From the NCBI GenBank assembly GCA_963820525.1, contig CAWGAA010000003.1:672001-736000 (forward strand): a stretch of 64,000 nt of DNA, read 5' to 3'. Of this stretch, positions 1-64,000 are shown piece by piece. The stretch comes from an uncultured Spirochaetota bacterium (lineage in GTDB: Bacteria; Spirochaetota; Spirochaetia; SZUA-6; Fen-1364). Each line of letters opens with the position of its first letter. Within the stretch, counting starts at the first letter, position 1. The notes beneath the pieces were generated by a model that saw nothing but the letters and a program-made list of their open reading frames with translations, made no database searches and was not told the origin of the DNA. The position numbers were made by a program, and so were the translations under genes.

Positions 1-73
1 CGAGGAGGAAGCACGCGGCCGTAGTGAAGAGCCTGCCGCGGCGTTCAAGGAACGCGGAAAAATCGCCTTTCAC
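1..73 (-). CDS. N-terminus of a probable membrane protein (partial, runs off window start)
   Basis: GTG at 73 after purine-rich SD-like GGAAGAGGTGGGAAGGG; reads MKGDFSAFLERRGRLFTTAACFLL with no stop before position 1. Confidence 0.35.
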   Translation of the reverse strand, partial: MKGDFSAFLERRGRLFTTAACFLL

Positions 74-143
74 CCCTTCCCACCTCTTCCAACCCGGGCA
101 CGCGGTGATGCACGAACGGCTGCGCAGAGAAAATCGCGATCCG

Positions 144-1073
144 TCAGATCAGGGTAACGATGGCCACGATGGCGAGAACCGACAGCGGGTAAAAGCAGGC
201 GCGGTTGAAGAACGCCATTGCCGCCTCCGTTCGCTGGCCCCTCACCCAGCCCAGGGCAGGAATAATGAGGAAGAACGCCCCGGAACCGAGGGCTCCGGCT
301 TCATATACGGGCCAGTATTTGACGGGTGCAAGCAGGGGAAAAGCCAGGCTCGCCGCAACGGTGAGCGCCGTCAGGCCGAAAGAGGCCCACGATGCGGCGC
401 GGCGTCCATAGCGGACGGGAACGGTCCGTATCCCCAGGTGGATGTCCTCATCAAGGTCCGTCCAGTCGTTGGGTATGTTGCGGCATCCCACTTCCCAGGC
501 GAATGCCCAGGCAAAGAAAATGAAAACGATGGCAGCGGGAGGGAGGGGATTGACGGCATAGACGCCGGCAAGGCCGCCGACGGCCACCATGGCTCCCGAG
601 AGAAGTCCCTTCCAGTGCGTGACGCGAAGAAGGAGACAGTAGACGGTCTCCAGGGCCGCCGCCGCAAGGAGGAGCAGGGCGCAGACCGGGTTCAGGAGAT
701 ATGCCAGCGTGACCGAAAGGACTCCCCAGAAGATCACCCAGCTCACGGCCGCCCAGAAGGGAAGCTTCCCCTGGGCTATGGGGTGGCGAAGCCCGAGGGA
801 GTCCAGGTCGAAGGAAGACGATTCTCTCTTGTATTTCGCCATCTTCTCCGCATCCACGCGCCGGTCCAGGACGTCGTTGAGCGCGAACACGGCCGTGAAG
901 CCCGCGAAGGCGGCAAGGAGCCCGATGCCGATGACCGATGGCCGTGGAAAAGCTCCCAGGACCAGGAGCGCCCCGACGGCGGGATGCGCCACGTCGAGCA
1001 CCGAATGGCTCATCCGCGAAAGACCGAAGAACTTCCTTGCACCATCCCCCAGTGTCGCGCTCAAACCGCTCAC
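144..1073 (-). CDS. UbiA-family prenyltransferase
   Basis: Multi-TM 309 aa; aspartate-rich motifs NDVLDRRVD and NDWTDLDED; RHP and GIRTVPVRYG typical of UbiA superfamily. Confidence 0.85.
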   Translation of the reverse strand: MSGLSATLGDGARKFFGLSRMSHSVLDVAHPAVGALLVLGAFPRPSVIGIGLLAAFAGFTAVFALNDVLDRRVDAEKMAKYKRESSSFDLDSLGLRHPIAQGKLPFWAAVSWVIFWGVLSVTLAYLLNPVCALLLLAAAALETVYCLLLRVTHWKGLLSGAMVAVGGLAGVYAVNPLPPAAIVFIFFAWAFAWEVGCRNIPNDWTDLDEDIHLGIRTVPVRYGRRAASWASFGLTALTVAASLAFPLLAPVKYWPVYEAGALGSGAFFLIIPALGWVRGQRTEAAMAFFNRACFYPLSVLAIVAIVTLI

Positions 1074-1105
1074 GATCCCGCCTCCTTTTTATTTCAAGGG
1101 CTGCT

Positions 1106-2557
1106 TCATTCCCCTCGCCGCGGTGAAATCATCCCACGATCGCCCCCGTCGTTCAACTCCTCCTCGAGGAATCCGAGGATCCTCCCGCTCGCCTCCCCGC
1201 CCAGGGAAAAGGCTTTGGCGCACGAGCGGCCGATCAGCCGGCCCAGGGGCGGAGGATTGTAGATGAGCTTCAGGATGTGGCGGGGACGGACGGAGAGGGG
1301 ATTGTAGCCTGAAACGATCCGGACTTCCTCCAGAGCCAGCCGCTCGAGGCCGGTATGGGGCTGAATGGCGAGGAAGAACACGACGGGAACCACGCGATCA
1401 TCGCCGAACATCTTCCGGATCCGGCGCACCGTCCCCAGGGTCAGGCGGAGGGTATCCCGCGTTTCACCCGGGGCATTGAGGGAGAGGTTCAGGAAGATTC
1501 TTCCCGAATACCCCGCGGATTTGAAAACCTCGAAGCCCTTCATGACTCCTTCGATGGAGAAGCCCAGCCGCAGACGATCCAGGACCTCCTGTGCCCCCGA
1601 ATTGAGGGAGACTTCCAGGTCCTGCAGTCCGGAACGCACCATCAGGGAGGCAAGCTCCGGATCGATGTCGTGTATCCGCAGGTACCCCGACCACTGGATG
1701 TCAAGCTTCGCTCGTATCAGCCCTTCCAGGATCCGGGCGAGGTGCCCGCGGTCGGCCGGCTCGCTCAAGAGCTGCGCGTCGGCAATCCAGAACCTGCGGG
1801 AGCCCCACCGCCTGGCGAAGGCTTCGAACTCCGCCACCACGCACGAGGGGTCCCTTCGCCTGACCGTCTTTCCCTCCAGGAAACCGTAGAGACAGTAGAG
1901 GCACGACAGGGGACATCCCTGCTTTGTCTGGATTCCGACAACCTCGCCGCGATATTCCTTCCACTGGGGGAAAGCCTCTTCCATCGCTTCAAGATCGATC
2001 TCCGGCTCGATGGGATTGGCAGGCAGGGGCAGACCCAGAAGCTTGAAAAAAGCCTCGAGGTCCCTCTCCGGAAAGACATGGACACGCGAGGGGATCTTCG
2101 GCTTCAGCCACTCGTGGAAGATCCTGACGCTCGAGCCTCCCAGGGCCACCGCGGCCGAGCCGCTTGCCTTCTCGACGGACCGGATGAGGCTCAGGTCATG
2201 GGAGATCGCAGAGCCGTAGGTGAGCATGTGCCTCAAACCGCTGAACGCGGAGCGTGCTTTTTTTACTAGCGATGGATGATGGAAGAAGATGAAAGCGTCC
2301 CGCATGGCGGGGTCCAGGTCTTGCGGAGAGAAGATCTGGATATCCCTCCATGAAAAGGCCACGACGTCGGGCTTGAACTCTCGAAGAGTCTCCAACAGGA
2401 GGCTCTCGCGGCGGCGGCGCTCGACGATTGCAAGGTCGAGGAACCTCTGGCTCGCGCCGGGCGCCGAGCGGTTCACCAGGGACATGAGGTAGATGGGGCC
2501 GGTGGGAAAGACCTTCTTGCAGGGAAGCCTCACCGTGAGGACTCGGGGTGGGATCAT
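1106..2557 (-). CDS. Cobalamin-binding-like radical SAM protein (resembles cyanobacterial Slr0320-type family)
   Basis: CxxxCxxC (CPLSCLYC); N-terminal VRLPC..VFPTG and FSWRDIQI; C-terminal QPHT..E, GYNPLS, KLIYNPPPLG motifs. Confidence 0.8.
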   Translation of the reverse strand: MIPPRVLTVRLPCKKVFPTGPIYLMSLVNRSAPGASQRFLDLAIVERRRRESLLLETLREFKPDVVAFSWRDIQIFSPQDLDPAMRDAFIFFHHPSLVKKARSAFSGLRHMLTYGSAISHDLSLIRSVEKASGSAAVALGGSSVRIFHEWLKPKIPSRVHVFPERDLEAFFKLLGLPLPANPIEPEIDLEAMEEAFPQWKEYRGEVVGIQTKQGCPLSCLYCLYGFLEGKTVRRRDPSCVVAEFEAFARRWGSRRFWIADAQLLSEPADRGHLARILEGLIRAKLDIQWSGYLRIHDIDPELASLMVRSGLQDLEVSLNSGAQEVLDRLRLGFSIEGVMKGFEVFKSAGYSGRIFLNLSLNAPGETRDTLRLTLGTVRRIRKMFGDDRVVPVVFFLAIQPHTGLERLALEEVRIVSGYNPLSVRPRHILKLIYNPPPLGRLIGRSCAKAFSLGGEASGRILGFLEEELNDGGDRGMISPRRGE

Positions 2558-2623
2558 CGCCGATTGAGACTATATTCGAGGGGCCGCCGATGGACAAGTG
2601 ACGGCTGCCGCTCCCCCGAGGAC

Positions 2624-3200
2624 TTAGAAGTAGACCTCGGCGAGAATCCGGTCCCGAGGTACTCCGAAGCCGGTGAGGATGCCGAAGGCTTCATAGATCA
2701 TGTCGCTGTTTCCGCAGAGGTAGCACAGCCGATCGGATTCCACGGGATGGTCGCGCAGGTATGCCGTGAGCCGGCCGCGATAGCAGTTGCGTTGCCCGCA
2801 GGATCCATCCGCGCTAACGCAGGCCAGATAGCGGGATGGCTGGTAGGTCTCGCTGTCGAACAGATCGGCCTCGTTCCTCACGCCGTGCAGAAGAAGGTAG
2901 TCAAGGTCAGGGTAGCTCTCAACAAAGCAGTGGAAGGGAGAGACTCCGGTCCCCGGGGCGAAGGCAGCCGAGCGCCCGAGAGACAGTGCCCTCCTGGATC
3001 TCCCTGATGAGGACCTCCAGGAAATCCCGCGAAGGAGGAGAATAAATCGTGTACTCGCGCCGCTCGCCGCTTCCCGGAACTCCGATGTTGACCCACTGCC
3101 CCGGCAGGAAGTCCAATCCGCCGCGCTCCAAGCGCAGAACGTATGCCAATGGAGACAGCCTTCGGACTCCCACCACGCGATGGAGGGCGGGCTGCGTCAC
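2624..3200 (-). pseudogene. FAD/NAD(P)-dependent oxidoreductase (FNR/flavin reductase-like) with internal deletion and frameshift
   Basis: 5' part has F.PGQ, RREYTIYS and GTVSRAL (FAD domain); another frame has GTGVSPFH, LLHGVR, YLCGNSDMI, EVYF (NAD domain); the GP.G segment between them is missing; GTGA overlap with lipA stop. Confidence 0.75.
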
Positions 3201-4108
3201 CGAGGGGTGGAGGAGCGGAGCTCTTGCATGTGCCGCTTGAACCCCTGGAACTGCATGTCGGCGTGATACGACGAGCGGATGAAGGGGCCTGCCTCGCAGT
3301 AAAGAAAACCCTTTTCCAGGGCCGCCCGCTTCAGCTCGGCGAACTCGTCCGGGTGCCAGTACTTCTGCACCGGCGCGTTGTTCCGGGTGGGCTGGAGGTA
3401 CTGGCCGATGTTGACGACATCCACGCCGTTCGCGCGAAGGTCGTCCAGGGTCTGAAGCACTTCGTCTAGCGTCTCCCCGAGGCCCAGCATGATGCTCGAC
3501 TTGACCACCCTTTCGGGGTCTATCTCCTTGGCGATTCGAAGGTACTCCAGGGACCTGTCGTATCTGGAGCGGGAGCGCACGCGGGGCGTGAGCCGCCTGA
3601 CGGTCTCGACATTGTGGCTGACGATGTCGGGGCCGCTCTCCACGACGAGGCGGATGGAATCCGCCGAGCCCATGAAGTCTGAAGTGAGCACCTCGATGGA
3701 GCAGCCGGGGTTTCGCGCCCTCACGGCGCGAACGGTTTCCGCCATGACGGAGGCGCCGCCGTCGGGAAGGTCGTCGCGGTTCACCATGGTGATGTGCGCA
3801 TGCGACAGCGCCATGCGGCTCACCGACGAGGCCACCCTGAGGGGCTCCAGTTTATCCACGGCGCCAGGAAGCCCCGTCTTGACGGCGCAGAAGCGGCAGC
3901 GGCGCGTGCAGGTGTCCCCGAGGATCATGAAGCTCGCCGTTTTCAGGGTGCCCCAGCACTCCTGGAGGTTTGGACAGCGGGCCTCCTCGCAGACCGTGTG
4001 CAGCCCTTCCCCGCGCATCAGCTTCTTCAAGAACACGTAGCTGTCCGTGGTGTTCAGCCTGATCCTCAGCCACTCCGGCTTCCGCCGCGGGTCGACCTGT
4101 TCCGGCAT
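3197..4108 (-). CDS. lipA: Lipoyl synthase
   Basis: [47 protein letters not shown]. Confidence 0.97.
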
Positions 4109-4339
4109 TCCAAGCCCTCCAGCTTAGAATATGAGCACAATTGGCTATAAGAGGAAAGGAACCTCCGAGGCGCCGGCGGGGGCGCTCGGCCGAGGAAAAT
4201 CGTCAGCGCACCGGCAGGGGCTTCGTCGGGTGCGCCCGCCCCGTTGGGTCGGCGCGGCTTGAAAAAGCGCCGCGCCCCTACCGCAAGCGTCGAAACGCAT
4301 GCTAAGATTGCGCGCTCAAACGGAGGGGAGCCTCGGGAA

Positions 4340-4939
4340 ATGAAGGACGATTCTGATTCGATGAACCCAAGAGGCGAACAGCCCCGGCCGTCCTGGGTGG
4401 GGCTCCTGGCCCTTTTTTCCATCGCCTCGTTCGTGGAGTCCATGTACTACGGCCAGATGGGCGCGTTCACGCCGCTGTACCTGCCGCGCCTGGGCTTCAT
4501 CCTGGGCCTTGGGGGCCTGAGCTCCCTGCTCCTCGGCCCGGCCATGGGGGCCCTCGCGGATCGATTCGGCCACTGGAGGCTGGTGTTCATCGGGGGCCTT
4601 CTCTCGGCGCTCCTCTGGCCCCTTCCCATGCTCGCCCGCGGCCTTGTGGGATTCGCGCTTGCCTGGGGCGCCGCCAACGGGATCACCTCGGGGGTCTTCG
4701 CCGTGTCCTTCAGCGTCCTTTCAGGCTCCGCGCACCAGAGCATCCGCGGCCGGGTGATGTCGTTCGCCTACCTGCCGCTCAACCTCGGGGTCTTCGCCGG
4801 CCCCGCTATCGGAAGCGCCCTCACGCGCACAGATGTGTTTCTGGTATTCCCCGCGGCCGGCGCGATAGCCCTTCTCGGCGTCGGCATGCTCGCCGTCGCC
4901 GCGCGGCTCAGGATGAGGCCGAACGCGCAAGGCACGTGA
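4340..4939 (+). CDS. Half-size (about 6 TM) MFS transporter, probably an internal-deletion product
   Basis: 199 aa from ATG 4340 (SD GGAGGGGAG); motif A GALADRFG; RGRVMS and GPAIG motifs; only six hydrophobic segments. Confidence 0.6.
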   Translation: MKDDSDSMNPRGEQPRPSWVGLLALFSIASFVESMYYGQMGAFTPLYLPRLGFILGLGGLSSLLLGPAMGALADRFGHWRLVFIGGLLSALLWPLPMLARGLVGFALAWGAANGITSGVFAVSFSVLSGSAHQSIRGRVMSFAYLPLNLGVFAGPAIGSALTRTDVFLVFPAAGAIALLGVGMLAVAARLRMRPNAQGT

Positions 4940-5045
4940 GAAGCGGCCCCCCGTCCTGCGAGCACGCTGCCGGCCCGCCGCTCCGGCACCCGGCGTGCTA
5001 CACTGAGAGGTGCCGGCGGCCGCCCGGCCGGGAAAGGAGCGCGCA

Positions 5046-5699
5046 ATGACGGAAGCTTCGATCAGGGCCCTCGAACATATCCGCGACTTCTCGATGCTGA
5101 AATGGTACGTGATTCCCCTCCTCGCGATCGTCTTCTACGTCTACGCCCGGGAAATCAACAAGGCGCGAGGCGGCCGCGGCTGGGATGCGGTTATCGCGGG
5201 GGCCACTCTCTTCGGCATGGATTTTTTCAACGAGACGTGGAACGGATGGGTGCTCAATATCACGGGCCGTTCGGCCTTCTGGACCGCGCCGGGAGACACG
5301 GCCCTGCGCACGCTGGTGGGCTGGAACATCGAGATCATGTTCATGTTCGCCATCGCCGGAATCGTGTTCTATTACACCTGCTCGCCGGACCCGGCGGAGC
5401 GGATTCTCGGGCTTCCCAACCGCTGGTTCTGGGCCATCGTGTACTCGGCCTTCTGCGTCCTCGTGGAGTGCGTGCTCAATATCGGCGGGCTTTTGGTCTG
5501 GGAATACCCGTTCTGGAACCTCTCCCTCGGCGGGATCTGGCTCATCTTCCTGATCGGTTACTTCGAGTTCTTCGCTGCGATCAACCTCGTTCTCGGGATC
5601 GCCACCCCGCGGGGCAGGCTCAGGGCCGTGGGAGCGATCTGGACGGTCCCCATCGTCATGAACGTGATCGGATTCGCCGTCCTGCGCTGGAACTACTGA
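5046..5699 (+). CDS. Multi-pass membrane protein of unknown function
   Basis: ATG 5046 with SD AAGGAG; 217 aa, several Trp/aromatic-rich TM helices; extended -10 TGcTACACT at 4996-5004. Confidence 0.75.
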   Translation: MTEASIRALEHIRDFSMLKWYVIPLLAIVFYVYAREINKARGGRGWDAVIAGATLFGMDFFNETWNGWVLNITGRSAFWTAPGDTALRTLVGWNIEIMFMFAIAGIVFYYTCSPDPAERILGLPNRWFWAIVYSAFCVLVECVLNIGGLLVWEYPFWNLSLGGIWLIFLIGYFEFFAAINLVLGIATPRGRLRAVGAIWTVPIVMNVIGFAVLRWNY

Positions 5700-5723
5700 T
5701 CGAGGGGTATTGGTGTGCGGGCT

Positions 5724-6134
5724 TCACTCGCCCAGGGCCTTGCTCACGGCCGCATGCAGCATTCGTGCCTGGGCCAGTGCCGTGACCGCGTCCTCTTCCT
5801 TATAAAACTCCGAAGGGGTCAGGTCTTCACTCCCGTAGAATGCGAGCTCCCTATCCCGGCGCAGGGAGCGTGAAATCTTCACAAGCTCGTCCAATTGCCC
5901 GTCGATCTCGCGGGGGAGCAGCTCACGGTTGTCGAGCAAAACGGGGCTCACATCGTGGACCTGTGGCACCTCGATGCGGCACGCCCGCAGGAGCCCCTTG
6001 AGGGTGATCTCCACGATTTCCTGAGCCTCCCTCACGACGTCCGCCCAGCTTCGCTCCGCCATCAGGACTTCCAGCGCCCGCAACCTGCTGCCGGCGCGCT
6101 TGAGATAATCCTTTGCCAGACCGTCATTGTACAC
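5724..6134 (-). CDS. HEPN domain protein (putative toxin of MNT-HEPN pair)
   Basis: AQEIVEITLKGLL, P..HDV and RRDRELAFYG..D..P...Y..EDA pattern of MNT-associated HEPN; overlaps the MNT gene end. Confidence 0.85.
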   Translation of the reverse strand: MYNDGLAKDYLKRAGSRLRALEVLMAERSWADVVREAQEIVEITLKGLLRACRIEVPQVHDVSPVLLDNRELLPREIDGQLDELVKISRSLRRDRELAFYGSEDLTPSEFYKEEDAVTALAQARMLHAAVSKALGE

Positions 6135-6712
6135 GTTCCACCTCCGGACCGCGCTTGATCCAGTACGGATGGCCGTAAACCATTCTCCGTTGGAGCTCCC
6201 CGTCCGCCATGGACCTGCGCAGCTTTATCAGGAAGCGTGAGATTCGGCCTTCCTTGTCGAAAAGAACGACCGCATCAACGGCGGCTTCGAACCAGATTGA
6301 ACCGGCCTCTTCCAGGGTGCCGGGGAGATGGACAAAATGCGGGCTGAATCTGTCGGAGGCGATTCCCTCGAGGCCTCGGTCCCAGCGCTCGTACAAAGAT
6401 CGTGTGAGCGGCAGGTCCATCACCGACGACGATCATCACGTCGATATCCGAGCTTTCGCGCTGCTCGCCTCTGGCCACGGACCCGAACAAAAGCACTCCA
6501 GAAAGGGATTCGCCTAGCAAGCTTATCACCTGCGATAGCGGGATCAATGCTTCTTTTCGAACCTCCCCTTTGTCCAATCCAAGGTAGTTCTTCAGCGCCA
6601 TGAGGCACAACCCGTTCAGAGAAACCCTTTCTTCAAAGGCACGACGTCTCAAAGCCGCGTGAAGCTTCGGAGGAAGCCTGACTACAAATTTACCAGACGG
6701 CTCAGTGGTCAC
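6124..6712 (-). pseudogene. HicB-like RHH fused to minimal nucleotidyltransferase (antitoxin), frameshifted at ~6418
   Basis: SGKFVVRLPPKLHAAL...VSLN (HicB-like RHH), then LFGSVARGEQRESSDIDV (GSx10DxD); C-terminus DLPLTRSLY...GHPYW lies in another frame. Confidence 0.8.
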
Positions 6713-6718
6713 ATGTTA

Positions 6719-6754
6719 ATAGTACTATAGTATCAATCTATTGTCAATATAGTA
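6719..6754 (-). promoter_or_regulatory. Sigma70 promoter with overlapping palindromic operator, leaderless start
   Basis: TTGACA (6747-6742)-N17-TACTAT (6724-6719); GTG start follows 6 nt after the -10; perfect palindrome TACTATAGTA 6723-6732 and second TATAGTA at 6748-6754. Confidence 0.75.
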
Positions 6755-6859
6755 AGACATGCCCTTCGCGGCGTTCGACACCAAGCCATAAGGCGCGGCG
6801 ATCAGCTTATGCCGTGGCGAATCAACGCGCCAATTCCAGCACAGAAACCGGCGCTGCGA

Positions 6860-7567
6860 TCAACCGCTGCCTTCATCCGCACCTATCTCCGGCAGCACCT
6901 TCAGCCTGTAGCCCACTCCCGGCTCCGTTACCAGAAGCTCGGGGAGCTGCGGGGTCCGCTCTATCTTCTTTCGAAGCCCTGTGATGTAGACCCTGAGGTA
7001 GTTCGTGTCCTGCTCTGCGTTGGGGCCCCACACCTCCTTGAGGATCTGCCCGTGGGTGATGATCCTACCGGCATGCTGGACGAAGATCCGCACCAGGGCA
7101 TACTCCGTGGGGGTCAGCTTGACGGGAATGTCGGCCACCTTCACTTCGCGGTTGAGCAGGTCCACGGCGAGCCGGCCCGAGCGAAACACCTTTTCGGTCT
7201 CCGGGGGGCCGCGGTGGCGCAGCGCGACTTTCATGCGGGCGATCAGCTCCCCCGTGTTGAACGGCTTGATGAGGTAGTCGTCGGCCCCCGCGTCCAGAAG
7301 CCGCACGATCTCCTCCTCGGTGTTGCGCACCGAGAGGATAATGACGGGCACTGTAGACCACGTCCGCAGGCCGGAAAGGACTTCGGCCCCGTCCTTGTCC
7401 GGGAGGCCGAGGTCCAGAAGGACGACGTCCGGCTTCTTGCCCAGCATCATCTGCAGGCCGTCCTCCCCCGTTCCCGCCTCGTGCACCGCATAACCCTGCT
7501 TCTCCAGGCTGATTTTTAAAAGCCTGCGGATCTGAACCTCGTCGTCGATGACGAGCACGCTCATCAC
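6860..7567 (-). CDS. kdpE: KdpE response regulator (OmpR family)
   Basis: DDE, LDLGLPD, GADDYLIKPF, LTPTEY, EVWGP, YLRVYI, TEPGVGYR; coupled to kdpD. Confidence 0.93.
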   Translation of the reverse strand: MMSVLVIDDEVQIRRLLKISLEKQGYAVHEAGTGEDGLQMMLGKKPDVVLLDLGLPDKDGAEVLSGLRTWSTVPVIILSVRNTEEEIVRLLDAGADDYLIKPFNTGELIARMKVALRHRGPPETEKVFRSGRLAVDLLNREVKVADIPVKLTPTEYALVRIFVQHAGRIITHGQILKEVWGPNAEQDTNYLRVYITGLRKKIERTPQLPELLVTEPGVGYRLKVLPEIGADEGSG

Positions 7568-10254
7568 GACGCCGCCTCCTTGCCGGCGCCGGCGGCCGGC
7601 TCACGGACGCTGTTGGGAAGTGCGATCGCTATGGACAATCCACCCCGCCGGTTGATATAGGCTGAAATAATTCCCCCATGGGTTTCCACAATCCCCTTGC
7701 AGATCGAAAGCCCCAGCCCAACTCCCCCGGAGGTCGCCCTCTTTCCCCGGAAAAACATGTCGAACAGATGGGGAAGCTCATCGGAGGCGACGCCGGGGCC
7801 GGAGTCCGACACGGTGATGAGCACGTCCCTGCGGTTTCTCTCGACTGCAAGCTCTATGGGGGTGCCCGGGGGCGTGTAATGCACCGCATTCTGGACGATA
7901 TTGGTAAGGACCTGGACCATGAGGATGAAATCCACGGAAATGGGTGGAACATCTTCATCCACTTTCACCGTGAATGGATGGTCCGTGGTCTGCCGGCGAA
8001 GAGCGTCGGCCACGACGCTGGCCAGATCGAAGACGTCGGTGTCCGACCTCTTGAGCTTCATCATGCCCGACTCCAGGCGGCTCATGTTCAGGAGGTTCTC
8101 CACGATTCCGTTCAGCCTGTCCGTGGCCGTGAGGGTTTCCGTCAGGAGCATCTCCCGCGCATCGGGGTCCGCGCCGGTGGAGGAATCCATGAGCGCCGTT
8201 ATGGACCCCTTGATGGTGGTCAGGGGCGTCCGAAGCTCGTGCGATATCGTATTGAGGAGGATCTTGCTCAAGCGCTCCGATTCGCGCGCCATGAGGTTTT
8301 TCCGGTTCTCTTCGGCCAGGAGCTCCCGGCCGAGGGAGAGCGCGAGGGTCCGCCCGAGGGTTTGTAAAGATTCCTCGTGGTCGGGCATCCATTTCTTCTC
8401 CTCCGGCAGGCGGATGCCAAGCACACCGGCGGTCGAGTCGGGCGTGAGAAGCGGGATGTAGTGAAAGCGGGCCATGTGGAGCGTGTCGGTGTACCGCCCG
8501 CACGGCACCCTGTTGGCGAAACACCAGCGGGCCACGCTCTGCTCCTTCTCGTCCACCACGATGCCTCCGAGGGAAAAAGGGTTCGGGTCCAGCGTGTCTT
8601 GGTCCGCGGCGAAAAAAAGCAGGACTTCGGCCTCGAAGTACCGGGAGATGTGCTCCAGGCCAGTTCGGGCGATCTCCACCAGGCTCTGCTTGAAGGAGAG
8701 AGACTGCGACAAGTTGAAAAGGAGCGACAGCCTGTGCTGCCGGACGGAGAGCAGCTTCTGGCTCAACCTGAGGCGCGTCATCAGGAACGCCAGCGCGGCG
8801 GCGGTAATGAAGTAGAGGAACAGCATGAGGATGTCTTCAAGCTTCCTGATGTAGAAGGTGAAAGGCGGCGGAATGAACACGAGGTCCCAGAAAACCGCGC
8901 CAAGGGCGGCGGCCAGGAGAACCGCGATCCTGCTCACGAAAAACGCGAGGCCGATTACCGCCATGAGGTAGAGGATGCCGACTGAACGGTAGCCGATCAG
9001 GGGCAGGGCGACGAAGCCGACTCCCGTGACTAGCGCCAGGACGGCGAGCACCTTCAGGAGAGAGGCGCGCTCCGAGCGCAGGAAGGCGGGCAGCCGCACC
9101 CGGGCGTGGCGAAGGTCCATTCCCTTCTCCTGGACCACGGCGACGTCGATATCGCCGCTCGCCTCGATGACGCGATCCGTAACCGAAGGGCCGCGGAGGA
9201 GCCTGCGGCGCGTTGCCGGCCCGGGCTTGCCCATGACGATCTGGGAAATGTTGTTCGACCGCGCGTAGCCGACAATCGCCTCGGCGACACTCTCCGACGG
9301 TATCGCCACCACGCGCGCCCCCAGCTGCCGCGCGAGGTTCAGGTTTTTTCTGAGGCTTTCCTGATCCGCATCGCGGAGGGGCCGTCCCGTTTCGATGTAC
9401 AGGGCGGTCCACTCCGCCTTCAGGCTGAAGGCTCTCCGGCGCGTCCACCGAATGAGGTGAGCCGAGTTGGGGCTGGGGCTTATCGCTACCAGAAGGCGAT
9501 CTTCGGACCCCAGGGGGCCTTCCGGGCGCGTTTCGGTCCCGAAGCTCGACAGCTGATGGTTCACCATGAGGGCGGTATAGCGCAGCGACATCTCCCTCAG
9601 GGCGGTGAGCGTGCTCTTCTTGAAGAAGTTCTCCATGGCGGACTGCGCCATGTCCGCGGTATAGACCTTGCCTTCGGACAGGCGGTTGAGAAGCTCTTCG
9701 GGAGAAATATCGATGAGCACGACCTGGTCCGTAGCGTCGAAGACCGAGTCGGGCACCCGCTCGGCGACGGAGATGCCCGTGATCTCTTCTATTATATCCG
9801 CGAAGCTCTCCAGGTGCTGGACGTTCATCGTTGTGGAGACATCGATTCCCTGCTCCATGATCTCCAGGACGTCCTGGTAGCGCTTCCTGTTGCGCGTACC
9901 GGGCACGTTGGTGTGCGCCAGCTCGTCCACGAGCACCAGGTCCGGACGGCGGGAAATCACCGCGTCGACGTCCATCTCCTCGAGGAGCTTTCCCCGGTAT
10001 TCCACGCGCCTTCGGGGAACGGCCTCGAGGCCGACGGCGAGCTCTTCAGTCTCCTTGCGCTGATGAGTTTCGAGGTAGCCGACGACTACGTCGAGGCCTT
10101 CGGCGCGCTTCTGCCGCCCCTCCTTCAGCATGCCATAGGTCTTGCCAACTCCCGCCGCCATGCCGAAGAAGATCTTGAGCTTCCCCTTCCCGCTCTGCTC
10201 CCTCTCGGCCAGGCGAAGGAGGGCGTCAGGGTCCGGCCTCGCTCCATCAGTCAT
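7564..10254 (-). CDS. kdpD: Sensor histidine kinase KdpD
   Basis: RPDPDALL, KIFFGMAAGVGKTY, VDELAHTN, USP domain, 4 TM, GAF, SHELRTPL, HATPase; ATG 10254 with SD GAGG preferred over TTG 10296. Confidence 0.96.
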   Translation of the reverse strand: MTDGARPDPDALLRLAEREQSGKGKLKIFFGMAAGVGKTYGMLKEGRQKRAEGLDVVVGYLETHQRKETEELAVGLEAVPRRRVEYRGKLLEEMDVDAVISRRPDLVLVDELAHTNVPGTRNRKRYQDVLEIMEQGIDVSTTMNVQHLESFADIIEEITGISVAERVPDSVFDATDQVVLIDISPEELLNRLSEGKVYTADMAQSAMENFFKKSTLTALREMSLRYTALMVNHQLSSFGTETRPEGPLGSEDRLLVAISPSPNSAHLIRWTRRRAFSLKAEWTALYIETGRPLRDADQESLRKNLNLARQLGARVVAIPSESVAEAIVGYARSNNISQIVMGKPGPATRRRLLRGPSVTDRVIEASGDIDVAVVQEKGMDLRHARVRLPAFLRSERASLLKVLAVLALVTGVGFVALPLIGYRSVGILYLMAVIGLAFFVSRIAVLLAAALGAVFWDLVFIPPPFTFYIRKLEDILMLFLYFITAAALAFLMTRLRLSQKLLSVRQHRLSLLFNLSQSLSFKQSLVEIARTGLEHISRYFEAEVLLFFAADQDTLDPNPFSLGGIVVDEKEQSVARWCFANRVPCGRYTDTLHMARFHYIPLLTPDSTAGVLGIRLPEEKKWMPDHEESLQTLGRTLALSLGRELLAEENRKNLMARESERLSKILLNTISHELRTPLTTIKGSITALMDSSTGADPDAREMLLTETLTATDRLNGIVENLLNMSRLESGMMKLKRSDTDVFDLASVVADALRRQTTDHPFTVKVDEDVPPISVDFILMVQVLTNIVQNAVHYTPPGTPIELAVERNRRDVLITVSDSGPGVASDELPHLFDMFFRGKRATSGGVGLGLSICKGIVETHGGIISAYINRRGGLSIAIALPNSVREPAAGAGKEAAS

Positions 10255-10317
10255 TCGACGCCTCTTGGAGAATGATACAGCGCCGCGGCCCTCCAAGAAT
10301 AGTGCACGGACCGGCGC

Positions 10318-10887
10318 TTACTTCGGAAACTCCCTGTCGAGGGCCACGTTCAGCTCCAGCACGTTCACCCGCGGCTCTCCCAGAAAGCCGAGCTGGGACT
10401 GCCGTTCGAACCGCCGCACAAGGACCATGATGTCGCCGGCCTTTTGCGCTGCGAGATGCCGTGCCGCGGCCACGCGCGGCACCTGGAGCTCGGCCGCCTG
10501 CGGGCTGATGTTGGGGTCCAGGCCGCTTCCCGATGCAAAGAGCATGTCCATCGGCGGCTCGGTGCCGCCGTTCGCCTTTTTCCAATCCGCTTTGCGCTGT
10601 TCGAACTCCTTCTTCAGCTCCCCGCTGGTGTACCCGTAGTTGCTTGCCCCGGAGGAAGACGCGTCATACTTCACGGCGGACGGCCGCGGATGGAAGTAGG
10701 CGTCGCCCGCGAAGTCCTGCCCGATGAGCCGTGAGCCGACCACCTTCCCGTCACGGACCAGGAGGCTCCCCTGGGCCTTCTGCGGAAAGATCACGGCGCC
10801 GACCCCGGTCATGAGCAGGGGGTAGAGCCCTCCCGTAATGACCGTGAATACGACAAGGACGATTATTGAAGTCAGGAAGTGTTTCAT
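10318..10887 (-). CDS. kdpC: K+-transporting ATPase subunit C
   Basis: GS.LIGQ.F, YFHPRPSA, SGASNYG, ASGSGLDPNIS, GEPRVNVLELN; ATG 10887 with SD GGGAGG. Confidence 0.96.
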   Translation of the reverse strand: MKHFLTSIIVLVVFTVITGGLYPLLMTGVGAVIFPQKAQGSLLVRDGKVVGSRLIGQDFAGDAYFHPRPSAVKYDASSSGASNYGYTSGELKKEFEQRKADWKKANGGTEPPMDMLFASGSGLDPNISPQAAELQVPRVAAARHLAAQKAGDIMVLVRRFERQSQLGFLGEPRVNVLELNVALDREFPK

Positions 10888-10900
10888 GCCGATCCTCCCA

Positions 10901-12973
10901 TTACCCCAGCCCCAGAACGTGGACAAGCAGGTCAATAGCCTTTATCCCGAGAAACGGGGCTATTATTCCGCCTATCCCGTAGATCAAGAGGTTGCGCCGA
11001 AGAATCTTCGCCGCGCCGATGGGCCTGTATCTCACCCCGCGCAGCGCCAGCGGTATGAGGGCGATGATGATGAGCGCATTGAATATCACCGCGGAGAGGA
11101 TGGCACTCTGGGGTGAAGCCAATCGCATGATGTTCAACGCCCCAAGCGGTCCCACTCCCCCCGCCGCTGCGTACAACGAGAGAAACATGGCCGGAAGGAT
11201 GGCGAAGTACTTTGCAACATCATTGGCGATGCTGAAGGTCGTGAGCGCGCCCCGCGTCATGAGCTGCTCTTTTCCAACCTCGATGATGTCGATGAGCTTG
11301 GTGGGATTGGAATCGAGGTCCACCATGTTCCCCGCTTCCCTGGCCACCTGGGTGCCGGAGCTCATGGCCACCCCCACGTCGGCCTGCGCCAGGGCGGGGG
11401 CGTCGTTGGTGCCGTCTCCGATCATCGCCACCAGGTGGCCGGTCGCCTGCTCGGCCCTGATGCGCTCGAGCTTGGCCTGCGGGGTGGCCTCCGCGATAAA
11501 GTCATCCACCCCTGCCTCGGCGGCAATGGTGGCGGCGGTAAGCGGGTTGTCCCCCGTGATCATGATGGACCTGATGCCCATCTTTCGAAGGCGGAAGAGC
11601 CTCTCACGGATGCCGCCTTTAACGACATCCTTGAGGTAGATCACCCCCAGAATTTCCTTTCCCTGGGCTACGACGAGGGGGGTCCCCCCATCTGCGGAGA
11701 TCCTCTGCACCTCCCCGTCCACTTCCGCCGGGTATTTGCCGCCTGCCGCACAGACCCATTCCTTCACGGCTTCGGCGGCGCCCTTGCGAATGCTTTTCCG
11801 GTCATCCGCGAAATCCAGCCCGCTCATCCGTGTCTTTGCTGAGAACGGTACGAATTTGCCTCCGATCTCGGAGACGCTGGCCGTCTTCACCCCATAGGAA
11901 TGCCGGGCAAGATTTACGATCGAACGGCCCTCGGGAGTCTCGTCCGGAAGGCTGGCCAGGAGCGACGCTTCCGCCAGGACCCGCTCGCCCACTCCATCTG
12001 CGGGGTACAGCCTGGAGGCCATGCGGTTTCCCATGGTGACGGTGCCGGTCTTGTCCAGGAGCATCACGTCGATGTCTCCCGAGGCGTCGACCGCCCTGCC
12101 GCTCAGCGCCAGGACGTTTTTCTTCAAGAGACGGCTGACGCTGGAGATTCCGATGGCGGAAAGCAGAGCGCCGATCGTCGTGGGAATGAGACACACCAAA
12201 AGCGAGAACAAGACCGCTGGGGTGGCGAAGGCGCTCGTCCCCGACTGCTTCACGCTGTAATCGGAGAAGAACCAGAGGGTTCCGACGGCGGCGAGGAAAA
12301 TCAGGGAGAAAGCGGATAAAAGGATGAGCAGGGCTATCTCCCCCGGCGTCTTCTGCCGCGTGGCGTTTTCAACGAGGGAGATCATCCGGTCCACGAAGGT
12401 CTTTCCCTGTTCCGCGGTGATCTTCACGACGATCCTGTCGCTGATGACCTTTGTCCCGCCGGTCACGGCGCTCCTGTCTCCGCCGGACTCCCGGATCACG
12501 GGCGCGGACTCCCCCGTGATGGCGGATTCGTCGACGCTCGCGATGCCTTCCACGACCTCTCCGTCTCCGGGGATGACGTCACCCGCCTCGCATACAACAA
12601 GATCGCCCACGCCGAGCTCGGCGGAAGCGACCTTCTGCTCTTCGCCGCCCGGCGAAAGGCGCCGCGCGACCGTCTTTGTGCGCATGGCCCTGAGCGCATC
12701 GGCGCGCGCCTTGCCCTGGATTTCGGCCAGGGACTCCGAGAAGTTTGCGAACAGGACGGTGAACCACAGCCAGAGGGCGATCTGCAGGTTGAAGGGCGAA
12801 TACACCCCCCGCGCGGCATCGAGGGCAAACAGCACCGAGATGAACAGGGCCCCGATCCAGACCATGAACATGACGGGGTTTCTGATCTCGACCCGTGGAT
12901 CCAGCTTGAGGAAGGCCATTGCGGCAGCCCTCCGCAAGACGGGGAAGCTCCACAATCGGATTTCTTTTCTCAT
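10901..12973 (-). CDS. kdpB: K+-transporting ATPase subunit B (P-type ATPase)
   Basis: [48 protein letters not shown]. Confidence 0.98.
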
Positions 12974-13034
12974 TGCGGTCTCCTTGTAGCTCGCCCGGGG
13001 GCGCGTTGTGCCGGAGGGCTCGCTGGATTTTCCC

Positions 13035-14819
13035 TTAGAACAAGACTCCCTTGAGCGCCAGGAAATGCTCCACGATCGGCCCCAGGGTCAGCGCCGGCAG
13101 GAAGTTCAGGCCGGTGACGATGAGTATTGTCAGGACCAGGAGCACAACGAACGTGGCATTGTTCGTTTGAAAGGTGCCAACGCTCGCCGGAACCGGCGTT
13201 TTGGCTGCAAGGCTCCCCCCGATGGCGATCACGGGGACAATGACCACGAACCGTCCCAGCAGCATTGCGAATGCCCCTGCCACGTTGTAGAATACGGTAT
13301 TCGCGTTCAACCCCGCGAAAGCGCTTCCGTTATTGCCTACCATCGATGCAAAAGCGTAGAGGATCTCGGACAACCCATGAGGACCTCCATTGTTCAGTGA
13401 AGAGAGGCCGGCCTTGGTGACTGAAGCTGCGGCCGCGAGGAACAGGATGGGCAGGCCCTGGGCCACGATTGCAAGCACGGAAAGCTGGACTTCGCGCGTC
13501 TCGATCTTCTTTCCCAAGTATTCCGGGGTCCTGCCCACCATGAGGCCGGCTATGAAAACCGTAATGAAAAGAAAGACGAGTAGCCCGTACATCCCTGCCC
13601 CAAGGCCGCCGAAGACCACCTCCCCCAGCATCATGTTGATCATGGGGATCATGCCCCCAAGGGGGGAAAAGCTGTCGTGCATGGAATTGACCGACCCATT
13701 GGAGACCACCGTGGTGGCCTCGGCCCAGAGTGCGCTGGCCGAGATTCCGAAGCGCACCTCCTTGCCCTCCATGGATCCGTATCCCCCGGAGATGCCATTG
13801 AAGCCATACTCCGCGAAGAGGATCGCGATGAGCCCCATGGCGAACATCGCGGTCTTGGCCGCGAACAGGGCGTAACCCTGGCTCTTGGACTTCACCATCC
13901 GGCCGAAGAGGAAGGGAATCGCCGTGGGGACGAGCAGGATGGCCAGAAGCTCCAGGAAGTTGCTGAAGGGCGTGGGGTTCTCGAAGGGGTGAGCCGAGTT
14001 CGTCCCGAAAAATCCTCCCCCGTTGCTTCCCAGCTGCTTGATGGCGATCTGGGATGCCGCCGGCCCCATGGGGATGATCTGCTGATTGCCCTCAACGGTT
14101 GTCGCGGTCACGTACCCGGAGAAGCTCTGGATGACCCCCTGGCTCATGAGGAGAACTGCAAGGATGATCGACAGCGGGAGAAGGATATAGAGAATGGTGC
14201 GGACATTGTCCACCCAGAAGTTGCCAACGGTCACGCGGTTTTCATCCGCCGTCTTGGGCACCGGCGCACCCGCCTGTTCCCTGTAATGGAGCCTGGCCGA
14301 ATACCTGTCCACCAAGCTTGAAAGCCCGCCCCTGGGCTTGTTCCGTATGCCGCGGATCAGGGCGAGCATGGCCGCCATGCCGGTTGCCGCGCTCAGGAAA
14401 TTATGGACGGCCAGGCCCGCCATCTGGGAGAGGTAGCTGGCGCTCACCTCCCCCGGGTAGCTCTGCCAGTTCGTGTTGGTCATGAAGCTGACTGCCGTAT
14501 TCAGGGCCTGGTGCAACGACATATTGTCCACGTTGTGCGGATTCAGCGGAAGCCATTTCTGCGTCATCAGGAGCGCCATGAGGGTGGCGAACCCGACGGC
14601 GTTGAAGACAAGCAGCGCCGCCAGGTACTGCTTCCAGTTCATCTGCCGGTCCGCGTCTACACCGCATATCCTGTAGATGAACCGCTCCACGGGAGAGAGG
14701 AACGACAGGATATGGCGCTCCCCCTCGTAGACCCTGGCCATGTACTTGCCCAGGAAAGGCGCCAGTCCGAAAACCAGGGCGAGATAAACGGCGAGTTGGA
14801 TCCCGTTGGCCGTGCTCAT
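13035..14819 (-). CDS. kdpA: K+-transporting ATPase subunit A
   Basis: [39 protein letters not shown] selectivity-filter motifs. Confidence 0.98.
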
Positions 14820-14855
14820 GAAAACCCCCTTATGCCTGTAGGGTGGCGGGCAGCC

Positions 14856-14942
14856 CTAAAACTTTTCCGGGCGTACGATCGAGTACGCGAGGTAGACCAG
14901 GAGAAACAGCCCGATCGCCGCCGAAAAAAACGCTACTGTCAT
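14856..14942 (-). CDS. kdpF: K+-transporting ATPase subunit F (28 aa, not in ORF track)
   Basis: Manual translation MTVAFFSAAIGLFLLVYLAYSIVRPEKF*, matching the KdpF YL.y.l..PEKF signature; directly upstream of kdpA. Confidence 0.93.
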   Translation of the reverse strand: MTVAFFSAAIGLFLLVYLAYSIVRPEKF

Positions 14943-14948
14943 GATTAA

Positions 14949-15027
14949 AGGGTAAGTGATCCTCCGCCGGCCGTATATGTTCGACGGGGCTAAAGTTTGC
15001 GCGCTCCACGCTAAAAAGCCGCTAGAA
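14949..15027 (-). promoter_or_regulatory. kdpF promoter: -10 TACCCT plus triple GCTA box (candidate KdpE site)
   Basis: GCTA at 14989, 15010 and 15021 (+ strand); same spacing and same 47-nt offset to ATG as the trkA promoter. Confidence 0.65.
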
Positions 15028-15082
15028 TCCGCACAGGGACAACACCCTGGCCGGTCAGCCGTTTTAGAGGCATTTTCTACTC

Positions 15083-16516
15083 ATGGCCATGGGCTCGGTG
15101 AGCACGCATGACAAGGCTCTCGGGATAAACATCGATGCCGCGCGCTACGGAACCTTCGCGGAGATCGGCGCCGGGCAGGAGGTTGCTCGATGGTTCTTCC
15201 ACGTCGGAGGAGCGGCGGGCACCGTGGCCAAGACCATCTCGGCATACGACATGGCGGTGTCTGACGCCGTCTACGGCTCCACCGAGCGCTACGTCAGCCG
15301 GCAGCGGCTCCAGGCAATGCTGGATCACGAGTGGGCCCTTCTCATAGAGCGGTTGGACGATGTGCGGGGCAGGGACACCGCATTCTTCGTCTTCGCCGAC
15401 ACCGTCACCGCCAAGAGCTACACCCGGCAGGAGGAAGGCCACGGCTGGCTGGGAATCCGCTTCCAGACCGAGCCGCGCAGCCAGGCGTCCCAGATCATCA
15501 TCCACGCACGCATGTGGGACACCGATAATGCGCGCCAGCAGGAGGCGTTGGGGATCCTCGGCGTCAACCTGATCTATGGGGCGTTCCACGAGTCCGGCCG
15601 GCCCGAGGCGCTCATCGCTTCGCTCATGGACGAGCTCACCCGTGACCGCATGGAAGTGGACATGATCAAGCTCTCGGGGCCGGCGTTCGACGGCGTGGAC
15701 AACCGCCTCATGAGCCTCCAGCTGGTCCAGCAGCGGCTCACCAACGCGGCCATGTTCGCCCCCGACGGCGAGGTGGTGGAGCCCGCGGAGCTTCTCTACA
15801 ACCGGCCCGTTCTGATCGAGCGAGGAAGCTTCCGCCCCATCACCCGCGTCATCCTCGACATGCTGGAGCGCTCGCTTCGGCAGATGCAGGAAGCGGAGGC
15901 AGGAGAGCCTGTTGTCCTCATGGAGATGACGCTTCGAAATCTCATGAGGCTGCATGAGGAAGTGGACCATGCCGATTTCCTGGCCCGCATGGATACCCTC
16001 TGCGCCCTGGGAAAGACCGTCATGGTCTCCAACTACTCCCGATTCCATAACGTCACAACGTATCTCAGGCGCTATACTCACCGCCGGATCGTCATGACGC
16101 TCGGCGTTCCGACCCTGGCCGAGCTTCTGGAGGAGAGCCATTACCGGGATCTTCCCGGCGGCATTCTCGACGCGCTCGGACGGCTTTTCAACGGTCCCGC
16201 TACTCTCTTCGTCTACCCCTGGAAGAACGGCCCGACAGGAGAGGTCGTCACCGCGGAGACGTTCCGCCCGCCCGCCTCCCTGGCTCATCTCTACCGCCAC
16301 CTTCTCGAAAACCATCTCATAGAATCGATCCGCAATGTTCCCGAGGCGGATCTCTCCACGCTTCCCGCGGACGTTCTTGAAAGGCTCCAATCGGGAGATC
16401 CCTCCTGGGAGAGGCTCGTGCCCGCGGAGGCGGCGGGAGTGATCAAGAAGCAGAGGCTCTTCGGCTATCGCGGGGATAAGCAGGTACTCGATACTCTGGA
16501 CAGTGAAGGCAGATAA
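15083..16516 (+). CDS. Conserved protein with CinA/PncC-like N-terminus and nucleotidyltransferase-like (NadD/NadM/CoaD fold) C-terminus
   Basis: GTFAEIGAGQEVARWFF..GGAAGTVAKTISAYD N-domain; RGSFRPIT and GDPSWERLVP...IKKQRLFGY C-domain; cytoplasmic, no signal peptide. Confidence 0.65.
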   Translation: MAMGSVSTHDKALGINIDAARYGTFAEIGAGQEVARWFFHVGGAAGTVAKTISAYDMAVSDAVYGSTERYVSRQRLQAMLDHEWALLIERLDDVRGRDTAFFVFADTVTAKSYTRQEEGHGWLGIRFQTEPRSQASQIIIHARMWDTDNARQQEALGILGVNLIYGAFHESGRPEALIASLMDELTRDRMEVDMIKLSGPAFDGVDNRLMSLQLVQQRLTNAAMFAPDGEVVEPAELLYNRPVLIERGSFRPITRVILDMLERSLRQMQEAEAGEPVVLMEMTLRNLMRLHEEVDHADFLARMDTLCALGKTVMVSNYSRFHNVTTYLRRYTHRRIVMTLGVPTLAELLEESHYRDLPGGILDALGRLFNGPATLFVYPWKNGPTGEVVTAETFRPPASLAHLYRHLLENHLIESIRNVPEADLSTLPADVLERLQSGDPSWERLVPAEAAGVIKKQRLFGYRGDKQVLDTLDSEGR

Positions 16517-16569
16517 GGGTGAACGAGGAACAGCAGTGCCCACAGTGAGGGAGGGATCCTCCGCCGCGG

Positions 16570-16605
16570 CATCATGATGATCATCATGATGATGATAATG
16601 ATGAT
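16570..16605. repeat. (ATC/ATG)n simple repeat containing a perfect 22-bp palindrome
   Basis: CATCATGATGATCATCATGATG (16570-16591) is its own reverse complement; continues as ATGATAATGATGAT. Confidence 0.8.
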
Positions 16606-16656
16606 TTACTAAATTATAATGTTTGACAAAACAGTAAAATTACTGTATTTAGTAAA
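16605..16656 (+). promoter_or_regulatory. Promoter with nested inverted repeats upstream of the AbiEi-like gene
   Basis: TTGACA 16623-16628, N17, TATTTA 16646-16651; inner IR ACAGTAA-aa-TTACTGT 16631-16646; outer IR TTTACTAAA 16605-16613 / TTTAGTAAA 16648-16656. Confidence 0.7.
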
Positions 16657-16658
16657 CC

Positions 16659-17711
16659 ATGCGCGCCGATGGCTATCGAAAAGAACTTGTTGGTAAGGTC
16701 CCCGGGATTCTCACTCATCTCCTTGGTGCAAACAAAGACGTAAGGATCCAATCGGACGAGCGTACTGGCCCCGACCTCGTAATAACCGCAAGCGGCAAGA
16801 CCTTTGTCATAGAGTTCAAACAATCTACGGGAACAGCCACCATTGCTGCTGCCGCAAGGCAGCTCTTGTCCTACCGCAAGCGGACTGCGAAACAGGTGGT
16901 CCTGCTCATTGCTGTTCCGTTTATGGGTGAAGCCGGACGGAGAGTATGCGAGGAACTGGGGGTTGGGTGGATTGACCTTAGCGGCAATGCTCATATCGTG
17001 GCGTCAGGCCTTCGCATAATCGTGGAAGGGCGGCCGAATCGATTTCTATCGGCAGGGAGGCCGCCTAATCTTTTTGCGCCAAAGAGCTCCCGGGTTGCTC
17101 GTTGGCTTATCATGCATCCCGATCAGTCAATTACTCAACGCGAACTCGCCAGGACCGTCGATATGGGGGAAGGCTTTATCAGCCGCATTATCTCTCGTCT
17201 CGAACAAGAGGGCTATGTCATTCGTGAGAATGGATCGGCAATCCGATCGAAAAACCCCTCACTCTTACTGGATGCATGGCAGGAACGCTACCAGTTTTCC
17301 AAACACATGGTTCATCAGGGCTATATTTCAGCACGTTCGGGCGATGCGCTTCTTAAATTTCTTCATAATGAGTTTGCCTCGTGGAAGGTAGAATATGCTG
17401 CGACGGGGCTAGCTGCAGCGTGGATGTTTACCAAGTTTGTGGCCTTTCGGACTGTCACGGTCTATGTTCCGCACGAACCCACGGATGAGCTACTGCAAGG
17501 GCTTGCATACAGTGATGATCCCAGAGGTGCGAATACTTGGCTGGTAGTCCCAAATGACAAGGGGGTTTTCCATGGAGCAGGCGAGAAGGAGGGAATACGC
17601 TGTGTCCATCCTGTGCAGGCGTACCTTGATCTGAAGGATCAGCCTGAACGAGCAATGGAGGCCGCCGAACGGCTGCGCAAAGAGTATTTGAACTGGGGGA
17701 CGAATGGCTAA
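16659..17711 (+). CDS. AbiEi-like antitoxin/transcriptional regulator (type IV TA)
   Basis: N-terminal PD...IEFK restriction-endonuclease-like fold, D.SGNA, central wHTH (TQRELAR...GFISRIISRLEQEGY), C-terminal ATGLAAA and VHPVQAYLDL...ERAMEAAERL. Confidence 0.75.
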   Translation: MRADGYRKELVGKVPGILTHLLGANKDVRIQSDERTGPDLVITASGKTFVIEFKQSTGTATIAAAARQLLSYRKRTAKQVVLLIAVPFMGEAGRRVCEELGVGWIDLSGNAHIVASGLRIIVEGRPNRFLSAGRPPNLFAPKSSRVARWLIMHPDQSITQRELARTVDMGEGFISRIISRLEQEGYVIRENGSAIRSKNPSLLLDAWQERYQFSKHMVHQGYISARSGDALLKFLHNEFASWKVEYAATGLAAAWMFTKFVAFRTVTVYVPHEPTDELLQGLAYSDDPRGANTWLVVPNDKGVFHGAGEKEGIRCVHPVQAYLDLKDQPERAMEAAERLRKEYLNWGTNG

Positions 17712-18567
17712 AAAGCCCCAGCGAGCAAACGAGTATAAGAGCGAGCAAGTTGAACTGGTAAGAGCAACCTGTTTATACATCGCGACCAAATTCGGCGATT
17801 TAATGGATGACGAGGTTGTGGTGATCGGTGGGCTGGTCCCATCATTGTTGATTGATTCAAAAGAACTCCCCGAGGGGATCTCCGCGCATGTTGGAACCAT
17901 GGATTTGGATGTGGGACTGAAACTCGCTGTTCTCGATGAGGGGCGGTACCGCACGCTGACCGGGCGATTGCGCGAAGCAGGCTTTGAGCAAGATCGCAAC
18001 GACGAGGGAAAGCCGACGCGACAGCGATGGCTGCTGAAAGAGCCTACCTCTGTGACTGTGGACTTTCTTATTCCACCCTCCTGCAAAACAGATCGAGGAG
18101 GGAGCCTTCGCAACATTGAAAAGGACTTTGCAGCCGTGATTGCGCCCGGGCTCGCACTGGCATTTCAAGACAGGCGTCAGGTTACTCTGGAAGGAGTGAC
18201 CATAATGGGCGAAAAAGCAAGCCGTAAGATATGGGTTTGTGGCCCGGGTGCATTTGTTATCCTGAAAGCTCTCTCCTTTCGAGAGCGCGGCGAGGGCAAG
18301 GACGCCTATGACTTGTACTACGTTGTGCGTAATTTTGGGCAGGGCGTTGAAGATGTGGCAGCGTCTTTTCGGCCGCTGCTTCAAGACAGTGACGCGATAC
18401 AGGCTGTTAAAATTCTGCGAGGGGACTTTCTTAATCTTGACGGGCTCGGCCCCCACCGCGTTGCTCAATTCTTGCTAGGTAAGCGGGATGATGCAGTTCA
18501 AGCTGATGTTGCAGGCTTTATTCGACAGTTGCTCAACAAATGCGATCTGTTAAGCAAGGGCCGATAG
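17704..18567 (+). CDS. AbiEii-like nucleotidyltransferase toxin
   Basis: VVIGGLVP, GTMDLD, VDFL, LKALSF.ER..GKDAYDLYY; overlaps upstream gene by 8 nt. Confidence 0.75.
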   Translation: MAKKPQRANEYKSEQVELVRATCLYIATKFGDLMDDEVVVIGGLVPSLLIDSKELPEGISAHVGTMDLDVGLKLAVLDEGRYRTLTGRLREAGFEQDRNDEGKPTRQRWLLKEPTSVTVDFLIPPSCKTDRGGSLRNIEKDFAAVIAPGLALAFQDRRQVTLEGVTIMGEKASRKIWVCGPGAFVILKALSFRERGEGKDAYDLYYVVRNFGQGVEDVAASFRPLLQDSDAIQAVKILRGDFLNLDGLGPHRVAQFLLGKRDDAVQADVAGFIRQLLNKCDLLSKGR

Positions 18568-18575
18568 CAGGACCG

Positions 18576-19055
18576 TCAGGCGCCGCCCTTGCTCTCCGCT
18601 TTCCTCCAGAGGAGGAAAGCGCCGGCCGAGGTGAGAAGAAGGCCGCACGCGGCAATCATCCGAGGGAGCACCAAGGGGTGGCTCACCCGCTCTCCCGCTG
18701 CTTCGACAACGAGCGCCGTTGCGTGGATATCCATGTCGCCGCCGTGCTCGCGGCAGCTCCTGTTGAAGATACCGCTCACCCGCACCCGGTCCCCCCTTTG
18801 GTAATACGATCCGAAGCTGCGGCCGGCGGTGAACAGGACGCGGGGGAGCCACACGCCGAGGGCACCGGCGCCGTCGCTCACGTTCACCCAGAGGTGATCC
18901 CCGCGCGGCATCGGGTCCCCAATAAGCTCGCCGCTGAACGTGAGAAGCTCTCCGTCGTGCGCTTTGGCGTTTTCGATCAGATCGGCGCTCGATGCCTGGG
19001 CAAAGAGCGGAATCGAGATAAAAGCACCGAACAGTATCAGAGCGCCGCGCCTCAC
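18576..19055 (-). CDS. Exported OB-fold-like protein with C-terminal TM anchor (Trk operon companion)
   Basis: GTG 19055 overlaps trkH TGA (GTGA), SD AGGAGG; signal peptide, GELIGD.M.RGD..WVNVSD, GDRVRVSG, CREHGGDMDIH, C-terminal TM. Confidence 0.75.
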   Translation of the reverse strand: MRRGALILFGAFISIPLFAQASSADLIENAKAHDGELLTFSGELIGDPMPRGDHLWVNVSDGAGALGVWLPRVLFTAGRSFGSYYQRGDRVRVSGIFNRSCREHGGDMDIHATALVVEAAGERVSHPLVLPRMIAACGLLLTSAGAFLLWRKAESKGGA

Positions 19056-20557
19056 GACTTCCTCCTGACTGTGGAGACGATGAAGCCGGCGAGCGCCAGG
19101 ACCGCCACGAACTCCAGCCTCCCCGCCCACATGCCGAAGATGTAGGTCGCCTTCATAACCGCGGGCATGGAAGGGGCCGTGACGCCGATGGAAAGCCCGA
19201 CGTTTCCCGCAACCGATGCGGACTCGAACGCCGCGCTGAGCAGGGGATAGCCGCAGAGGTTGCCCACGAGGGTATTGAGCGCGAAGAGGGCCATATACAT
19301 GATCACGATAAGCGCGGCGCTGCGCACCTGCGCCTCGCCGAGGGTCTGGTCCTTGAGGTAGTGGAAGCGCTGGACGAACACCGCGGATGCCGGCTTCAAG
19401 AGCCTGCGGGCTTCCTGCACAAGGGCGTTCCAGAGGATGCCGATGCGCAGGCCCTTGAACCCGCCCGCCGTCGAGCAGGCGCTCCCCCCGAAGAGCATCG
19501 CGAGGATCATGGCGAAAAGCGCCACGTCCCCCCATTCCGTCGCGAGCTGGCGCGCATAAACCGTCATGAAACCGGTGGTGGTGTGCCCCGAGACGAGCTG
19601 AAAGAAGCCCTTTCGAAACAGGGCCACCGCGCCAGGGTACACGCCGAGCTTGACGAGGCCGTAGCAGGCCACGACGGTGAGCACGATGAGGGTGGTGGAA
19701 AAGGAGACCGTCTCGATATTCCTGGCGATCTCTTTCCTGTTTCCCGTCCACACGGCATGGTGCAGCGCGAAGTTGAAGGAACCGATGACAAAGAACACGA
19801 GGCCCGTCACCTCGTAGAGAGCGCTGTGATAATAGAGGATATTCTGTGACATCGGGGCGAAGCCCCCCGTGCTCCATGCCGCCATGTAGACCCACAGGCC
19901 ATGGAGCAGGCCGGCTACGGGCGGAAGCCCGATCGCCATCCCGGCTGCCCAGAGAGCGGCGGTGCCGACGGCGAGGTACACGAGGCTTATCTTCCAGATG
20001 GCCCGCGCCGTGTGAAGCACGCTGGGGAAAAGCCGCTCGTCCTTGGCCTCGCCGACGTAGAGCTTGTATCCTCCCGCGGCATCCTTCACCAGGAAGCTCA
20101 GGGCGAGCACGATGACGCCCTGCCCTCCGATAAAGGTGAGCAGGTGACGCCACATGTTCACGCTTCGCGAGACGTGGTCGAGGTCCTGGATGAGCGTGAG
20201 GCCCGTGGTCGTGAAGCCGCTCATCACGTCGAACATGCAGTCGAGGTAGCCGCCGTAGTGGCCGCTCAGGCCGTACGGGATCGCCGCCATGGCCATGACG
20301 GCGAGCCAGGAGAATGCTGCGGTCACCATGCCGTGCATCCACGTGGGCCGCGCGCCTTTGGCTCCCAGGGCCGCAAGCCCGCAGCCAACGGTGAGCGCGG
20401 CGCCCAGGCCGATCGTGAAATCGAATGCCGCGGCCCACTCGCCGAACGCCAGCGCGGTGGCAAGCGGCACGAGCATCAGAAGGCCGACGCCGACTATGAC
20501 CTTCCCCGTGTACGAGAGGATGATCCTGAAATCATGCGCGCGCGGCGAAGATATCAT
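19052..20557 (-). CDS. trkH: TrkH-family K+ uptake membrane protein
   Basis: Pore-loop motifs SGFTTTG, STGGF, TTTGF, GNVGLS; GGSACSTAGGFK; MWAGRLE. Confidence 0.92.
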   Translation of the reverse strand: MISSPRAHDFRIILSYTGKVIVGVGLLMLVPLATALAFGEWAAAFDFTIGLGAALTVGCGLAALGAKGARPTWMHGMVTAAFSWLAVMAMAAIPYGLSGHYGGYLDCMFDVMSGFTTTGLTLIQDLDHVSRSVNMWRHLLTFIGGQGVIVLALSFLVKDAAGGYKLYVGEAKDERLFPSVLHTARAIWKISLVYLAVGTAALWAAGMAIGLPPVAGLLHGLWVYMAAWSTGGFAPMSQNILYYHSALYEVTGLVFFVIGSFNFALHHAVWTGNRKEIARNIETVSFSTTLIVLTVVACYGLVKLGVYPGAVALFRKGFFQLVSGHTTTGFMTVYARQLATEWGDVALFAMILAMLFGGSACSTAGGFKGLRIGILWNALVQEARRLLKPASAVFVQRFHYLKDQTLGEAQVRSAALIVIMYMALFALNTLVGNLCGYPLLSAAFESASVAGNVGLSIGVTAPSMPAVMKATYIFGMWAGRLEFVAVLALAGFIVSTVRRKS

Positions 20558-20560
20558 CTT

Positions 20561-20698
20561 TTACAGGAGTTCCAACAGGATGCAGACAAGCAAGCCGGCA
20601 AGGGCCAGGAGCAGCACGAAGCCCGCCTCAATAAGAATGCCCAGGCACATCCCGCCATCCCGCAGGCCGGAGCCGACGCTCTTCACGAGCCGCTTCAT
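20561..20698 (-). CDS. 45-aa single-TM protein inside the trk operon (not in ORF track)
   Basis: ATGA overlap with trkA stop; MKRLVKSVGSGLRDGGMCLGILIEAGFVLLLALAGLLVCILLELL*; stop is 3 nt before trkH ATG. Confidence 0.7.
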   Translation of the reverse strand: MKRLVKSVGSGLRDGGMCLGILIEAGFVLLLALAGLLVCILLELL

Positions 20699-21360
20699 CC
20701 CGACTCTCCCAGGAGGAGCTTCCTCAGGGGCTCCAGGGAAGCCCGCCGGGCCAGGGCGAAGATCCTGTCACCCGCCTCGATAACCGTTTTCCCGCGCGGG
20801 AAAAAGATCCTCCCGTCGTGGATCACGGTGATGAGCACGCATTCCTCGGGAAGGCTGAGCTGGGAAACGGCCACGCCGGCGACGGGGGAGTCTTCCTTCA
20901 CCTCGACTTCCGTTATCTCCGCGTCCCCCTGCTGAAAGATCGAGAAAAACCGCATCCCGGTGAGCGGGAGGGCGTTCTCGATCATCTGGGCCGCCAGGGC
21001 GGTCGTGCTTACCGTGGCGTCCACTCCAAGGAGCTTGAAAATAGATTGGTTGTTCGGGTTGCTCACGCGGGCGATGGTGTTGGGGGTCTTGAAATGCTTC
21101 TTGGCGAGCTGGCAGATGACGAGGTTCTCCTCGTCCCTGCCGGTGAGCGCCACCACGTAGCCCGCTTCCTGCGCCCCTGCGTCCCGGAGCGTCTCGATAT
21201 CTGTTCCGTCGCCGCTTGTCACGGTTATCTCGAGGTCTTCCGCCACGACGCGGCACCGGCTCTCGTCCTTTTCGACGATGCCCACGGAGTACCGGGAAGC
21301 GAGGAGGGTCTTGGCGAGGTAGTAACCGACATTGCCGCAGCCGACGATGAGGATGTACAT
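20695..21360 (-). CDS. trkA: TrkA/KtrA-family RCK subunit (RCK_N + RCK_C)
   Basis: IVGCGNVG, GDGTD, DEENL, IARV, RCK_C with P.G.T.IEAGD. Confidence 0.92.
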   Translation of the reverse strand: MYILIVGCGNVGYYLAKTLLASRYSVGIVEKDESRCRVVAEDLEITVTSGDGTDIETLRDAGAQEAGYVVALTGRDEENLVICQLAKKHFKTPNTIARVSNPNNQSIFKLLGVDATVSTTALAAQMIENALPLTGMRFFSIFQQGDAEITEVEVKEDSPVAGVAVSQLSLPEECVLITVIHDGRIFFPRGKTVIEAGDRIFALARRASLEPLRKLLLGESG

Positions 21361-21370
21361 GACGTGCGCC

Positions 21371-21979
21371 TCAGCCGCGGTGGTTTCTGAGAAGGATCAG
21401 AGTATCGTCTTTTTCGATTGGCCGTCCCTGATCGATATCCGGCGATCCATCGCGGCGGACAACTCCGACGAGCCTGCGTTCATCGCCAAGATCGATCTTT
21501 CCCGCCGGCCTGCCTACCCATTCCGGAAGCGGCCTGACTCCGACCAGGTCGGGGTCGATGTAGCCTGCCAGGGGCGCGAAGAGGTTTTTTTGAATGAGCC
21601 CGAGGATCTGGTTGATGCCCGTCGTTGTGGGGCATACCGTGCTCAATCCCATGCCCTTGTAGAACTTTTCCCTCTCGCCGTCCGACACGCGCGCAAGAAC
21701 CATGGGAACATGAAAGACTTCCTTTGCGATCTGGATGGCCATGATGTTGAGGTTATCGTCCGCCGTCGCCGCGACGAAAAGCTGGGCTTTTTCGATCCCC
21801 GCCTTCTTGAGAACGTCCTCGTCTATGGGGCTTCCGCTCACCGTCACGCCGTCGAAATCGTTTCCCAGGCGTTTGAGGTCGATGGATTCGGCCACCACGA
21901 CGACGTCCTTGCCCTGGGCGGAGAGAACCTTCGCGAGCCCCGCGCCGAGCCGGCCGCAGCCCGCCACGATAACGAACAT
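21371..21979 (-). CDS. trkA: Second TrkA/KtrA-family RCK subunit
   Basis: MFVIVAGCGRLG start at 21979; AGIEKA, DDNLNI, LARV, CPT. Confidence 0.88.
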   Translation of the reverse strand: MFVIVAGCGRLGAGLAKVLSAQGKDVVVVAESIDLKRLGNDFDGVTVSGSPIDEDVLKKAGIEKAQLFVAATADDNLNIMAIQIAKEVFHVPMVLARVSDGEREKFYKGMGLSTVCPTTTGINQILGLIQKNLFAPLAGYIDPDLVGVRPLPEWVGRPAGKIDLGDERRLVGVVRRDGSPDIDQGRPIEKDDTLILLRNHRG

Positions 21980-21985
21980 ATCTCC

Positions 21986-22066
21986 ATCATAGACGTGAGG
22001 CCCGGCGAAGAACCATTCGCGGGATGCTAATGTTTTACTCCGGGACGCTAGGAAAGCGCTAAAAAG
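21986..22066 (-). promoter_or_regulatory. trk promoter: -10 TATGAT plus triple GCTA box (candidate KdpE site)
   Basis: GCTA at 22026, 22047 and 22058; TATGAT at 21991-21986, 6 nt before ATG. Confidence 0.65.
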
Positions 22067-22190
22067 AGCGAGGGAGAGGCCACGGGACGTCGGTCGCAGC
22101 CGCAGGCTCAAGGAACGCCTTCGGGAGCGCGCTTCTCTTGCCCGGCCTCCCCTTCATCGAGTAGGTTAGACTGGTCGCGGGGAGGAAGGG

Positions 22191-23048
22191 ATGAACGTCA
22201 ACGGCAAGGTGGTCATGATCACGGGCGCGTCCAAGGGCATTGGCCGCGAGCTTGCCCGGATTCTCATCGGGCAGGGCGCGCGGGTGGCGCTCCTTGCCCG
22301 CAGCGCGAAAGCCCTGGAGGATCTCGCGGCGGAGCTTTCGATGGCGGGAGCCGAAGCGCCCAGGGCAATCCGCGCAACCTCCCCGCAGGCGGCTCTTGCC
22401 CTCGCCGCGGATGTTACCGATAGGCAGGCGGTCGAGAGGGCGGTGGGCAGGACGCTTTCCCACTTCAGCCGCCTCGATGTTCTAGTGAACTGCGCCGGGG
22501 TCGGATACTTCGGACCGGTCGAAAGCATGGACATGAAGGATTTCGATACGCTGGTGAAAACGAACCTCAACGGCCTGCTCAACGTCACGCAGGCCGCGCT
22601 CCCGGCGCTCAAGGAGTCCCATGGCATGATCGTGAACATTTCATCCGGGCTTGCCATGCGGGCTCTCCCATTCCTGGCCGCTTACTCCGGCACAAAGAGC
22701 ATGGTGAACGCCATTTCGGATGGGATGCGCCTCGAGCTCGCCCCCTACGGCGTCCGGGTTCTCACGTTCTGTCCGCCATCCACGGACACGGGCTTCGACA
22801 GGAACGCCATCAAGGGAGCTGGAATGGAGAAGGTCAGCCTCGAGGACCTGAAATCAGAGAAGGTGGAGAAGGTGGCCGCGGATATCGCGGCCGCCATCCG
22901 CTCCGAAAAGAGGCAGGCGGGCGGCGGCTTCTTCAGGGTCATGAACGCCCTTGCTCCGAAGCTCCTCGACCGCATGTTCTTGAATATGGCGACGCGCGTG
23001 GGGACCGAGGCCGGGATCTTCCCGCGGCAGGCCGCCAGCGGGCGGTAA
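22191..23048 (+). CDS. SDR family oxidoreductase
   Basis: TGASKGIG, NCAG, NISS, YSGTK. Confidence 0.92.
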   Translation: MNVNGKVVMITGASKGIGRELARILIGQGARVALLARSAKALEDLAAELSMAGAEAPRAIRATSPQAALALAADVTDRQAVERAVGRTLSHFSRLDVLVNCAGVGYFGPVESMDMKDFDTLVKTNLNGLLNVTQAALPALKESHGMIVNISSGLAMRALPFLAAYSGTKSMVNAISDGMRLELAPYGVRVLTFCPPSTDTGFDRNAIKGAGMEKVSLEDLKSEKVEKVAADIAAAIRSEKRQAGGGFFRVMNALAPKLLDRMFLNMATRVGTEAGIFPRQAASGR

Positions 23049-23108
23049 ACACGCCCGCGCGCAACAAAATCTTGCGCGCCCCCTCGGAGAGGATTACACT
23101 CCCCGTCT

Positions 23109-23774
23109 ATGAAGAGACTCACACTCGCCCTGCTTGCGCTTCTCTGCGTTTTCGCCGTTATCGCCTGCGGCACGACATCGCCCGCCACGGCCGCCTCGCC
23201 CGGCGCAACCCGGAAAGCTGCCGCCCCGACTGAAGTGAAGCTCATCGACAACTGCGAGGGCCAGGGTATCGGGGGAGAGTGGGCCGTGTACAGCGACGCA
23301 GAAAACGACGGCGGAAGCTCGACGTCAGAGCCCAAACCTTTTATGCTTCAAAACGACCCCAGCAATGGGGCCGACGGCACCAATGGGTACGCAAAGTGCT
23401 GGGGCACCGTGACAAAGCAGTATCAGTATGGATTCTCGGGGCTCACATACAATTTCACCAAGGACGAAAGCCCCATCGACATCAGCTCCTACACCGGCTA
23501 TATATTCTGGATGAAGGGCGACGGCGGGTTCTACAACTTCGCCATCAAGAGCCCCGTCAACAAGGATTTCGCCTACTATGAGTACGGCATCAAGATCTCC
23601 ACGGAGTGGAAGAGGTACATGATTCCCTTCACGAAGTTCTTCCAGGAGACATGGGGCCAGACGAAGTCTCCGGAGGAATGCCTTGCGGCCTCCAGCGGCT
23701 TCCAGATCCAGACCGTGGGCCAGCCGATCAGCCATTTCGAGTTCTCCATAGACGAGGTATCCCTCTACAAGTGA
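23109..23774 (+). CDS. Lipoprotein with CIA30/CBM11-like carbohydrate-binding domain
   Basis: Lipobox FAVIAC, Ala/Thr/Pro linker, W..YSD...GG.S, DISSYTG..FWMKGDG, EWKRY.IPF..F.Q..WG, IDEV. Confidence 0.75.
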   Translation: MKRLTLALLALLCVFAVIACGTTSPATAASPGATRKAAAPTEVKLIDNCEGQGIGGEWAVYSDAENDGGSSTSEPKPFMLQNDPSNGADGTNGYAKCWGTVTKQYQYGFSGLTYNFTKDESPIDISSYTGYIFWMKGDGGFYNFAIKSPVNKDFAYYEYGIKISTEWKRYMIPFTKFFQETWGQTKSPEECLAASSGFQIQTVGQPISHFEFSIDEVSLYK

Positions 23775-23865
23775 GGCGGTCCGAGAGGCCGCATAAATCA
23801 GCGGCTGAAGACCGCCGTCTCCGGCATTTGACTTCTCCAACAGGAATGAAGACGTTTTTCTTAAC

Positions 23866-25880
23866 ATGAGAAGAACACGCTTTTACTCACTCATTGCCGG
23901 GCTGACGGCCCTGCTGATCGTCGCAAGCGGCACTCCCGCAAGGGCGGCCGCCGGCGGTGAAACGGGCCCGACCGCGGCGGCCGGGGCGAATGGGCAGGCG
24001 CCGGAGTTTCCCACCGGTCTCGACTGGCTGAATACCGCCAGGCCGCTCACGATATCCGAGCTTCGCGGCAAGATAGTCCTCCTGGACTTCTGGACGTACG
24101 GCTGCATCAACTGCATCCATATAATTCCTGACCTCGAACGCCTGGAAAAGGAGTACCCGACGCAGCTTGTCATTATCGGGGTCCATTCGGCCAAATATTC
24201 CAACGAAGCGCTCACCGCCAACATCCGCGAGGTCATTCTGCGCTATGGGATCACGCACCCCGTGGTGAACGACAATGGCTACAAGATCTGGGACCTCTAC
24301 GGAGCCGAGGCATGGCCCACCCTTGTGCTGGTGGACCCGACCGGCAAGATTGTCAACAGCATGGCCGGTGAAGGAGTGTATGCGGCGTTCAAGCCCGCCA
24401 TCCAGTCCCTGGCCGACAGCTTCGCGAAGCGAAATCTCCTGAACCTCACCCCCCTCGCTGCGCTGGAGAAGCGCGAGGTGGCCCCCGACACGATCCTCGC
24501 CTTCCCCGGCAAGGTCGAATACGACGCGAAAAGCGACAGGGTCTTCATAGCGGACAGCAGCCACAACAGGATCGTGATCGCGAAAGCGGCGAGCGGGGAG
24601 ATCCTCGACATCGCCGGCGGCACCGATGCCGGGTTCAGTGACGGCAGCTTTGCCGACGCCCGCTTCAACTATCCCCAGGGCATGGCGCTCGCCGCGGACG
24701 GGAATACGCTCTACGTCGCGGATACGGACAACCATGCAATCAGAAAACTCGATCTTTCAGCGCGCACCGTAGTCACCTTCGACGGAACCGGCAAACAGGC
24801 CTCGGCGTATCCGCCGGCGCCCGGACGCGCCCCCTCTACGGCCTTGAGCTCCCCTGGGACCTTGCCCTGAGCGGAAGCACTCTCTTCATCGCAATGGCCG
24901 GCTCGCATCAGATCTGGACCGCGGACCTCAAGGATGGCTCCCTGCGCCGGCTTGCCGGAAGCGGCGCCGAAGGGACGCGGGATGGGGACGCCCAGACCGC
25001 TTCCCTCGCCCAACCCAGCGGGCTCTCCTGGGATGGGAAAGGCCGCCTGTATTTCGCGAACACCGAAGGCAACGCCGTTCGGTGGGTTGAGAACGGCGCT
25101 GCGGGATGGCAGGTGAGGGCCCTGGCCGGAAGCACCGGCAACCTCTTCGACTTCGGCGACAAGGACGGGGTGGGAACTGCCGCGCGCTTCCAGCATCCTC
25201 TGGGTGTCGTCGTGGTTGGAGATTCCCTCTTCGTGGCAGACGCCTACAACAGCAAAATAAAGAACGTCGACATCCGCACGGGACAGGTGGTCACGGTGGC
25301 GGGCAAGAGCAGCGGGTGGAAGGACGGCACCGATCCCCTGTTCGACGAGCCGGGCGGGATCAGCGCCGGACCGGGAGGGATGCTCCTGGTGGCGGACACC
25401 AACAACGACGCGATCCGCATCCTGGACCCCGCGCGGAATTCCTCGAAAACCCTGGTTCTCAAGGGAATAGAAAAGTTCGCCTTCTCCAAGGAGCAGGCAC
25501 CGGGCGTGAAGACTCTCAAGCAGCAGCTCACGCTCGCCCCGGGGAAGGACGTGATCCGCCTCACCATCACCGTGCCCCAGGGCTATGAGGTGAATCCCCA
25601 GGCCCCCTTTGCGATGCAGTGGTCCGCGGACGGGGGTACGCTTCGCCTGCCCGCCGACGCGAGCCGCTCCATCACCAATCCCGCCTTCCCGCTGGAGATC
25701 CCCGTGACCGCCGACGAGGGCACGGGCACTCTCACCGGCGATCTTTCCATTGTCTATTGCCGCGTGGACGAGGAAGGTGTCTGCATGCTGGACAGGGTGC
25801 GGATAGACCTTCCCTACACGGTGGGCCGGGGCGGACAGAGCTCGGCCGCGATCTCTTACGCCGTGGAGCTTCCCAAGTAG
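23866..25880 (+). CDS. Exported thioredoxin-like + NHL-repeat protein (NHLRC2/SOQ1-like), split by a frameshift at ~24852
   Basis: LLDFWTYGCINC, GVHSAK, NHL repeats; one added C in CCCC restores SSPWDLALSG...AMAGSHQIW and joins ORFs 23866..24870 and 24894..25880. Confidence 0.85.
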
Positions 25881-26018
25881 CGGCCTGGCGGACAGGCCGA
25901 TGGATCACCACGAGCGCAGGCCCGCGCTTCTGTGCCAGATTCACCGACACGAGCGCGCCCCACGCTCGCGTCTCCCGTATGGATAACTGCATAATTTTCC
26001 GGTAGAATTCTCATTGAT

Positions 26019-29000
26019 ATGACACTGCGCGAAAAACTCGGCTACCGGCCCATGGAGCTCGCCTTCGGGACGAGCGGCCTGCGCGGCCTCGTGCGTGACA
26101 TCACGAACCTCGAAGCGTATATCGGGACGCGGGGGTTTCTCGCCCACCTTCTGGATTCCTCACAGGTGAGGCCCGGAGACACAGTGTACATCGCCGGAGA
26201 TCTTCGCCCAAGCACGGACTGCCTCGTGAGCGGCGAAGAGGGAAGAGGCGAGATCGCTCAAGCAGCGGCCAAGGCGGTGGAGGCCGCCGGACTTCGCGTC
26301 GGCTACGTGGGCAAGATCCCCACTCCGGCCTTGATGCTCTACGCCATGCGCCGCTCTTCGTCAAGCATCATGGTGACGGGGAGTCACATCCCCTTTGACA
26401 GGAACGGCATCAAGTTCAACAAGCCCTCCGGGGAGATCCTCAAATCCGACGAGGCTCACATCCTCGCGGCCATGAAGAGGATCAGGGCCGCGGAGTACGG
26501 CAGGCCGGCGGAAAAAAGCTTCTTCGACTCGAGCGGGATGCTCAAGCCTGCCCACAGGAAGCCCCTCCCCCCCATCGACGAGCGGGCCCGAAAAGAGTAT
26601 ACGGAGCGCTACGTCGCCGCGTTCCCCAAGGGAGCACTGGCCGGATGCCGGATCCTTGTCTGGCAGCATTCCGCCGTCGGACGCGACATCCTCACGGAAA
26701 TTCTACATAAGTTGGGGGCCGATGCGGTTCCCGTGGGAAGGAGCGACGTGTTCGTGCCCGTGGACACGGAAGCCGTCGGCAGGGAAACCCTCGAGCTGAT
26801 CCAGGGCCTGGTTGATGCCAATGACGGAGCCTCCATCGGCGCGGCGGTTTCCACCGATGGAGACGGCGACAGGCCCCTCGTCCTCGGCGTGGAGCGGGGC
26901 AGGGTCCGCTTCTTTCCCGGCGACCTCCTGGGCCTGGCTGCCGCGGATTTCCTGGGCGCCAGAAGGATAGCCGTTCCCATAAGCGTTAATGACGCGGTGG
27001 ACATCGCCTTCTCCGCAAAAGGAGTCGTACCGGTAAAAACCCGTATCGGCTCACCCTATGTCGTGGCTGCCATGGAGGAAGTGGGGTGGGAAGCCAACGG
27101 GGGATTTCTCACCGCCGCCCCCATCGCCGTGCCCGGCGGAGGGACCCTGGAACCGCTCCCCACCCGCGACGCGGTGCTTCCCATCCTTTCGGTTCTTTCT
27201 GCGTCGCTGGGGCGCGGCAAGAGCCTGGCCGCCCTCTTCGATCTGCTGCCCCCGCGTTTCGGACGGTCAGCCCTGCTCAGGGAGTTTCCCCGCGAGAAAT
27301 CCCTCGCCATTGTCGAGCTGCTCTCCCCTCGCCGCCTGAGCCTGACCGAGGCGAGATTTTCCAAGGGGAGCGTCTCGGCGCTGAAAACAGGCACAGGCTG
27401 CGAAGAGCTTGCCGCGGGCAGCCCGGCCGCCGCGGAGCTGGCCGCGCTTCGGACCTTCATCGGGAAGTATTTCACCCCGGGGGATGGCTTTGGCGAGGTC
27501 TCATGGATCAATTGGCTTGACGGGGTGCGGATCGGGTTTGCCAACGGGGACGTGGCCCATATCCGCCCCTCGGGCAACGCACCGGAGCTCAGGCTCTACG
27601 CCAACGCGGACAGCCAGGAGCGCGCGGACCTCATAGCCTCCCTGGGCACGCGGGAGGGCGGAATCCTCAGGCGGCTGGAGGCGCACGCTGAAGAGCAGTG
27701 GGCAATAGCGGCGTTCAGGGCCCGCCCCGCCGCCGTGCATCTTCAGGGCGCCATCCAGAGCTACTCCTGGGGCGGATCCCGGTTTATCCCCGAGCTGACA
27801 GGCATGGACAACAGCGAAGGCCGCCCCTTCGCCGAGCTGTGGATCGGTGCGCATCCTCGCGCCCCTGCCCTCGCCCGGCTGCCGGTTCCGCAAGCAGGGC
27901 GGCCGGGAGAACATGCAGGCGTCATGCCAGTGGCGCTGGATCGGCTCATAGCGGAGGCTGGGGAGGCCGTTCTCGGTGCCGCCGTTTCGCGCGGCTTCGG
28001 CGGGAAGCTTCCGTACCTCCTGAAGGTGCTGGACGCCCGCTCCATGCTCTCCATTCAGGCGCATCCCTCAAAGGCCCAGGCCGAGGCCGGCTTTGCCCGC
28101 GAGACTGCGGCAGGCATCCCCATCACCGCCGCCAACAGGACGTACGCGGACGAGAATCACAAGCCCGAGGTCCACGTCGCCCTCACCGACTTCTGGATGC
28201 TTCACGGCTTCCGGCGGCTGGAGCAGATCGCATCGATCCTGCGGTCAAAGGGCGGCAGAGCCGCGCTCCGAGCGCCGGAAATCGCAAAGGCCATGCCGGA
28301 TTTCGGAGCTCGCCTGAAAGACGCGGGACCGGATGAGCGGGCCAGGCGCGCGCTCCTTCGAGAGCTGTATGAGAGACTCATGACCATGCCGCAGGAGGAG
28401 GTGGACCGCGTCCTGAAGCCGCTTGTCGAAAGACTCCGAAGGGCCCAGCCTTCGGACAAGGATTCTCCCGACTATTGGGCGCTGGAAGCGGCCCGCTCTT
28501 TCACGCGCGACGGACATCTGGACCGCGGCGTCTTCTCCATCTATCTTCTCAACCTGGTCCGTTTGCGGCCCGGCCAGGGCACCTACCAGCCCTCCGGGAC
28601 GCTCCACGCATACCTGGAAGGGGCGAATGTCGAGCTCATGGCAAACTCCGACAATGTGCTTCGCGGAGGGCTCACGACAAAGCATGTAGACACGGCAGAG
28701 CTTCTGGCCATCCTCACCTTCGAAAGCGGCGCGCCTCCCGTTCTGGAAGGGCAGGAAATCTCTGAAACCGAGAGGGTTTACACTGCCCCGGCCCGAGAGT
28801 TTCTCCTGTCGCGCATTGAAGCTGCCCCTCATATCCCGCACAGGGCACGCGGGTCTCACGGACCGGACTGTCTCATCGTGATGGAGGGCGAGGCGGAGCT
28901 GAAGGCCGCCGGCGATCTGCTCCCTCTCAAGCGGGGAGGGATCGCACTTGTTCCCGCCGGGCTCCCCTACACCATCGAGTCACGCGCGGGCACGGCCGTC

Positions 29001-29039
29001 GTCTTCAAGGCAGGAGTGCCCGCGGCGGTCGGGAAATAG
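26019..29039 (+). CDS. Fused phosphomannomutase + class I mannose-6-phosphate isomerase
   Basis: PMM: FGTSGLRG, TGSHIP, DGDGDR, WEANGG, RPSGNAPE; PMI: YSWG, AELWIGAHP, LSIQAHP, DENHKPE, HAYLEG, MANSDNVLRGGLT. Confidence 0.9.
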   Translation: MTLREKLGYRPMELAFGTSGLRGLVRDITNLEAYIGTRGFLAHLLDSSQVRPGDTVYIAGDLRPSTDCLVSGEEGRGEIAQAAAKAVEAAGLRVGYVGKIPTPALMLYAMRRSSSSIMVTGSHIPFDRNGIKFNKPSGEILKSDEAHILAAMKRIRAAEYGRPAEKSFFDSSGMLKPAHRKPLPPIDERARKEYTERYVAAFPKGALAGCRILVWQHSAVGRDILTEILHKLGADAVPVGRSDVFVPVDTEAVGRETLELIQGLVDANDGASIGAAVSTDGDGDRPLVLGVERGRVRFFPGDLLGLAAADFLGARRIAVPISVNDAVDIAFSAKGVVPVKTRIGSPYVVAAMEEVGWEANGGFLTAAPIAVPGGGTLEPLPTRDAVLPILSVLSASLGRGKSLAALFDLLPPRFGRSALLREFPREKSLAIVELLSPRRLSLTEARFSKGSVSALKTGTGCEELAAGSPAAAELAALRTFIGKYFTPGDGFGEVSWINWLDGVRIGFANGDVAHIRPSGNAPELRLYANADSQERADLIASLGTREGGILRRLEAHAEEQWAIAAFRARPAAVHLQGAIQSYSWGGSRFIPELTGMDNSEGRPFAELWIGAHPRAPALARLPVPQAGRPGEHAGVMPVALDRLIAEAGEAVLGAAVSRGFGGKLPYLLKVLDARSMLSIQAHPSKAQAEAGFARETAAGIPITAANRTYADENHKPEVHVALTDFWMLHGFRRLEQIASILRSKGGRAALRAPEIAKAMPDFGARLKDAGPDERARRALLRELYERLMTMPQEEVDRVLKPLVERLRRAQPSDKDSPDYWALEAARSFTRDGHLDRGVFSIYLLNLVRLRPGQGTYQPSGTLHAYLEGANVELMANSDNVLRGGLTTKHVDTAELLAILTFESGAPPVLEGQEISETERVYTAPAREFLLSRIEAAPHIPHRARGSHGPDCLIVMEGEAELKAAGDLLPLKRGGIALVPAGLPYTIESRAGTAVVFKAGVPAAVGK

Positions 29040-29133
29040 GGCGGGCGGAAAATAGATGTGGGCGGCAATTCAGGCGGGCGGCAGATGAGCCGGCAGCTTG
29101 CGCCGGCGCGTCCGCTCTCGGGGCCGCGCTCAA

Positions 29134-29769
29134 TCACTTCTTTGCGCAGACCGCAACCCCGTCGCGAACGGGCAGAATGACGGAAACCAGGTCGGTTCGG
29201 CCGAAGATCAGCTCATTGAATTTCTTCACCCCCGCCGTCATCGGATCCGCTTTCGAGCCGCCTTCCGCAACGCGCCCGTCCCACAATGCGTTGTCCGTGA
29301 TGAAAAGTCCTCCCGTTCGAAGCAGTCTCAGCGCCGTCTCGATGCTCCGGGGGTAGGCGTCCTTGTCGATATCGTTGAACACGATATCGAAGGGCCCCTT
29401 CAAGCTCTCGGCCTCTTTCAGCGCGTCTCCCACGTGGAATACGATGCGCTCGGCGCGTCCCGCCTTCCTGAAAAAACCCATGGCGAGGTCCCGGTTCTCG
29501 GCTGATGCGTCCGTGCAGTGGATCACTCCTCCGGGCTGGAGCCCGCGCGCGAACCACCACGCGGAGTAGCCGAATCCGGAACCCAGCTCCAGGATGCGGC
29601 GGGCGGAAGAGAAACGGGCGAGGATCTCCAGGAGCCTGCCGACCTGCTGTCCGATAATGGGAAACTGCCTCGCCTTTGCGTGCTTTTCCATCTCCTCGAG
29701 CACGGGATCGGAAACGACGCCGAGGGAGGAAATGTAGGTTTCGATCTCGGGGGTGACAATAGCGCCCAT
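29134..29769 (-). CDS. SAM-dependent O-methyltransferase (CCoAOMT/Methyltransf_3-like)
   Basis: FPII, ILELGSGFGYSA, GDA, FD.VFNDIDKDAYP, DNALW.G, P..DG. Confidence 0.88.
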   Translation of the reverse strand: MGAIVTPEIETYISSLGVVSDPVLEEMEKHAKARQFPIIGQQVGRLLEILARFSSARRILELGSGFGYSAWWFARGLQPGGVIHCTDASAENRDLAMGFFRKAGRAERIVFHVGDALKEAESLKGPFDIVFNDIDKDAYPRSIETALRLLRTGGLFITDNALWDGRVAEGGSKADPMTAGVKKFNELIFGRTDLVSVILPVRDGVAVCAKK

Positions 29770-29825
29770 ACTGTTCTCCTGTAAGGAGGATACATGCGCG
29801 GACGGCCGTGGGGCAAACGCCGGCC

Positions 29826-30920
29826 CTACAGGTACTTCCCGCCGAAGCGCTCCGCGATGAGGGCGTGCAGCTTCTTGATGTCCTCAGCGCTGTCCTTGCG
29901 GCAAACGAGGGTCGCATCTGGGGTGTGAACGATGATCATGTCCTGGCAGCCGATTGCGGCCAGGAGGTGGTGGGGATCGCTTGAAGCCACGAGCGTCCCA
30001 TTCGTGTCGAGGAGCGCGCTTGTTTCCGCGGAAACCGCGTTTCCCCGCGCATCGGCGGCGATGGTCCCGGCAAAGGCCGGCCATGAGCCGATGTCCAGCC
30101 ATGAGAGCTGCATGGGGACGGCGGCCACCTTCACCAGGGGATCTCGCGATGCGGGCTCCATCACGGCGTAATCTACGCTGATCTTTTTCAGCGTAGGGTA
30201 GACCTCGGCGATGAGGGAGGAAAGCCGGGGCGTTCCCCATGCATCCGCGAGGCGGGAGAGTCCGGGGAAAACATCGGGCTGATAACGGCGCAGGCAGTCG
30301 AGGAAGGTGGATGCCTTCCAGACGAACATCCCCGAGTTCCAGAGGTAACGGCGGGGGCCTTCGGCGACATAACGTTGGGCGGTTTGAAGGTCGGGCTTCT
30401 CCTCGAACTGGGAAACGATCAGGGAGCCGTGGAGAAACCCGTCGCCAAGCTTCAGGTAGCCATAGCCTGTTGAGGGGTGCGTGGGTGCGATCCCGAAAGT
30501 GACTAGGGTTTCCGGGCTTTCCTCCGCGACGCGAAATCCCTCGGCGACGATGCGGCGGAAACGGTCCTCGGGCTCGATGAGGTGATCCGCCGTGAACACG
30601 CCGATGACGGCATCGGGGTCGATCCTCGAAATGACGGCCGCGCTGTAGCCGAGCGCGGCCAGCGTATCGCGGCCGACGGGCTCCGCGATGTAGCGCTCCG
30701 CCGCGAGCTGGGGGAGCTCGCCCAGAATTGCGCCGCGGAGAGCCTCCCCCGCGCACACGTGCCGCCGCTCCACCTCCACGAGCCCTTCCAGCCTGGCGTA
30801 GGAATGCGACAGGAGGCTGCGGCCGCGGATGAAGGGGATGAGCTGCTTGGGAAGCTCGTTCCTGCTCATCGGCCACAGCCGCGTGCCGGCGCCTCCCGCG
30901 ATGATCACGGCGTGCCTCAT
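29826..30920 (-). CDS. manC: Mannose-1-phosphate guanylyltransferase (monofunctional)
   Basis: AGGAGTRLWPMSR..PKQ, EPVGRDT, ADH, TGYGY, F.EKP, WNSGMF, SVDYAVME, W.DIGSW; no C-terminal cupin PMI domain. Confidence 0.92.
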   Translation of the reverse strand: MRHAVIIAGGAGTRLWPMSRNELPKQLIPFIRGRSLLSHSYARLEGLVEVERRHVCAGEALRGAILGELPQLAAERYIAEPVGRDTLAALGYSAAVISRIDPDAVIGVFTADHLIEPEDRFRRIVAEGFRVAEESPETLVTFGIAPTHPSTGYGYLKLGDGFLHGSLIVSQFEEKPDLQTAQRYVAEGPRRYLWNSGMFVWKASTFLDCLRRYQPDVFPGLSRLADAWGTPRLSSLIAEVYPTLKKISVDYAVMEPASRDPLVKVAAVPMQLSWLDIGSWPAFAGTIAADARGNAVSAETSALLDTNGTLVASSDPHHLLAAIGCQDMIIVHTPDATLVCRKDSAEDIKKLHALIAERFGGKYL

Positions 30921-31160
30921 GAGCCGGCCTCGCCGCGGCGGCGGTCTCGCCTGCGCGCTGGACTGGAAAAAACCTCAAGCCCCGGGTTGCGCATGACTCC
31001 GAATGTAGGATCGGGGAAGACGGCTGTCAAGCGAAAGGATGGCGTTCGGCGCTCACGAGCGCTCCGGGCCATGCCATGGAGGGCTGAGGCCGGCGCGCGG
31101 CATGGATGCCGCGAAGCGACGGCCCTTGCCACATGCCGCGGCCCTGACTTATGCTTGGCC

Positions 31161-32006
31161 ATGCAGGAGAGCGACTACCTGCCTCTGATCGAGCTTGCAC
31201 TGCGGGAAGATCTCGGGGAACTGGGCGATATCACATCTGAAGCCGCAGTTCCCGCCGAGACGGCAGCGGCGATTCTCTGGAGCAAGGACGACGGGGTCCT
31301 TGCGGGCCAGGAGGTCTTTGCCGCGGTCTTTCGCGAGGTGGATGCCTCGGTGGATGTCTCCTTCAATGCGCGTGACGGCGAGCGGCTCCGCACGGGCGAG
31401 AAGGTGGCGCGCATTCATGGCCCTATCAAGTCCCTCCTCACGGCCGAGAGGACGGCACTGAACTTCCTCTCCTTCCTCTCCGGGATTGCCACCGCCACGA
31501 GCCGCCTCGTCTCCCGCGCGGCCGTTACGGGACACGCCTCGATCCTCGACACCCGGAAGACCCTCCCCGGCTATCGCGCCCTCTCCAAGTACGCCGTGGC
31601 CATGGGCGGCGGGAGAAACCACAGGATGGGCCTGTACGACATGATCCTGATCAAGGACAATCACATCGACAGCGCCGGCTCGATATCCGCGGCGGTCCGG
31701 CGGGCGAGGCAGGCGTGGGGAACGCGGTTCTCCGTCGAAGTGGAGTGCAGGACCCAGGCCGAGGTGTCGGAAGCGCTCTCCTGCGGAGTCGACATGGTGA
31801 TGCTGGATAATATGAGCCTGGAGGAGATGCGCCAGGCGACGGCTCTGGTGGGCGGGAGGGCAAAAGTGGAAGCTTCCGGCAACATGACGGAAGAGAAGGT
31901 CGCGGAAGTGAGCGCTACAGGCGTGGACTTCATCTCGGTGGGAATGCTGACCCATTCCGCTCGCGCCTTCGATTTCTCCCTGAAGATCGGGCGGGAGGAG
32001 GTGTGA
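31161..32006 (+). CDS. nadC: Nicotinate-nucleotide pyrophosphorylase (carboxylating)
   Basis: EDLG..GDITS, ERTALNFL, DTRKTLPG, NHRMGLYD, KDNH, EVE, MLDNM, EASG; true start ATG 31161. Confidence 0.96.
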   Translation: MQESDYLPLIELALREDLGELGDITSEAAVPAETAAAILWSKDDGVLAGQEVFAAVFREVDASVDVSFNARDGERLRTGEKVARIHGPIKSLLTAERTALNFLSFLSGIATATSRLVSRAAVTGHASILDTRKTLPGYRALSKYAVAMGGGRNHRMGLYDMILIKDNHIDSAGSISAAVRRARQAWGTRFSVEVECRTQAEVSEALSCGVDMVMLDNMSLEEMRQATALVGGRAKVEASGNMTEEKVAEVSATGVDFISVGMLTHSARAFDFSLKIGREEV

Positions 32007-33566
32007 GGGAGTTCGACCTCATCGTCATCGGGTCCGGCGTCGCCGGCCTGACCTGCGCCCTGGCGGCGGCGGAGGAGGGCAGGAACGTCGCCCTGCTCTC
32101 CAAGGAGCCGTCCCTGAGAGAGTGCAACACCTGGTACGCGCAGGGCGGCATCGTGGCCTCCGGCGCGGGGGACTCTCCGCAGCTTCTTGCGCGCGATATA
32201 ACCGAGGCGGGAGATTCCATGAGCTTCAGCGAGGCCGTCGAGCTTCTTGCCGCCGAAGGCCCGCCCTTCGTGGAAGAGTTCCTGGTCAAAAGGCTCGCGG
32301 TCCCCTTTTCGCGCTCCGCCGACGGCACAATCGCCTTGACCCGGGAAGCGGCCCATTCGGTCCGCAGGATCCTCTTTGCCCAGGACGTGACGGGCCAGGC
32401 AGTGGAGACCTCGCTTCTCGCCGCCGTCCAGGGCCGGCCGGGGATCTCCGTTTTCCCCTCTCACGCCGCCATCGATCTCATCACCAACACCCACAACTCC
32501 ACCGATTCCCAGGAACGCTATCGGGAGACGCGCGTCCTGGGCGCGTACGTATGGGACGAGGCCGCCGCCCGCGTGGAGATCTTCTTCGCACCCGCCGTCG
32601 TGCTGGCCACGGGAGGGGTCGGCAATCTCTTCCTCCACACGTCGAATCCTCCCGGCGCCACGGGGGACGGCATCGCCATGGCTCGGAGGATCGGCGTCGA
32701 GGTTCTGAACGCGGAGTACGTCCAGTTCCATCCCACGATCCTTTTTCACCGCGACATCAAGCGCTTCCTGATCTCCGAAACGCTGCGGGGCGAGGGGGCC
32801 CGCCTTCGAAACCACCGGGGCGAGTATTTCATGACGCGCTATGATCCCGGGCTCGCCGACCTGGCCCCCCGGGACGAGGTATCGCGCGCAATGTACCGGG
32901 AGATGGAAGAAGAAGGTTCCGAGTACCTGCTGCTCGATGCCACCCGCATCAGCGGATTCCCGCTGGAGGAGCGCTTCCCCGGGATCTTCACCACCTGCAT
33001 GAAGGCGGGAATCGATATCGGCAGGGAGCCGATCCCCGTCGTTCCCGCCGCCCACTACTTCTGCGGCGGGGTGAAGGTGGACCTGTGCGGAAGGAGCTCG
33101 GTGCCGGGGCTGTTCGCCGTGGGAGAAGCGGCCTGCACGGGCGTTCACGGGGCGAACCGTCTCGCTTCCGTTTCGCTTCTGGAGGGTCTATTCTTCGGCT
33201 GGCGGGCGGGCAAGGAGGCGGCGGGGAGCCTTCGCCCCATTGCCCGTGCAGATGAAGGAAGGAATCCCCGAGTGGGTGTCCCCGTCCCCCGAGGAGGAGT
33301 TCGACCCCGTTTTGATCCAGCAGGACATGCTCACCATCCAGTCCACGATGTGGAACTATGCCGGGGTGATCAGAACCAGGAAGAGGCTCCTTCGCGCCAT
33401 GGCGGACCTGAACTACCTCAGGCACAGGATCGAGCAGTTCTATCGCCAGGCTCAGATCTCCCGCCCGATTATCGAACTGCGCAATGCCCTCGTCGCGGCC
33501 ACGATAATCGTCTCCGCCGCCTACTCCAACAAATCGTCGCGGGGCTGCCACTACGTGGAGCCGTGA
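32003..33566 (+). CDS. nadB: L-aspartate oxidase, frameshifted at ~33236-33250
   Basis: GSGVAGL, AQGGI, REAAHS, LATGG, QFHPT, LISE.LRGEG, LAPRD, PAAHY.CGG, GVHGANRLASVSLLEG; C-terminal helical domain (MWNYAGVIR, ELRN, SRGCHY) is in ORF 33240..33566. Confidence 0.92.
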
Positions 33567-33580
33567 GAAAGGAAGAAGAG

Positions 33581-34963
33581 ATGAGCAGCACGCACGTTCT
33601 GCGCCGCTCCCTCCTTTTATGCGCCTCGGTGGCGCTTCTCTCATCATGCGCCGGCCTGCGTTTCCGCTATGCCGCTGACCGTGAGCTGGCCGCGCTTCTG
33701 GCGGAGCCCAAGCCCTCGTACCCCGAGGCGCGCTTCGCCGTCCTGAGCGATCCCCACCTCTATGACAGGATCCTGGGAATCGAGGGCCCCGATTTCAGCG
33801 CGTACATGGAAGAGGACAGAAAGCTGCTCGCGGAGAGCGAAGAGATCCTGGCCACGGCGATCGGGATGGTGGAGAGCTGGGGCGTGAAGTTTCTCCTTAT
33901 CCCCGGAGACCTTACCAAGGACGGGGAGAAGCAGGACCACCTGCTCATGGCGAGGCACCTCGAGGAGCTTGCGGGCACGGGAGTGCGGATCTACGTCGTG
34001 CCGGGAAACCACGATATCGAAAACCCGCACGCCCATCGCTTCACGGCGCAGGGCTCCGAGAGGATTCCCGGTATCAGGCCGGAGGAGTTCGCCGAAATCT
34101 ACAAGGACTTCGGCTACGGCTCGGCTCTCTTCCGGGATCCGGCTTCCCTCTCCTACGTGGCGGAGCCGGTGCCGGGGCTCTGGCTCCTGGCCGTTTCCTC
34201 CGCGGACTACGCCGAGAACGAGAAGCTGGGAGCTCCCAGGACCAGCGGGAGGCTCTCACAGGCCACCGTCGACTGGATCGAGGACACACTCGGTGAGGCG
34301 CTCCGCCAGGGCAAGGCCGTGGTCGCAATGATGCATCATGGAATCCTGGAGCATTACAGAGGCCAGGAGAAGTACGCCGCGGAATACGTCATCCAGGATT
34401 ACAGGAACCTTTCCTCCCTGTTTGCGGCCTATGGGGTGCGCGTCGTTTTCACCGGGCATTACCACTCCCAGGATATCACCCTGGCCCGATGGGAAGGCGG
34501 CAGGTTTCTCTACGATATAGAAACGGGCTCGCTGGTCACCGCGCCCAATCCCGTCAGATCCGTGGAGATCCTCCCGTCAGGGCAAATGGTCGTGAAGTCT
34601 TTCCCCATCACGCAGATTCCCTCCTTCGCCCAGCAGGGAAAGGATTTTGCCGCTTATTCCGAAGAGTTCACCCACAGCGGCATCGCGGCGATAGCGACCA
34701 AGACGATGAAGGATCTGGGCGTTCCGCAGGAGGAGAGGGCGATCCTGGCGCCCGAGATCGCGGATGCGGTGGTGGCCCACTACAAGGGCGACGAGAAGTT
34801 CGCCGGCACGGAGATGATCAAGACCAAGGGCTTGAGCTTCATGGGAGGCCTCGTCGTAGGAAGCAGGAAGGATTTCATCACGGGGCTCTGGACCGATCTC
34901 GCACCGCCGGACAACGACATCACGGTGGACCTCGGCTCAGGTAAATGGAGCGCCGGGGAATAA
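33581..34963 (+). CDS. Calcineurin-like metallophosphoesterase lipoprotein
   Basis: Own ATG 33581 after AAGGAAG; lipobox LLSSC; SDPH, GDLT.DG, PGNHD, HH, TGHYH. Confidence 0.88.
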   Translation: MSSTHVLRRSLLLCASVALLSSCAGLRFRYAADRELAALLAEPKPSYPEARFAVLSDPHLYDRILGIEGPDFSAYMEEDRKLLAESEEILATAIGMVESWGVKFLLIPGDLTKDGEKQDHLLMARHLEELAGTGVRIYVVPGNHDIENPHAHRFTAQGSERIPGIRPEEFAEIYKDFGYGSALFRDPASLSYVAEPVPGLWLLAVSSADYAENEKLGAPRTSGRLSQATVDWIEDTLGEALRQGKAVVAMMHHGILEHYRGQEKYAAEYVIQDYRNLSSLFAAYGVRVVFTGHYHSQDITLARWEGGRFLYDIETGSLVTAPNPVRSVEILPSGQMVVKSFPITQIPSFAQQGKDFAAYSEEFTHSGIAAIATKTMKDLGVPQEERAILAPEIADAVVAHYKGDEKFAGTEMIKTKGLSFMGGLVVGSRKDFITGLWTDLAPPDNDITVDLGSGKWSAGE

Positions 34964-34982
34964 GAGGCTCCGTCTTCAGCCT

Positions 34983-35474
34983 TTAGTAGCCGACCCGTCC
35001 CGCGGCCTCGATTTCAGCGAGGGCTTCCTTTGCCTTGGGGACGGTTTCCTCCGGCTTCACCTTGTACCATGCCCGCAGGATCTTTCCCTCCTCGTCGATC
35101 AGGAAGGAGGAGCGGGTGATGCCGTGAAACAGCTTGCCGTACATCGACTTGTCGCCCCACACCCCGTACGCCTCGGCCACGGTGTGCTCCGTGTCGGCCA
35201 GGAGGGGGAAGCCGAGCGAGTATTTGAGGTCGAACTTCTTCTGATCTTCCGGGGGATCGGGGCTTATGCCGACCACTTCCATGGACAGCTTCTTGAGGTC
35301 CTGCCGCGCATCACGCACGCTGCATGACTGGGTGGTGCAGCCCGGTGTGTCCGCCTTGGGATAGAAGTACACCAGGAGCTTGCGCCCCCGATAATCTGAG
35401 AGTTTCACAGTCTTGCCGTCTTGATCCTTGAGAGCGAACTCCGGGGCTTTCTGTCCCTTCTCGAGCGTTGCCAT
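34983..35474 (-). CDS. bcp: Bacterioferritin comigratory protein / peroxiredoxin Q
   Basis: YFYPKADTPGCTTQSC, GISPD, LLAD, RSSFLID. Confidence 0.93.
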   Translation of the reverse strand: MATLEKGQKAPEFALKDQDGKTVKLSDYRGRKLLVYFYPKADTPGCTTQSCSVRDARQDLKKLSMEVVGISPDPPEDQKKFDLKYSLGFPLLADTEHTVAEAYGVWGDKSMYGKLFHGITRSSFLIDEEGKILRAWYKVKPEETVPKAKEALAEIEAAGRVGY

Positions 35475-35563
35475 CAAAGCCTCCTTGAGAAGAAGGTACG
35501 GAAGGGGTCTGCGGTAGTCAACAAAGCTTGCGCTCCCCGAGGGGCGCGGTCTACACTCGATCG

Positions 35564-36811
35564 ATGCATCAGGAGGGCCCGACAGCAGTCATTCACCTCG
35601 CCGACAGCCGCCTCATGAGCGAGCTCGGCGACGGCGCCGTGGATCTGGCTGTCACCTCTCCCCCGTACTGGCACATCAAGGATTACGGCTCCCCCGGCCA
35701 GATCGGCTACGGCCAGAGCCTCCATGAATACCTTGCCTCCCTTTTCCTCGTGTGGAGGGAATGCCGCCGCGTCCTCGGCGAGGGCGGCAGGCTGTGTGTG
35801 AACGTGGGCGATCAGTTCGCGCGCTCCGTCGTCTACGGCCGTTATCGCGTCATCCCCCTTCACGCCGAGATCATCAGGCAGTGCGAGCTGCTCGAGCTGG
35901 ATTTCCTCGGCTCAATCGTCTGGCAGAAAAGGACGACGATGAACACCTCCGGAGGGGCGGTGATCATGGGCTCGTTCCCGTTCCCGCCGAACGGCATCGT
36001 GGAGCTTGACTACGAGCACATCCTCATCTTCAAGAAGCCGGGCAAAAGCCGCACGGTCGCGCGAGAGATCAAGGAGGCGTCGCGGCTCACGACGGAGGAA
36101 TGGAAGAGCTTCTTCTCAGGCCACTGGAGCTTCGCGGGCGCACGGAAGAGCGGGGGCCACGAAGCGGCCTTCCCCGAGGAGCTTCCCCGCAGGCTCATCC
36201 GGATGTTCAGCTACAAGGGTGACACGGTACTCGATCCCTTCCTCGGAAGCGGGACCACCGCGGTGGCCGCCCTGGAGCTCGGGAGAAGCGCGGTGGGCTA
36301 CGAGATCAATGAGGAGTTCGCGCGGATGGCGCAGGCCAGGATCAGAAACCGGTTGGGGCCGTTGGGCGGGGACGCGGCGCTCTGCATGCGCGCGAGGGAC
36401 GCAATTCACCCTGTGGAGGAGGCGAGCTACAAGCCGGGAATTGCCGATGCCCAGAGGCCGAGGACAACGGAGAAAAAGAACGGGGGGATCCAGCTCCACA
36501 GCGTGGTTGCCGTGCTGGACGACTGCGCCATCGAGCTCGACTCTGGGGAGGTGGTTCGCTTCCTCGGCGTTCGAATCTCAGACCGAGAGACCGCCAGAAG
36601 ATACATGAAGGAGAAGCTTCTCAGGAAGAAGGTTTTCCTGAGGGACGCGCTCCGCGACGGGGAAGGGCCAACGGCGGCATATGTCTACCTGAAAAACAGG
36701 ATCTTCGTGAACGCGTACCTCATAAAATCCGGGATGGCGACGCCGGACGGCTCGCGGCACAGGCATCGAAAACGATTCGAGGCAATGCGGGAAGACGCGG
36801 CAGAGGCGTAG
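35564..36811 (+). CDS. Orphan beta-class DNA methyltransferase (SPPY, likely N4-C) with C-terminal SNase-like OB domain
   Basis: TSPPYW before DPFLGSGTT; H.A.FP.ELP.RLI; tail VRFLGV...AYVYLKNRIFVNAYLIKSG; no adjacent REase. Confidence 0.88.
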   Translation: MHQEGPTAVIHLADSRLMSELGDGAVDLAVTSPPYWHIKDYGSPGQIGYGQSLHEYLASLFLVWRECRRVLGEGGRLCVNVGDQFARSVVYGRYRVIPLHAEIIRQCELLELDFLGSIVWQKRTTMNTSGGAVIMGSFPFPPNGIVELDYEHILIFKKPGKSRTVAREIKEASRLTTEEWKSFFSGHWSFAGARKSGGHEAAFPEELPRRLIRMFSYKGDTVLDPFLGSGTTAVAALELGRSAVGYEINEEFARMAQARIRNRLGPLGGDAALCMRARDAIHPVEEASYKPGIADAQRPRTTEKKNGGIQLHSVVAVLDDCAIELDSGEVVRFLGVRISDRETARRYMKEKLLRKKVFLRDALRDGEGPTAAYVYLKNRIFVNAYLIKSGMATPDGSRHRHRKRFEAMREDAAEA

Positions 36812-36873
36812 AGGCGAAGCATCGGGAGGCGCCGGAAGCGCGGCGGGGAGGCAAGGCGCGCCGGCGGCACCCG

Positions 36874-37374
36874 CTACAGCCCGAGGGCGGCGCAGAGCAG
36901 GGGAAACTCGTGCTCGAACATCGGGGTGAGAAGGCCCGTCCCCAGCATCCGCCGGATCTCATCGATGTGGAAGAATCGGCCCTCCTGGATCTCGCTAAAA
37001 TCGACGCTGATCTCACCGTCGCACTCGAGGGAAAAGCAGAAGGCGTATTCGGTCTCGAAGCTCCCGCTGTGGTAGAGAAACTCGTAGAGGCGGCGGGCGC
37101 CCGAAGCATCGATTCCCAGCTCCTCCCGCGCTTCCCGAAGCAAAGCCTCTTCGACGCGCTCACCAGCGGTTACGTGCCCACCCACCGACGTATCCCACCG
37201 CCCCGGATTGGTGTCCTTCGTGAGGGCCCTCCTCTGGAGGAAGATGCGCCTCCGCGAGTCCAAGACGTGGAGGTGGACCACGCTGTGAATGAGTCGGGGA
37301 TTGCCGTGGCACTCCGAGCGAGGCGCCTGCCCGATGGGATTCCCGTTTTCATCGACGAGCTGAAACAGTTCCAT
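36874..37374 (-). CDS. NUDIX hydrolase (IDI type 1-like)
   Basis: VDENG, H..VH, QRR..KD..PG.WD.SVGGHV..GE....ALLREAREELG Nudix box. Confidence 0.9.
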   Translation of the reverse strand: MELFQLVDENGNPIGQAPRSECHGNPRLIHSVVHLHVLDSRRRIFLQRRALTKDTNPGRWDTSVGGHVTAGERVEEALLREAREELGIDASGARRLYEFLYHSGSFETEYAFCFSLECDGEISVDFSEIQEGRFFHIDEIRRMLGTGLLTPMFEHEFPLLCAALGL

Positions 37375-37450
37375 AACCCTCCCGGCCGGTGATGATTTCC
37401 CTTCAATAATAATCGATACTACCATATACTACCGTCGAGCGAGGAAAGGC

Positions 37451-38296
37451 ATGCGAATCAGAATCTGGGGTTGCCGCGGATCCCTCACCACCGCGGGGCG
37501 GGACGTGGTCCGCTACGGCGGCTTCACGACGTGCGTCGAAGTGAGGCTTGCCGACGGCACTCTCGTCGTGCTGGACTCGGGCTCGGGGATCCACAAGCTG
37601 GGAAACCGCCTTCAGAGCGAGCCGGGGGTTCGCGAAATGTACCTCCTCCTCACCCATTCCCACTGGGACCACCTCACGGGATTTCCCTTCTTCACGCCGG
37701 CATACCTCCCGGACTACAGGATTCACGTGCGCGGCGGTCCCGACGCGAAGGTCTCGCTTCACAAGTACCTGGCCCATCAGATGGATCCGCCCTATTTTCC
37801 CGTGGACTTCAGCCTCCTCAAGGCGGGCTTCGATTTCGGAAGCGAGGAGTCCCGGACCATCTCCATCGGATCCGCGGTGGCCGTTCCCGTGCCCCTGAGC
37901 CACCCCAACGGCGGCTATGGATTCATCTTCCAGGAGGACGGAAAACGCTTTGTCTTCCTCACGGACAACGAGATCGGTTACTCCCATCCCGGAGGGCTGC
38001 GCGACGTGGACTACCTCGAGGCGGCGCGGGGCGCGGACCTTCTTCTTCACGACGCTCAATACAGCGACGAGGAGTACGCCGCGCGCACGCGAGGCTGGGG
38101 CCACTCCAGCTACTCCAACGCCGCCGAGTTCGCCGTCAAGGCCGGCGTGAAGCGCTTCGGCACGTTCCATCACGACCCGGACCACGGCGACGGGGAGATC
38201 GACGCCTCCATCCGACTGTGCCGCTCGATCATCGAGCGTCATGGGGCGAAAATAGAGTGCTTCGGCGTGGCCGAAGGGATGGTGCTCTCGGTCTGA
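37451..38296 (+). CDS. MBL-fold metallo-hydrolase (phosphodiesterase-like)
   Basis: WGCRGS, RYGG.T.C, THSHWDH, HP.G, TDNE, HDAQY, WGHS, FHHDP. Confidence 0.9.
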   Translation: MRIRIWGCRGSLTTAGRDVVRYGGFTTCVEVRLADGTLVVLDSGSGIHKLGNRLQSEPGVREMYLLLTHSHWDHLTGFPFFTPAYLPDYRIHVRGGPDAKVSLHKYLAHQMDPPYFPVDFSLLKAGFDFGSEESRTISIGSAVAVPVPLSHPNGGYGFIFQEDGKRFVFLTDNEIGYSHPGGLRDVDYLEAARGADLLLHDAQYSDEEYAARTRGWGHSSYSNAAEFAVKAGVKRFGTFHHDPDHGDGEIDASIRLCRSIIERHGAKIECFGVAEGMVLSV

Positions 38297-38308
38297 GAGA
38301 AGAGGCCT

Positions 38309-40606
38309 TCAGCTCCCCGCCTTTCTTGCCAGGTTATACGAGACGAAGGTATCCAGGGAGGAGATGGCGGAGCGGATGTCGGCGTACACGGGGAGCCCTC
38401 CTTCCTCCAGCACGGAAACGAAGTCCCCGTAGTGCCTGCCCGCGTTCACCGAGACGACCATGGGCTTGCTGGAGCGGGAAGCGAGGGACACCAGGAGGCC
38501 GGCAAGGCCGTCGGGTTCGCGGCACGTCTCGGGGATCGTCTTGAGGGTGACGGCGTGGGGGACAATCGCGACGAACACGCAGTCGACGCCGGGATCCCGC
38601 ATCACCGCCTCCACGTAGTCCGCGTACTGCCTGTCGTCCGCCATCGGGGTCACATCGAGGAACGGCGTCGATGTATCGACGAGGCCGGAGCGGTTGATCT
38701 CATTGAGCCTCTCGAGGGTAGCGGCGGAAAGCGCCGCCTGGCGCAGCCCCGCCAGCTCGTCGGCCCCGACCGTGGATTCGAACCCGGCGTTGACCACCCC
38801 CGCCACCCGGTTTCCCGAGGGCGGCCGCGATGCGAGAAGGGAGAAAGTCTTCACGAGGTCGTAGTACTCCTCCATGGTCTTTGCCGGGATGACGCCCGCC
38901 TGCCGGCAGGCCGCCTGAAAGACATCGTAGCTTCCCGACATGGATGCCGTGTGCGACGCCGCCGACCGCGCCCCCGCCTCGGTTCTGCCGCCCTTGTAGA
39001 CCACGATCGGCTTTCCCATGCCAACCGCCATATCGTAGAACCTGCGCCCCTCCCCCGGATCGAAACCTTCCACGTAGATCGCTACCACCCGAATGGAAGG
39101 GTCGCGCTCGAAGTATGCCATGAGATCGGAGAGGTTCACGTCGAACTTGTTTCCGAAGCTCACGACGGAACGCAGCGGCCCGCTGCTCTTCAGCTTGTCC
39201 AGCACGGTCACGGCCAGGGCGCCGCTCTGGGTCAGAAGCACGGCATCGGCGCGCTCCGAGGCCCGGACCTCGAGGCGCTTCTCGTTGATGAAAAGGGTGT
39301 TGATGCCCTTCGCGGCGGGGGCGGCATCCGGGGCGGCGGGCGCTGCAATGTCGCGCGCCCCGCTGCCGGGGGTCCAGAACACGCCCATGCAGTTTGGCCC
39401 CAGAACCCTTACTCCGGGCGGCACCGCCTCCCTGAGCCTCGCCGCGTAGTCCGCATAGCGCATCGAAGCCGGGATGCCGGGAATCAGGATCACGGCTTTC
39501 ACCGCGGTTCCCTGGAGGCTCCGGAGGAAGTCAGGCGCGTTCTGCGCCGGGGCGGCATACACGGCAAGCTCGACGGGCGCGGGCAGGTCCGAGATTCCGC
39601 CGTAGAGGGCGTATTCGCGCTGCCCGAAGCGCAGGGTGCCGCCCCGGGGGTTGATGAGAAAAAGGTCGTCCCGCTCTAGATCGCTCAACAGCTCGGCGAT
39701 GTCCCTCCCGAGGCTGTACTTGGAAAGATCGGACGACACCCCGATAACCGCCACGCCTCGAGGCCGGAACAGCGCGTCGAGGCCTTCGGCATTGGCCCCC
39801 GGCGCCCAGGCGTCGGCGTCAGACGCCGTCCTGAACTCGGCCAGGCCGTCGAGGGCGACGAACCTGTGGTCCTTCGAGATGGCAAAGGGATTCACCTCGA
39901 GCGCCGTAAGGATGAATCCGGGAGAGGCGGCGATGGGCGAGTAATGGTACGCCAGCATGCTCATCCCCGCCACGGCACGCGCCATCAGCTCGAGATACTC
40001 GGGGTGTCCGATACTCTCGAACTTGTTCCTGATGTGCAGGGAGCGCATCAAGTCGAGGGCCGCGGAGTAGTCCATGGGCGGCAGAAAGAGGTTGGCTGGG
40101 TCATAGTTGGCCGCGAAGAACTCGGCGTCATCTCCCCCCTTGCTCACGGTGAGGACCGGCCCGAAGGCTGGATCTTCCCGGAAGCCTACCAGGACCTCGT
40201 AGCCGAGAGCTTGCGTGTGCGGTACGTATTCGACCAGCAGGAAACCGGCGAGCGCCGGCGCCTCGCCCGGGGAGAAGTGAGAAAGGACCTCCTGGCGCAT
40301 CCGCTCCAGGACGAACTGCACGAAGAGCGGGTCCGCGGTGGGGGCTTTTTTCACCCCGCCGATCTTCTGTTTGTGAGGAATGGCCGGCGAGACGATCTTG
40401 GCCACGACGGTATGCCCGAAGCCGGAGAGCTTTCCCGCGGTTACCTCGGCAGGGTCGCGGACAAAGAGGAATCGCGGCGCGTCCAGTCCGATTGTGGACA
40501 GGATGCGGTACACCTCGTGCTCGTAAAGGCTGTGCCTGCCCTCGTCACGGGCCGCGGCGAGGACCCCGTCGATCTGACGGACCATGTCGGACGTGAGATC
40601 GGACAT
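38309..40606 (-). CDS. ADP-forming acetate/acyl-CoA ligase, ATP-grasp domain fused N-terminal to CoA-binding domains
   Basis: KIVSP.I.HK..IGGV, DPAFGPVL, EVNP; then LFRPRGVAVIGVS, GPNCMG, TQSGA, SFGN, ASHTAS phospho-His. Confidence 0.85.
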   Translation of the reverse strand: MSDLTSDMVRQIDGVLAAARDEGRHSLYEHEVYRILSTIGLDAPRFLFVRDPAEVTAGKLSGFGHTVVAKIVSPAIPHKQKIGGVKKAPTADPLFVQFVLERMRQEVLSHFSPGEAPALAGFLLVEYVPHTQALGYEVLVGFREDPAFGPVLTVSKGGDDAEFFAANYDPANLFLPPMDYSAALDLMRSLHIRNKFESIGHPEYLELMARAVAGMSMLAYHYSPIAASPGFILTALEVNPFAISKDHRFVALDGLAEFRTASDADAWAPGANAEGLDALFRPRGVAVIGVSSDLSKYSLGRDIAELLSDLERDDLFLINPRGGTLRFGQREYALYGGISDLPAPVELAVYAAPAQNAPDFLRSLQGTAVKAVILIPGIPASMRYADYAARLREAVPPGVRVLGPNCMGVFWTPGSGARDIAAPAAPDAAPAAKGINTLFINEKRLEVRASERADAVLLTQSGALAVTVLDKLKSSGPLRSVVSFGNKFDVNLSDLMAYFERDPSIRVVAIYVEGFDPGEGRRFYDMAVGMGKPIVVYKGGRTEAGARSAASHTASMSGSYDVFQAACRQAGVIPAKTMEEYYDLVKTFSLLASRPPSGNRVAGVVNAGFESTVGADELAGLRQAALSAATLERLNEINRSGLVDTSTPFLDVTPMADDRQYADYVEAVMRDPGVDCVFVAIVPHAVTLKTIPETCREPDGLAGLLVSLASRSSKPMVVSVNAGRHYGDFVSVLEEGGLPVYADIRSAISSLDTFVSYNLARKAGS

Positions 40607-40822
40607 TCATCCCCCGTGGGGTGAATGTAGCATGCCGCACGCCAAAATGCAGCCATCCGGGCGGGGCGCCGCGGCCGGAATCAGGTCGGTTTTATCCACA
40701 TTTTCTCGGAGATGGTTCATATTCCGCACGCCGAACTAGAGGCATTTTTATCGTTGAATGCTCAGAAAAACGTTTCTCGCTGCGTTGCACAGGGAGTCGC
40801 CATCACCTCGGGAATCAAATAG

Positions 40823-42361
<1,539 letters not shown>

Positions 42362-42422
42362 TGGCCTTGCTCGGCCAGCGCGGCCGGATGTATTATCCAA
42401 TGGGGAAGAGAAAGGCTCGCCT

Positions 42423-44351
42423 ATGAGTTGGCAATACCTTCGGGCTTCCATCGAAGGCGGATTCTGGAGGGATCTGCGATCACTGGTGCGCGAGCGCGTG
42501 CTTCCCTACCAGTGGCAGGCCTTGAACGACGAGATTCCCGGCGCGCCCAAAAGCCACTCAATGGAGAATTACAGAATTGCCGCCGGTTTGAGCCAGGGAG
42601 AGTATCACGGCATGGTCTTTCAGGACAGCGACCTCGCCAAGTGGCTCGAAGCGGCCGGTCACATCCTGACGGACCCGGGGGAGGAGAAAGGGCGTATCAC
42701 GGCATGGGTGGATGAAGCCATCGACGTCATCGCGGCCGCTCAACAGGAGGACGGCTACCTCGATACCTACTTCACCGTGAAGGAGCCGGGACGGCGCTGG
42801 AAAAACCTGCGCGAAGCGCACGAGCTGTACTGCGCAGGCCACATGATCGAGGCGGGGGTGGCGGCGTATCGGGGCACGGGAAGCAAGAAGATCCTGGAGG
42901 TCGTGCGGCGCCTGGCGGACCACATCGACTCCCGCTTCGGACCCTCGGGCAAGATCAAGGGCTACCCCGGACACCCGGAGGTAGAGCTCGCCCTGGTCAA
43001 GCTCTACCGCCTGACCGGGGAAAAGCGCTACCTGTCCCTGGCCAAGTTTTTCGTGGACGAGCGCGGAAGCTCGCCGAACTACTTTCTCCAAGAGGCCGCT
43101 GCCCCCGATTTCACGCCGATCTGGGACATCCGCGATATGGAGTACTTCCAGGCGCACCTTCCCGTTCGCGAGCAGACCGAGGCCACGGGCCATGCCGTAC
43201 GCTTGATGTACCTCTGCACGGCAATGGCCGACATTTCCCTGGAGACGGCGGACGAGGAGCTTGCCCGCGCCTGCGAGAGGCTCTGGGAAAGCGCTGCGAT
43301 GCGGCGGATGTTCGTGACGGGTGGAATCGGCACCGCGGCGCATCACGAGGCGTTCACCTTCGACTTCGACCTGCCCAACGATTCGGCGTACGCGGAGACC
43401 TGCGCCGCGATCGGTCTTTTCATCTTTTCAAACCGGATGGCGGTCCTCAGCAGCGACGCGCGCTATGCCGACGTCATGGAGCGCGCCATCTACAACGGCG
43501 CCCTCGCCGGCCTCGCCCTCGACGGGCGGGCGTATTTCTACGTGAATCCGCTGGAGGTGCTCCCCGAAGCCTGTGACAGGAATCCGGCGCTGAAACATGT
43601 GAAATACAGGCGGCAGCCGTGGTACGGGTGCGCCTGCTGCCCGCCGAACATCGCACGCATTCTCGCCTCCCTGGGAGAGTACGTCTACCACGCGGACGGG
43701 GACACTCTCTTCGCGGACCTGTACCATGACGGCTCGATCTCCTGCGAGCTTGAGGGCAGGCAGGTGGCCATCCGCCAGCGGACCGACTATCCGTGGACGG
43801 GATCGATCGTGCTGGAGCTCGCCGCGGACCGGCCGGCTGAATTCGAGCTCGCGCTGCGCATCCCCGGCTGGTGCCGCAATCCGTCGTTGGCCCTCAACGG
43901 GAAGGCGCAGGATGTGTCCTCCGCCATGAGGAAAGGGTACGCGCGCCTGCGGAGGGTCTGGCGAAAGGCGGATCGCCTCGAGCTTACCCTTCCGATGCCC
44001 GTCGAGCGGATGCGGGCGGATCCCCGGGTGAGGGCAGATTACGGGAAAGTGGCGCTCCAGAGGGGTCCCATCGTCTATTGCCTGGAGGAAACGGACAACG
44101 GCCCGAACCTCCACATGATAACGCTTCCGCCCGAGGCGGCTCTCAGCACGACGGAGCGTCCCGACATGCTCGGCGGGATCGTGGCGGTGAGGGCGAGCGG
44201 CCGCGTCTCTAGCGGCGGCGTACCGGCGGCAGGGCTGTATCGGAACGGCGCCCGTCCCGCCGCCACCGAAGAAAAGCAGCTGCTCTTCATCCCCTACTAT
44301 TCATGGGCGAACCGGGAGCCCGGGGAGATGACTGTCTGGGTGCAGGAATGA
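42423..44351 (+). CDS. GH127 beta-L-arabinofuranosidase
   Basis: FQDSDLAKWLEA, HELYCAGH, GHPEVELAL, GHAVR, ETCAAI, CACCPPN; start ATG 42423. Confidence 0.93.
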   Translation: MSWQYLRASIEGGFWRDLRSLVRERVLPYQWQALNDEIPGAPKSHSMENYRIAAGLSQGEYHGMVFQDSDLAKWLEAAGHILTDPGEEKGRITAWVDEAIDVIAAAQQEDGYLDTYFTVKEPGRRWKNLREAHELYCAGHMIEAGVAAYRGTGSKKILEVVRRLADHIDSRFGPSGKIKGYPGHPEVELALVKLYRLTGEKRYLSLAKFFVDERGSSPNYFLQEAAAPDFTPIWDIRDMEYFQAHLPVREQTEATGHAVRLMYLCTAMADISLETADEELARACERLWESAAMRRMFVTGGIGTAAHHEAFTFDFDLPNDSAYAETCAAIGLFIFSNRMAVLSSDARYADVMERAIYNGALAGLALDGRAYFYVNPLEVLPEACDRNPALKHVKYRRQPWYGCACCPPNIARILASLGEYVYHADGDTLFADLYHDGSISCELEGRQVAIRQRTDYPWTGSIVLELAADRPAEFELALRIPGWCRNPSLALNGKAQDVSSAMRKGYARLRRVWRKADRLELTLPMPVERMRADPRVRADYGKVALQRGPIVYCLEETDNGPNLHMITLPPEAALSTTERPDMLGGIVAVRASGRVSSGGVPAAGLYRNGARPAATEEKQLLFIPYYSWANREPGEMTVWVQE

Positions 44352-45208
44352 GCGATCAGCTGAACATCGCTTTCGCCTGTCCCTTCAGGGCAACGGATGC
44401 GACCCACGTCGCCGCCGAGGCGGGAGGGACGCGAGCCTTCGCGGCCGGCCCGGCGGCGAGCCTGCTTTTCATCGCGCGCGGCAAGCTTGAGGCCATCTCC
44501 CGGGACCGGCGGCAGTCGATGCGCGCGGGCGACGCTCTCGTTCTGCCCCCTGATGCCTTGGAAAGACTGACCCTCCGCTATGAAACCGACGTCGAGTACT
44601 ACGCGCTGCGCTTCCGGCTGGCTCGGGATCGAGGCGAGGTTCTCGAGCTCTCGGTGCCGGAGCTGGTCACGGTACCGCGGCCGGGAAGGCTCACCTATAA
44701 CCTGCACCGTTATATGGAAGAATTCGCTCGAGAACAGCCCTCGCGGCTCATTCTCTACCACCTGCTCGTCCTCGCCCTCTGCGAGCTCTCGCACTCATGC
44801 GGAACGGAGGCGGGAATCGAGCCTGAAGCTCCCTGCCTGGAGACCATCGCATCATGGGTGGATGCCTACATCGCCGCCCACTATCACGAGGCGATCGGCA
44901 CGCCGGATATCGCAAGCGCCCTGCGGTACAACCCGGATTACCTGGAGCGCGCTTACCACAGAAAGAAGGGTTTCTCAATACGGGAAGCGATCCACCAGCG
45001 CAGAATGAAGGAGGCGCAGGCCCAGCTCCTCCTACAGAGCGAGCGCCGCGTAGCCGAGATCGCGGCTCTCTGCGGCTACAACGATGCCGGCTACTTCCGG
45101 CGCGTATTCAAGCGTTCCACGAAGATGACCCCCCGGAGCTTCCGAGCCAAGGCGAGCGCCGCCGCCGTCTCGCGGGGACAGTGGAGGAGGCCCGATGCTT
45201 CAGCTTGA
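44348..45208 (+). CDS. AraC-family transcriptional regulator
   Basis: Cupin N-domain; YNPDYLER, IAALCGYNDAGYFRRVFKR..MTP; ATGA overlap with GH127. Confidence 0.88.
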   Translation: MSDQLNIAFACPFRATDATHVAAEAGGTRAFAAGPAASLLFIARGKLEAISRDRRQSMRAGDALVLPPDALERLTLRYETDVEYYALRFRLARDRGEVLELSVPELVTVPRPGRLTYNLHRYMEEFAREQPSRLILYHLLVLALCELSHSCGTEAGIEPEAPCLETIASWVDAYIAAHYHEAIGTPDIASALRYNPDYLERAYHRKKGFSIREAIHQRRMKEAQAQLLLQSERRVAEIAALCGYNDAGYFRRVFKRSTKMTPRSFRAKASAAAVSRGQWRRPDASA

Positions 45209-46028
45209 GATATCAAACGCCGTCGAGGCGCTGAACGGAGGCCTGTTCGTCTCTCCCGGCTATGGCAAGCATCCCACGCGTATCATCGACTCCTACGAGC
45301 TCATCTTCGTGGTCCAGGGAAGGCTCGACATGTTCGAAGAGATGACGACCTACCACCTCGGGCGCTTCCAGACTCTCCTTCTCTTTCCCGGAAAACGGCA
45401 CGGGGGGCTGTATCCCTACCCGTCCGACCTCAACTTCTATTGGGTGCATTTCCGCCTCCGTGACGCCTCATCCCGCGACGTCTCAATCGAAGCCTCCAAG
45501 GTGGCCGCGATCCGCGAGCCCGAAGAGTTGACCGAGCTGTTCTGCCAATTCATCTCCGACCAGGAATCCGGCCTGCTGGAGCCCCTGAGCGCCGGGCACC
45601 TGGTATCGCTGATGCTGTGCGAGATAGACAGGGCGGCCGGCATCCGAAAGCCCGCTCCCTCCGCAGCCGGAGCGGACGTCCGGCGGGAACCATTGCCGAC
45701 GCTCGTTCACCGCTACATCGATGCGAACTTCCAGAAGCCCATCACCAGCGCCGCCATTGCGCGCGACCTGATGTACAGCCCGGACTACCTCGAGCGGCTG
45801 TACCGCAGAACCAGCGAGATGTCGATCACGGAAGCTCTGAATCAGAAGCGGATCGCCGCGGCGCGGGCGCTCCTCATGAAAGAGGGACGGAAGAACGTGA
45901 ACGAGATCGCCTTTGCCTGCGGGTACATGGATCGCGGCTACTTCCGCCGCGTCTTTAAAAAGATCACCGGGCTCACGCCGACGCAGTTCCGCACGCTTTT
46001 CAGCCGCACCCACATCAATACGCACTAG
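45195..46028 (+). CDS. AraC-family transcriptional regulator (paralog)
   Basis: HPTR.IDSYELIFV, FYWVHF, YSPDYLER, IAFACGY.D.GYFRRVFKK.TG.TP. Confidence 0.9.
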   Translation: MLQLEISNAVEALNGGLFVSPGYGKHPTRIIDSYELIFVVQGRLDMFEEMTTYHLGRFQTLLLFPGKRHGGLYPYPSDLNFYWVHFRLRDASSRDVSIEASKVAAIREPEELTELFCQFISDQESGLLEPLSAGHLVSLMLCEIDRAAGIRKPAPSAAGADVRREPLPTLVHRYIDANFQKPITSAAIARDLMYSPDYLERLYRRTSEMSITEALNQKRIAAARALLMKEGRKNVNEIAFACGYMDRGYFRRVFKKITGLTPTQFRTLFSRTHINTH

Positions 46029-46046
46029 ACAGGGCTTTCAGGTACG

Positions 46047-46072
46047 ATTAGTGCAAAAAAAAGCCGATCCGT
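46047..46072 (+). promoter_or_regulatory. Partial copy of the shared AGTGCA motif upstream of araA
   Basis: AGTGCAAAAAAAAGCCGATCCGT matches the 54828-54850 copy at 19 of 23 positions. Confidence 0.5.
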
Positions 46073-46144
46073 GAGTCGCCAATCCCACGCCTTCATGTTT
46101 TCATGATGGTCTAGAGCATTGCAGTTTTACCTCCACGCGGGCGT

Positions 46145-46174
46145 TCGGCGCGGGGAAGCTCTTCCCCGCGCCGA
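46145..46174 (+). other. GC-rich perfect stem-loop
   Basis: TCGGCGCGGGGAAG-CT-CTTCCCCGCGCCGA, followed by only a short T tract. Confidence 0.75.
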
Positions 46175-46192
46175 CTTTGAAACAGGGGTGGC

Positions 46193-46345
46193 ATGATGGA
46201 GCATTTCGTACAACTCGCCAACGTATCCAAGACCATCCTGGGCGGCTGGACGAGCCTCATCTCTGGGCTTATCATCGTCATCTCGGTGTCGCTTCAGACA
46301 CTGGTGAGCAAGAGGTCACATAAAGCCGGCTTTGCCGGCGCCTGA
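46193..46345 (+). pseudogene. 50-codon chimera of a sugar-ABC ATPase N-terminus and a permease C-terminus (deletion scar)
   Basis: SD AGGGGTG; MMEHFVQLANVSKT | [36 protein letters not shown]. Confidence 0.55.
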
Positions 46346-46374
46346 AAAGACCGAGCGAGAGGGAGGAGTCTCCA

Positions 46375-47867
46375 ATGGTAGATCTGAAGAAGCGCGAAGT
46401 GTGGTTCGTCACGGGCAGCCAGCATCTGTACGGCAATGAGGTCCTCGCGAAAGTTGCCGATCATTCCCGACAGATCGCGGAGGGCTTTTCCCGGTCCCCC
46501 AAGATTCCCGTGCAGGTCGTGTTCAAGCCAGTCGTGACGACGCCGGACGCCATCCGCGAGCTGTGCCTCCAGGCCAATGCCGCCAAGAGCTGCGTCGGCC
46601 TTGTCGCGTGGATGCACACCTTCTCCCCGGCAAAGATGTGGATCGCCGGGCTCACCGCCCTTTCCAAGCCTTTCGTGCACCTGCACACCCAGTTCAACCG
46701 GGACATCCCCTGGTCGGGAATCGACATGGACTTCATGAACTTGAACCAGTCCGCCCACGGCGACCGCGAGTTCGGCTTCATGGCGAGCCGCCTGCGCCTG
46801 GAGCGCAAGGTCATCGTCGGCTTCTGGCAGGACGCGGACGTCATCGACGAGCTGGCCGTGTGGACCCGAGCGGCATGCGCGTGGGACGACTCGCGGGGAC
46901 TGAAGATCGCGCGATTCGGAGACAACATGCGCGAGGTCGCCGTGACGGAGGGCGACAAGGTGGAAGCCCAGATCCGCTTCGGCTACTCCGTAAGCGGCTA
47001 CGGCCTGGGAGACCTTGTGAAGCGCGTCGACGCGATCGGCGACGCGGAGGTGGACAAGCTGGTTTCCGAATACGAGAGCCGCTACACGGTTTCCAAGGCC
47101 CTGCGCGCCGGCGGAGAGCAGAGGGAGTCCCTTCGAACAGCGGCGCGCATCGAGCTGGGCATGCGCGCCTTTCTCACGGACGGAGGATTCGGGGCCTTCA
47201 CAACGACCTTCGAGGACCTTCACGGCCTGGCGCAACTGCCGGGCCTCGCCGTGCAGAGGCTGATGGCGGACGGCTTCGGTTTCGGGGCCGAGGGAGACTG
47301 GAAGACGGCCGCGCTCGTTCGCGCCATGAAGGTGATGGGATCCGGCCTTCCCGGCGGCACGACCTTCATGGAAGACTATACCTACCACCTCGAGGGCAAG
47401 GCCATGAAAGTGCTCGGAGCCCACATGCTGGAGGTCTGCGAATCGATCGCGGACGGCAAGCCGTCCCTGGAGATCCACCCCCTCTCCATCGGCGGAAAAG
47501 AGGACCCGCGCGGCTGGTTTTCACCGCCAGGCGCGGCCCCGCCGTGAACGCGTCCATCGTCGACATGGGCAACAGGTTCCGCCTCATCGTGAACGAGGTG
47601 GACGTCGTCCCCCCCGATGCGGACCTTCCCAAGCTGCCGGTGGCACGGGCCCTCTGGGTGCCCCGGCCCAACCTCAAGACGGCCGCCGGCGCGTGGATCC
47701 TGGCGGGAGGCGCCCACCATACCGGCTACAGCCAGGCGGTGACGGCTGAGCACCTGCGCGATTTCGCAGAAATGGCGAGAATCGAGCTCCTGCTCATCGA
47801 CGGAAAGACAACCATTGCCGAGTTCCGCAAGGAGATCAGGTGGAACGACGCCGCCTACGGCCGGTAG
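46375..47867 (+). CDS. araA: L-arabinose isomerase, frameshifted at ~47505
   Basis: [57 protein letters not shown]; one added C in GACCCG restores EDPARLVF...GGAHHT. Confidence 0.95.
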
Positions 47868-47946
47868 TGAATCGCTTCTCGCTTTGAGCTATACTAGTCT
47901 GATGGGAGCATCCGCGTCTGCACTCCTCTGAAAGGAGGCCTCGGGT

Positions 47947-49791
47947 ATGAACGGGACAGGTGCAAACGGCCGCAAGAGGACTGTCCGCCTCAAGGCGAAG
48001 CTGATCGCGGCCTTCGTCGTCATCGTCTGCGTCATGGGCTTCATCTCCATCTTCACGTTCGTGACTCTGCGGCTGTCCCTCACGACATTCGACGGCATGG
48101 TCGAGGTGGTCATCCTGGCGAACGAGATCTCCGCTCTCGCGGGCACCCCCACGGTGGGAATGCCGAAGGACATCGAGCGCTACAGCATCTATCCAACGCC
48201 GGAAAACGAGAAGAACGTGAGGGACCCGATCGCCGCCCTGAAAGCGGTGGCGACCAGGCTGAAGAGCTACGTGAAGAACCCCGACAGCGCCGCGTCGCTT
48301 CTCGGCCTCCAGAACATGATCGCCTCCACGGAGGAAAACTTCGGCCTGATAAAACAGAAGCTCGAAGAGAAGGCCCCCTTCTCCGAGGTGAACGACATCA
48401 CCAACCAGGTCAAGGACACGAGCCTTTACATCTCGGACGGGATTCGAGAGTTGATCTCCCTGGAGGCGAACTACGACAAGACCGTGAAGGGAATCCTGGA
48501 CCGCAGGGCCAATACCCTGGGGATCGCCGTCATCGTGGCCGTGCTCCTGGTGAGCGCCGTGAGCATCGTCGCGGCATTCATCTTCTCCGGCAACATCGTT
48601 CGGCCCCTCGTGGACGTCGCCGACACCCTCAAGGGCATCGCCGAGGGTGAGGGTGACCTCACCACGAGGCTCGCCGTGGTGAGAAACGACGAAATCGGCC
48701 TCCTGTCGAACCACTTCAATGCGTTCCTCGAAGCCCAGAACAGGATCATCAGCCAGATCAAGGACGTGACCGGCAAGACCCGGGACATCGGCTCCGACCT
48801 CGCCTCCTCCTCCGAGGAATCCGCCACCGCCCTCGAGGAGATCTCCCGCAACATGGAGAGCATGAAGAACAAGATCAACTACCTCGATGGAGAGATATCG
48901 AAGTCCAACCGCCTGGCGGACGAGGTGAAGGGATTCATCACGCGCCTGGATTCCCTCATGGGCTCCCAGTCCTCCGCCGTGGACGAGTCCTCCGCCGAGA
49001 TCCAGGGCATGCTCTCCTCGATACGCGCGCTGGCGGCGAGCTCCGAGGCCAAGCTCGATTCATCCGTGAAGCTCAACGAGACAGCCCGCGTCGGCGAGAA
49101 GATGATGGCGGACACGATCGGGATCATCAAGAAAGTCACCGACTCCACCAGCATCATCATGGACCTGGTGAAAGTGATTGCCAACACCAACCGCCAGACC
49201 AACATCCTCGCCATGAACGCATCGATCGAGGCCGCCCACGCGGGCGGATACGGGCGGGGATTCGCCGTGGTGGCCAATGCCATCCGAAGCCTCGCGGAGA
49301 GCACGGAGAAGAGCTCGAAGGGCATCTCCAAGTCGATGAGAGACCTGGTGAGGTTCATGCAGGTGTCCCGGGAGTCCATCGAGAAGACGGGAAGCATCTT
49401 CACGGACATCGTGACGGGGGTGAGCGACTTCTCCGCCGGCATGGTGGAGATGAAAGGCGCGATGGAAGAGCTTTCCCTGGGCAGCGGGAAGATCATCGAT
49501 TCGCTCAAGGCCCTGGTGAAGGTGACCGACGAGGTGCGAAACTCCTACGCTTCGGTCAACGGGAACATCCAGTCCATCTCGAAGTCCCTCGAGCAGATCA
49601 ATCTCATCTCCAACGAGACCAAGACGGGAATGATCGAGGTCACGCAGGGGGTGGGAGAGCTGTACACCACGGCAAAGCTGGTGTCCGATACCGGCGTTCG
49701 GAACGTGGAGAACATCTCCGAGCTGGGGGAGCTCGTGGAGAAGTTCAAGGTCGAAGAGAAGACGCCGGAGCCCACGGGCGCCCAGTCCTAG
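47947..49791 (+). CDS. Methyl-accepting chemotaxis protein
   Basis: 2 TM, HAMP (GDLTTRL...DEIG), QTNILAMNASIEAAHAG..GRGFAVVA..IR.LAE. Confidence 0.93.
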   Translation: MNGTGANGRKRTVRLKAKLIAAFVVIVCVMGFISIFTFVTLRLSLTTFDGMVEVVILANEISALAGTPTVGMPKDIERYSIYPTPENEKNVRDPIAALKAVATRLKSYVKNPDSAASLLGLQNMIASTEENFGLIKQKLEEKAPFSEVNDITNQVKDTSLYISDGIRELISLEANYDKTVKGILDRRANTLGIAVIVAVLLVSAVSIVAAFIFSGNIVRPLVDVADTLKGIAEGEGDLTTRLAVVRNDEIGLLSNHFNAFLEAQNRIISQIKDVTGKTRDIGSDLASSSEESATALEEISRNMESMKNKINYLDGEISKSNRLADEVKGFITRLDSLMGSQSSAVDESSAEIQGMLSSIRALAASSEAKLDSSVKLNETARVGEKMMADTIGIIKKVTDSTSIIMDLVKVIANTNRQTNILAMNASIEAAHAGGYGRGFAVVANAIRSLAESTEKSSKGISKSMRDLVRFMQVSRESIEKTGSIFTDIVTGVSDFSAGMVEMKGAMEELSLGSGKIIDSLKALVKVTDEVRNSYASVNGNIQSISKSLEQINLISNETKTGMIEVTQGVGELYTTAKLVSDTGVRNVENISELGELVEKFKVEEKTPEPTGAQS

Positions 49792-49870
49792 TCCAGAGAC
49801 CAAGGCCGGCCCTTGCGGAAAGGCGCGATTCCTCGTACCATGGGGAAGCATCTTCCGCTGGAGAGCCGCC

Positions 49871-51643
49871 TTGCGCTATCGTAGCATCAGATTCAAGCTG
49901 CTCTACTCATTCGTCGCTGTGATCCTCCTGCCGCTCATCACCCTCGGGATCATCGGCCCATACATTGCGGCCCGGACCGTCGAGGAGGAAGCCACAAAGC
50001 ATACGGTGCAGCTCATCGGACAGGTCACGAAGAACATCGAGCTCTACATTCAGGAGATGGAAGGGATCATCTCCATCATCGTGGAAGACCCCGATGTCCA
50101 GGCCTTCTATGCGACCGACCCTGCTGCCGCCCCCTTCTCGGCGGAGCAGGCCGCAGGCGCGCACCGGCTCCTGCGGACCGTTTCCGAAGTGCATCCCCAA
50201 ATCGCCGGCCTCCTCCTGGTCAACCGGCAGGACAGATACCTCAGCAATGAAATCCAGCCGATTACCCGCGACTCCCTGCTGGACGAGCCGTGGTATCGGA
50301 AGGCCGCCGACGACATGCCCGTGGTCCAGCTCATCCCGCGCCCCGTGGGGAGAAACCTCCGCAACACCCTGGAGTTCAGCGCGGACGATGTGGTGTCCAT
50401 CGTCAAAGCGGTGGTCGACCTCAGGACCGGGCTCTGCCAGGGTGTCGTGCTCATCGACATGAAGCTGGATGTCGTGAAGAACATCTTCGCCGATATGACC
50501 GTCGGGCTGGGGGGATTCCTCTTCATCGAAGACTCGCAGGGAGAGATCGTCTACGCGCCGGTGAGCGACATCGTGTACCGCGTGCGCACGGAGTGGCTCG
50601 CCTCCCCTCTCACCAGCGAGGTGATTACCGTCCGAAGGATCAAGGGGGCGGATTACCAGATCATCGCAAAGCGGTCTGACAAGTCCAGCTGGAAAACGAT
50701 TGGGGTCTTCCCATTGAACGAGATCATGCGGCAGGTGAGCATGATCTACTACTACTCCCTCATCATCGCCGGGATCACCGTGGTCATCGCCTTCCTCGCC
50801 TCCATCTTCTTCACGGGCTCCATCGCGCGGCCCGTCATCAAGCTGCGCTCCCTGATGAAGGAGGCCGAGGAGGGCAACCTCGCGGTCCGCTACGAGGGCC
50901 GCCAGGAGGACGAGATCGGCCACCTGGGCAAGAGCTTCAACACGATGATCGAGGAGATCCAGAAGCTGATCGACATGGTGTACCGCGAGCAGCAGAGCAA
51001 ACGGGAGGCGGAACTGAAGATCCTGCAGGAGCAAATCAAGCCCCATTTCCTCTACAACACCCTGGACACAATCCAGTGGATGGCCCAGGACCACGGAGCG
51101 GACGACATCGTAAAGATCGTCGGCGCACTCACGAGCCTCTTCCGCATCGGGTTGTCCAAGGGCAAGGAGATGATCCGCGTGAGCGACGAGCTGGAGCACG
51201 TGAAGAGCTACCTCATCATCCAGAAGGCGCGCTACGAGGACAAGTTCGACTTCTCCCTTGACATTGTCGAGGAGGTACTGCCCCTCATGGTGTTGAAGCT
51301 CACCGTCCAGCCGCTGGTTGAAAACGCCATCTATCATGGGATCAAGGAGCGCCGGGGGCATGGAACCATCCGCGTCCAGGCCTTCGCGCGGGACGGAATG
51401 CTCGTGTTCCGCGTCACCGACGACGGGGTGGGCATGTCGGCTGAAAAACTCACCGCCGTGCGATCGCTTCTCTCCGCCTCCCCGTCGGGCGGCTCCGAGC
51501 GGGATGGATACGGGCTTCGAAACGTCAACGAGAGGATCCAGCTCTCGTTCGGCAGGCAATATGGGCTGCGCTTCGAGAGCGCCCCGGATACGGGCACAAC
51601 CGTGGAGATTCTCCACCCGCTGGTAGCGCCGGAGGAGCTGTAA
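49871..51643 (+). CDS. YesM/LytS-type sensor histidine kinase (Cache + HAMP)
   Basis: LQEQIKPHFLYNTL, ELEHVKSYL.IQ..RY, QPLVENAI.HG, DDGVG, GYGL.NV..RI. Confidence 0.93.
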   Translation: MRYRSIRFKLLYSFVAVILLPLITLGIIGPYIAARTVEEEATKHTVQLIGQVTKNIELYIQEMEGIISIIVEDPDVQAFYATDPAAAPFSAEQAAGAHRLLRTVSEVHPQIAGLLLVNRQDRYLSNEIQPITRDSLLDEPWYRKAADDMPVVQLIPRPVGRNLRNTLEFSADDVVSIVKAVVDLRTGLCQGVVLIDMKLDVVKNIFADMTVGLGGFLFIEDSQGEIVYAPVSDIVYRVRTEWLASPLTSEVITVRRIKGADYQIIAKRSDKSSWKTIGVFPLNEIMRQVSMIYYYSLIIAGITVVIAFLASIFFTGSIARPVIKLRSLMKEAEEGNLAVRYEGRQEDEIGHLGKSFNTMIEEIQKLIDMVYREQQSKREAELKILQEQIKPHFLYNTLDTIQWMAQDHGADDIVKIVGALTSLFRIGLSKGKEMIRVSDELEHVKSYLIIQKARYEDKFDFSLDIVEEVLPLMVLKLTVQPLVENAIYHGIKERRGHGTIRVQAFARDGMLVFRVTDDGVGMSAEKLTAVRSLLSASPSGGSERDGYGLRNVNERIQLSFGRQYGLRFESAPDTGTTVEILHPLVAPEEL

Positions 51644-51645
51644 GC

Positions 51646-52851
51646 ATGTGGAAGGTGCTGATCGCCGACGACGAGCCGAAGATCCGCAGGGGTCTTCGGA
51701 CCTCCATCGAGAGGCTGCGGCCCGACATGACTGTGGTGGCCGAGGCAGAGGACGGGGAGACCGCCCTCGCCCTGGTGAAAAAAGAGAAGCCCGACATCCT
51801 GATGATCGACATCAGGATGCCGTTCCTCAGCGGATTGGAGCTGATCGAGAAGATCAACGGGATCCACCGGGACTGCATCGTCATCGTCGTGAGCGGACAT
51901 GATGAGTTCGAGTACGCGAAGAAGGCCCTCCAGCTGAAGGTCTTCGAGTACGTCCTGAAGCCCGTGCCCCAGGACGTGCTCGCCTCCGTCCTGGAGCGGG
52001 CGGGGGCGGAGCTGGCCGGGACGCGCCGCCAGAACCAGTACATCACGTGGGCCCGCGAACAGCTGGAGAAGAACATGCCCCTCCTGCGCGAGCAGTTCCT
52101 CCGCGACTGGGTGAACGGGAGGCTTTCGCGCTCGGAGATAGACGCGCAGGCCGCTTTCCTGGGAGTCGGCAGGAGCGATCACCAGGCCATGGCCGTCGTC
52201 CACGTGGTGGAGCGCTTCCTCCAAGCGGACCTCATCCAGGAGAAGGACAGGCGCCTGGCGCTTTTCGCGGTCCGCAAGGTCGTTGAAGAATCGCTTTGCG
52301 AGCTGGAGCCGCTCTCGGTGTTCATCGATGAGCAGGAGAACATCGTGTCGATCGCCGCTTCCGCGGGAGGGCCCGCCTGGGCTGAGGCGATTTCGCGCTT
52401 GGAGTCGCAGGTGACCCAGTCCCTGGCGCACGCCATCATCGTCGCGGCCAAGCCCGTTTCAGGCGGGCCGGGCGGCATCCCGGAGACCTACGAGACGCTC
52501 GTCGCGGAGATCTCCCGTCAGAAGAGCTGCGGAAGCTTCGTTGTGCACGCCACCAGCTACATCGACGCCCATTACGCGGAGCCCGAGCTCTCCCTGGAAG
52601 AGGTCGCCGCCGAGGTCGAGATAAGCCCCGGCTACCTGAGCCGCCTGCTGAAGCAGGAGACGGGATTTTCCTTCATCGACTATCTCACCCGCGTCCGTAT
52701 CACGAAGGCCGTCCAGATCATGAATGATCCCGCCATGAAGGTCTATGAAGTGGCCGAGGCCGTCGGCTACCAGAGCCAGCACTATTTCAGCCGGGCATTC
52801 AAGCGGGTCTTCGGCCGCTCTCCCGTTGAGTACCGAAAGGGAGGGGTGTAA
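51646..52851 (+). CDS. YesN-type response regulator with AraC output domain
   Basis: ADDE, DIRMP..SG, C-terminal SPGYLSRLLKQETG and VAEAVGY.SQHYFSRAFK. Confidence 0.93.
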   Translation: MWKVLIADDEPKIRRGLRTSIERLRPDMTVVAEAEDGETALALVKKEKPDILMIDIRMPFLSGLELIEKINGIHRDCIVIVVSGHDEFEYAKKALQLKVFEYVLKPVPQDVLASVLERAGAELAGTRRQNQYITWAREQLEKNMPLLREQFLRDWVNGRLSRSEIDAQAAFLGVGRSDHQAMAVVHVVERFLQADLIQEKDRRLALFAVRKVVEESLCELEPLSVFIDEQENIVSIAASAGGPAWAEAISRLESQVTQSLAHAIIVAAKPVSGGPGGIPETYETLVAEISRQKSCGSFVVHATSYIDAHYAEPELSLEEVAAEVEISPGYLSRLLKQETGFSFIDYLTRVRITKAVQIMNDPAMKVYEVAEAVGYQSQHYFSRAFKRVFGRSPVEYRKGGV

Positions 52852-52855
52852 TCGG

Positions 52856-54724
52856 ATGAAAAACCGCGTCCTGTGGATTCTCGCCGCCGCCGTACTCTCG
52901 CTCATCGCGGTCACCTGCAAACAGGAAGGGCGTGGCGCCCCGGCCTTCGAGTTCGTGATCGGGGTTTCCCTGGCCAACCGCACCGAGCCGTGGCGGATCA
53001 ACATGAGCGAGGAGATCAAGGCGGAAGCGGCGCTCTATCCCAACCTGCGGGTGGTATTCACGGACGCGGCGGACTCAAGCAGCCGTCAGATCCAGGACGT
53101 GAACAGGCTCCTCGCCTCCGGCATAGACCTGCTCATCATCTCGCCCAGCGACGCGGAGATGCTCACCCCCGTCATCGCCCAAGCCTACCGCCAGCGGCAC
53201 ATCCCCGTCATCCTGCTGGACCGCTCGGTCATCGGCTACGATTACACCCTGTTCATCGGCCCCGACAACCGGCTGATCGGCAAGCAGGCGGGACAATACG
53301 TGGTGGAGCTCCTCGGCGGCAAGGGGGGGAAAGTCGTCGAGATCCTGGGCCGAGCCGACTCTCCGCCGGTCATGGATCGCAGCCTCGGCTTCCAGGAGGC
53401 TATTTCCCATGCTAAAAACATCACCATTGTAGGAACGATCGACGCGGATTGGCTGCGCGACAAGGCGGAGGACGATCTCACCGCGTGGTTCGAGAAGCAC
53501 GAACGGGTAGATGTCGTCTTCGCTCAGAACGACGCCATGGCGTACGGCGCATACCGGGCGGCGCAGAAGCTCGTGCGGACGGGCATCCGGTTCGTTGGCA
53601 TCGACGGCCTTCCCAACCCCCAGGGCGGCATCGAGCTGGTGAAGAGCGGAATCCTTTCCGCCACATTCACCTGCCCCACCGGGGGCAAGGAAGCGCTGAT
53701 CTACGCGATGGACATCCTGCGCCATGAGGAAGGCATCCCGAAGAAGATGTTCCTCAGAACCTCCCTGGTGACAAAGGAGACCCTTGCGAGCGGGAAAGTG
53801 TCACCCGCCACGCACGTGAGCACCGGGGAGCCGGATCGCAGAATCGTGCTCGGGTTCGCCCAGGTCGGCAAGGAGAGCGAGTGGCGCGTCGCCAACACCG
53901 CCTCCATTCAAGCCGCCGCGCGCCAGGCGGGCATCGACCTGCTCTTTGTGGACGGCGAGCAGAAGCAGGAGAACCAGATCAAGGCGATCCGTTCTTTCAT
54001 CGCAAAGAAAGTCGACATCATCGCCTTCTCGGCCGGCGTGGAGTCCGGGTGGCTGCCGGTCTTGTTGGAGGCCAAGGCGGCCGGCATCCCCGTGTTTATC
54101 ATCGACCGGCCCGTGGATGTGAAGGACGAATCGCTGTGGGTGACCTTGATGGGATCGGATTTCCTGGAGGAAGGCCGCCGAGCGGCGAACTGGCTGATCG
54201 GTTACATGGACACGACCAGGCCGGTCAACATCGTGGAGCTCCAGGGCACCATCGGGTCCGCTCCGGCCATCGACCGCAAGATCGGCTTCGAGGAGGTCCT
54301 CAAGGACCATCCAAACTACAAGATCATCCGTTCGGAAAGCGGGGATTTCTTCCGCAATATCGGGGAGCATGTCATGCGCGAGATCCTCGCAGACCTGAGG
54401 GCCAAGGGACAGACGATGGATGTGCTGTTCGCCCACAACGATGACATGGCGATCGGCGCCATCAAGGCCATCAAGGAGGCCGGGCTGCGGCCGGGCAAGG
54501 ATGTCGTCATCGTCTCGGTGGATGCGATCGGGGATGCGTTCAAGGCCATGATAGCGGGTGAATTGAATTGCTCCGTTGAATGCAGCCCATTGCTCGGCCC
54601 GCAGCTCATGAAGGCAATCAAAGATTACATGTCGGGAAAAGTGCTTCCGGTGCGCATCGTCACCTCGGAGGTGGTCTTCCCTGCGGAGGATGCGCGCAGG
54701 GAATTGCCCACCCGCAAGTACTAG
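52856..54724 (+). CDS. Tandem double periplasmic sugar-binding protein (two class I SBP domains), probable lipoprotein
   Basis: Signal ...LIAVTC; domain 1 IGVSLAN..EPWR...FAQNDAMA; domain 2 GFAQVG.ESEWR...AHNDDMA...VECSPLLGP...PTRKY (YtfQ-like). Confidence 0.88.
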   Translation: MKNRVLWILAAAVLSLIAVTCKQEGRGAPAFEFVIGVSLANRTEPWRINMSEEIKAEAALYPNLRVVFTDAADSSSRQIQDVNRLLASGIDLLIISPSDAEMLTPVIAQAYRQRHIPVILLDRSVIGYDYTLFIGPDNRLIGKQAGQYVVELLGGKGGKVVEILGRADSPPVMDRSLGFQEAISHAKNITIVGTIDADWLRDKAEDDLTAWFEKHERVDVVFAQNDAMAYGAYRAAQKLVRTGIRFVGIDGLPNPQGGIELVKSGILSATFTCPTGGKEALIYAMDILRHEEGIPKKMFLRTSLVTKETLASGKVSPATHVSTGEPDRRIVLGFAQVGKESEWRVANTASIQAAARQAGIDLLFVDGEQKQENQIKAIRSFIAKKVDIIAFSAGVESGWLPVLLEAKAAGIPVFIIDRPVDVKDESLWVTLMGSDFLEEGRRAANWLIGYMDTTRPVNIVELQGTIGSAPAIDRKIGFEEVLKDHPNYKIIRSESGDFFRNIGEHVMREILADLRAKGQTMDVLFAHNDDMAIGAIKAIKEAGLRPGKDVVIVSVDAIGDAFKAMIAGELNCSVECSPLLGPQLMKAIKDYMSGKVLPVRIVTSEVVFPAEDARRELPTRKY

Positions 54725-54824
54725 ATCTCAAACCAGACGCGAACGTGTTCTCGTCTTCTTTCCCTCCCCGGGCGCAGCGGGCTTGACGCATGCCGCAGGC
54801 AGGGGCGGTGTCATTCCCTGGATG

Positions 54825-54858
54825 AAAAGTGCACAGAAAAACCGTTCCGTCCAAAGAC
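54825..54858 (+). promoter_or_regulatory. 34-nt shared regulatory motif, copy 1
   Basis: AAAAGTGCACAGAAAAACCGTTCCGTCCAAAGAC, 19 nt before TATAAG. Confidence 0.7.
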
Positions 54859-54928
54859 GGCGCTTCAGCCAATCGGCTATAAGAAGCGAGCATGTGACGT
54901 ATTTTCTGCGGACGCCGGGAGAAAAAAC

Positions 54929-55805
54929 ATGAAGAAGTTCTTATTAACCATCGAGGCTTTGTCGTTCTGCGCGGCCGGCGCGTTCGCGGAGACGAACGCC
55001 GGTTCGCCATCCGCGGAGACTATAGTTCTCGTTCCCGGCGGGACGTTTGAAATGGGCGATACGTTCGGGGATAGGGGAGGAACTCGGACGAGGTTCCGGT
55101 GCATACTGTAACGCTAAGAAGTTTTTATATGGGAAATACTGCGTGACGTTCGACGAATATGACGCATTCTGCGACGATACGGGCCGTTCGAAACCGGAGG
55201 ACAAAAACTGGGGAAGAAGAAAGAGGCCGGTGATCCATGTAAGCTGGTACGACGCGATCGAGTACTGCAACTGGCTCAGTAAAAGGGAAGGGTTCACGCC
55301 GTTTTATCGTATGAACGGGTGCGGCATATCCGAGAACTGGTGTGCGGACGGCTACCTCCTGCCGACGGAAGCGGAATGGGAGCATGCGGTTCGGGAAGGG
55401 GGGAAGAAGGTGCGGTTCGGGAACGGGAAAGACAGAGCGGTTAATGATGCGGCGAATTTCAACGCGAGGCCGGCTTATAGGCAAAGCTACTTGGAAGAGG
55501 GCATGCATCGCTGCGAGAAATTGCCGGTCAAGCTTTTCGCCCCGAACACGCTGGGTTTGTACGATATGGCAGGAAACGTATGGCAGTGGTGCAATGACTG
55601 GCATGAAAGGGACTATTACTCGAGATCGCCTGCAGATAATCCGAAAGGAGGAAGCGGGGCAAGCGGATGTCGCGCGATTCGAGGCGGTTCCTGGGATAAT
55701 TGGACTCCGGCTATCGTCCGCGCGGCTTTTCGTTACGCGGAAGTTCCGGAGCGTGTTGACAGATTCATCACCGGTTTTCGGTTGTGCCGCGGTTTGCCTC
55801 GATAG
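54929..55805 (+). pseudogene. Exported FGE-sulfatase (SUMF1/formylglycine-generating enzyme-like) domain protein with two frameshifts
   Basis: VPGGTFEMGD in frame A; DEVPVHTVTLRSFYMG in frame B (55084-55133); KYCVT, PVIHVSWYDA, LPTEAEWE, NTLGLYDMAGNVWQW, RGGSW, GFR in frame C. Confidence 0.8.
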
Positions 55806-55857
55806 GACCGCCGAAAGTGAGTCTGCGGGTGGATTTTGTGAGCATCGAAAAGTACTT

Positions 55858-55891
55858 AAAAGTGCACAAAATAGTCTCTGAGTCTAAAGAC
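55858..55891 (+). promoter_or_regulatory. 34-nt shared regulatory motif, copy 2
   Basis: AAAAGTGCACAAAATAGTCTCTGAGTCTAAAGAC. Confidence 0.7.
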
Positions 55892-56101
55892 AGTCTAATC
55901 GCCCCTCCTCATAGTTATCTCTAGCAGAGAGGTACCTTGTGCAAAATCTACGTTGCCTTGCCGCGCTGGGCGCGGTAGAGCCGGGAAGGAGGACATATCA
56001 GCTTCCGTGAACTTCACTCAAGCCCACTTCGGCCGCAGGACCCAGCTGAGACGTGGGAGCTCTCTTATTCCGAGAAAGAAGGGGGTTCCTATTTTCGGGG
56101 C

Positions 56102-56881
56102 GTGCATGACATTTTCCCACACGCGCCTCGCAGGGCTGAGGACATCCCCAGTGGAGCCCTGGAGTCTCTCAGCGAAAGCTGTGGTATTGAAGGATTGCGC
56201 CAGGTTTTCCTCATTCCGCGGGCTGTGCGATCCATCGGATGGAGAGACCAGAAGGTGATATCCCCAAACAGTGTCCTGGCGATCGGCAGTCGGGCAGTCG
56301 GTCTCTGGACCGAGAAACCTGAGCCGGGTGTGAAGGTCATGATTCCCCTGAAGAAGCTTTCCGCTATTGAAGACGTTACGATCCTTCTCTATGGACGCTT
56401 GAGTTTTTTCTCCTTTGGTGACCGATTGACGATTCGCTACAACACACTCGCCCGCTCTGGACTCGAGCCGGCCCTGCTGGAGCTCCGCAGGCGTCTGACT
56501 GGCTCCCCCCAACCCATTCCTGGGGAGGATGATGGATCCGCGGAATTGCCTTTCAAGTGGAAACGCCTGCTGCGCAGCGCTCTCATCCGCTTGAATGAGG
56601 ACGCGTCGGTGGCCTTTCGGTTTGCGAACGCGCCGAGAAGCTCGCGCCACGATATCGAGCGCGGGCAGCTGCTCGTGCTGAACCCCCATGAGCTTGTCTA
56701 CATGTGTGACCCGGTTGAAGCATCTCACAACTATGGGGAGGATTCCTTCATCCTTCCTCGTTCACGGATCAACGCGGTGCGGGTCCGGGAGAAGAATCTG
56801 GAAGTTTTTTCCACTGGTGCCCATTTCTCGTTGTCAATGGTGTCGGAGCTCTGCGAGGCGGCGGCTCGATGGTTCGCCTGA
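56102..56881 (+). CDS. Hypothetical protein (possibly two PH-like beta domains)
   Basis: 259-aa ORF with globular composition, purine-rich upstream region; no recognised motif. Confidence 0.6.
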   Translation: MHDIFPHAPRRAEDIPSGALESLSESCGIEGLRQVFLIPRAVRSIGWRDQKVISPNSVLAIGSRAVGLWTEKPEPGVKVMIPLKKLSAIEDVTILLYGRLSFFSFGDRLTIRYNTLARSGLEPALLELRRRLTGSPQPIPGEDDGSAELPFKWKRLLRSALIRLNEDASVAFRFANAPRSSRHDIERGQLLVLNPHELVYMCDPVEASHNYGEDSFILPRSRINAVRVREKNLEVFSTGAHFSLSMVSELCEAAARWFA

Positions 56882-57137
56882 GCTAATTTTTACTATCACT
56901 ACGATACTCATTACCAACCACCTGATAAAGATCGGCCGCCCTCCCCCAGGACTGGTTTTGATGCGGGCTGGCATCTCTTCGCGTAGTCAATCGCCCCGTC
57001 GCCCATCATCCAGTCTGGCTTGGAACCGGTGCTCAGGGAAGCCAAAGCGGCGGGCGATACTGCCGACGCGGAAACACTGATACCGGCTGCGGGCCTCCGC
57101 GCGGCCCGACGCGAAGGGCGAGAACGGCTGATAGTCG

Positions 57138-57171
57138 AAAAGTGCACAAAATATCCGTATTATCTAAATAC
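57138..57171 (+). promoter_or_regulatory. 34-nt shared regulatory motif, copy 3
   Basis: AAAAGTGCACAAAATATCCGTATTATCTAAATAC, 18 nt before TAGGCT. Confidence 0.7.
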
Positions 57172-57284
57172 CGTTGACGTTGGCAGTGATAGGCTAACAC
57201 TTGATTTCAATCCCGAGCCAGTTTTCTTATGGCTGCCTTGAGTTACATGCTGTTTGAGGATAATACTGGTTTAGGAGGAAGGTT

Positions 57285-57923
57285 ATGAAAAGATTATTAA
57301 CAGGACTATCAGTATTTTCCGTACTCTTATTGGTATCTGCCGGAGGACTCTCTGCCCAGGCAAAGGCAGCTACCCTGACATGCGTAGGCTTGTATTCGGA
57401 AACCGACGCCGGTTCTATCAGCTATAGAGTCGGCACCGGCAATTGGGTCGTTGTCAAGGTAGGCGACAAGATTCCCGCCAACGCGGAAATAAAAATCAAT
57501 GTGGACAGGGATTGGATAGAAGTAACGCCATCCGACAATCCGAACGCGGTTTACGAAATCACGGGAAGCGAATCGGGAGAGGTCCTCAAGAAAGTGGCGG
57601 ATATCCTGAAAAGCAAACCCAAATTGGTCAGTTTTCCGAAGGTCGTCGGCGGCAAGCCCGATCCGAAATTCAAGGACAAGCTGGCTGTAACGCAATACCT
57701 TGGAAGGCAGATCTATGTCGCAGCCAATTTGGATGAGAACGATATAAAGTATGGCGACCTTCTGGATATCAAGGGAAAAGTGAGGATCATCGCCATAAAT
57801 AATACCATAACCGTCATGAACGCAAGCAGAGCGGTCACCACCGTCGTCGGACCTCTGAAGTTCGACGTGGAAGCAGTGTTATCGAATAAGAAGCTGTACA
57901 AGTTCTTGAACGTCCTCAAATAA
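57285..57923 (+). CDS. Secreted hypothetical protein with internal duplication
   Basis: SD AGGAGG; SPase I-type signal ending LSA; two related beta-rich segments. Confidence 0.8.
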   Translation: MKRLLTGLSVFSVLLLVSAGGLSAQAKAATLTCVGLYSETDAGSISYRVGTGNWVVVKVGDKIPANAEIKINVDRDWIEVTPSDNPNAVYEITGSESGEVLKKVADILKSKPKLVSFPKVVGGKPDPKFKDKLAVTQYLGRQIYVAANLDENDIKYGDLLDIKGKVRIIAINNTITVMNASRAVTTVVGPLKFDVEAVLSNKKLYKFLNVLK

Positions 57924-58072
57924 TTGGACGGAAAGGAGGAAGCGGAGAAGGAGGAGCAACAAAGAGAGGTATTTGGGAAGTATGTTCTTGGGCTTTCTTT
58001 ATTGGCTCTGACCAATAGAGAAAAGGGGAAGCGTCAGAAAGGCAAGATTTTTTTCAAGAAGGAGGATTCTTC

Positions 58073-59029
58073 ATGAAGAAATTCCTAGTACTGTTGGTGG
58101 CAATGCTCGCGGTTTCTATGGCCGCGTTCGCTGCACCGTGGGTCGTCGGTTTCTCCCAGATCGGTTCCGAAAGCGAATGGAGGACCGCCGATACCACTTC
58201 CGTTCAGACTGCGTTCTGGGAAGATCCGAATTTTCTTCTGATCTATTCCGACGCGCAGCAGAAGCAGGAGAACCAGATCAAGGCACTCAGGTCTTTCATA
58301 GCGAGAAAGGTCGACGTCATCCTCTTTACGGCTCTTGTCGAGACCGGCTACGGTCCCGTTCTCGCGGAGGCCCAGAGGGCGAAGATCCCCGTCGTCATGA
58401 TCGATAGGGACGTTGCGAAGGAAGACCAGAAATATAGACTGACCATCATGGGCTCTGATTTCGTGAAGGAAGGCGAGAAAACCGCTACGTGGCTTGCCGA
58501 CTATCTGAAGAAACAGGGCATCGACGATGGTTCGAAGCAGATCAACATAGTCGAGCTTCAGGGCACCACCGGTTCCGCTCCCGCCATCGACAGGAAGACC
58601 GGTTTCGCAACCATCATGGCGAAGCATCCCAATTGGAAGATCACTCGCTCCCAGACCGGCAACTTCACCAGCTCTGAAGGCAAGGCCGTCATGGAAGCCT
58701 TCCTGAAAGCCGACAAGACCATCCAGGTACTGTACGCCCATAACGATCAGATGGCCCTCGGCGCCATCCAGGCTATCAAGGAAGCCGGCCTCAAGCCCGG
58801 AAAGGACATCATCATCGTAGGCATAGACGCAGTGAAGGGTGCTTTCGAAGCCATGGTCGCCGGCGAGATGAACGCTTCCATCGAATGCAACCCCCTGCTC
58901 GGGCCCCAGGCCCTCCAGGCCGTCAAGGATCTCCGGGCCGGCAAGAAGCTGCCCGCCAGGATCTGGACGATCGAAGGCGTTTACGACCAGACGAACGCGG
59001 CCGCGGCGCTGCCGACTCGCCAGTACTAA
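58073..59029 (+). CDS. ytfQ: Sugar (galactofuranose/arabinose-type) ABC substrate-binding protein
   Basis: GFSQIGSESEWRTA, DAQQKQENQIKA.RSFI, ELQGT.GS.PA.DRK.GF, ECNPLLGP, RQY. Confidence 0.85.
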   Translation: MKKFLVLLVAMLAVSMAAFAAPWVVGFSQIGSESEWRTADTTSVQTAFWEDPNFLLIYSDAQQKQENQIKALRSFIARKVDVILFTALVETGYGPVLAEAQRAKIPVVMIDRDVAKEDQKYRLTIMGSDFVKEGEKTATWLADYLKKQGIDDGSKQINIVELQGTTGSAPAIDRKTGFATIMAKHPNWKITRSQTGNFTSSEGKAVMEAFLKADKTIQVLYAHNDQMALGAIQAIKEAGLKPGKDIIIVGIDAVKGAFEAMVAGEMNASIECNPLLGPQALQAVKDLRAGKKLPARIWTIEGVYDQTNAAAALPTRQY

Positions 59030-59069
59030 TTTTCTGAAATTAAAAAAGCGCTTGATTCCTGATTGACGA

Positions 59070-59095
59070 AAGACCACCCCGTAAGGGGTGGTCTT
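59070..59095 (+). other. Intercistronic stem-loop with GNRA loop after the SBP gene
   Basis: AAGACCACCCC-GTAA-GGGGTGGTCTT; position typical of mRNA-stabilising or partial-terminator hairpins in sugar ABC operons. Confidence 0.75.
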
Positions 59096-59145
59096 GATTA
59101 ATCGTTGCGTGTATGGCCTATGATGGTGAAAGAGGAGGCATGGGC

Positions 59146-60672
59146 ATGTCCGACAGCACCCCCATCTTGGAGATGAAAAAGATATATAAATATTTTCCGG
59201 GCGTGAAAGCATTGTCCGACGTGGATTTCCGGCTTTTCAGAGGCGAGGTCCACGCCATAATGGGTCAAAACGGAGCCGGAAAATCCACCTTGATCAAAGT
59301 TCTCACCGGCGTGCATAAGCACGACTCGGGCGAGATGCTCCTGGAAGGGAAACCGATTAGACCGGATTCGCCCCTGGCCGCTCAAAAACTGGGAATCAGC
59401 ACGGTATATCAGGAAATAAACCTCTGCCCGAACCTGTCCGTCGCGGAAAATATTTTCGTCGGCAAACAGCCGATGAAATTCGGAAGAATCGATTGGAAAA
59501 AGTTGAATCGAAGAGCTGAAGAAGTATTGAAAAGATTGAATATCGTCATTGACGTAACCCAGATATTATCGTCCTATTCCATCGCGATTCAGCAAATGGT
59601 AGCCACTGCCCGCGTCCTGGATGTTTCCTCCAAGATTTTGATCCTGGATGAACCGACCTCCAGTTTGGATGAAAACGAAGTGGAACAATTATTCAAAGTC
59701 ATCAGGTCATTACGGGATGGCGGGTTGGCGATCATATTCATTACACATTTTTTGGACCAAACCTATCAGATTTCGGACCGGATCACGATCCTTAAGAACG
59801 GAGCGTTCTGCGGGGAATATAAAACTGAAAGCCTTCCGAAGCTGGACTTGATCGCCAGGATGCTGGGCAAGGAATTATCCGAATTCAGCTTCGCCGCAAA
59901 AAGCGATGAAAGAAAAAAGGCGTCCGCGAAAGCTAGCAAAGACGCGAAGAGCGTGTTAAGCGTCAAGGAGCTCGGGTTGCGGGGTTCCATAGCGCCCTTC
60001 ACTATCGATCTGAACGAAGGCGACGTGCTCGGATTAGCCGGACTTTTGGGTTCCGGCAGAACCGAGATGGCGAGGCTCATTTTCGGCATCGACGGAGCGA
60101 ACCAGGGTGAAATTCGCGTAAAAGGGAAAAAAACCAATATCAATGCTCCAAGAAGCGCGATGATGGCAGGAATGGGTTTCTGTTCGGAAGACAGAAAGAA
60201 AGAGGGAATTTTCGCCGAACTCACCGTCCGGGAAAATATTATCCTGGCCTTGCAGGGCAGGAAAGGGATTTTCCAATATATTTCGACCAAAAAGCAATTG
60301 GAAATCGCCGACGAACTGATAAAATCTCTGGAAATCAAGACTCCGAGCGCGAATAACGAAGCCAGGCAGCTCAGCGGAGGCAACCAGCAGAAAGTGATGC
60401 TGGCACGATGGCTTGCCACCAATCCGATAATACTCATTCTCGATGAACCGACGCGCGGTATAGACGTCGGAGCCAAACTGGAGATTATGGAATTGATACT
60501 GAACCTGAGCAGACGGGGGATGGGCGTCATATTCATCTCATCGGAATTTGAGGAAGTCGTCCGATGCAGCAACAGGATAGCCGTCTTGAAAGACAGGGTA
60601 AAAATCGCCGAACTAGGCGGCGACGACATGAACGAGAGCAACATCATGCATACTATCGCGGGAGGTAAATAG
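59146..60672 (+). CDS. ytfR: Sugar ABC transporter ATP-binding protein (CUT2, two ABC domains)
   Basis: GQNGAGKST, LDEPTSSLD, GLLGSGRTE, EDRK.EG, LSGGNQQKV, DEPTRGIDVGAK; SD GAGGAGG before ATG 59146. Confidence 0.9.
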   Translation: MSDSTPILEMKKIYKYFPGVKALSDVDFRLFRGEVHAIMGQNGAGKSTLIKVLTGVHKHDSGEMLLEGKPIRPDSPLAAQKLGISTVYQEINLCPNLSVAENIFVGKQPMKFGRIDWKKLNRRAEEVLKRLNIVIDVTQILSSYSIAIQQMVATARVLDVSSKILILDEPTSSLDENEVEQLFKVIRSLRDGGLAIIFITHFLDQTYQISDRITILKNGAFCGEYKTESLPKLDLIARMLGKELSEFSFAAKSDERKKASAKASKDAKSVLSVKELGLRGSIAPFTIDLNEGDVLGLAGLLGSGRTEMARLIFGIDGANQGEIRVKGKKTNINAPRSAMMAGMGFCSEDRKKEGIFAELTVRENIILALQGRKGIFQYISTKKQLEIADELIKSLEIKTPSANNEARQLSGGNQQKVMLARWLATNPIILILDEPTRGIDVGAKLEIMELILNLSRRGMGVIFISSEFEEVVRCSNRIAVLKDRVKIAELGGDDMNESNIMHTIAGGK

Positions 60673-60674
60673 GT

Positions 60675-61694
60675 ATGAAATCGTTGAGAACCTTGAGCCG
60701 CGCCAAAATAGTGTGGCCGCTCATTACCCTGGGAATTCTCCTGCTCTTCAATCTCTTCTTTACTCCCAACTTTTTTCATATAGAGATAATGGAAGGACAT
60801 TTGTTCGGCAATTTGATCGATATTTTGAAGAACGCCGCCCCGATAATGCTTTTAGCGATAGGGCTGACGCTGGTAATAGCGACGCACGGAATCGATATAT
60901 CCGTCGGATCCGTGGTGGCGATTTCCGCCGGCGTCGTCGCGATGTTGATCGGCGGAGATTTGGCCGGCCACCCCAAGTATCCCATTGCTATCGCAATGAT
61001 CGCCGCCTTATTGGTATCGACCTCGGCGGGAATGTGGAACGGAATGCTGGTCTCACGGGTCGGCATGCAGCCCATCATCGCCACCCTGATCCTCTTCGTC
61101 GCGGGCCGCGGAATAGCCATGGTATTTACGAACGCAATGGTCATCTGGCTCTATGCCAAACCGTTCGCTTTTTTGGGCACCGGCTACCTGGGTCTGCCGT
61201 TTTCCATCTATATCGTTGCATTTGTGTTGATAGCGACGATTATCGTGACCAGGAGAACGGCGCTGGGCTTATTCATAGAAGCGGTGGGAATAAACCCGAC
61301 GGCGACCCGATTTTCCGGAATAAACGCCAAGAACATCATTTTCTGGGTCTATTCGTTCAGCGGGCTCTGCGCGGGCATATCGGGGTTGATCGTTTGTTCG
61401 ACCATCATGAGCGCCGATGGGAACAACGCGGGCAACTTGTTTGAACTGGACGCAATACTGGCCGTCGTGTTGGGCGGCACGTCGCTGAACGGCGGTAAGT
61501 TTTACCTGTTGGGCAGCATGGTCGGCGCCTTGATCATTCAGACGCTGACAACGACCATCTACGCATTCAACATCGCGCCGCAGATTTCTCAGGTTGTGAA
61601 GGCGCTGGTCGTGTACGCCGTCAGCTTATTGCAGTCCGAGAATTTCCGCGCGCGGATAGCGGGAATCTTCGCCAGCAAGGGGGTGTCGGCATGA
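60675..61694 (+). CDS. ytfT: Sugar ABC transporter permease
   Basis: GIDISVGS, QPIIATL..FVAGRGIA, LGLFIEAVG.N, ELDAILAVVLGGTSL.GG. Confidence 0.88.
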   Translation: MKSLRTLSRAKIVWPLITLGILLLFNLFFTPNFFHIEIMEGHLFGNLIDILKNAAPIMLLAIGLTLVIATHGIDISVGSVVAISAGVVAMLIGGDLAGHPKYPIAIAMIAALLVSTSAGMWNGMLVSRVGMQPIIATLILFVAGRGIAMVFTNAMVIWLYAKPFAFLGTGYLGLPFSIYIVAFVLIATIIVTRRTALGLFIEAVGINPTATRFSGINAKNIIFWVYSFSGLCAGISGLIVCSTIMSADGNNAGNLFELDAILAVVLGGTSLNGGKFYLLGSMVGALIIQTLTTTIYAFNIAPQISQVVKALVVYAVSLLQSENFRARIAGIFASKGVSA

Positions 61695-62713
61695 ACAGGA
61701 TTTCCATTATAAACTCCAGAAGCCTCCCCATTCTCGTGACCCTTGTGCTGTTTCTGCTGATGTTCGGGTTGGGCTCGGTCTCTTTTACGGGATTCTTTTC
61801 TATTCAGAACTTTTATAACCTCTTTATCGACAACTCGTATCTCTTGATCCTTGCCGTGGGAATGACCTTCGTCATCGTATCGGGAGGAATCGACCTGTCC
61901 GTCGGTTCCATGCTTGGCTTTGCCACGATGCTGGCGGCCAGCCTCGTAGAAAAGTCCCACTTGAGCCCGATCATCGTGATACCGGTGGTCCTCCTGGTAG
62001 GAACGTTGATAGGCTTATTCATGGGATATCTCATCCAGACCTTCGATCTTCCGCCGTTCATAATTACGCTGGCGGGCTTGTATCTGGGGAGAGGTTTGTG
62101 CTACGTGGTCAGCATCGATACGATAGGGATTACCACCGATTTCTGGGAAGCCGCGGCGCATCATCAGTTCAATATCATCGGAACGAATTTCATCTCGCCA
62201 AGCGTTGTCATTGGCCTTGTCATCGTCGTGGTCGGGGTTTACGTTTCGCGTTTCACAAAGTTTGGACGAACGGTCTACGCCATCGGAGGCAGCGAGCAGT
62301 CGGCCCTGCTGATGGGTCTTCCCGTTGCGAGCACGAAGATGGCAATCTACGCCTTGAGCGGCTTCTGTTCGGCGCTGGCGGGGATTGTGTTCACCTTCTA
62401 TACGCTGTCCGGTTACGCGCTGGACGGAAAAGGAATGGAACTGGACACGATCGCGGCGGTCGTGATCGGCGGCACCCTGTTGACCGGTGGAGTGGGCACC
62501 ATCCTCGGGACGGTGTTGGGCGTGCTGGTCTATGGGATCATCCAGGTGCTCATTGTGTTTCAGGGAACCCTCAACTCATGGTGGACGAGAATCGTGATCG
62601 GTTTCCTGGTCTTCGTATTCTGCCTGCTGCAGAGGCTCTTCGAGTCGGGAAGAAGCGGCGCAATGGCGAAGAGTATTACCCGGCAACCTGAAAGCGCCCG
62701 GGCCGGGAAATAG
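61691..62713 (+). CDS. yjfF: Sugar ABC transporter permease
   Basis: GMTFVIVSGGIDLSVGS, FGRTVYAIGG.EQSA.LMGLPV, ELDTIAAVVIGGTLLTGG.G, SWWTRI. Confidence 0.88.
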   Translation: MNRISIINSRSLPILVTLVLFLLMFGLGSVSFTGFFSIQNFYNLFIDNSYLLILAVGMTFVIVSGGIDLSVGSMLGFATMLAASLVEKSHLSPIIVIPVVLLVGTLIGLFMGYLIQTFDLPPFIITLAGLYLGRGLCYVVSIDTIGITTDFWEAAAHHQFNIIGTNFISPSVVIGLVIVVVGVYVSRFTKFGRTVYAIGGSEQSALLMGLPVASTKMAIYALSGFCSALAGIVFTFYTLSGYALDGKGMELDTIAAVVIGGTLLTGGVGTILGTVLGVLVYGIIQVLIVFQGTLNSWWTRIVIGFLVFVFCLLQRLFESGRSGAMAKSITRQPESARAGK

Positions 62714-62717
62714 AGAG

Positions 62718-64000
62718 ATGGGCAGGCTCATCATCGGGATCGACTACGGAACCGACTCCGTGCGTTCAGTCATCATCGACGCCGAGAACGGGAAAGAGCT
62801 GGCCAATGAGGTCACCTACTACAAACGCTGGGCGGCCGGCATGTTCTCCAGTCCGGCGAAAAACGTATTCCGCCAGCACCCCTTGGACTATGTAGAAGGC
62901 CTGGAGGATTCGCTCAAAGGAGCCCTGAAAAAAATGGGCAAGGGCGCGGGAAAGCGGGTCGTGGGCATCGGGATCGACACCACGGGCTCCACGCCCTGCG
63001 CGGTGGACCGCGCAGGAACTCCCCTGGCGCTCACGCCGGGCTTCGAGGAAAATCCCAACGCCATGTTCGTGCTCTGGAAGGATCATTCGGGCGTGAAGGA
63101 AGCCGAGCTCGTCAACAAGGTTGCGCGCGGATGGGGCGGAACGGACTTCACCAAGTACGAGGGGGGCGTCTATTCCTCGGAGTGGTTCTGGTCCAAGATC
63201 CTCCACGTGCTGCGCTCGGATCCCGCGGTGCGTCGTGCCGCGTATTCCTGGGTGGAGCACTGCGACTGGATGCCGGCCCTCCTCACCGGCACAACCAACC
63301 CCCTCACGATGAAGAGGAGCAGGTGCGCGGCCGGGCACAAGGCGATGTGGCACGGAGAGTGGGGCGGCCTCCCGCCCGAGGAGTTCCTCGTCAGGATAGA
63401 TCCGCTGCTCAAGGGACTCCGCTCCCGGCTGTTCACCGAGACCGCGACCTCGGACATACGGGCGGGCGGGCTCACGGCCGAATGGGCAAAGCGTCTCGGC
63501 CTCGAGCCGGGAACCGCCGTGGCGGTCGGCGCGTTCGATGCCCACATGGGAGCCGTCGGCGGCGGGATCCGTAGCGGCACTCTGGTCAAGATCATGGGAA
63601 CCTCGACCTGCGACATGCTCGTCGTCCCGGCCAAGACGCTGGGCGGCAAGTGCGTCGCGGGAATCTGCGGGCAGGTCGACGGGTCCATCATCCCCGGAAT
63701 GGTGGGGCTTGAAGCCGGGCAGTCCGCCTTCGGCGACGTGTACGCGTGGTTCAAGGACCTCCTGGCCTGGCCGTTGGGCAATGGCCTGGGCGGGCTGCGC
63801 GGGGCCAAGGGAGCGACGCTCGCGGGACTCAAGCAGGAGATCGAGGGAAACATCCTCTTCCGTCTCGCCGCGGAAGCAGAGAAGTCGGATCCGGGTGAAT
63901 CGACCCTCGTCGCGCTGGACTGGCTGAACGGCAGGAGGACGCCGTTCGCGGACCAGGGGCTGAAGGGGGCCATCGTGGGGCTTACCCTCGGCACCAACGC
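62718..64000 (+). CDS. araB: Ribulokinase (partial, runs off window end; not in ORF track)
   Basis: MGRLIIGIDYGTDSVRS, RQHPLDY, GIDTTGSTP, LWKDH, YSSEWFWSK, EHCDW, RCAAGHKAMW, FDAHMGAVG, MGTSTCD, GICGQVDGS, EAGQSAFGD, DWLNGRRTP. Confidence 0.95.
   Translation, partial: MGRLIIGIDYGTDSVRSVIIDAENGKELANEVTYYKRWAAGMFSSPAKNVFRQHPLDYVEGLEDSLKGALKKMGKGAGKRVVGIGIDTTGSTPCAVDRAGTPLALTPGFEENPNAMFVLWKDHSGVKEAELVNKVARGWGGTDFTKYEGGVYSSEWFWSKILHVLRSDPAVRRAAYSWVEHCDWMPALLTGTTNPLTMKRSRCAAGHKAMWHGEWGGLPPEEFLVRIDPLLKGLRSRLFTETATSDIRAGGLTAEWAKRLGLEPGTAVAVGAFDAHMGAVGGGIRSGTLVKIMGTSTCDMLVVPAKTLGGKCVAGICGQVDGSIIPGMVGLEAGQSAFGDVYAWFKDLLAWPLGNGLGGLRGAKGATLAGLKQEIEGNILFRLAAEAEKSDPGESTLVALDWLNGRRTPFADQGLKGAIVGLTLGTN

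Follow-up and report, generated by a model that had tools for sequence, protein, structure and literature searches.

In Escherichia coli, KdpE binds upstream of kdpF at TTTATA-5-TTTACA, a direct repeat of 6-bp half-sites separated by 5 bp that spans positions -72 to -50 relative to the transcription start, where binding needs TTTA and residues R193, R200 and T215 contact the DNA (PMC3264566). This KdpE is described as a single-target regulator (PMC5934670; bioRxiv 10.1101/2020.06.23.168344), and Trk and Ktr systems are described as constitutive, as opposed to the inducible Kdp pump under KdpDE (PMC3610689, PMC3747578, PMC5934670). In Mycobacterium smegmatis, a 22-bp KdpE site was mapped at PkdpF that its authors also found to be unlike that of E. 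coli (PMC5401905). A different mode of control is the c-di-AMP (ydaO) riboswitch, which acts on K+ importers (kimA, kdpFABC in Bacillus thuringiensis) and is predicted at ktr, trk and kup; at kdp operons, riboswitch and KdpDE are said to exclude each other (PMC6488665). A literature search with little coverage of subscription journals turned up no paper that places trk or ktr under KdpE.

We analyzed a window of 64,000 nucleotides from the 5,045,671-base genome of an uncultured Spirochaetota bacterium, which carries kdp and trk operons on the same strand with the following features.

6860-7567, minus strand: kdpE, OmpR-family response regulator; best NCBIfam match KdpE at 229 bits, below the equivalog cut-off of 325
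7564-10296, minus strand: kdpD, full length, with KdpD, Usp, DUF4118, GAF, HisKA and HATPase domains
10318-10935, minus strand: kdpC (TIGR00681 over cut-off)
10901-12973, minus strand: kdpB (TIGR01497 over cut-off)
13035-14819, minus strand: kdpA (TIGR00680 over cut-off)
14856-14942, minus strand: kdpF, 28 aa (PF09604 and TIGR02115 over cut-off)
14949-14954, minus strand: predicted -10 hexamer TACCCT of kdp, 6 nt before the kdpF ATG
14977-14995, minus strand: kdp proximal half-site CTTTAGCC (14988-14995) and degenerate fourth element (14977-14984)
15009-15027, minus strand: kdp distal half-site pair TTCTAGCG / TTTTAGCG, 11-bp period, -85 to -67 from the kdpF ATG
15083-18567, plus strand: insert between the two operons, on the opposite strand, absent from metagenome contig L071
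15083-16516, plus strand: insert gene, 477-aa hypothetical protein
16659-18567, plus strand: AbiEi-like insert gene and partner gene, GC 50-54% against about 61%
18576-19055, minus strand: orfY, 159 aa, predicted OB-fold flanked by a helix at each terminus
19052-20557, minus strand: trkH, K+ channel subunit, 501 aa (PF02386, 141 bits against a cut-off of 27)
20561-20698, minus strand: orfX, 45-aa hydrophobic peptide
20695-21360, minus strand: trkA2, TrkA_N and TrkA_C, 221 aa (PF02254, PF02080)
21371-21979, minus strand: trkA1, TrkA_N RCK protein, 202 aa (PF02254)
21986-21991, minus strand: predicted -10 hexamer TATGAT of trk, 39 nt downstream of the proximal TTA core, ending 6 nt short of the trkA1 ATG
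22014-22032, minus strand: trk proximal half-site CATTAGCA (22025-22032) and degenerate fourth element (22014-22021)
22046-22064, minus strand: trk distal half-site pair TTTTAGCG / TCCTAGCG, -85 to -67 from the trkA1 ATG

The trk operon, in the order trkA1-trkA2-orfX-trkH-orfY, resembles known Trk and Ktr systems in combining a TrkH pore protein with RCK regulators. TrkH contains the pore-loop motifs TTTG, STGG, TTTG and GNVG, which we take to be the filter motifs and whose glycines are invariant in the alignment. Unlike known systems, the operon has two separate single-RCK genes and two extra conserved small membrane genes, orfX and orfY. A small ORF similar to orfX lies between trkA2 and trkH in all eight related loci inspected, and orfY follows trkH in this Trk branch; the orfY structure model (pLDDT 90.7) has tRNA synthetases and OB-fold proteins as its best Foldseek matches. 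A second trkH elsewhere in the genome lies in a region whose PWM score (see below) is at most 1.6, and it probably serves as the box-less housekeeping channel. PADLOC gave only weak matches for the AbiEi-like gene and its partner in the insert. As in E. coli, kdpDE lies downstream of kdpFABC, and the OmpR-family KdpE encoded near the boxes keeps R193, R200 and T215 when aligned to PDB 4KNY.

Upstream of both operons the same array of repeats is present. An earlier note on this DNA had reported GCTA at offsets 0, +21 and +32 in the two promoters, starting 47 nt from each ATG, and the coordinates bear this out: GCTA occurs at 14989, 15010 and 15021 before kdpF (ATG 14942) and at 22026, 22047 and 22058 before trkA1 (ATG 21979). 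On both strands of the genome, GCTA-N17-GCTA-N7-GCTA has exactly these two matches. Read on the coding strand, the box is YTTARYG with an 11-bp period and half-sites at offsets 0, 11 and 32, followed by a degenerate fourth element at offset 43, 11 bp after the proximal box; the -10 hexamer lies 39 nt downstream of the proximal TTA core in both promoters. If transcripts are leaderless, so that the ATG marks the start site, the box elements lie at -85 to -67 and -53 to -46. The two promoters agree at 19 of 24 box positions but at only 20 of the 66 positions that lie elsewhere. The boxes are 7 kb apart, each of them between divergently oriented genes.

The same note had called the site non-E. coli-like, a description that does not hold, as the box keeps both the 11-bp period and the TTA core. 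Like the E. coli site, it consists of direct repeats with a TT/TTTA core upstream of kdpF (PMC3264566). It differs in having three clear half-sites and a degenerate fourth rather than two, in half-sites that end GCG or ACG, and in 3' bases unlike those of TTTATA/TTTACA, with strict TTTA in three of the six half-sites. The M. smegmatis site, as the reverse complement CTTGATG-N4-CTTTACG, has the 7-4-7 shape of YTTARYG and comes nearest to the clade B form TTGACG, although it comprises one pair only, with a 120-nt leader and a SigF promoter (PMC5401905). Because it resembles both mapped sites, we regard the box as a variant KdpE-type box and not as a new motif.

Leaderless promoters had also been proposed, with a TAnnnT hexamer ending 6 nt before each ATG. 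Both hexamers are present, and the two transcripts probably begin at the ATG or directly beside it; a leaderless kdpF would differ from that of E. coli. Among 18 relatives, kdpF is preceded by TAnnnT-N6-ATG in 15 and by an N7 variant in one, with no Shine-Dalgarno-like 4-mer in any, so that 16 of 18, as well as both sites here, have a -10 hexamer at a distance of 5-7 nt from the start codon and lack a Shine-Dalgarno sequence; trkA1 has GGAG only 2 nt before its ATG. Across 2580 long ORFs of the genome, the distance from TAnnnT to the start codon peaks at 6 nt (53 ORFs), with 39 at 7 nt, 46 at 9 nt and mostly 8-34 at other offsets. Of 26 clade-A trk promoters, 20 likewise have TAnnnT 37-39 nt downstream of the proximal TTA core. 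In many trk relatives the -10 lies equally far from the box and a leader containing a Shine-Dalgarno-like sequence comes after it, and a leaderless start is therefore not part of the mechanism, even though it fits this genome and most kdpF relatives. Scanning for the sigma-70 consensus gave no match at kdp or at trk, a result that is uninformative because the scan needs a good -35.

We trained a PWM on the kdpF promoters of 18 relatives, with no sequence from the present genome included. Across 10.09 million positions the trk site ranked first at 34.8 bits, followed by the kdp site at 34.4 and then by a next best of 13.2; 87 positions scored at least 8, and the scan revealed no further regulon member near the two top scores. 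Exact pattern matches in 92 genomes numbered 25; the 17 at kdpF were not counted as support, since the pattern was derived from those sites. Four matches lay at genes unrelated to K+, indicating that such repeats are not unique to KdpE, and these four are at chance level given that a reversed-pattern control yielded 23 scattered matches in the same genomes.

Absence of the box from related genomes would have spoken against the earlier note; instead, conservation was found before both kdpF and trk. The box precedes kdpF in all 18 family relatives with a locatable kdpF, the distal pair is conserved in every one, and the fourth element retains A, A and T at offsets 13-15 in 17, 17 and 18 of them. 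TrkH was not found in any of 21 genomes of genus g3, so in the nearest relatives for kdp the comparison was limited to the box before kdpF. Before the trk operon the box is conserved where kdpD-kdpE adjoin, in two TrkH clades, and in one genome (G057) it precedes an unrelated ktrB followed by kdpD-kdpE; it is associated with kdpF and with kdpDE-linked K+ channel operons across two orders. Among 50 trk loci with upstream DNA, 12 scored at least 8; kdpD and/or kdpE lie downstream in 11 of these, and the remaining one is on a contig that ends inside trkH. In a held-out test with the matrix fixed beforehand, all 18 scorable new trk loci scored 18.9-33.7, against at most 11.8 in the rest of the locus. 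KdpE was found in 18 of the 19 genomes of this set, within about 6 kb on the trk contig in 13, and KdpA was over cut-off in 3 of the 19, which are incomplete. Likewise, KdpA was not found in G061-G064 (incomplete) or in G001, G003 and G004 (60, 94 and 99% complete), all with trk beside kdpD. The Trk branch represented here accompanies kdpD-kdpE, in many cases with no pump found. A cultured organism, Hydrogenispora ethanolica, encodes a TrkH with 70% identity. Since the trk loci that carry the box belong to just two clades, plus the one ktrB case, the counts do not represent independent events.

The box was not found at trk loci without adjacent kdpDE or in other Trk branches, and this TrkH type was found in none of 400 other genomes in an evenly drawn phylum sample (E <= 1e-100). 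At four loci (L080, L081, L113 and L123), kdpD- or kdpE-like genes lie close to a trk operon of this type that has no box, and a model-free search for repeats spaced by 11/32 found nothing convincing there; L054 has kdpDE and scores only 4.7. A c-di-AMP riboswitch (RF00379) occurs in 2 of 68 loci scanned, L059 and L060, both of this Trk family and box-less. We rejected it as a general alternative control, and most box-less loci consequently have no identifiable control element.

Since the box is shared with kdp and kept before trk even where the pump was not found, KdpD/KdpE likely switches on Trk. We estimate at roughly 85% the probability that KdpE activates kdpFABC and the trk operon together through both repeats at K+ shortage. 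KdpD would sense the shortage, and phosphorylated KdpE would occupy the distal pair together with the proximal half-site along a single face of the helix, just upstream of the -35 position, and recruit RNA polymerase to the pump genes and to trkA1-trkA2-orfX-trkH-orfY. The trk promoter predicts inducible expression. Unlike in E. coli, with its one main KdpE target and a Trk described as constitutive, a second strong site precedes the Trk operon here, giving it a putative dedicated KdpE-type promoter that known Trk and Ktr systems do not have. As with the ydaO riboswitch, transcriptional control would extend to K+ importers beyond Kdp, through a predicted two-component operator rather than an RNA switch. 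In L071 both boxes lie in one contiguous cassette in which orfY runs straight into the kdp promoter, and box-trk-orfY-box-kdpFABC-kdpDE is likely the ancestral order, later split here by the 15083-18567 insert.

KdpE might instead bind both boxes and repress or merely tune trk, so that cells at low K+ switch from a low-affinity channel to the pump. In favor of this, trk expression in M. smegmatis falls rather than rises when K+ is limiting (PMC5401905), and in Staphylococcus aureus KdpE binds several non-kdp promoters (PMC3610689) and was reported in one study to repress kdpFABC (as cited in PMC3747578). However, the boxes lie upstream of the core promoter in the same geometry to the -10 at kdpF and trk, and the pump to switch to was not found in 16 of the 19 held-out genomes, making this unlikely. 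That another OmpR-family regulator, or a KdpE paralogue responding to a non-K+ signal, reads both boxes is very unlikely: the box tracks kdpF and kdpDE-linked channel operons and is missing from trk loci without adjacent kdpDE, although the genome has 9 Trans_reg_C matches over cut-off and TTAAY-like repeats do occur at unrelated genes (the 4 of 25 above). The N-terminal KdpD domain is missing from many trk-linked KdpD proteins (11 of 12 regions), which could respond to a different signal, whereas KdpD in this genome is full length.

The location of the boxes between divergent genes would also suit a relic of promoter duplication or rearrangement, or a site serving those neighbors (the 15083 hypothetical gene and an SDR gene at 22191). 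Conservation has largely refuted this most improbable reading, as similarity between the copies is confined to box positions, relatives differ in the DNA upstream of the box but not in its orientation or its distance to the K+ gene, and more than 25 other loci retain the trk box.

Beyond joint activation by KdpE in this genome, a wider and tentative reading, to which we give slightly less than even odds, is that the chief role of KdpDE in several uncultured lineages, spirochaetes among them, is to regulate Trk/Ktr, that a self-contained, inducible, ATP-free cassette replaces the Kdp pump, and that the same channel family alternates between KdpE boxes and c-di-AMP riboswitches. The cassette so envisaged, for low-potassium uptake, is box-trkA1-trkA2-orfX-trkH-orfY-kdpD-kdpE; it would have two extra subunits and, often, a KdpD lacking its N-terminal domain.

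The wiring of kdp and trk in this genome is predicted, from sequence only, to be a rewiring of known parts that places an inducible pump and a supposedly constitutive channel type under one predicted operator type. With two promoters for one regulator, the genome offers a built-in test, and KdpD proteins that naturally lack the N-terminal domain provide material for asking which part senses K+. Relatives keep the operator, Trk and kdpDE where the pump was not found, which suggests a candidate target for some kdpDE pairs without kdpABC.

Two operons in the window are preceded by the same array of repeated KdpE-type half-sites (hereafter the box). The features are:

14942 down to 6860, minus strand: kdpF-A-B-C-D-E, downstream of the kdp box
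21979 down to 19052, minus strand: trkA1-trkA2-trkH, downstream of the trk box, with the conserved small genes orfX and orfY
20561-20698, minus strand: orfX, a 45-aa hydrophobic peptide
18576-19055, minus strand: orfY, modeled as an OB-fold with terminal helices

The geometry described in the earlier note was borne out: GCTA lies at 14989, 15010 and 15021 (kdp) and at 22026, 22047 and 22058 (trk), each array is 47 nt from the minus-strand ATG, and on the coding strand both promoters have TAnnnT 6 nt before the ATG. The GCTA triple pattern occurs twice in the entire 5.05-Mb genome (G000), in these two promoters only. Read on the coding strand, both contain half-sites at offsets 0, 11 and 32 plus a degenerate element at 43, and the TAnnnT hexamer is 39 nt past the proximal TTA core. 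The promoters are identical at 19/24 box positions versus 20/66 other positions, a concentration that would be expected from selection on the boxes.

To place the kdp box among relatives, we searched 61 genomes and found KdpA in 20, 18 of them from g3, a genus in the family of G000. Three half-sites with consensus YTTARYG are present near -83, -72 and -51 in all 18 relatives' loci where kdpF was located; TAnnnT precedes the kdpF ATG by 6 nt in 15/18 and 7 nt in 1/18, with no SD-like 4-mer. A more distant kdpF outside this set (G034) scored low (4.8). In a scan of the G000 genome, a matrix trained solely on these 18 kdpF promoters ranked the trk promoter (34.8 bits) and kdp promoter (34.4) as the top two sites among 10.09 million positions, the next best reaching 13.2. 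The other trkH region of G000 has no box. Three g3 genomes (L169, L172, L173) share conserved TTAAYG repeats flanked by genes for a sigma-70 factor and a membrane protein; this is probably another OmpR-family site.

TrkH was not found in g3 (0/21 genomes), and loci with G000-type TrkH were therefore gathered elsewhere: 8 genome loci, 4 regions and the best 80 of 438 metagenome matches. Of these 92 loci, we kept the 50 in which both trkA genes were present with >200 nt of upstream sequence, leaving out the remaining 42 and the duplicate L151. With a pooled half-site matrix built from g3 kdpF sites, 12/50 loci in this sample scored at least 8, a value that 87 G000 positions attain. Downstream of 11 of these 12 lies kdpD and/or kdpE; in the twelfth the contig stops within trkH. 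Among the 38 loci scoring below 8, L054 (score 4.7) combines kdpDE with a visible TTGA-type box, and four others (L080, L081, L113, L123) have kdpD- or kdpE-like neighbors and no box, which counts against a strict link between box and kdpDE. Box-bearing loci fall in only two TrkH clades (A and B, support 1.00 each), and thus represent few independent events.

We then searched 301 genomes of another order with the matrix fixed beforehand. The operon was present in 21, of which two already used were dropped; of the remaining 19, one lacked DNA upstream of the operon and another is a repeat of L073. Each of the 18 scorable promoters reached 18.9-33.7, with the rest of each locus at 11.8 or below. 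Conservation of the box in related genomes, a check named in the earlier note, thus holds at 18/18 kdpF loci and 18/18 held-out trk promoters. KdpE was present in 18/19 held-out genomes, in 13 of them on the trk contig within ~6 kb, and all 12 of these 13 linked regions examined contain box, trkA1, trkA2, trkH, orfY, kdpD and kdpE. In 11/12 regions (L216-L227, L142), the KdpD encoded beside trk has no N-terminal KdpD domain, its sequence beginning close to the Usp domain. KdpA was over the cut-off in 3/19. It was not found in G061-G064, in G001, G003 and G004 (60, 94 and 99% complete) or in G057 (78%); because these genomes are drafts, we do not call it absent. Seven loci of a third group (the class of G066) have no box.

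One locus, L071, carries both boxes in an uninterrupted order, box-trkA1-trkA2-trkH-orfY-box-kdpF-A-B...kdpD-kdpE, with 79% (TrkH), 78% (KdpB) and 73% (KdpE) identity to G000 over the portion present. G000 has the same order, but an opposite-strand, partly low-GC block (15083-18567) separates orfY from the kdp promoter, presumably a later insertion. Within it, on the plus strand, 16659-18567 holds an AbiEi-like HTH gene (PF09952 barely over cut-off) overlapping a 287-aa gene without family match; GC is lower (50-54%), a strong sigma-70-like promoter lies at 16592-16620, and PADLOC matches are weak. The pair is probably an inserted type IV toxin-antitoxin-like system. A (C/G)AT triplet run at 16570-16604, past the 15083-16516 gene and just before that promoter, resembles a His-rich stretch when read on the minus strand. 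Elsewhere in the window, 26019-29039 (plus strand) encodes a 1006-aa fusion of a phosphohexomutase-like part and a class I mannose-6-phosphate isomerase.

Box arrangements vary. In G057 the box precedes an unrelated ktrB followed by kdpD-kdpE, suggesting that the predicted control extends to another family of channels; six half-sites (0, 11, 32, 43, 64, 75) lie there at L185:4764-4850 (G057:C23), and the linked kdpD has no N-terminal domain. Clade-B trk operons (L062-L065) begin with orfZ (170 aa, unknown); their half-sites read TTGACG, the fourth being clear, and in 3/4 the -10 lies at 27 nt, one helical turn nearer than in clade A. At L055:7372, L073:10037 and L058:17455 (minus strand) a further box stands in front of the kdpD unit, and in L055 and L073 a short basic ORF (~57-59 aa) comes next; autoregulation after pump loss is possible. 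At L186:8564-11215 (G013:C36), a perfect four-site CTTAATG array adjoins an APC-type transporter gene, beside kdp and kdpD genes that are partial and whose boxes stand back to back. A c-di-AMP riboswitch (RF00379), and no KdpE box, directly precedes the same trk operon type at L059:1732-1864 and L060:8266-8402; the genome of L059 has kdpA, kdpD and kdpE elsewhere. Judging by two DAC-domain matches (C2:708354, C1:1670444), the G000 organism is probably a producer of c-di-AMP, which is known to bind some KdpD and RCK proteins. OrfX and orfY accompany this TrkH branch as candidate accessory subunits; C100/H103/D108/H110 of orfY are invariant in 34 aligned sequences.

G000 KdpE retains R193, R200 and T215, DNA-contact residues of E. 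coli KdpE. In published descriptions, E. coli KdpE binds 6-bp repeats that have a TTTA core and recur every 11 bp, the same period as in the G000 boxes (PMC3264566), and an M. smegmatis KdpE site has, on the opposite strand, the 7-4-7 shape of those boxes (PMC5401905). Given these residues and likenesses, we read the boxes as predicted KdpE half-sites on one helical face; that a different OmpR-family regulator reads them is a minor alternative. In 20/26 clade-A trk promoters the proximal core and a -10-like hexamer are 37-39 nt apart, leader or no leader, a constancy that ties the -10 to the operator. This favors activation at trk with kdpF-like geometry, with repression of trk by KdpE a lesser prospect. 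KdpE binding, the direction of regulation, K+ as the signal and the transcription starts are all inferred.

The literature consulted portrays E. coli KdpE as essentially single-target (PMC5934670; bioRxiv 10.1101/2020.06.23.168344), Trk/Ktr as constitutive (PMC3610689; PMC3747578) and Caulobacter as being without Trk (bioRxiv 10.1101/2023.07.05.547876). For ktr/trk, control by riboswitches has been established or predicted (PMC6488665), so regulated Trk/Ktr is not unprecedented. Nothing of relevance emerged from PMC2874817. No report of KdpE control of Trk or Ktr was found in the literature searched, supplements excluded. Overall, the shared box is a real feature. We read it as a variant KdpE-type operator that very likely, with a probability of roughly 0.85, brings a Trk channel operon into the KdpDE regulon.
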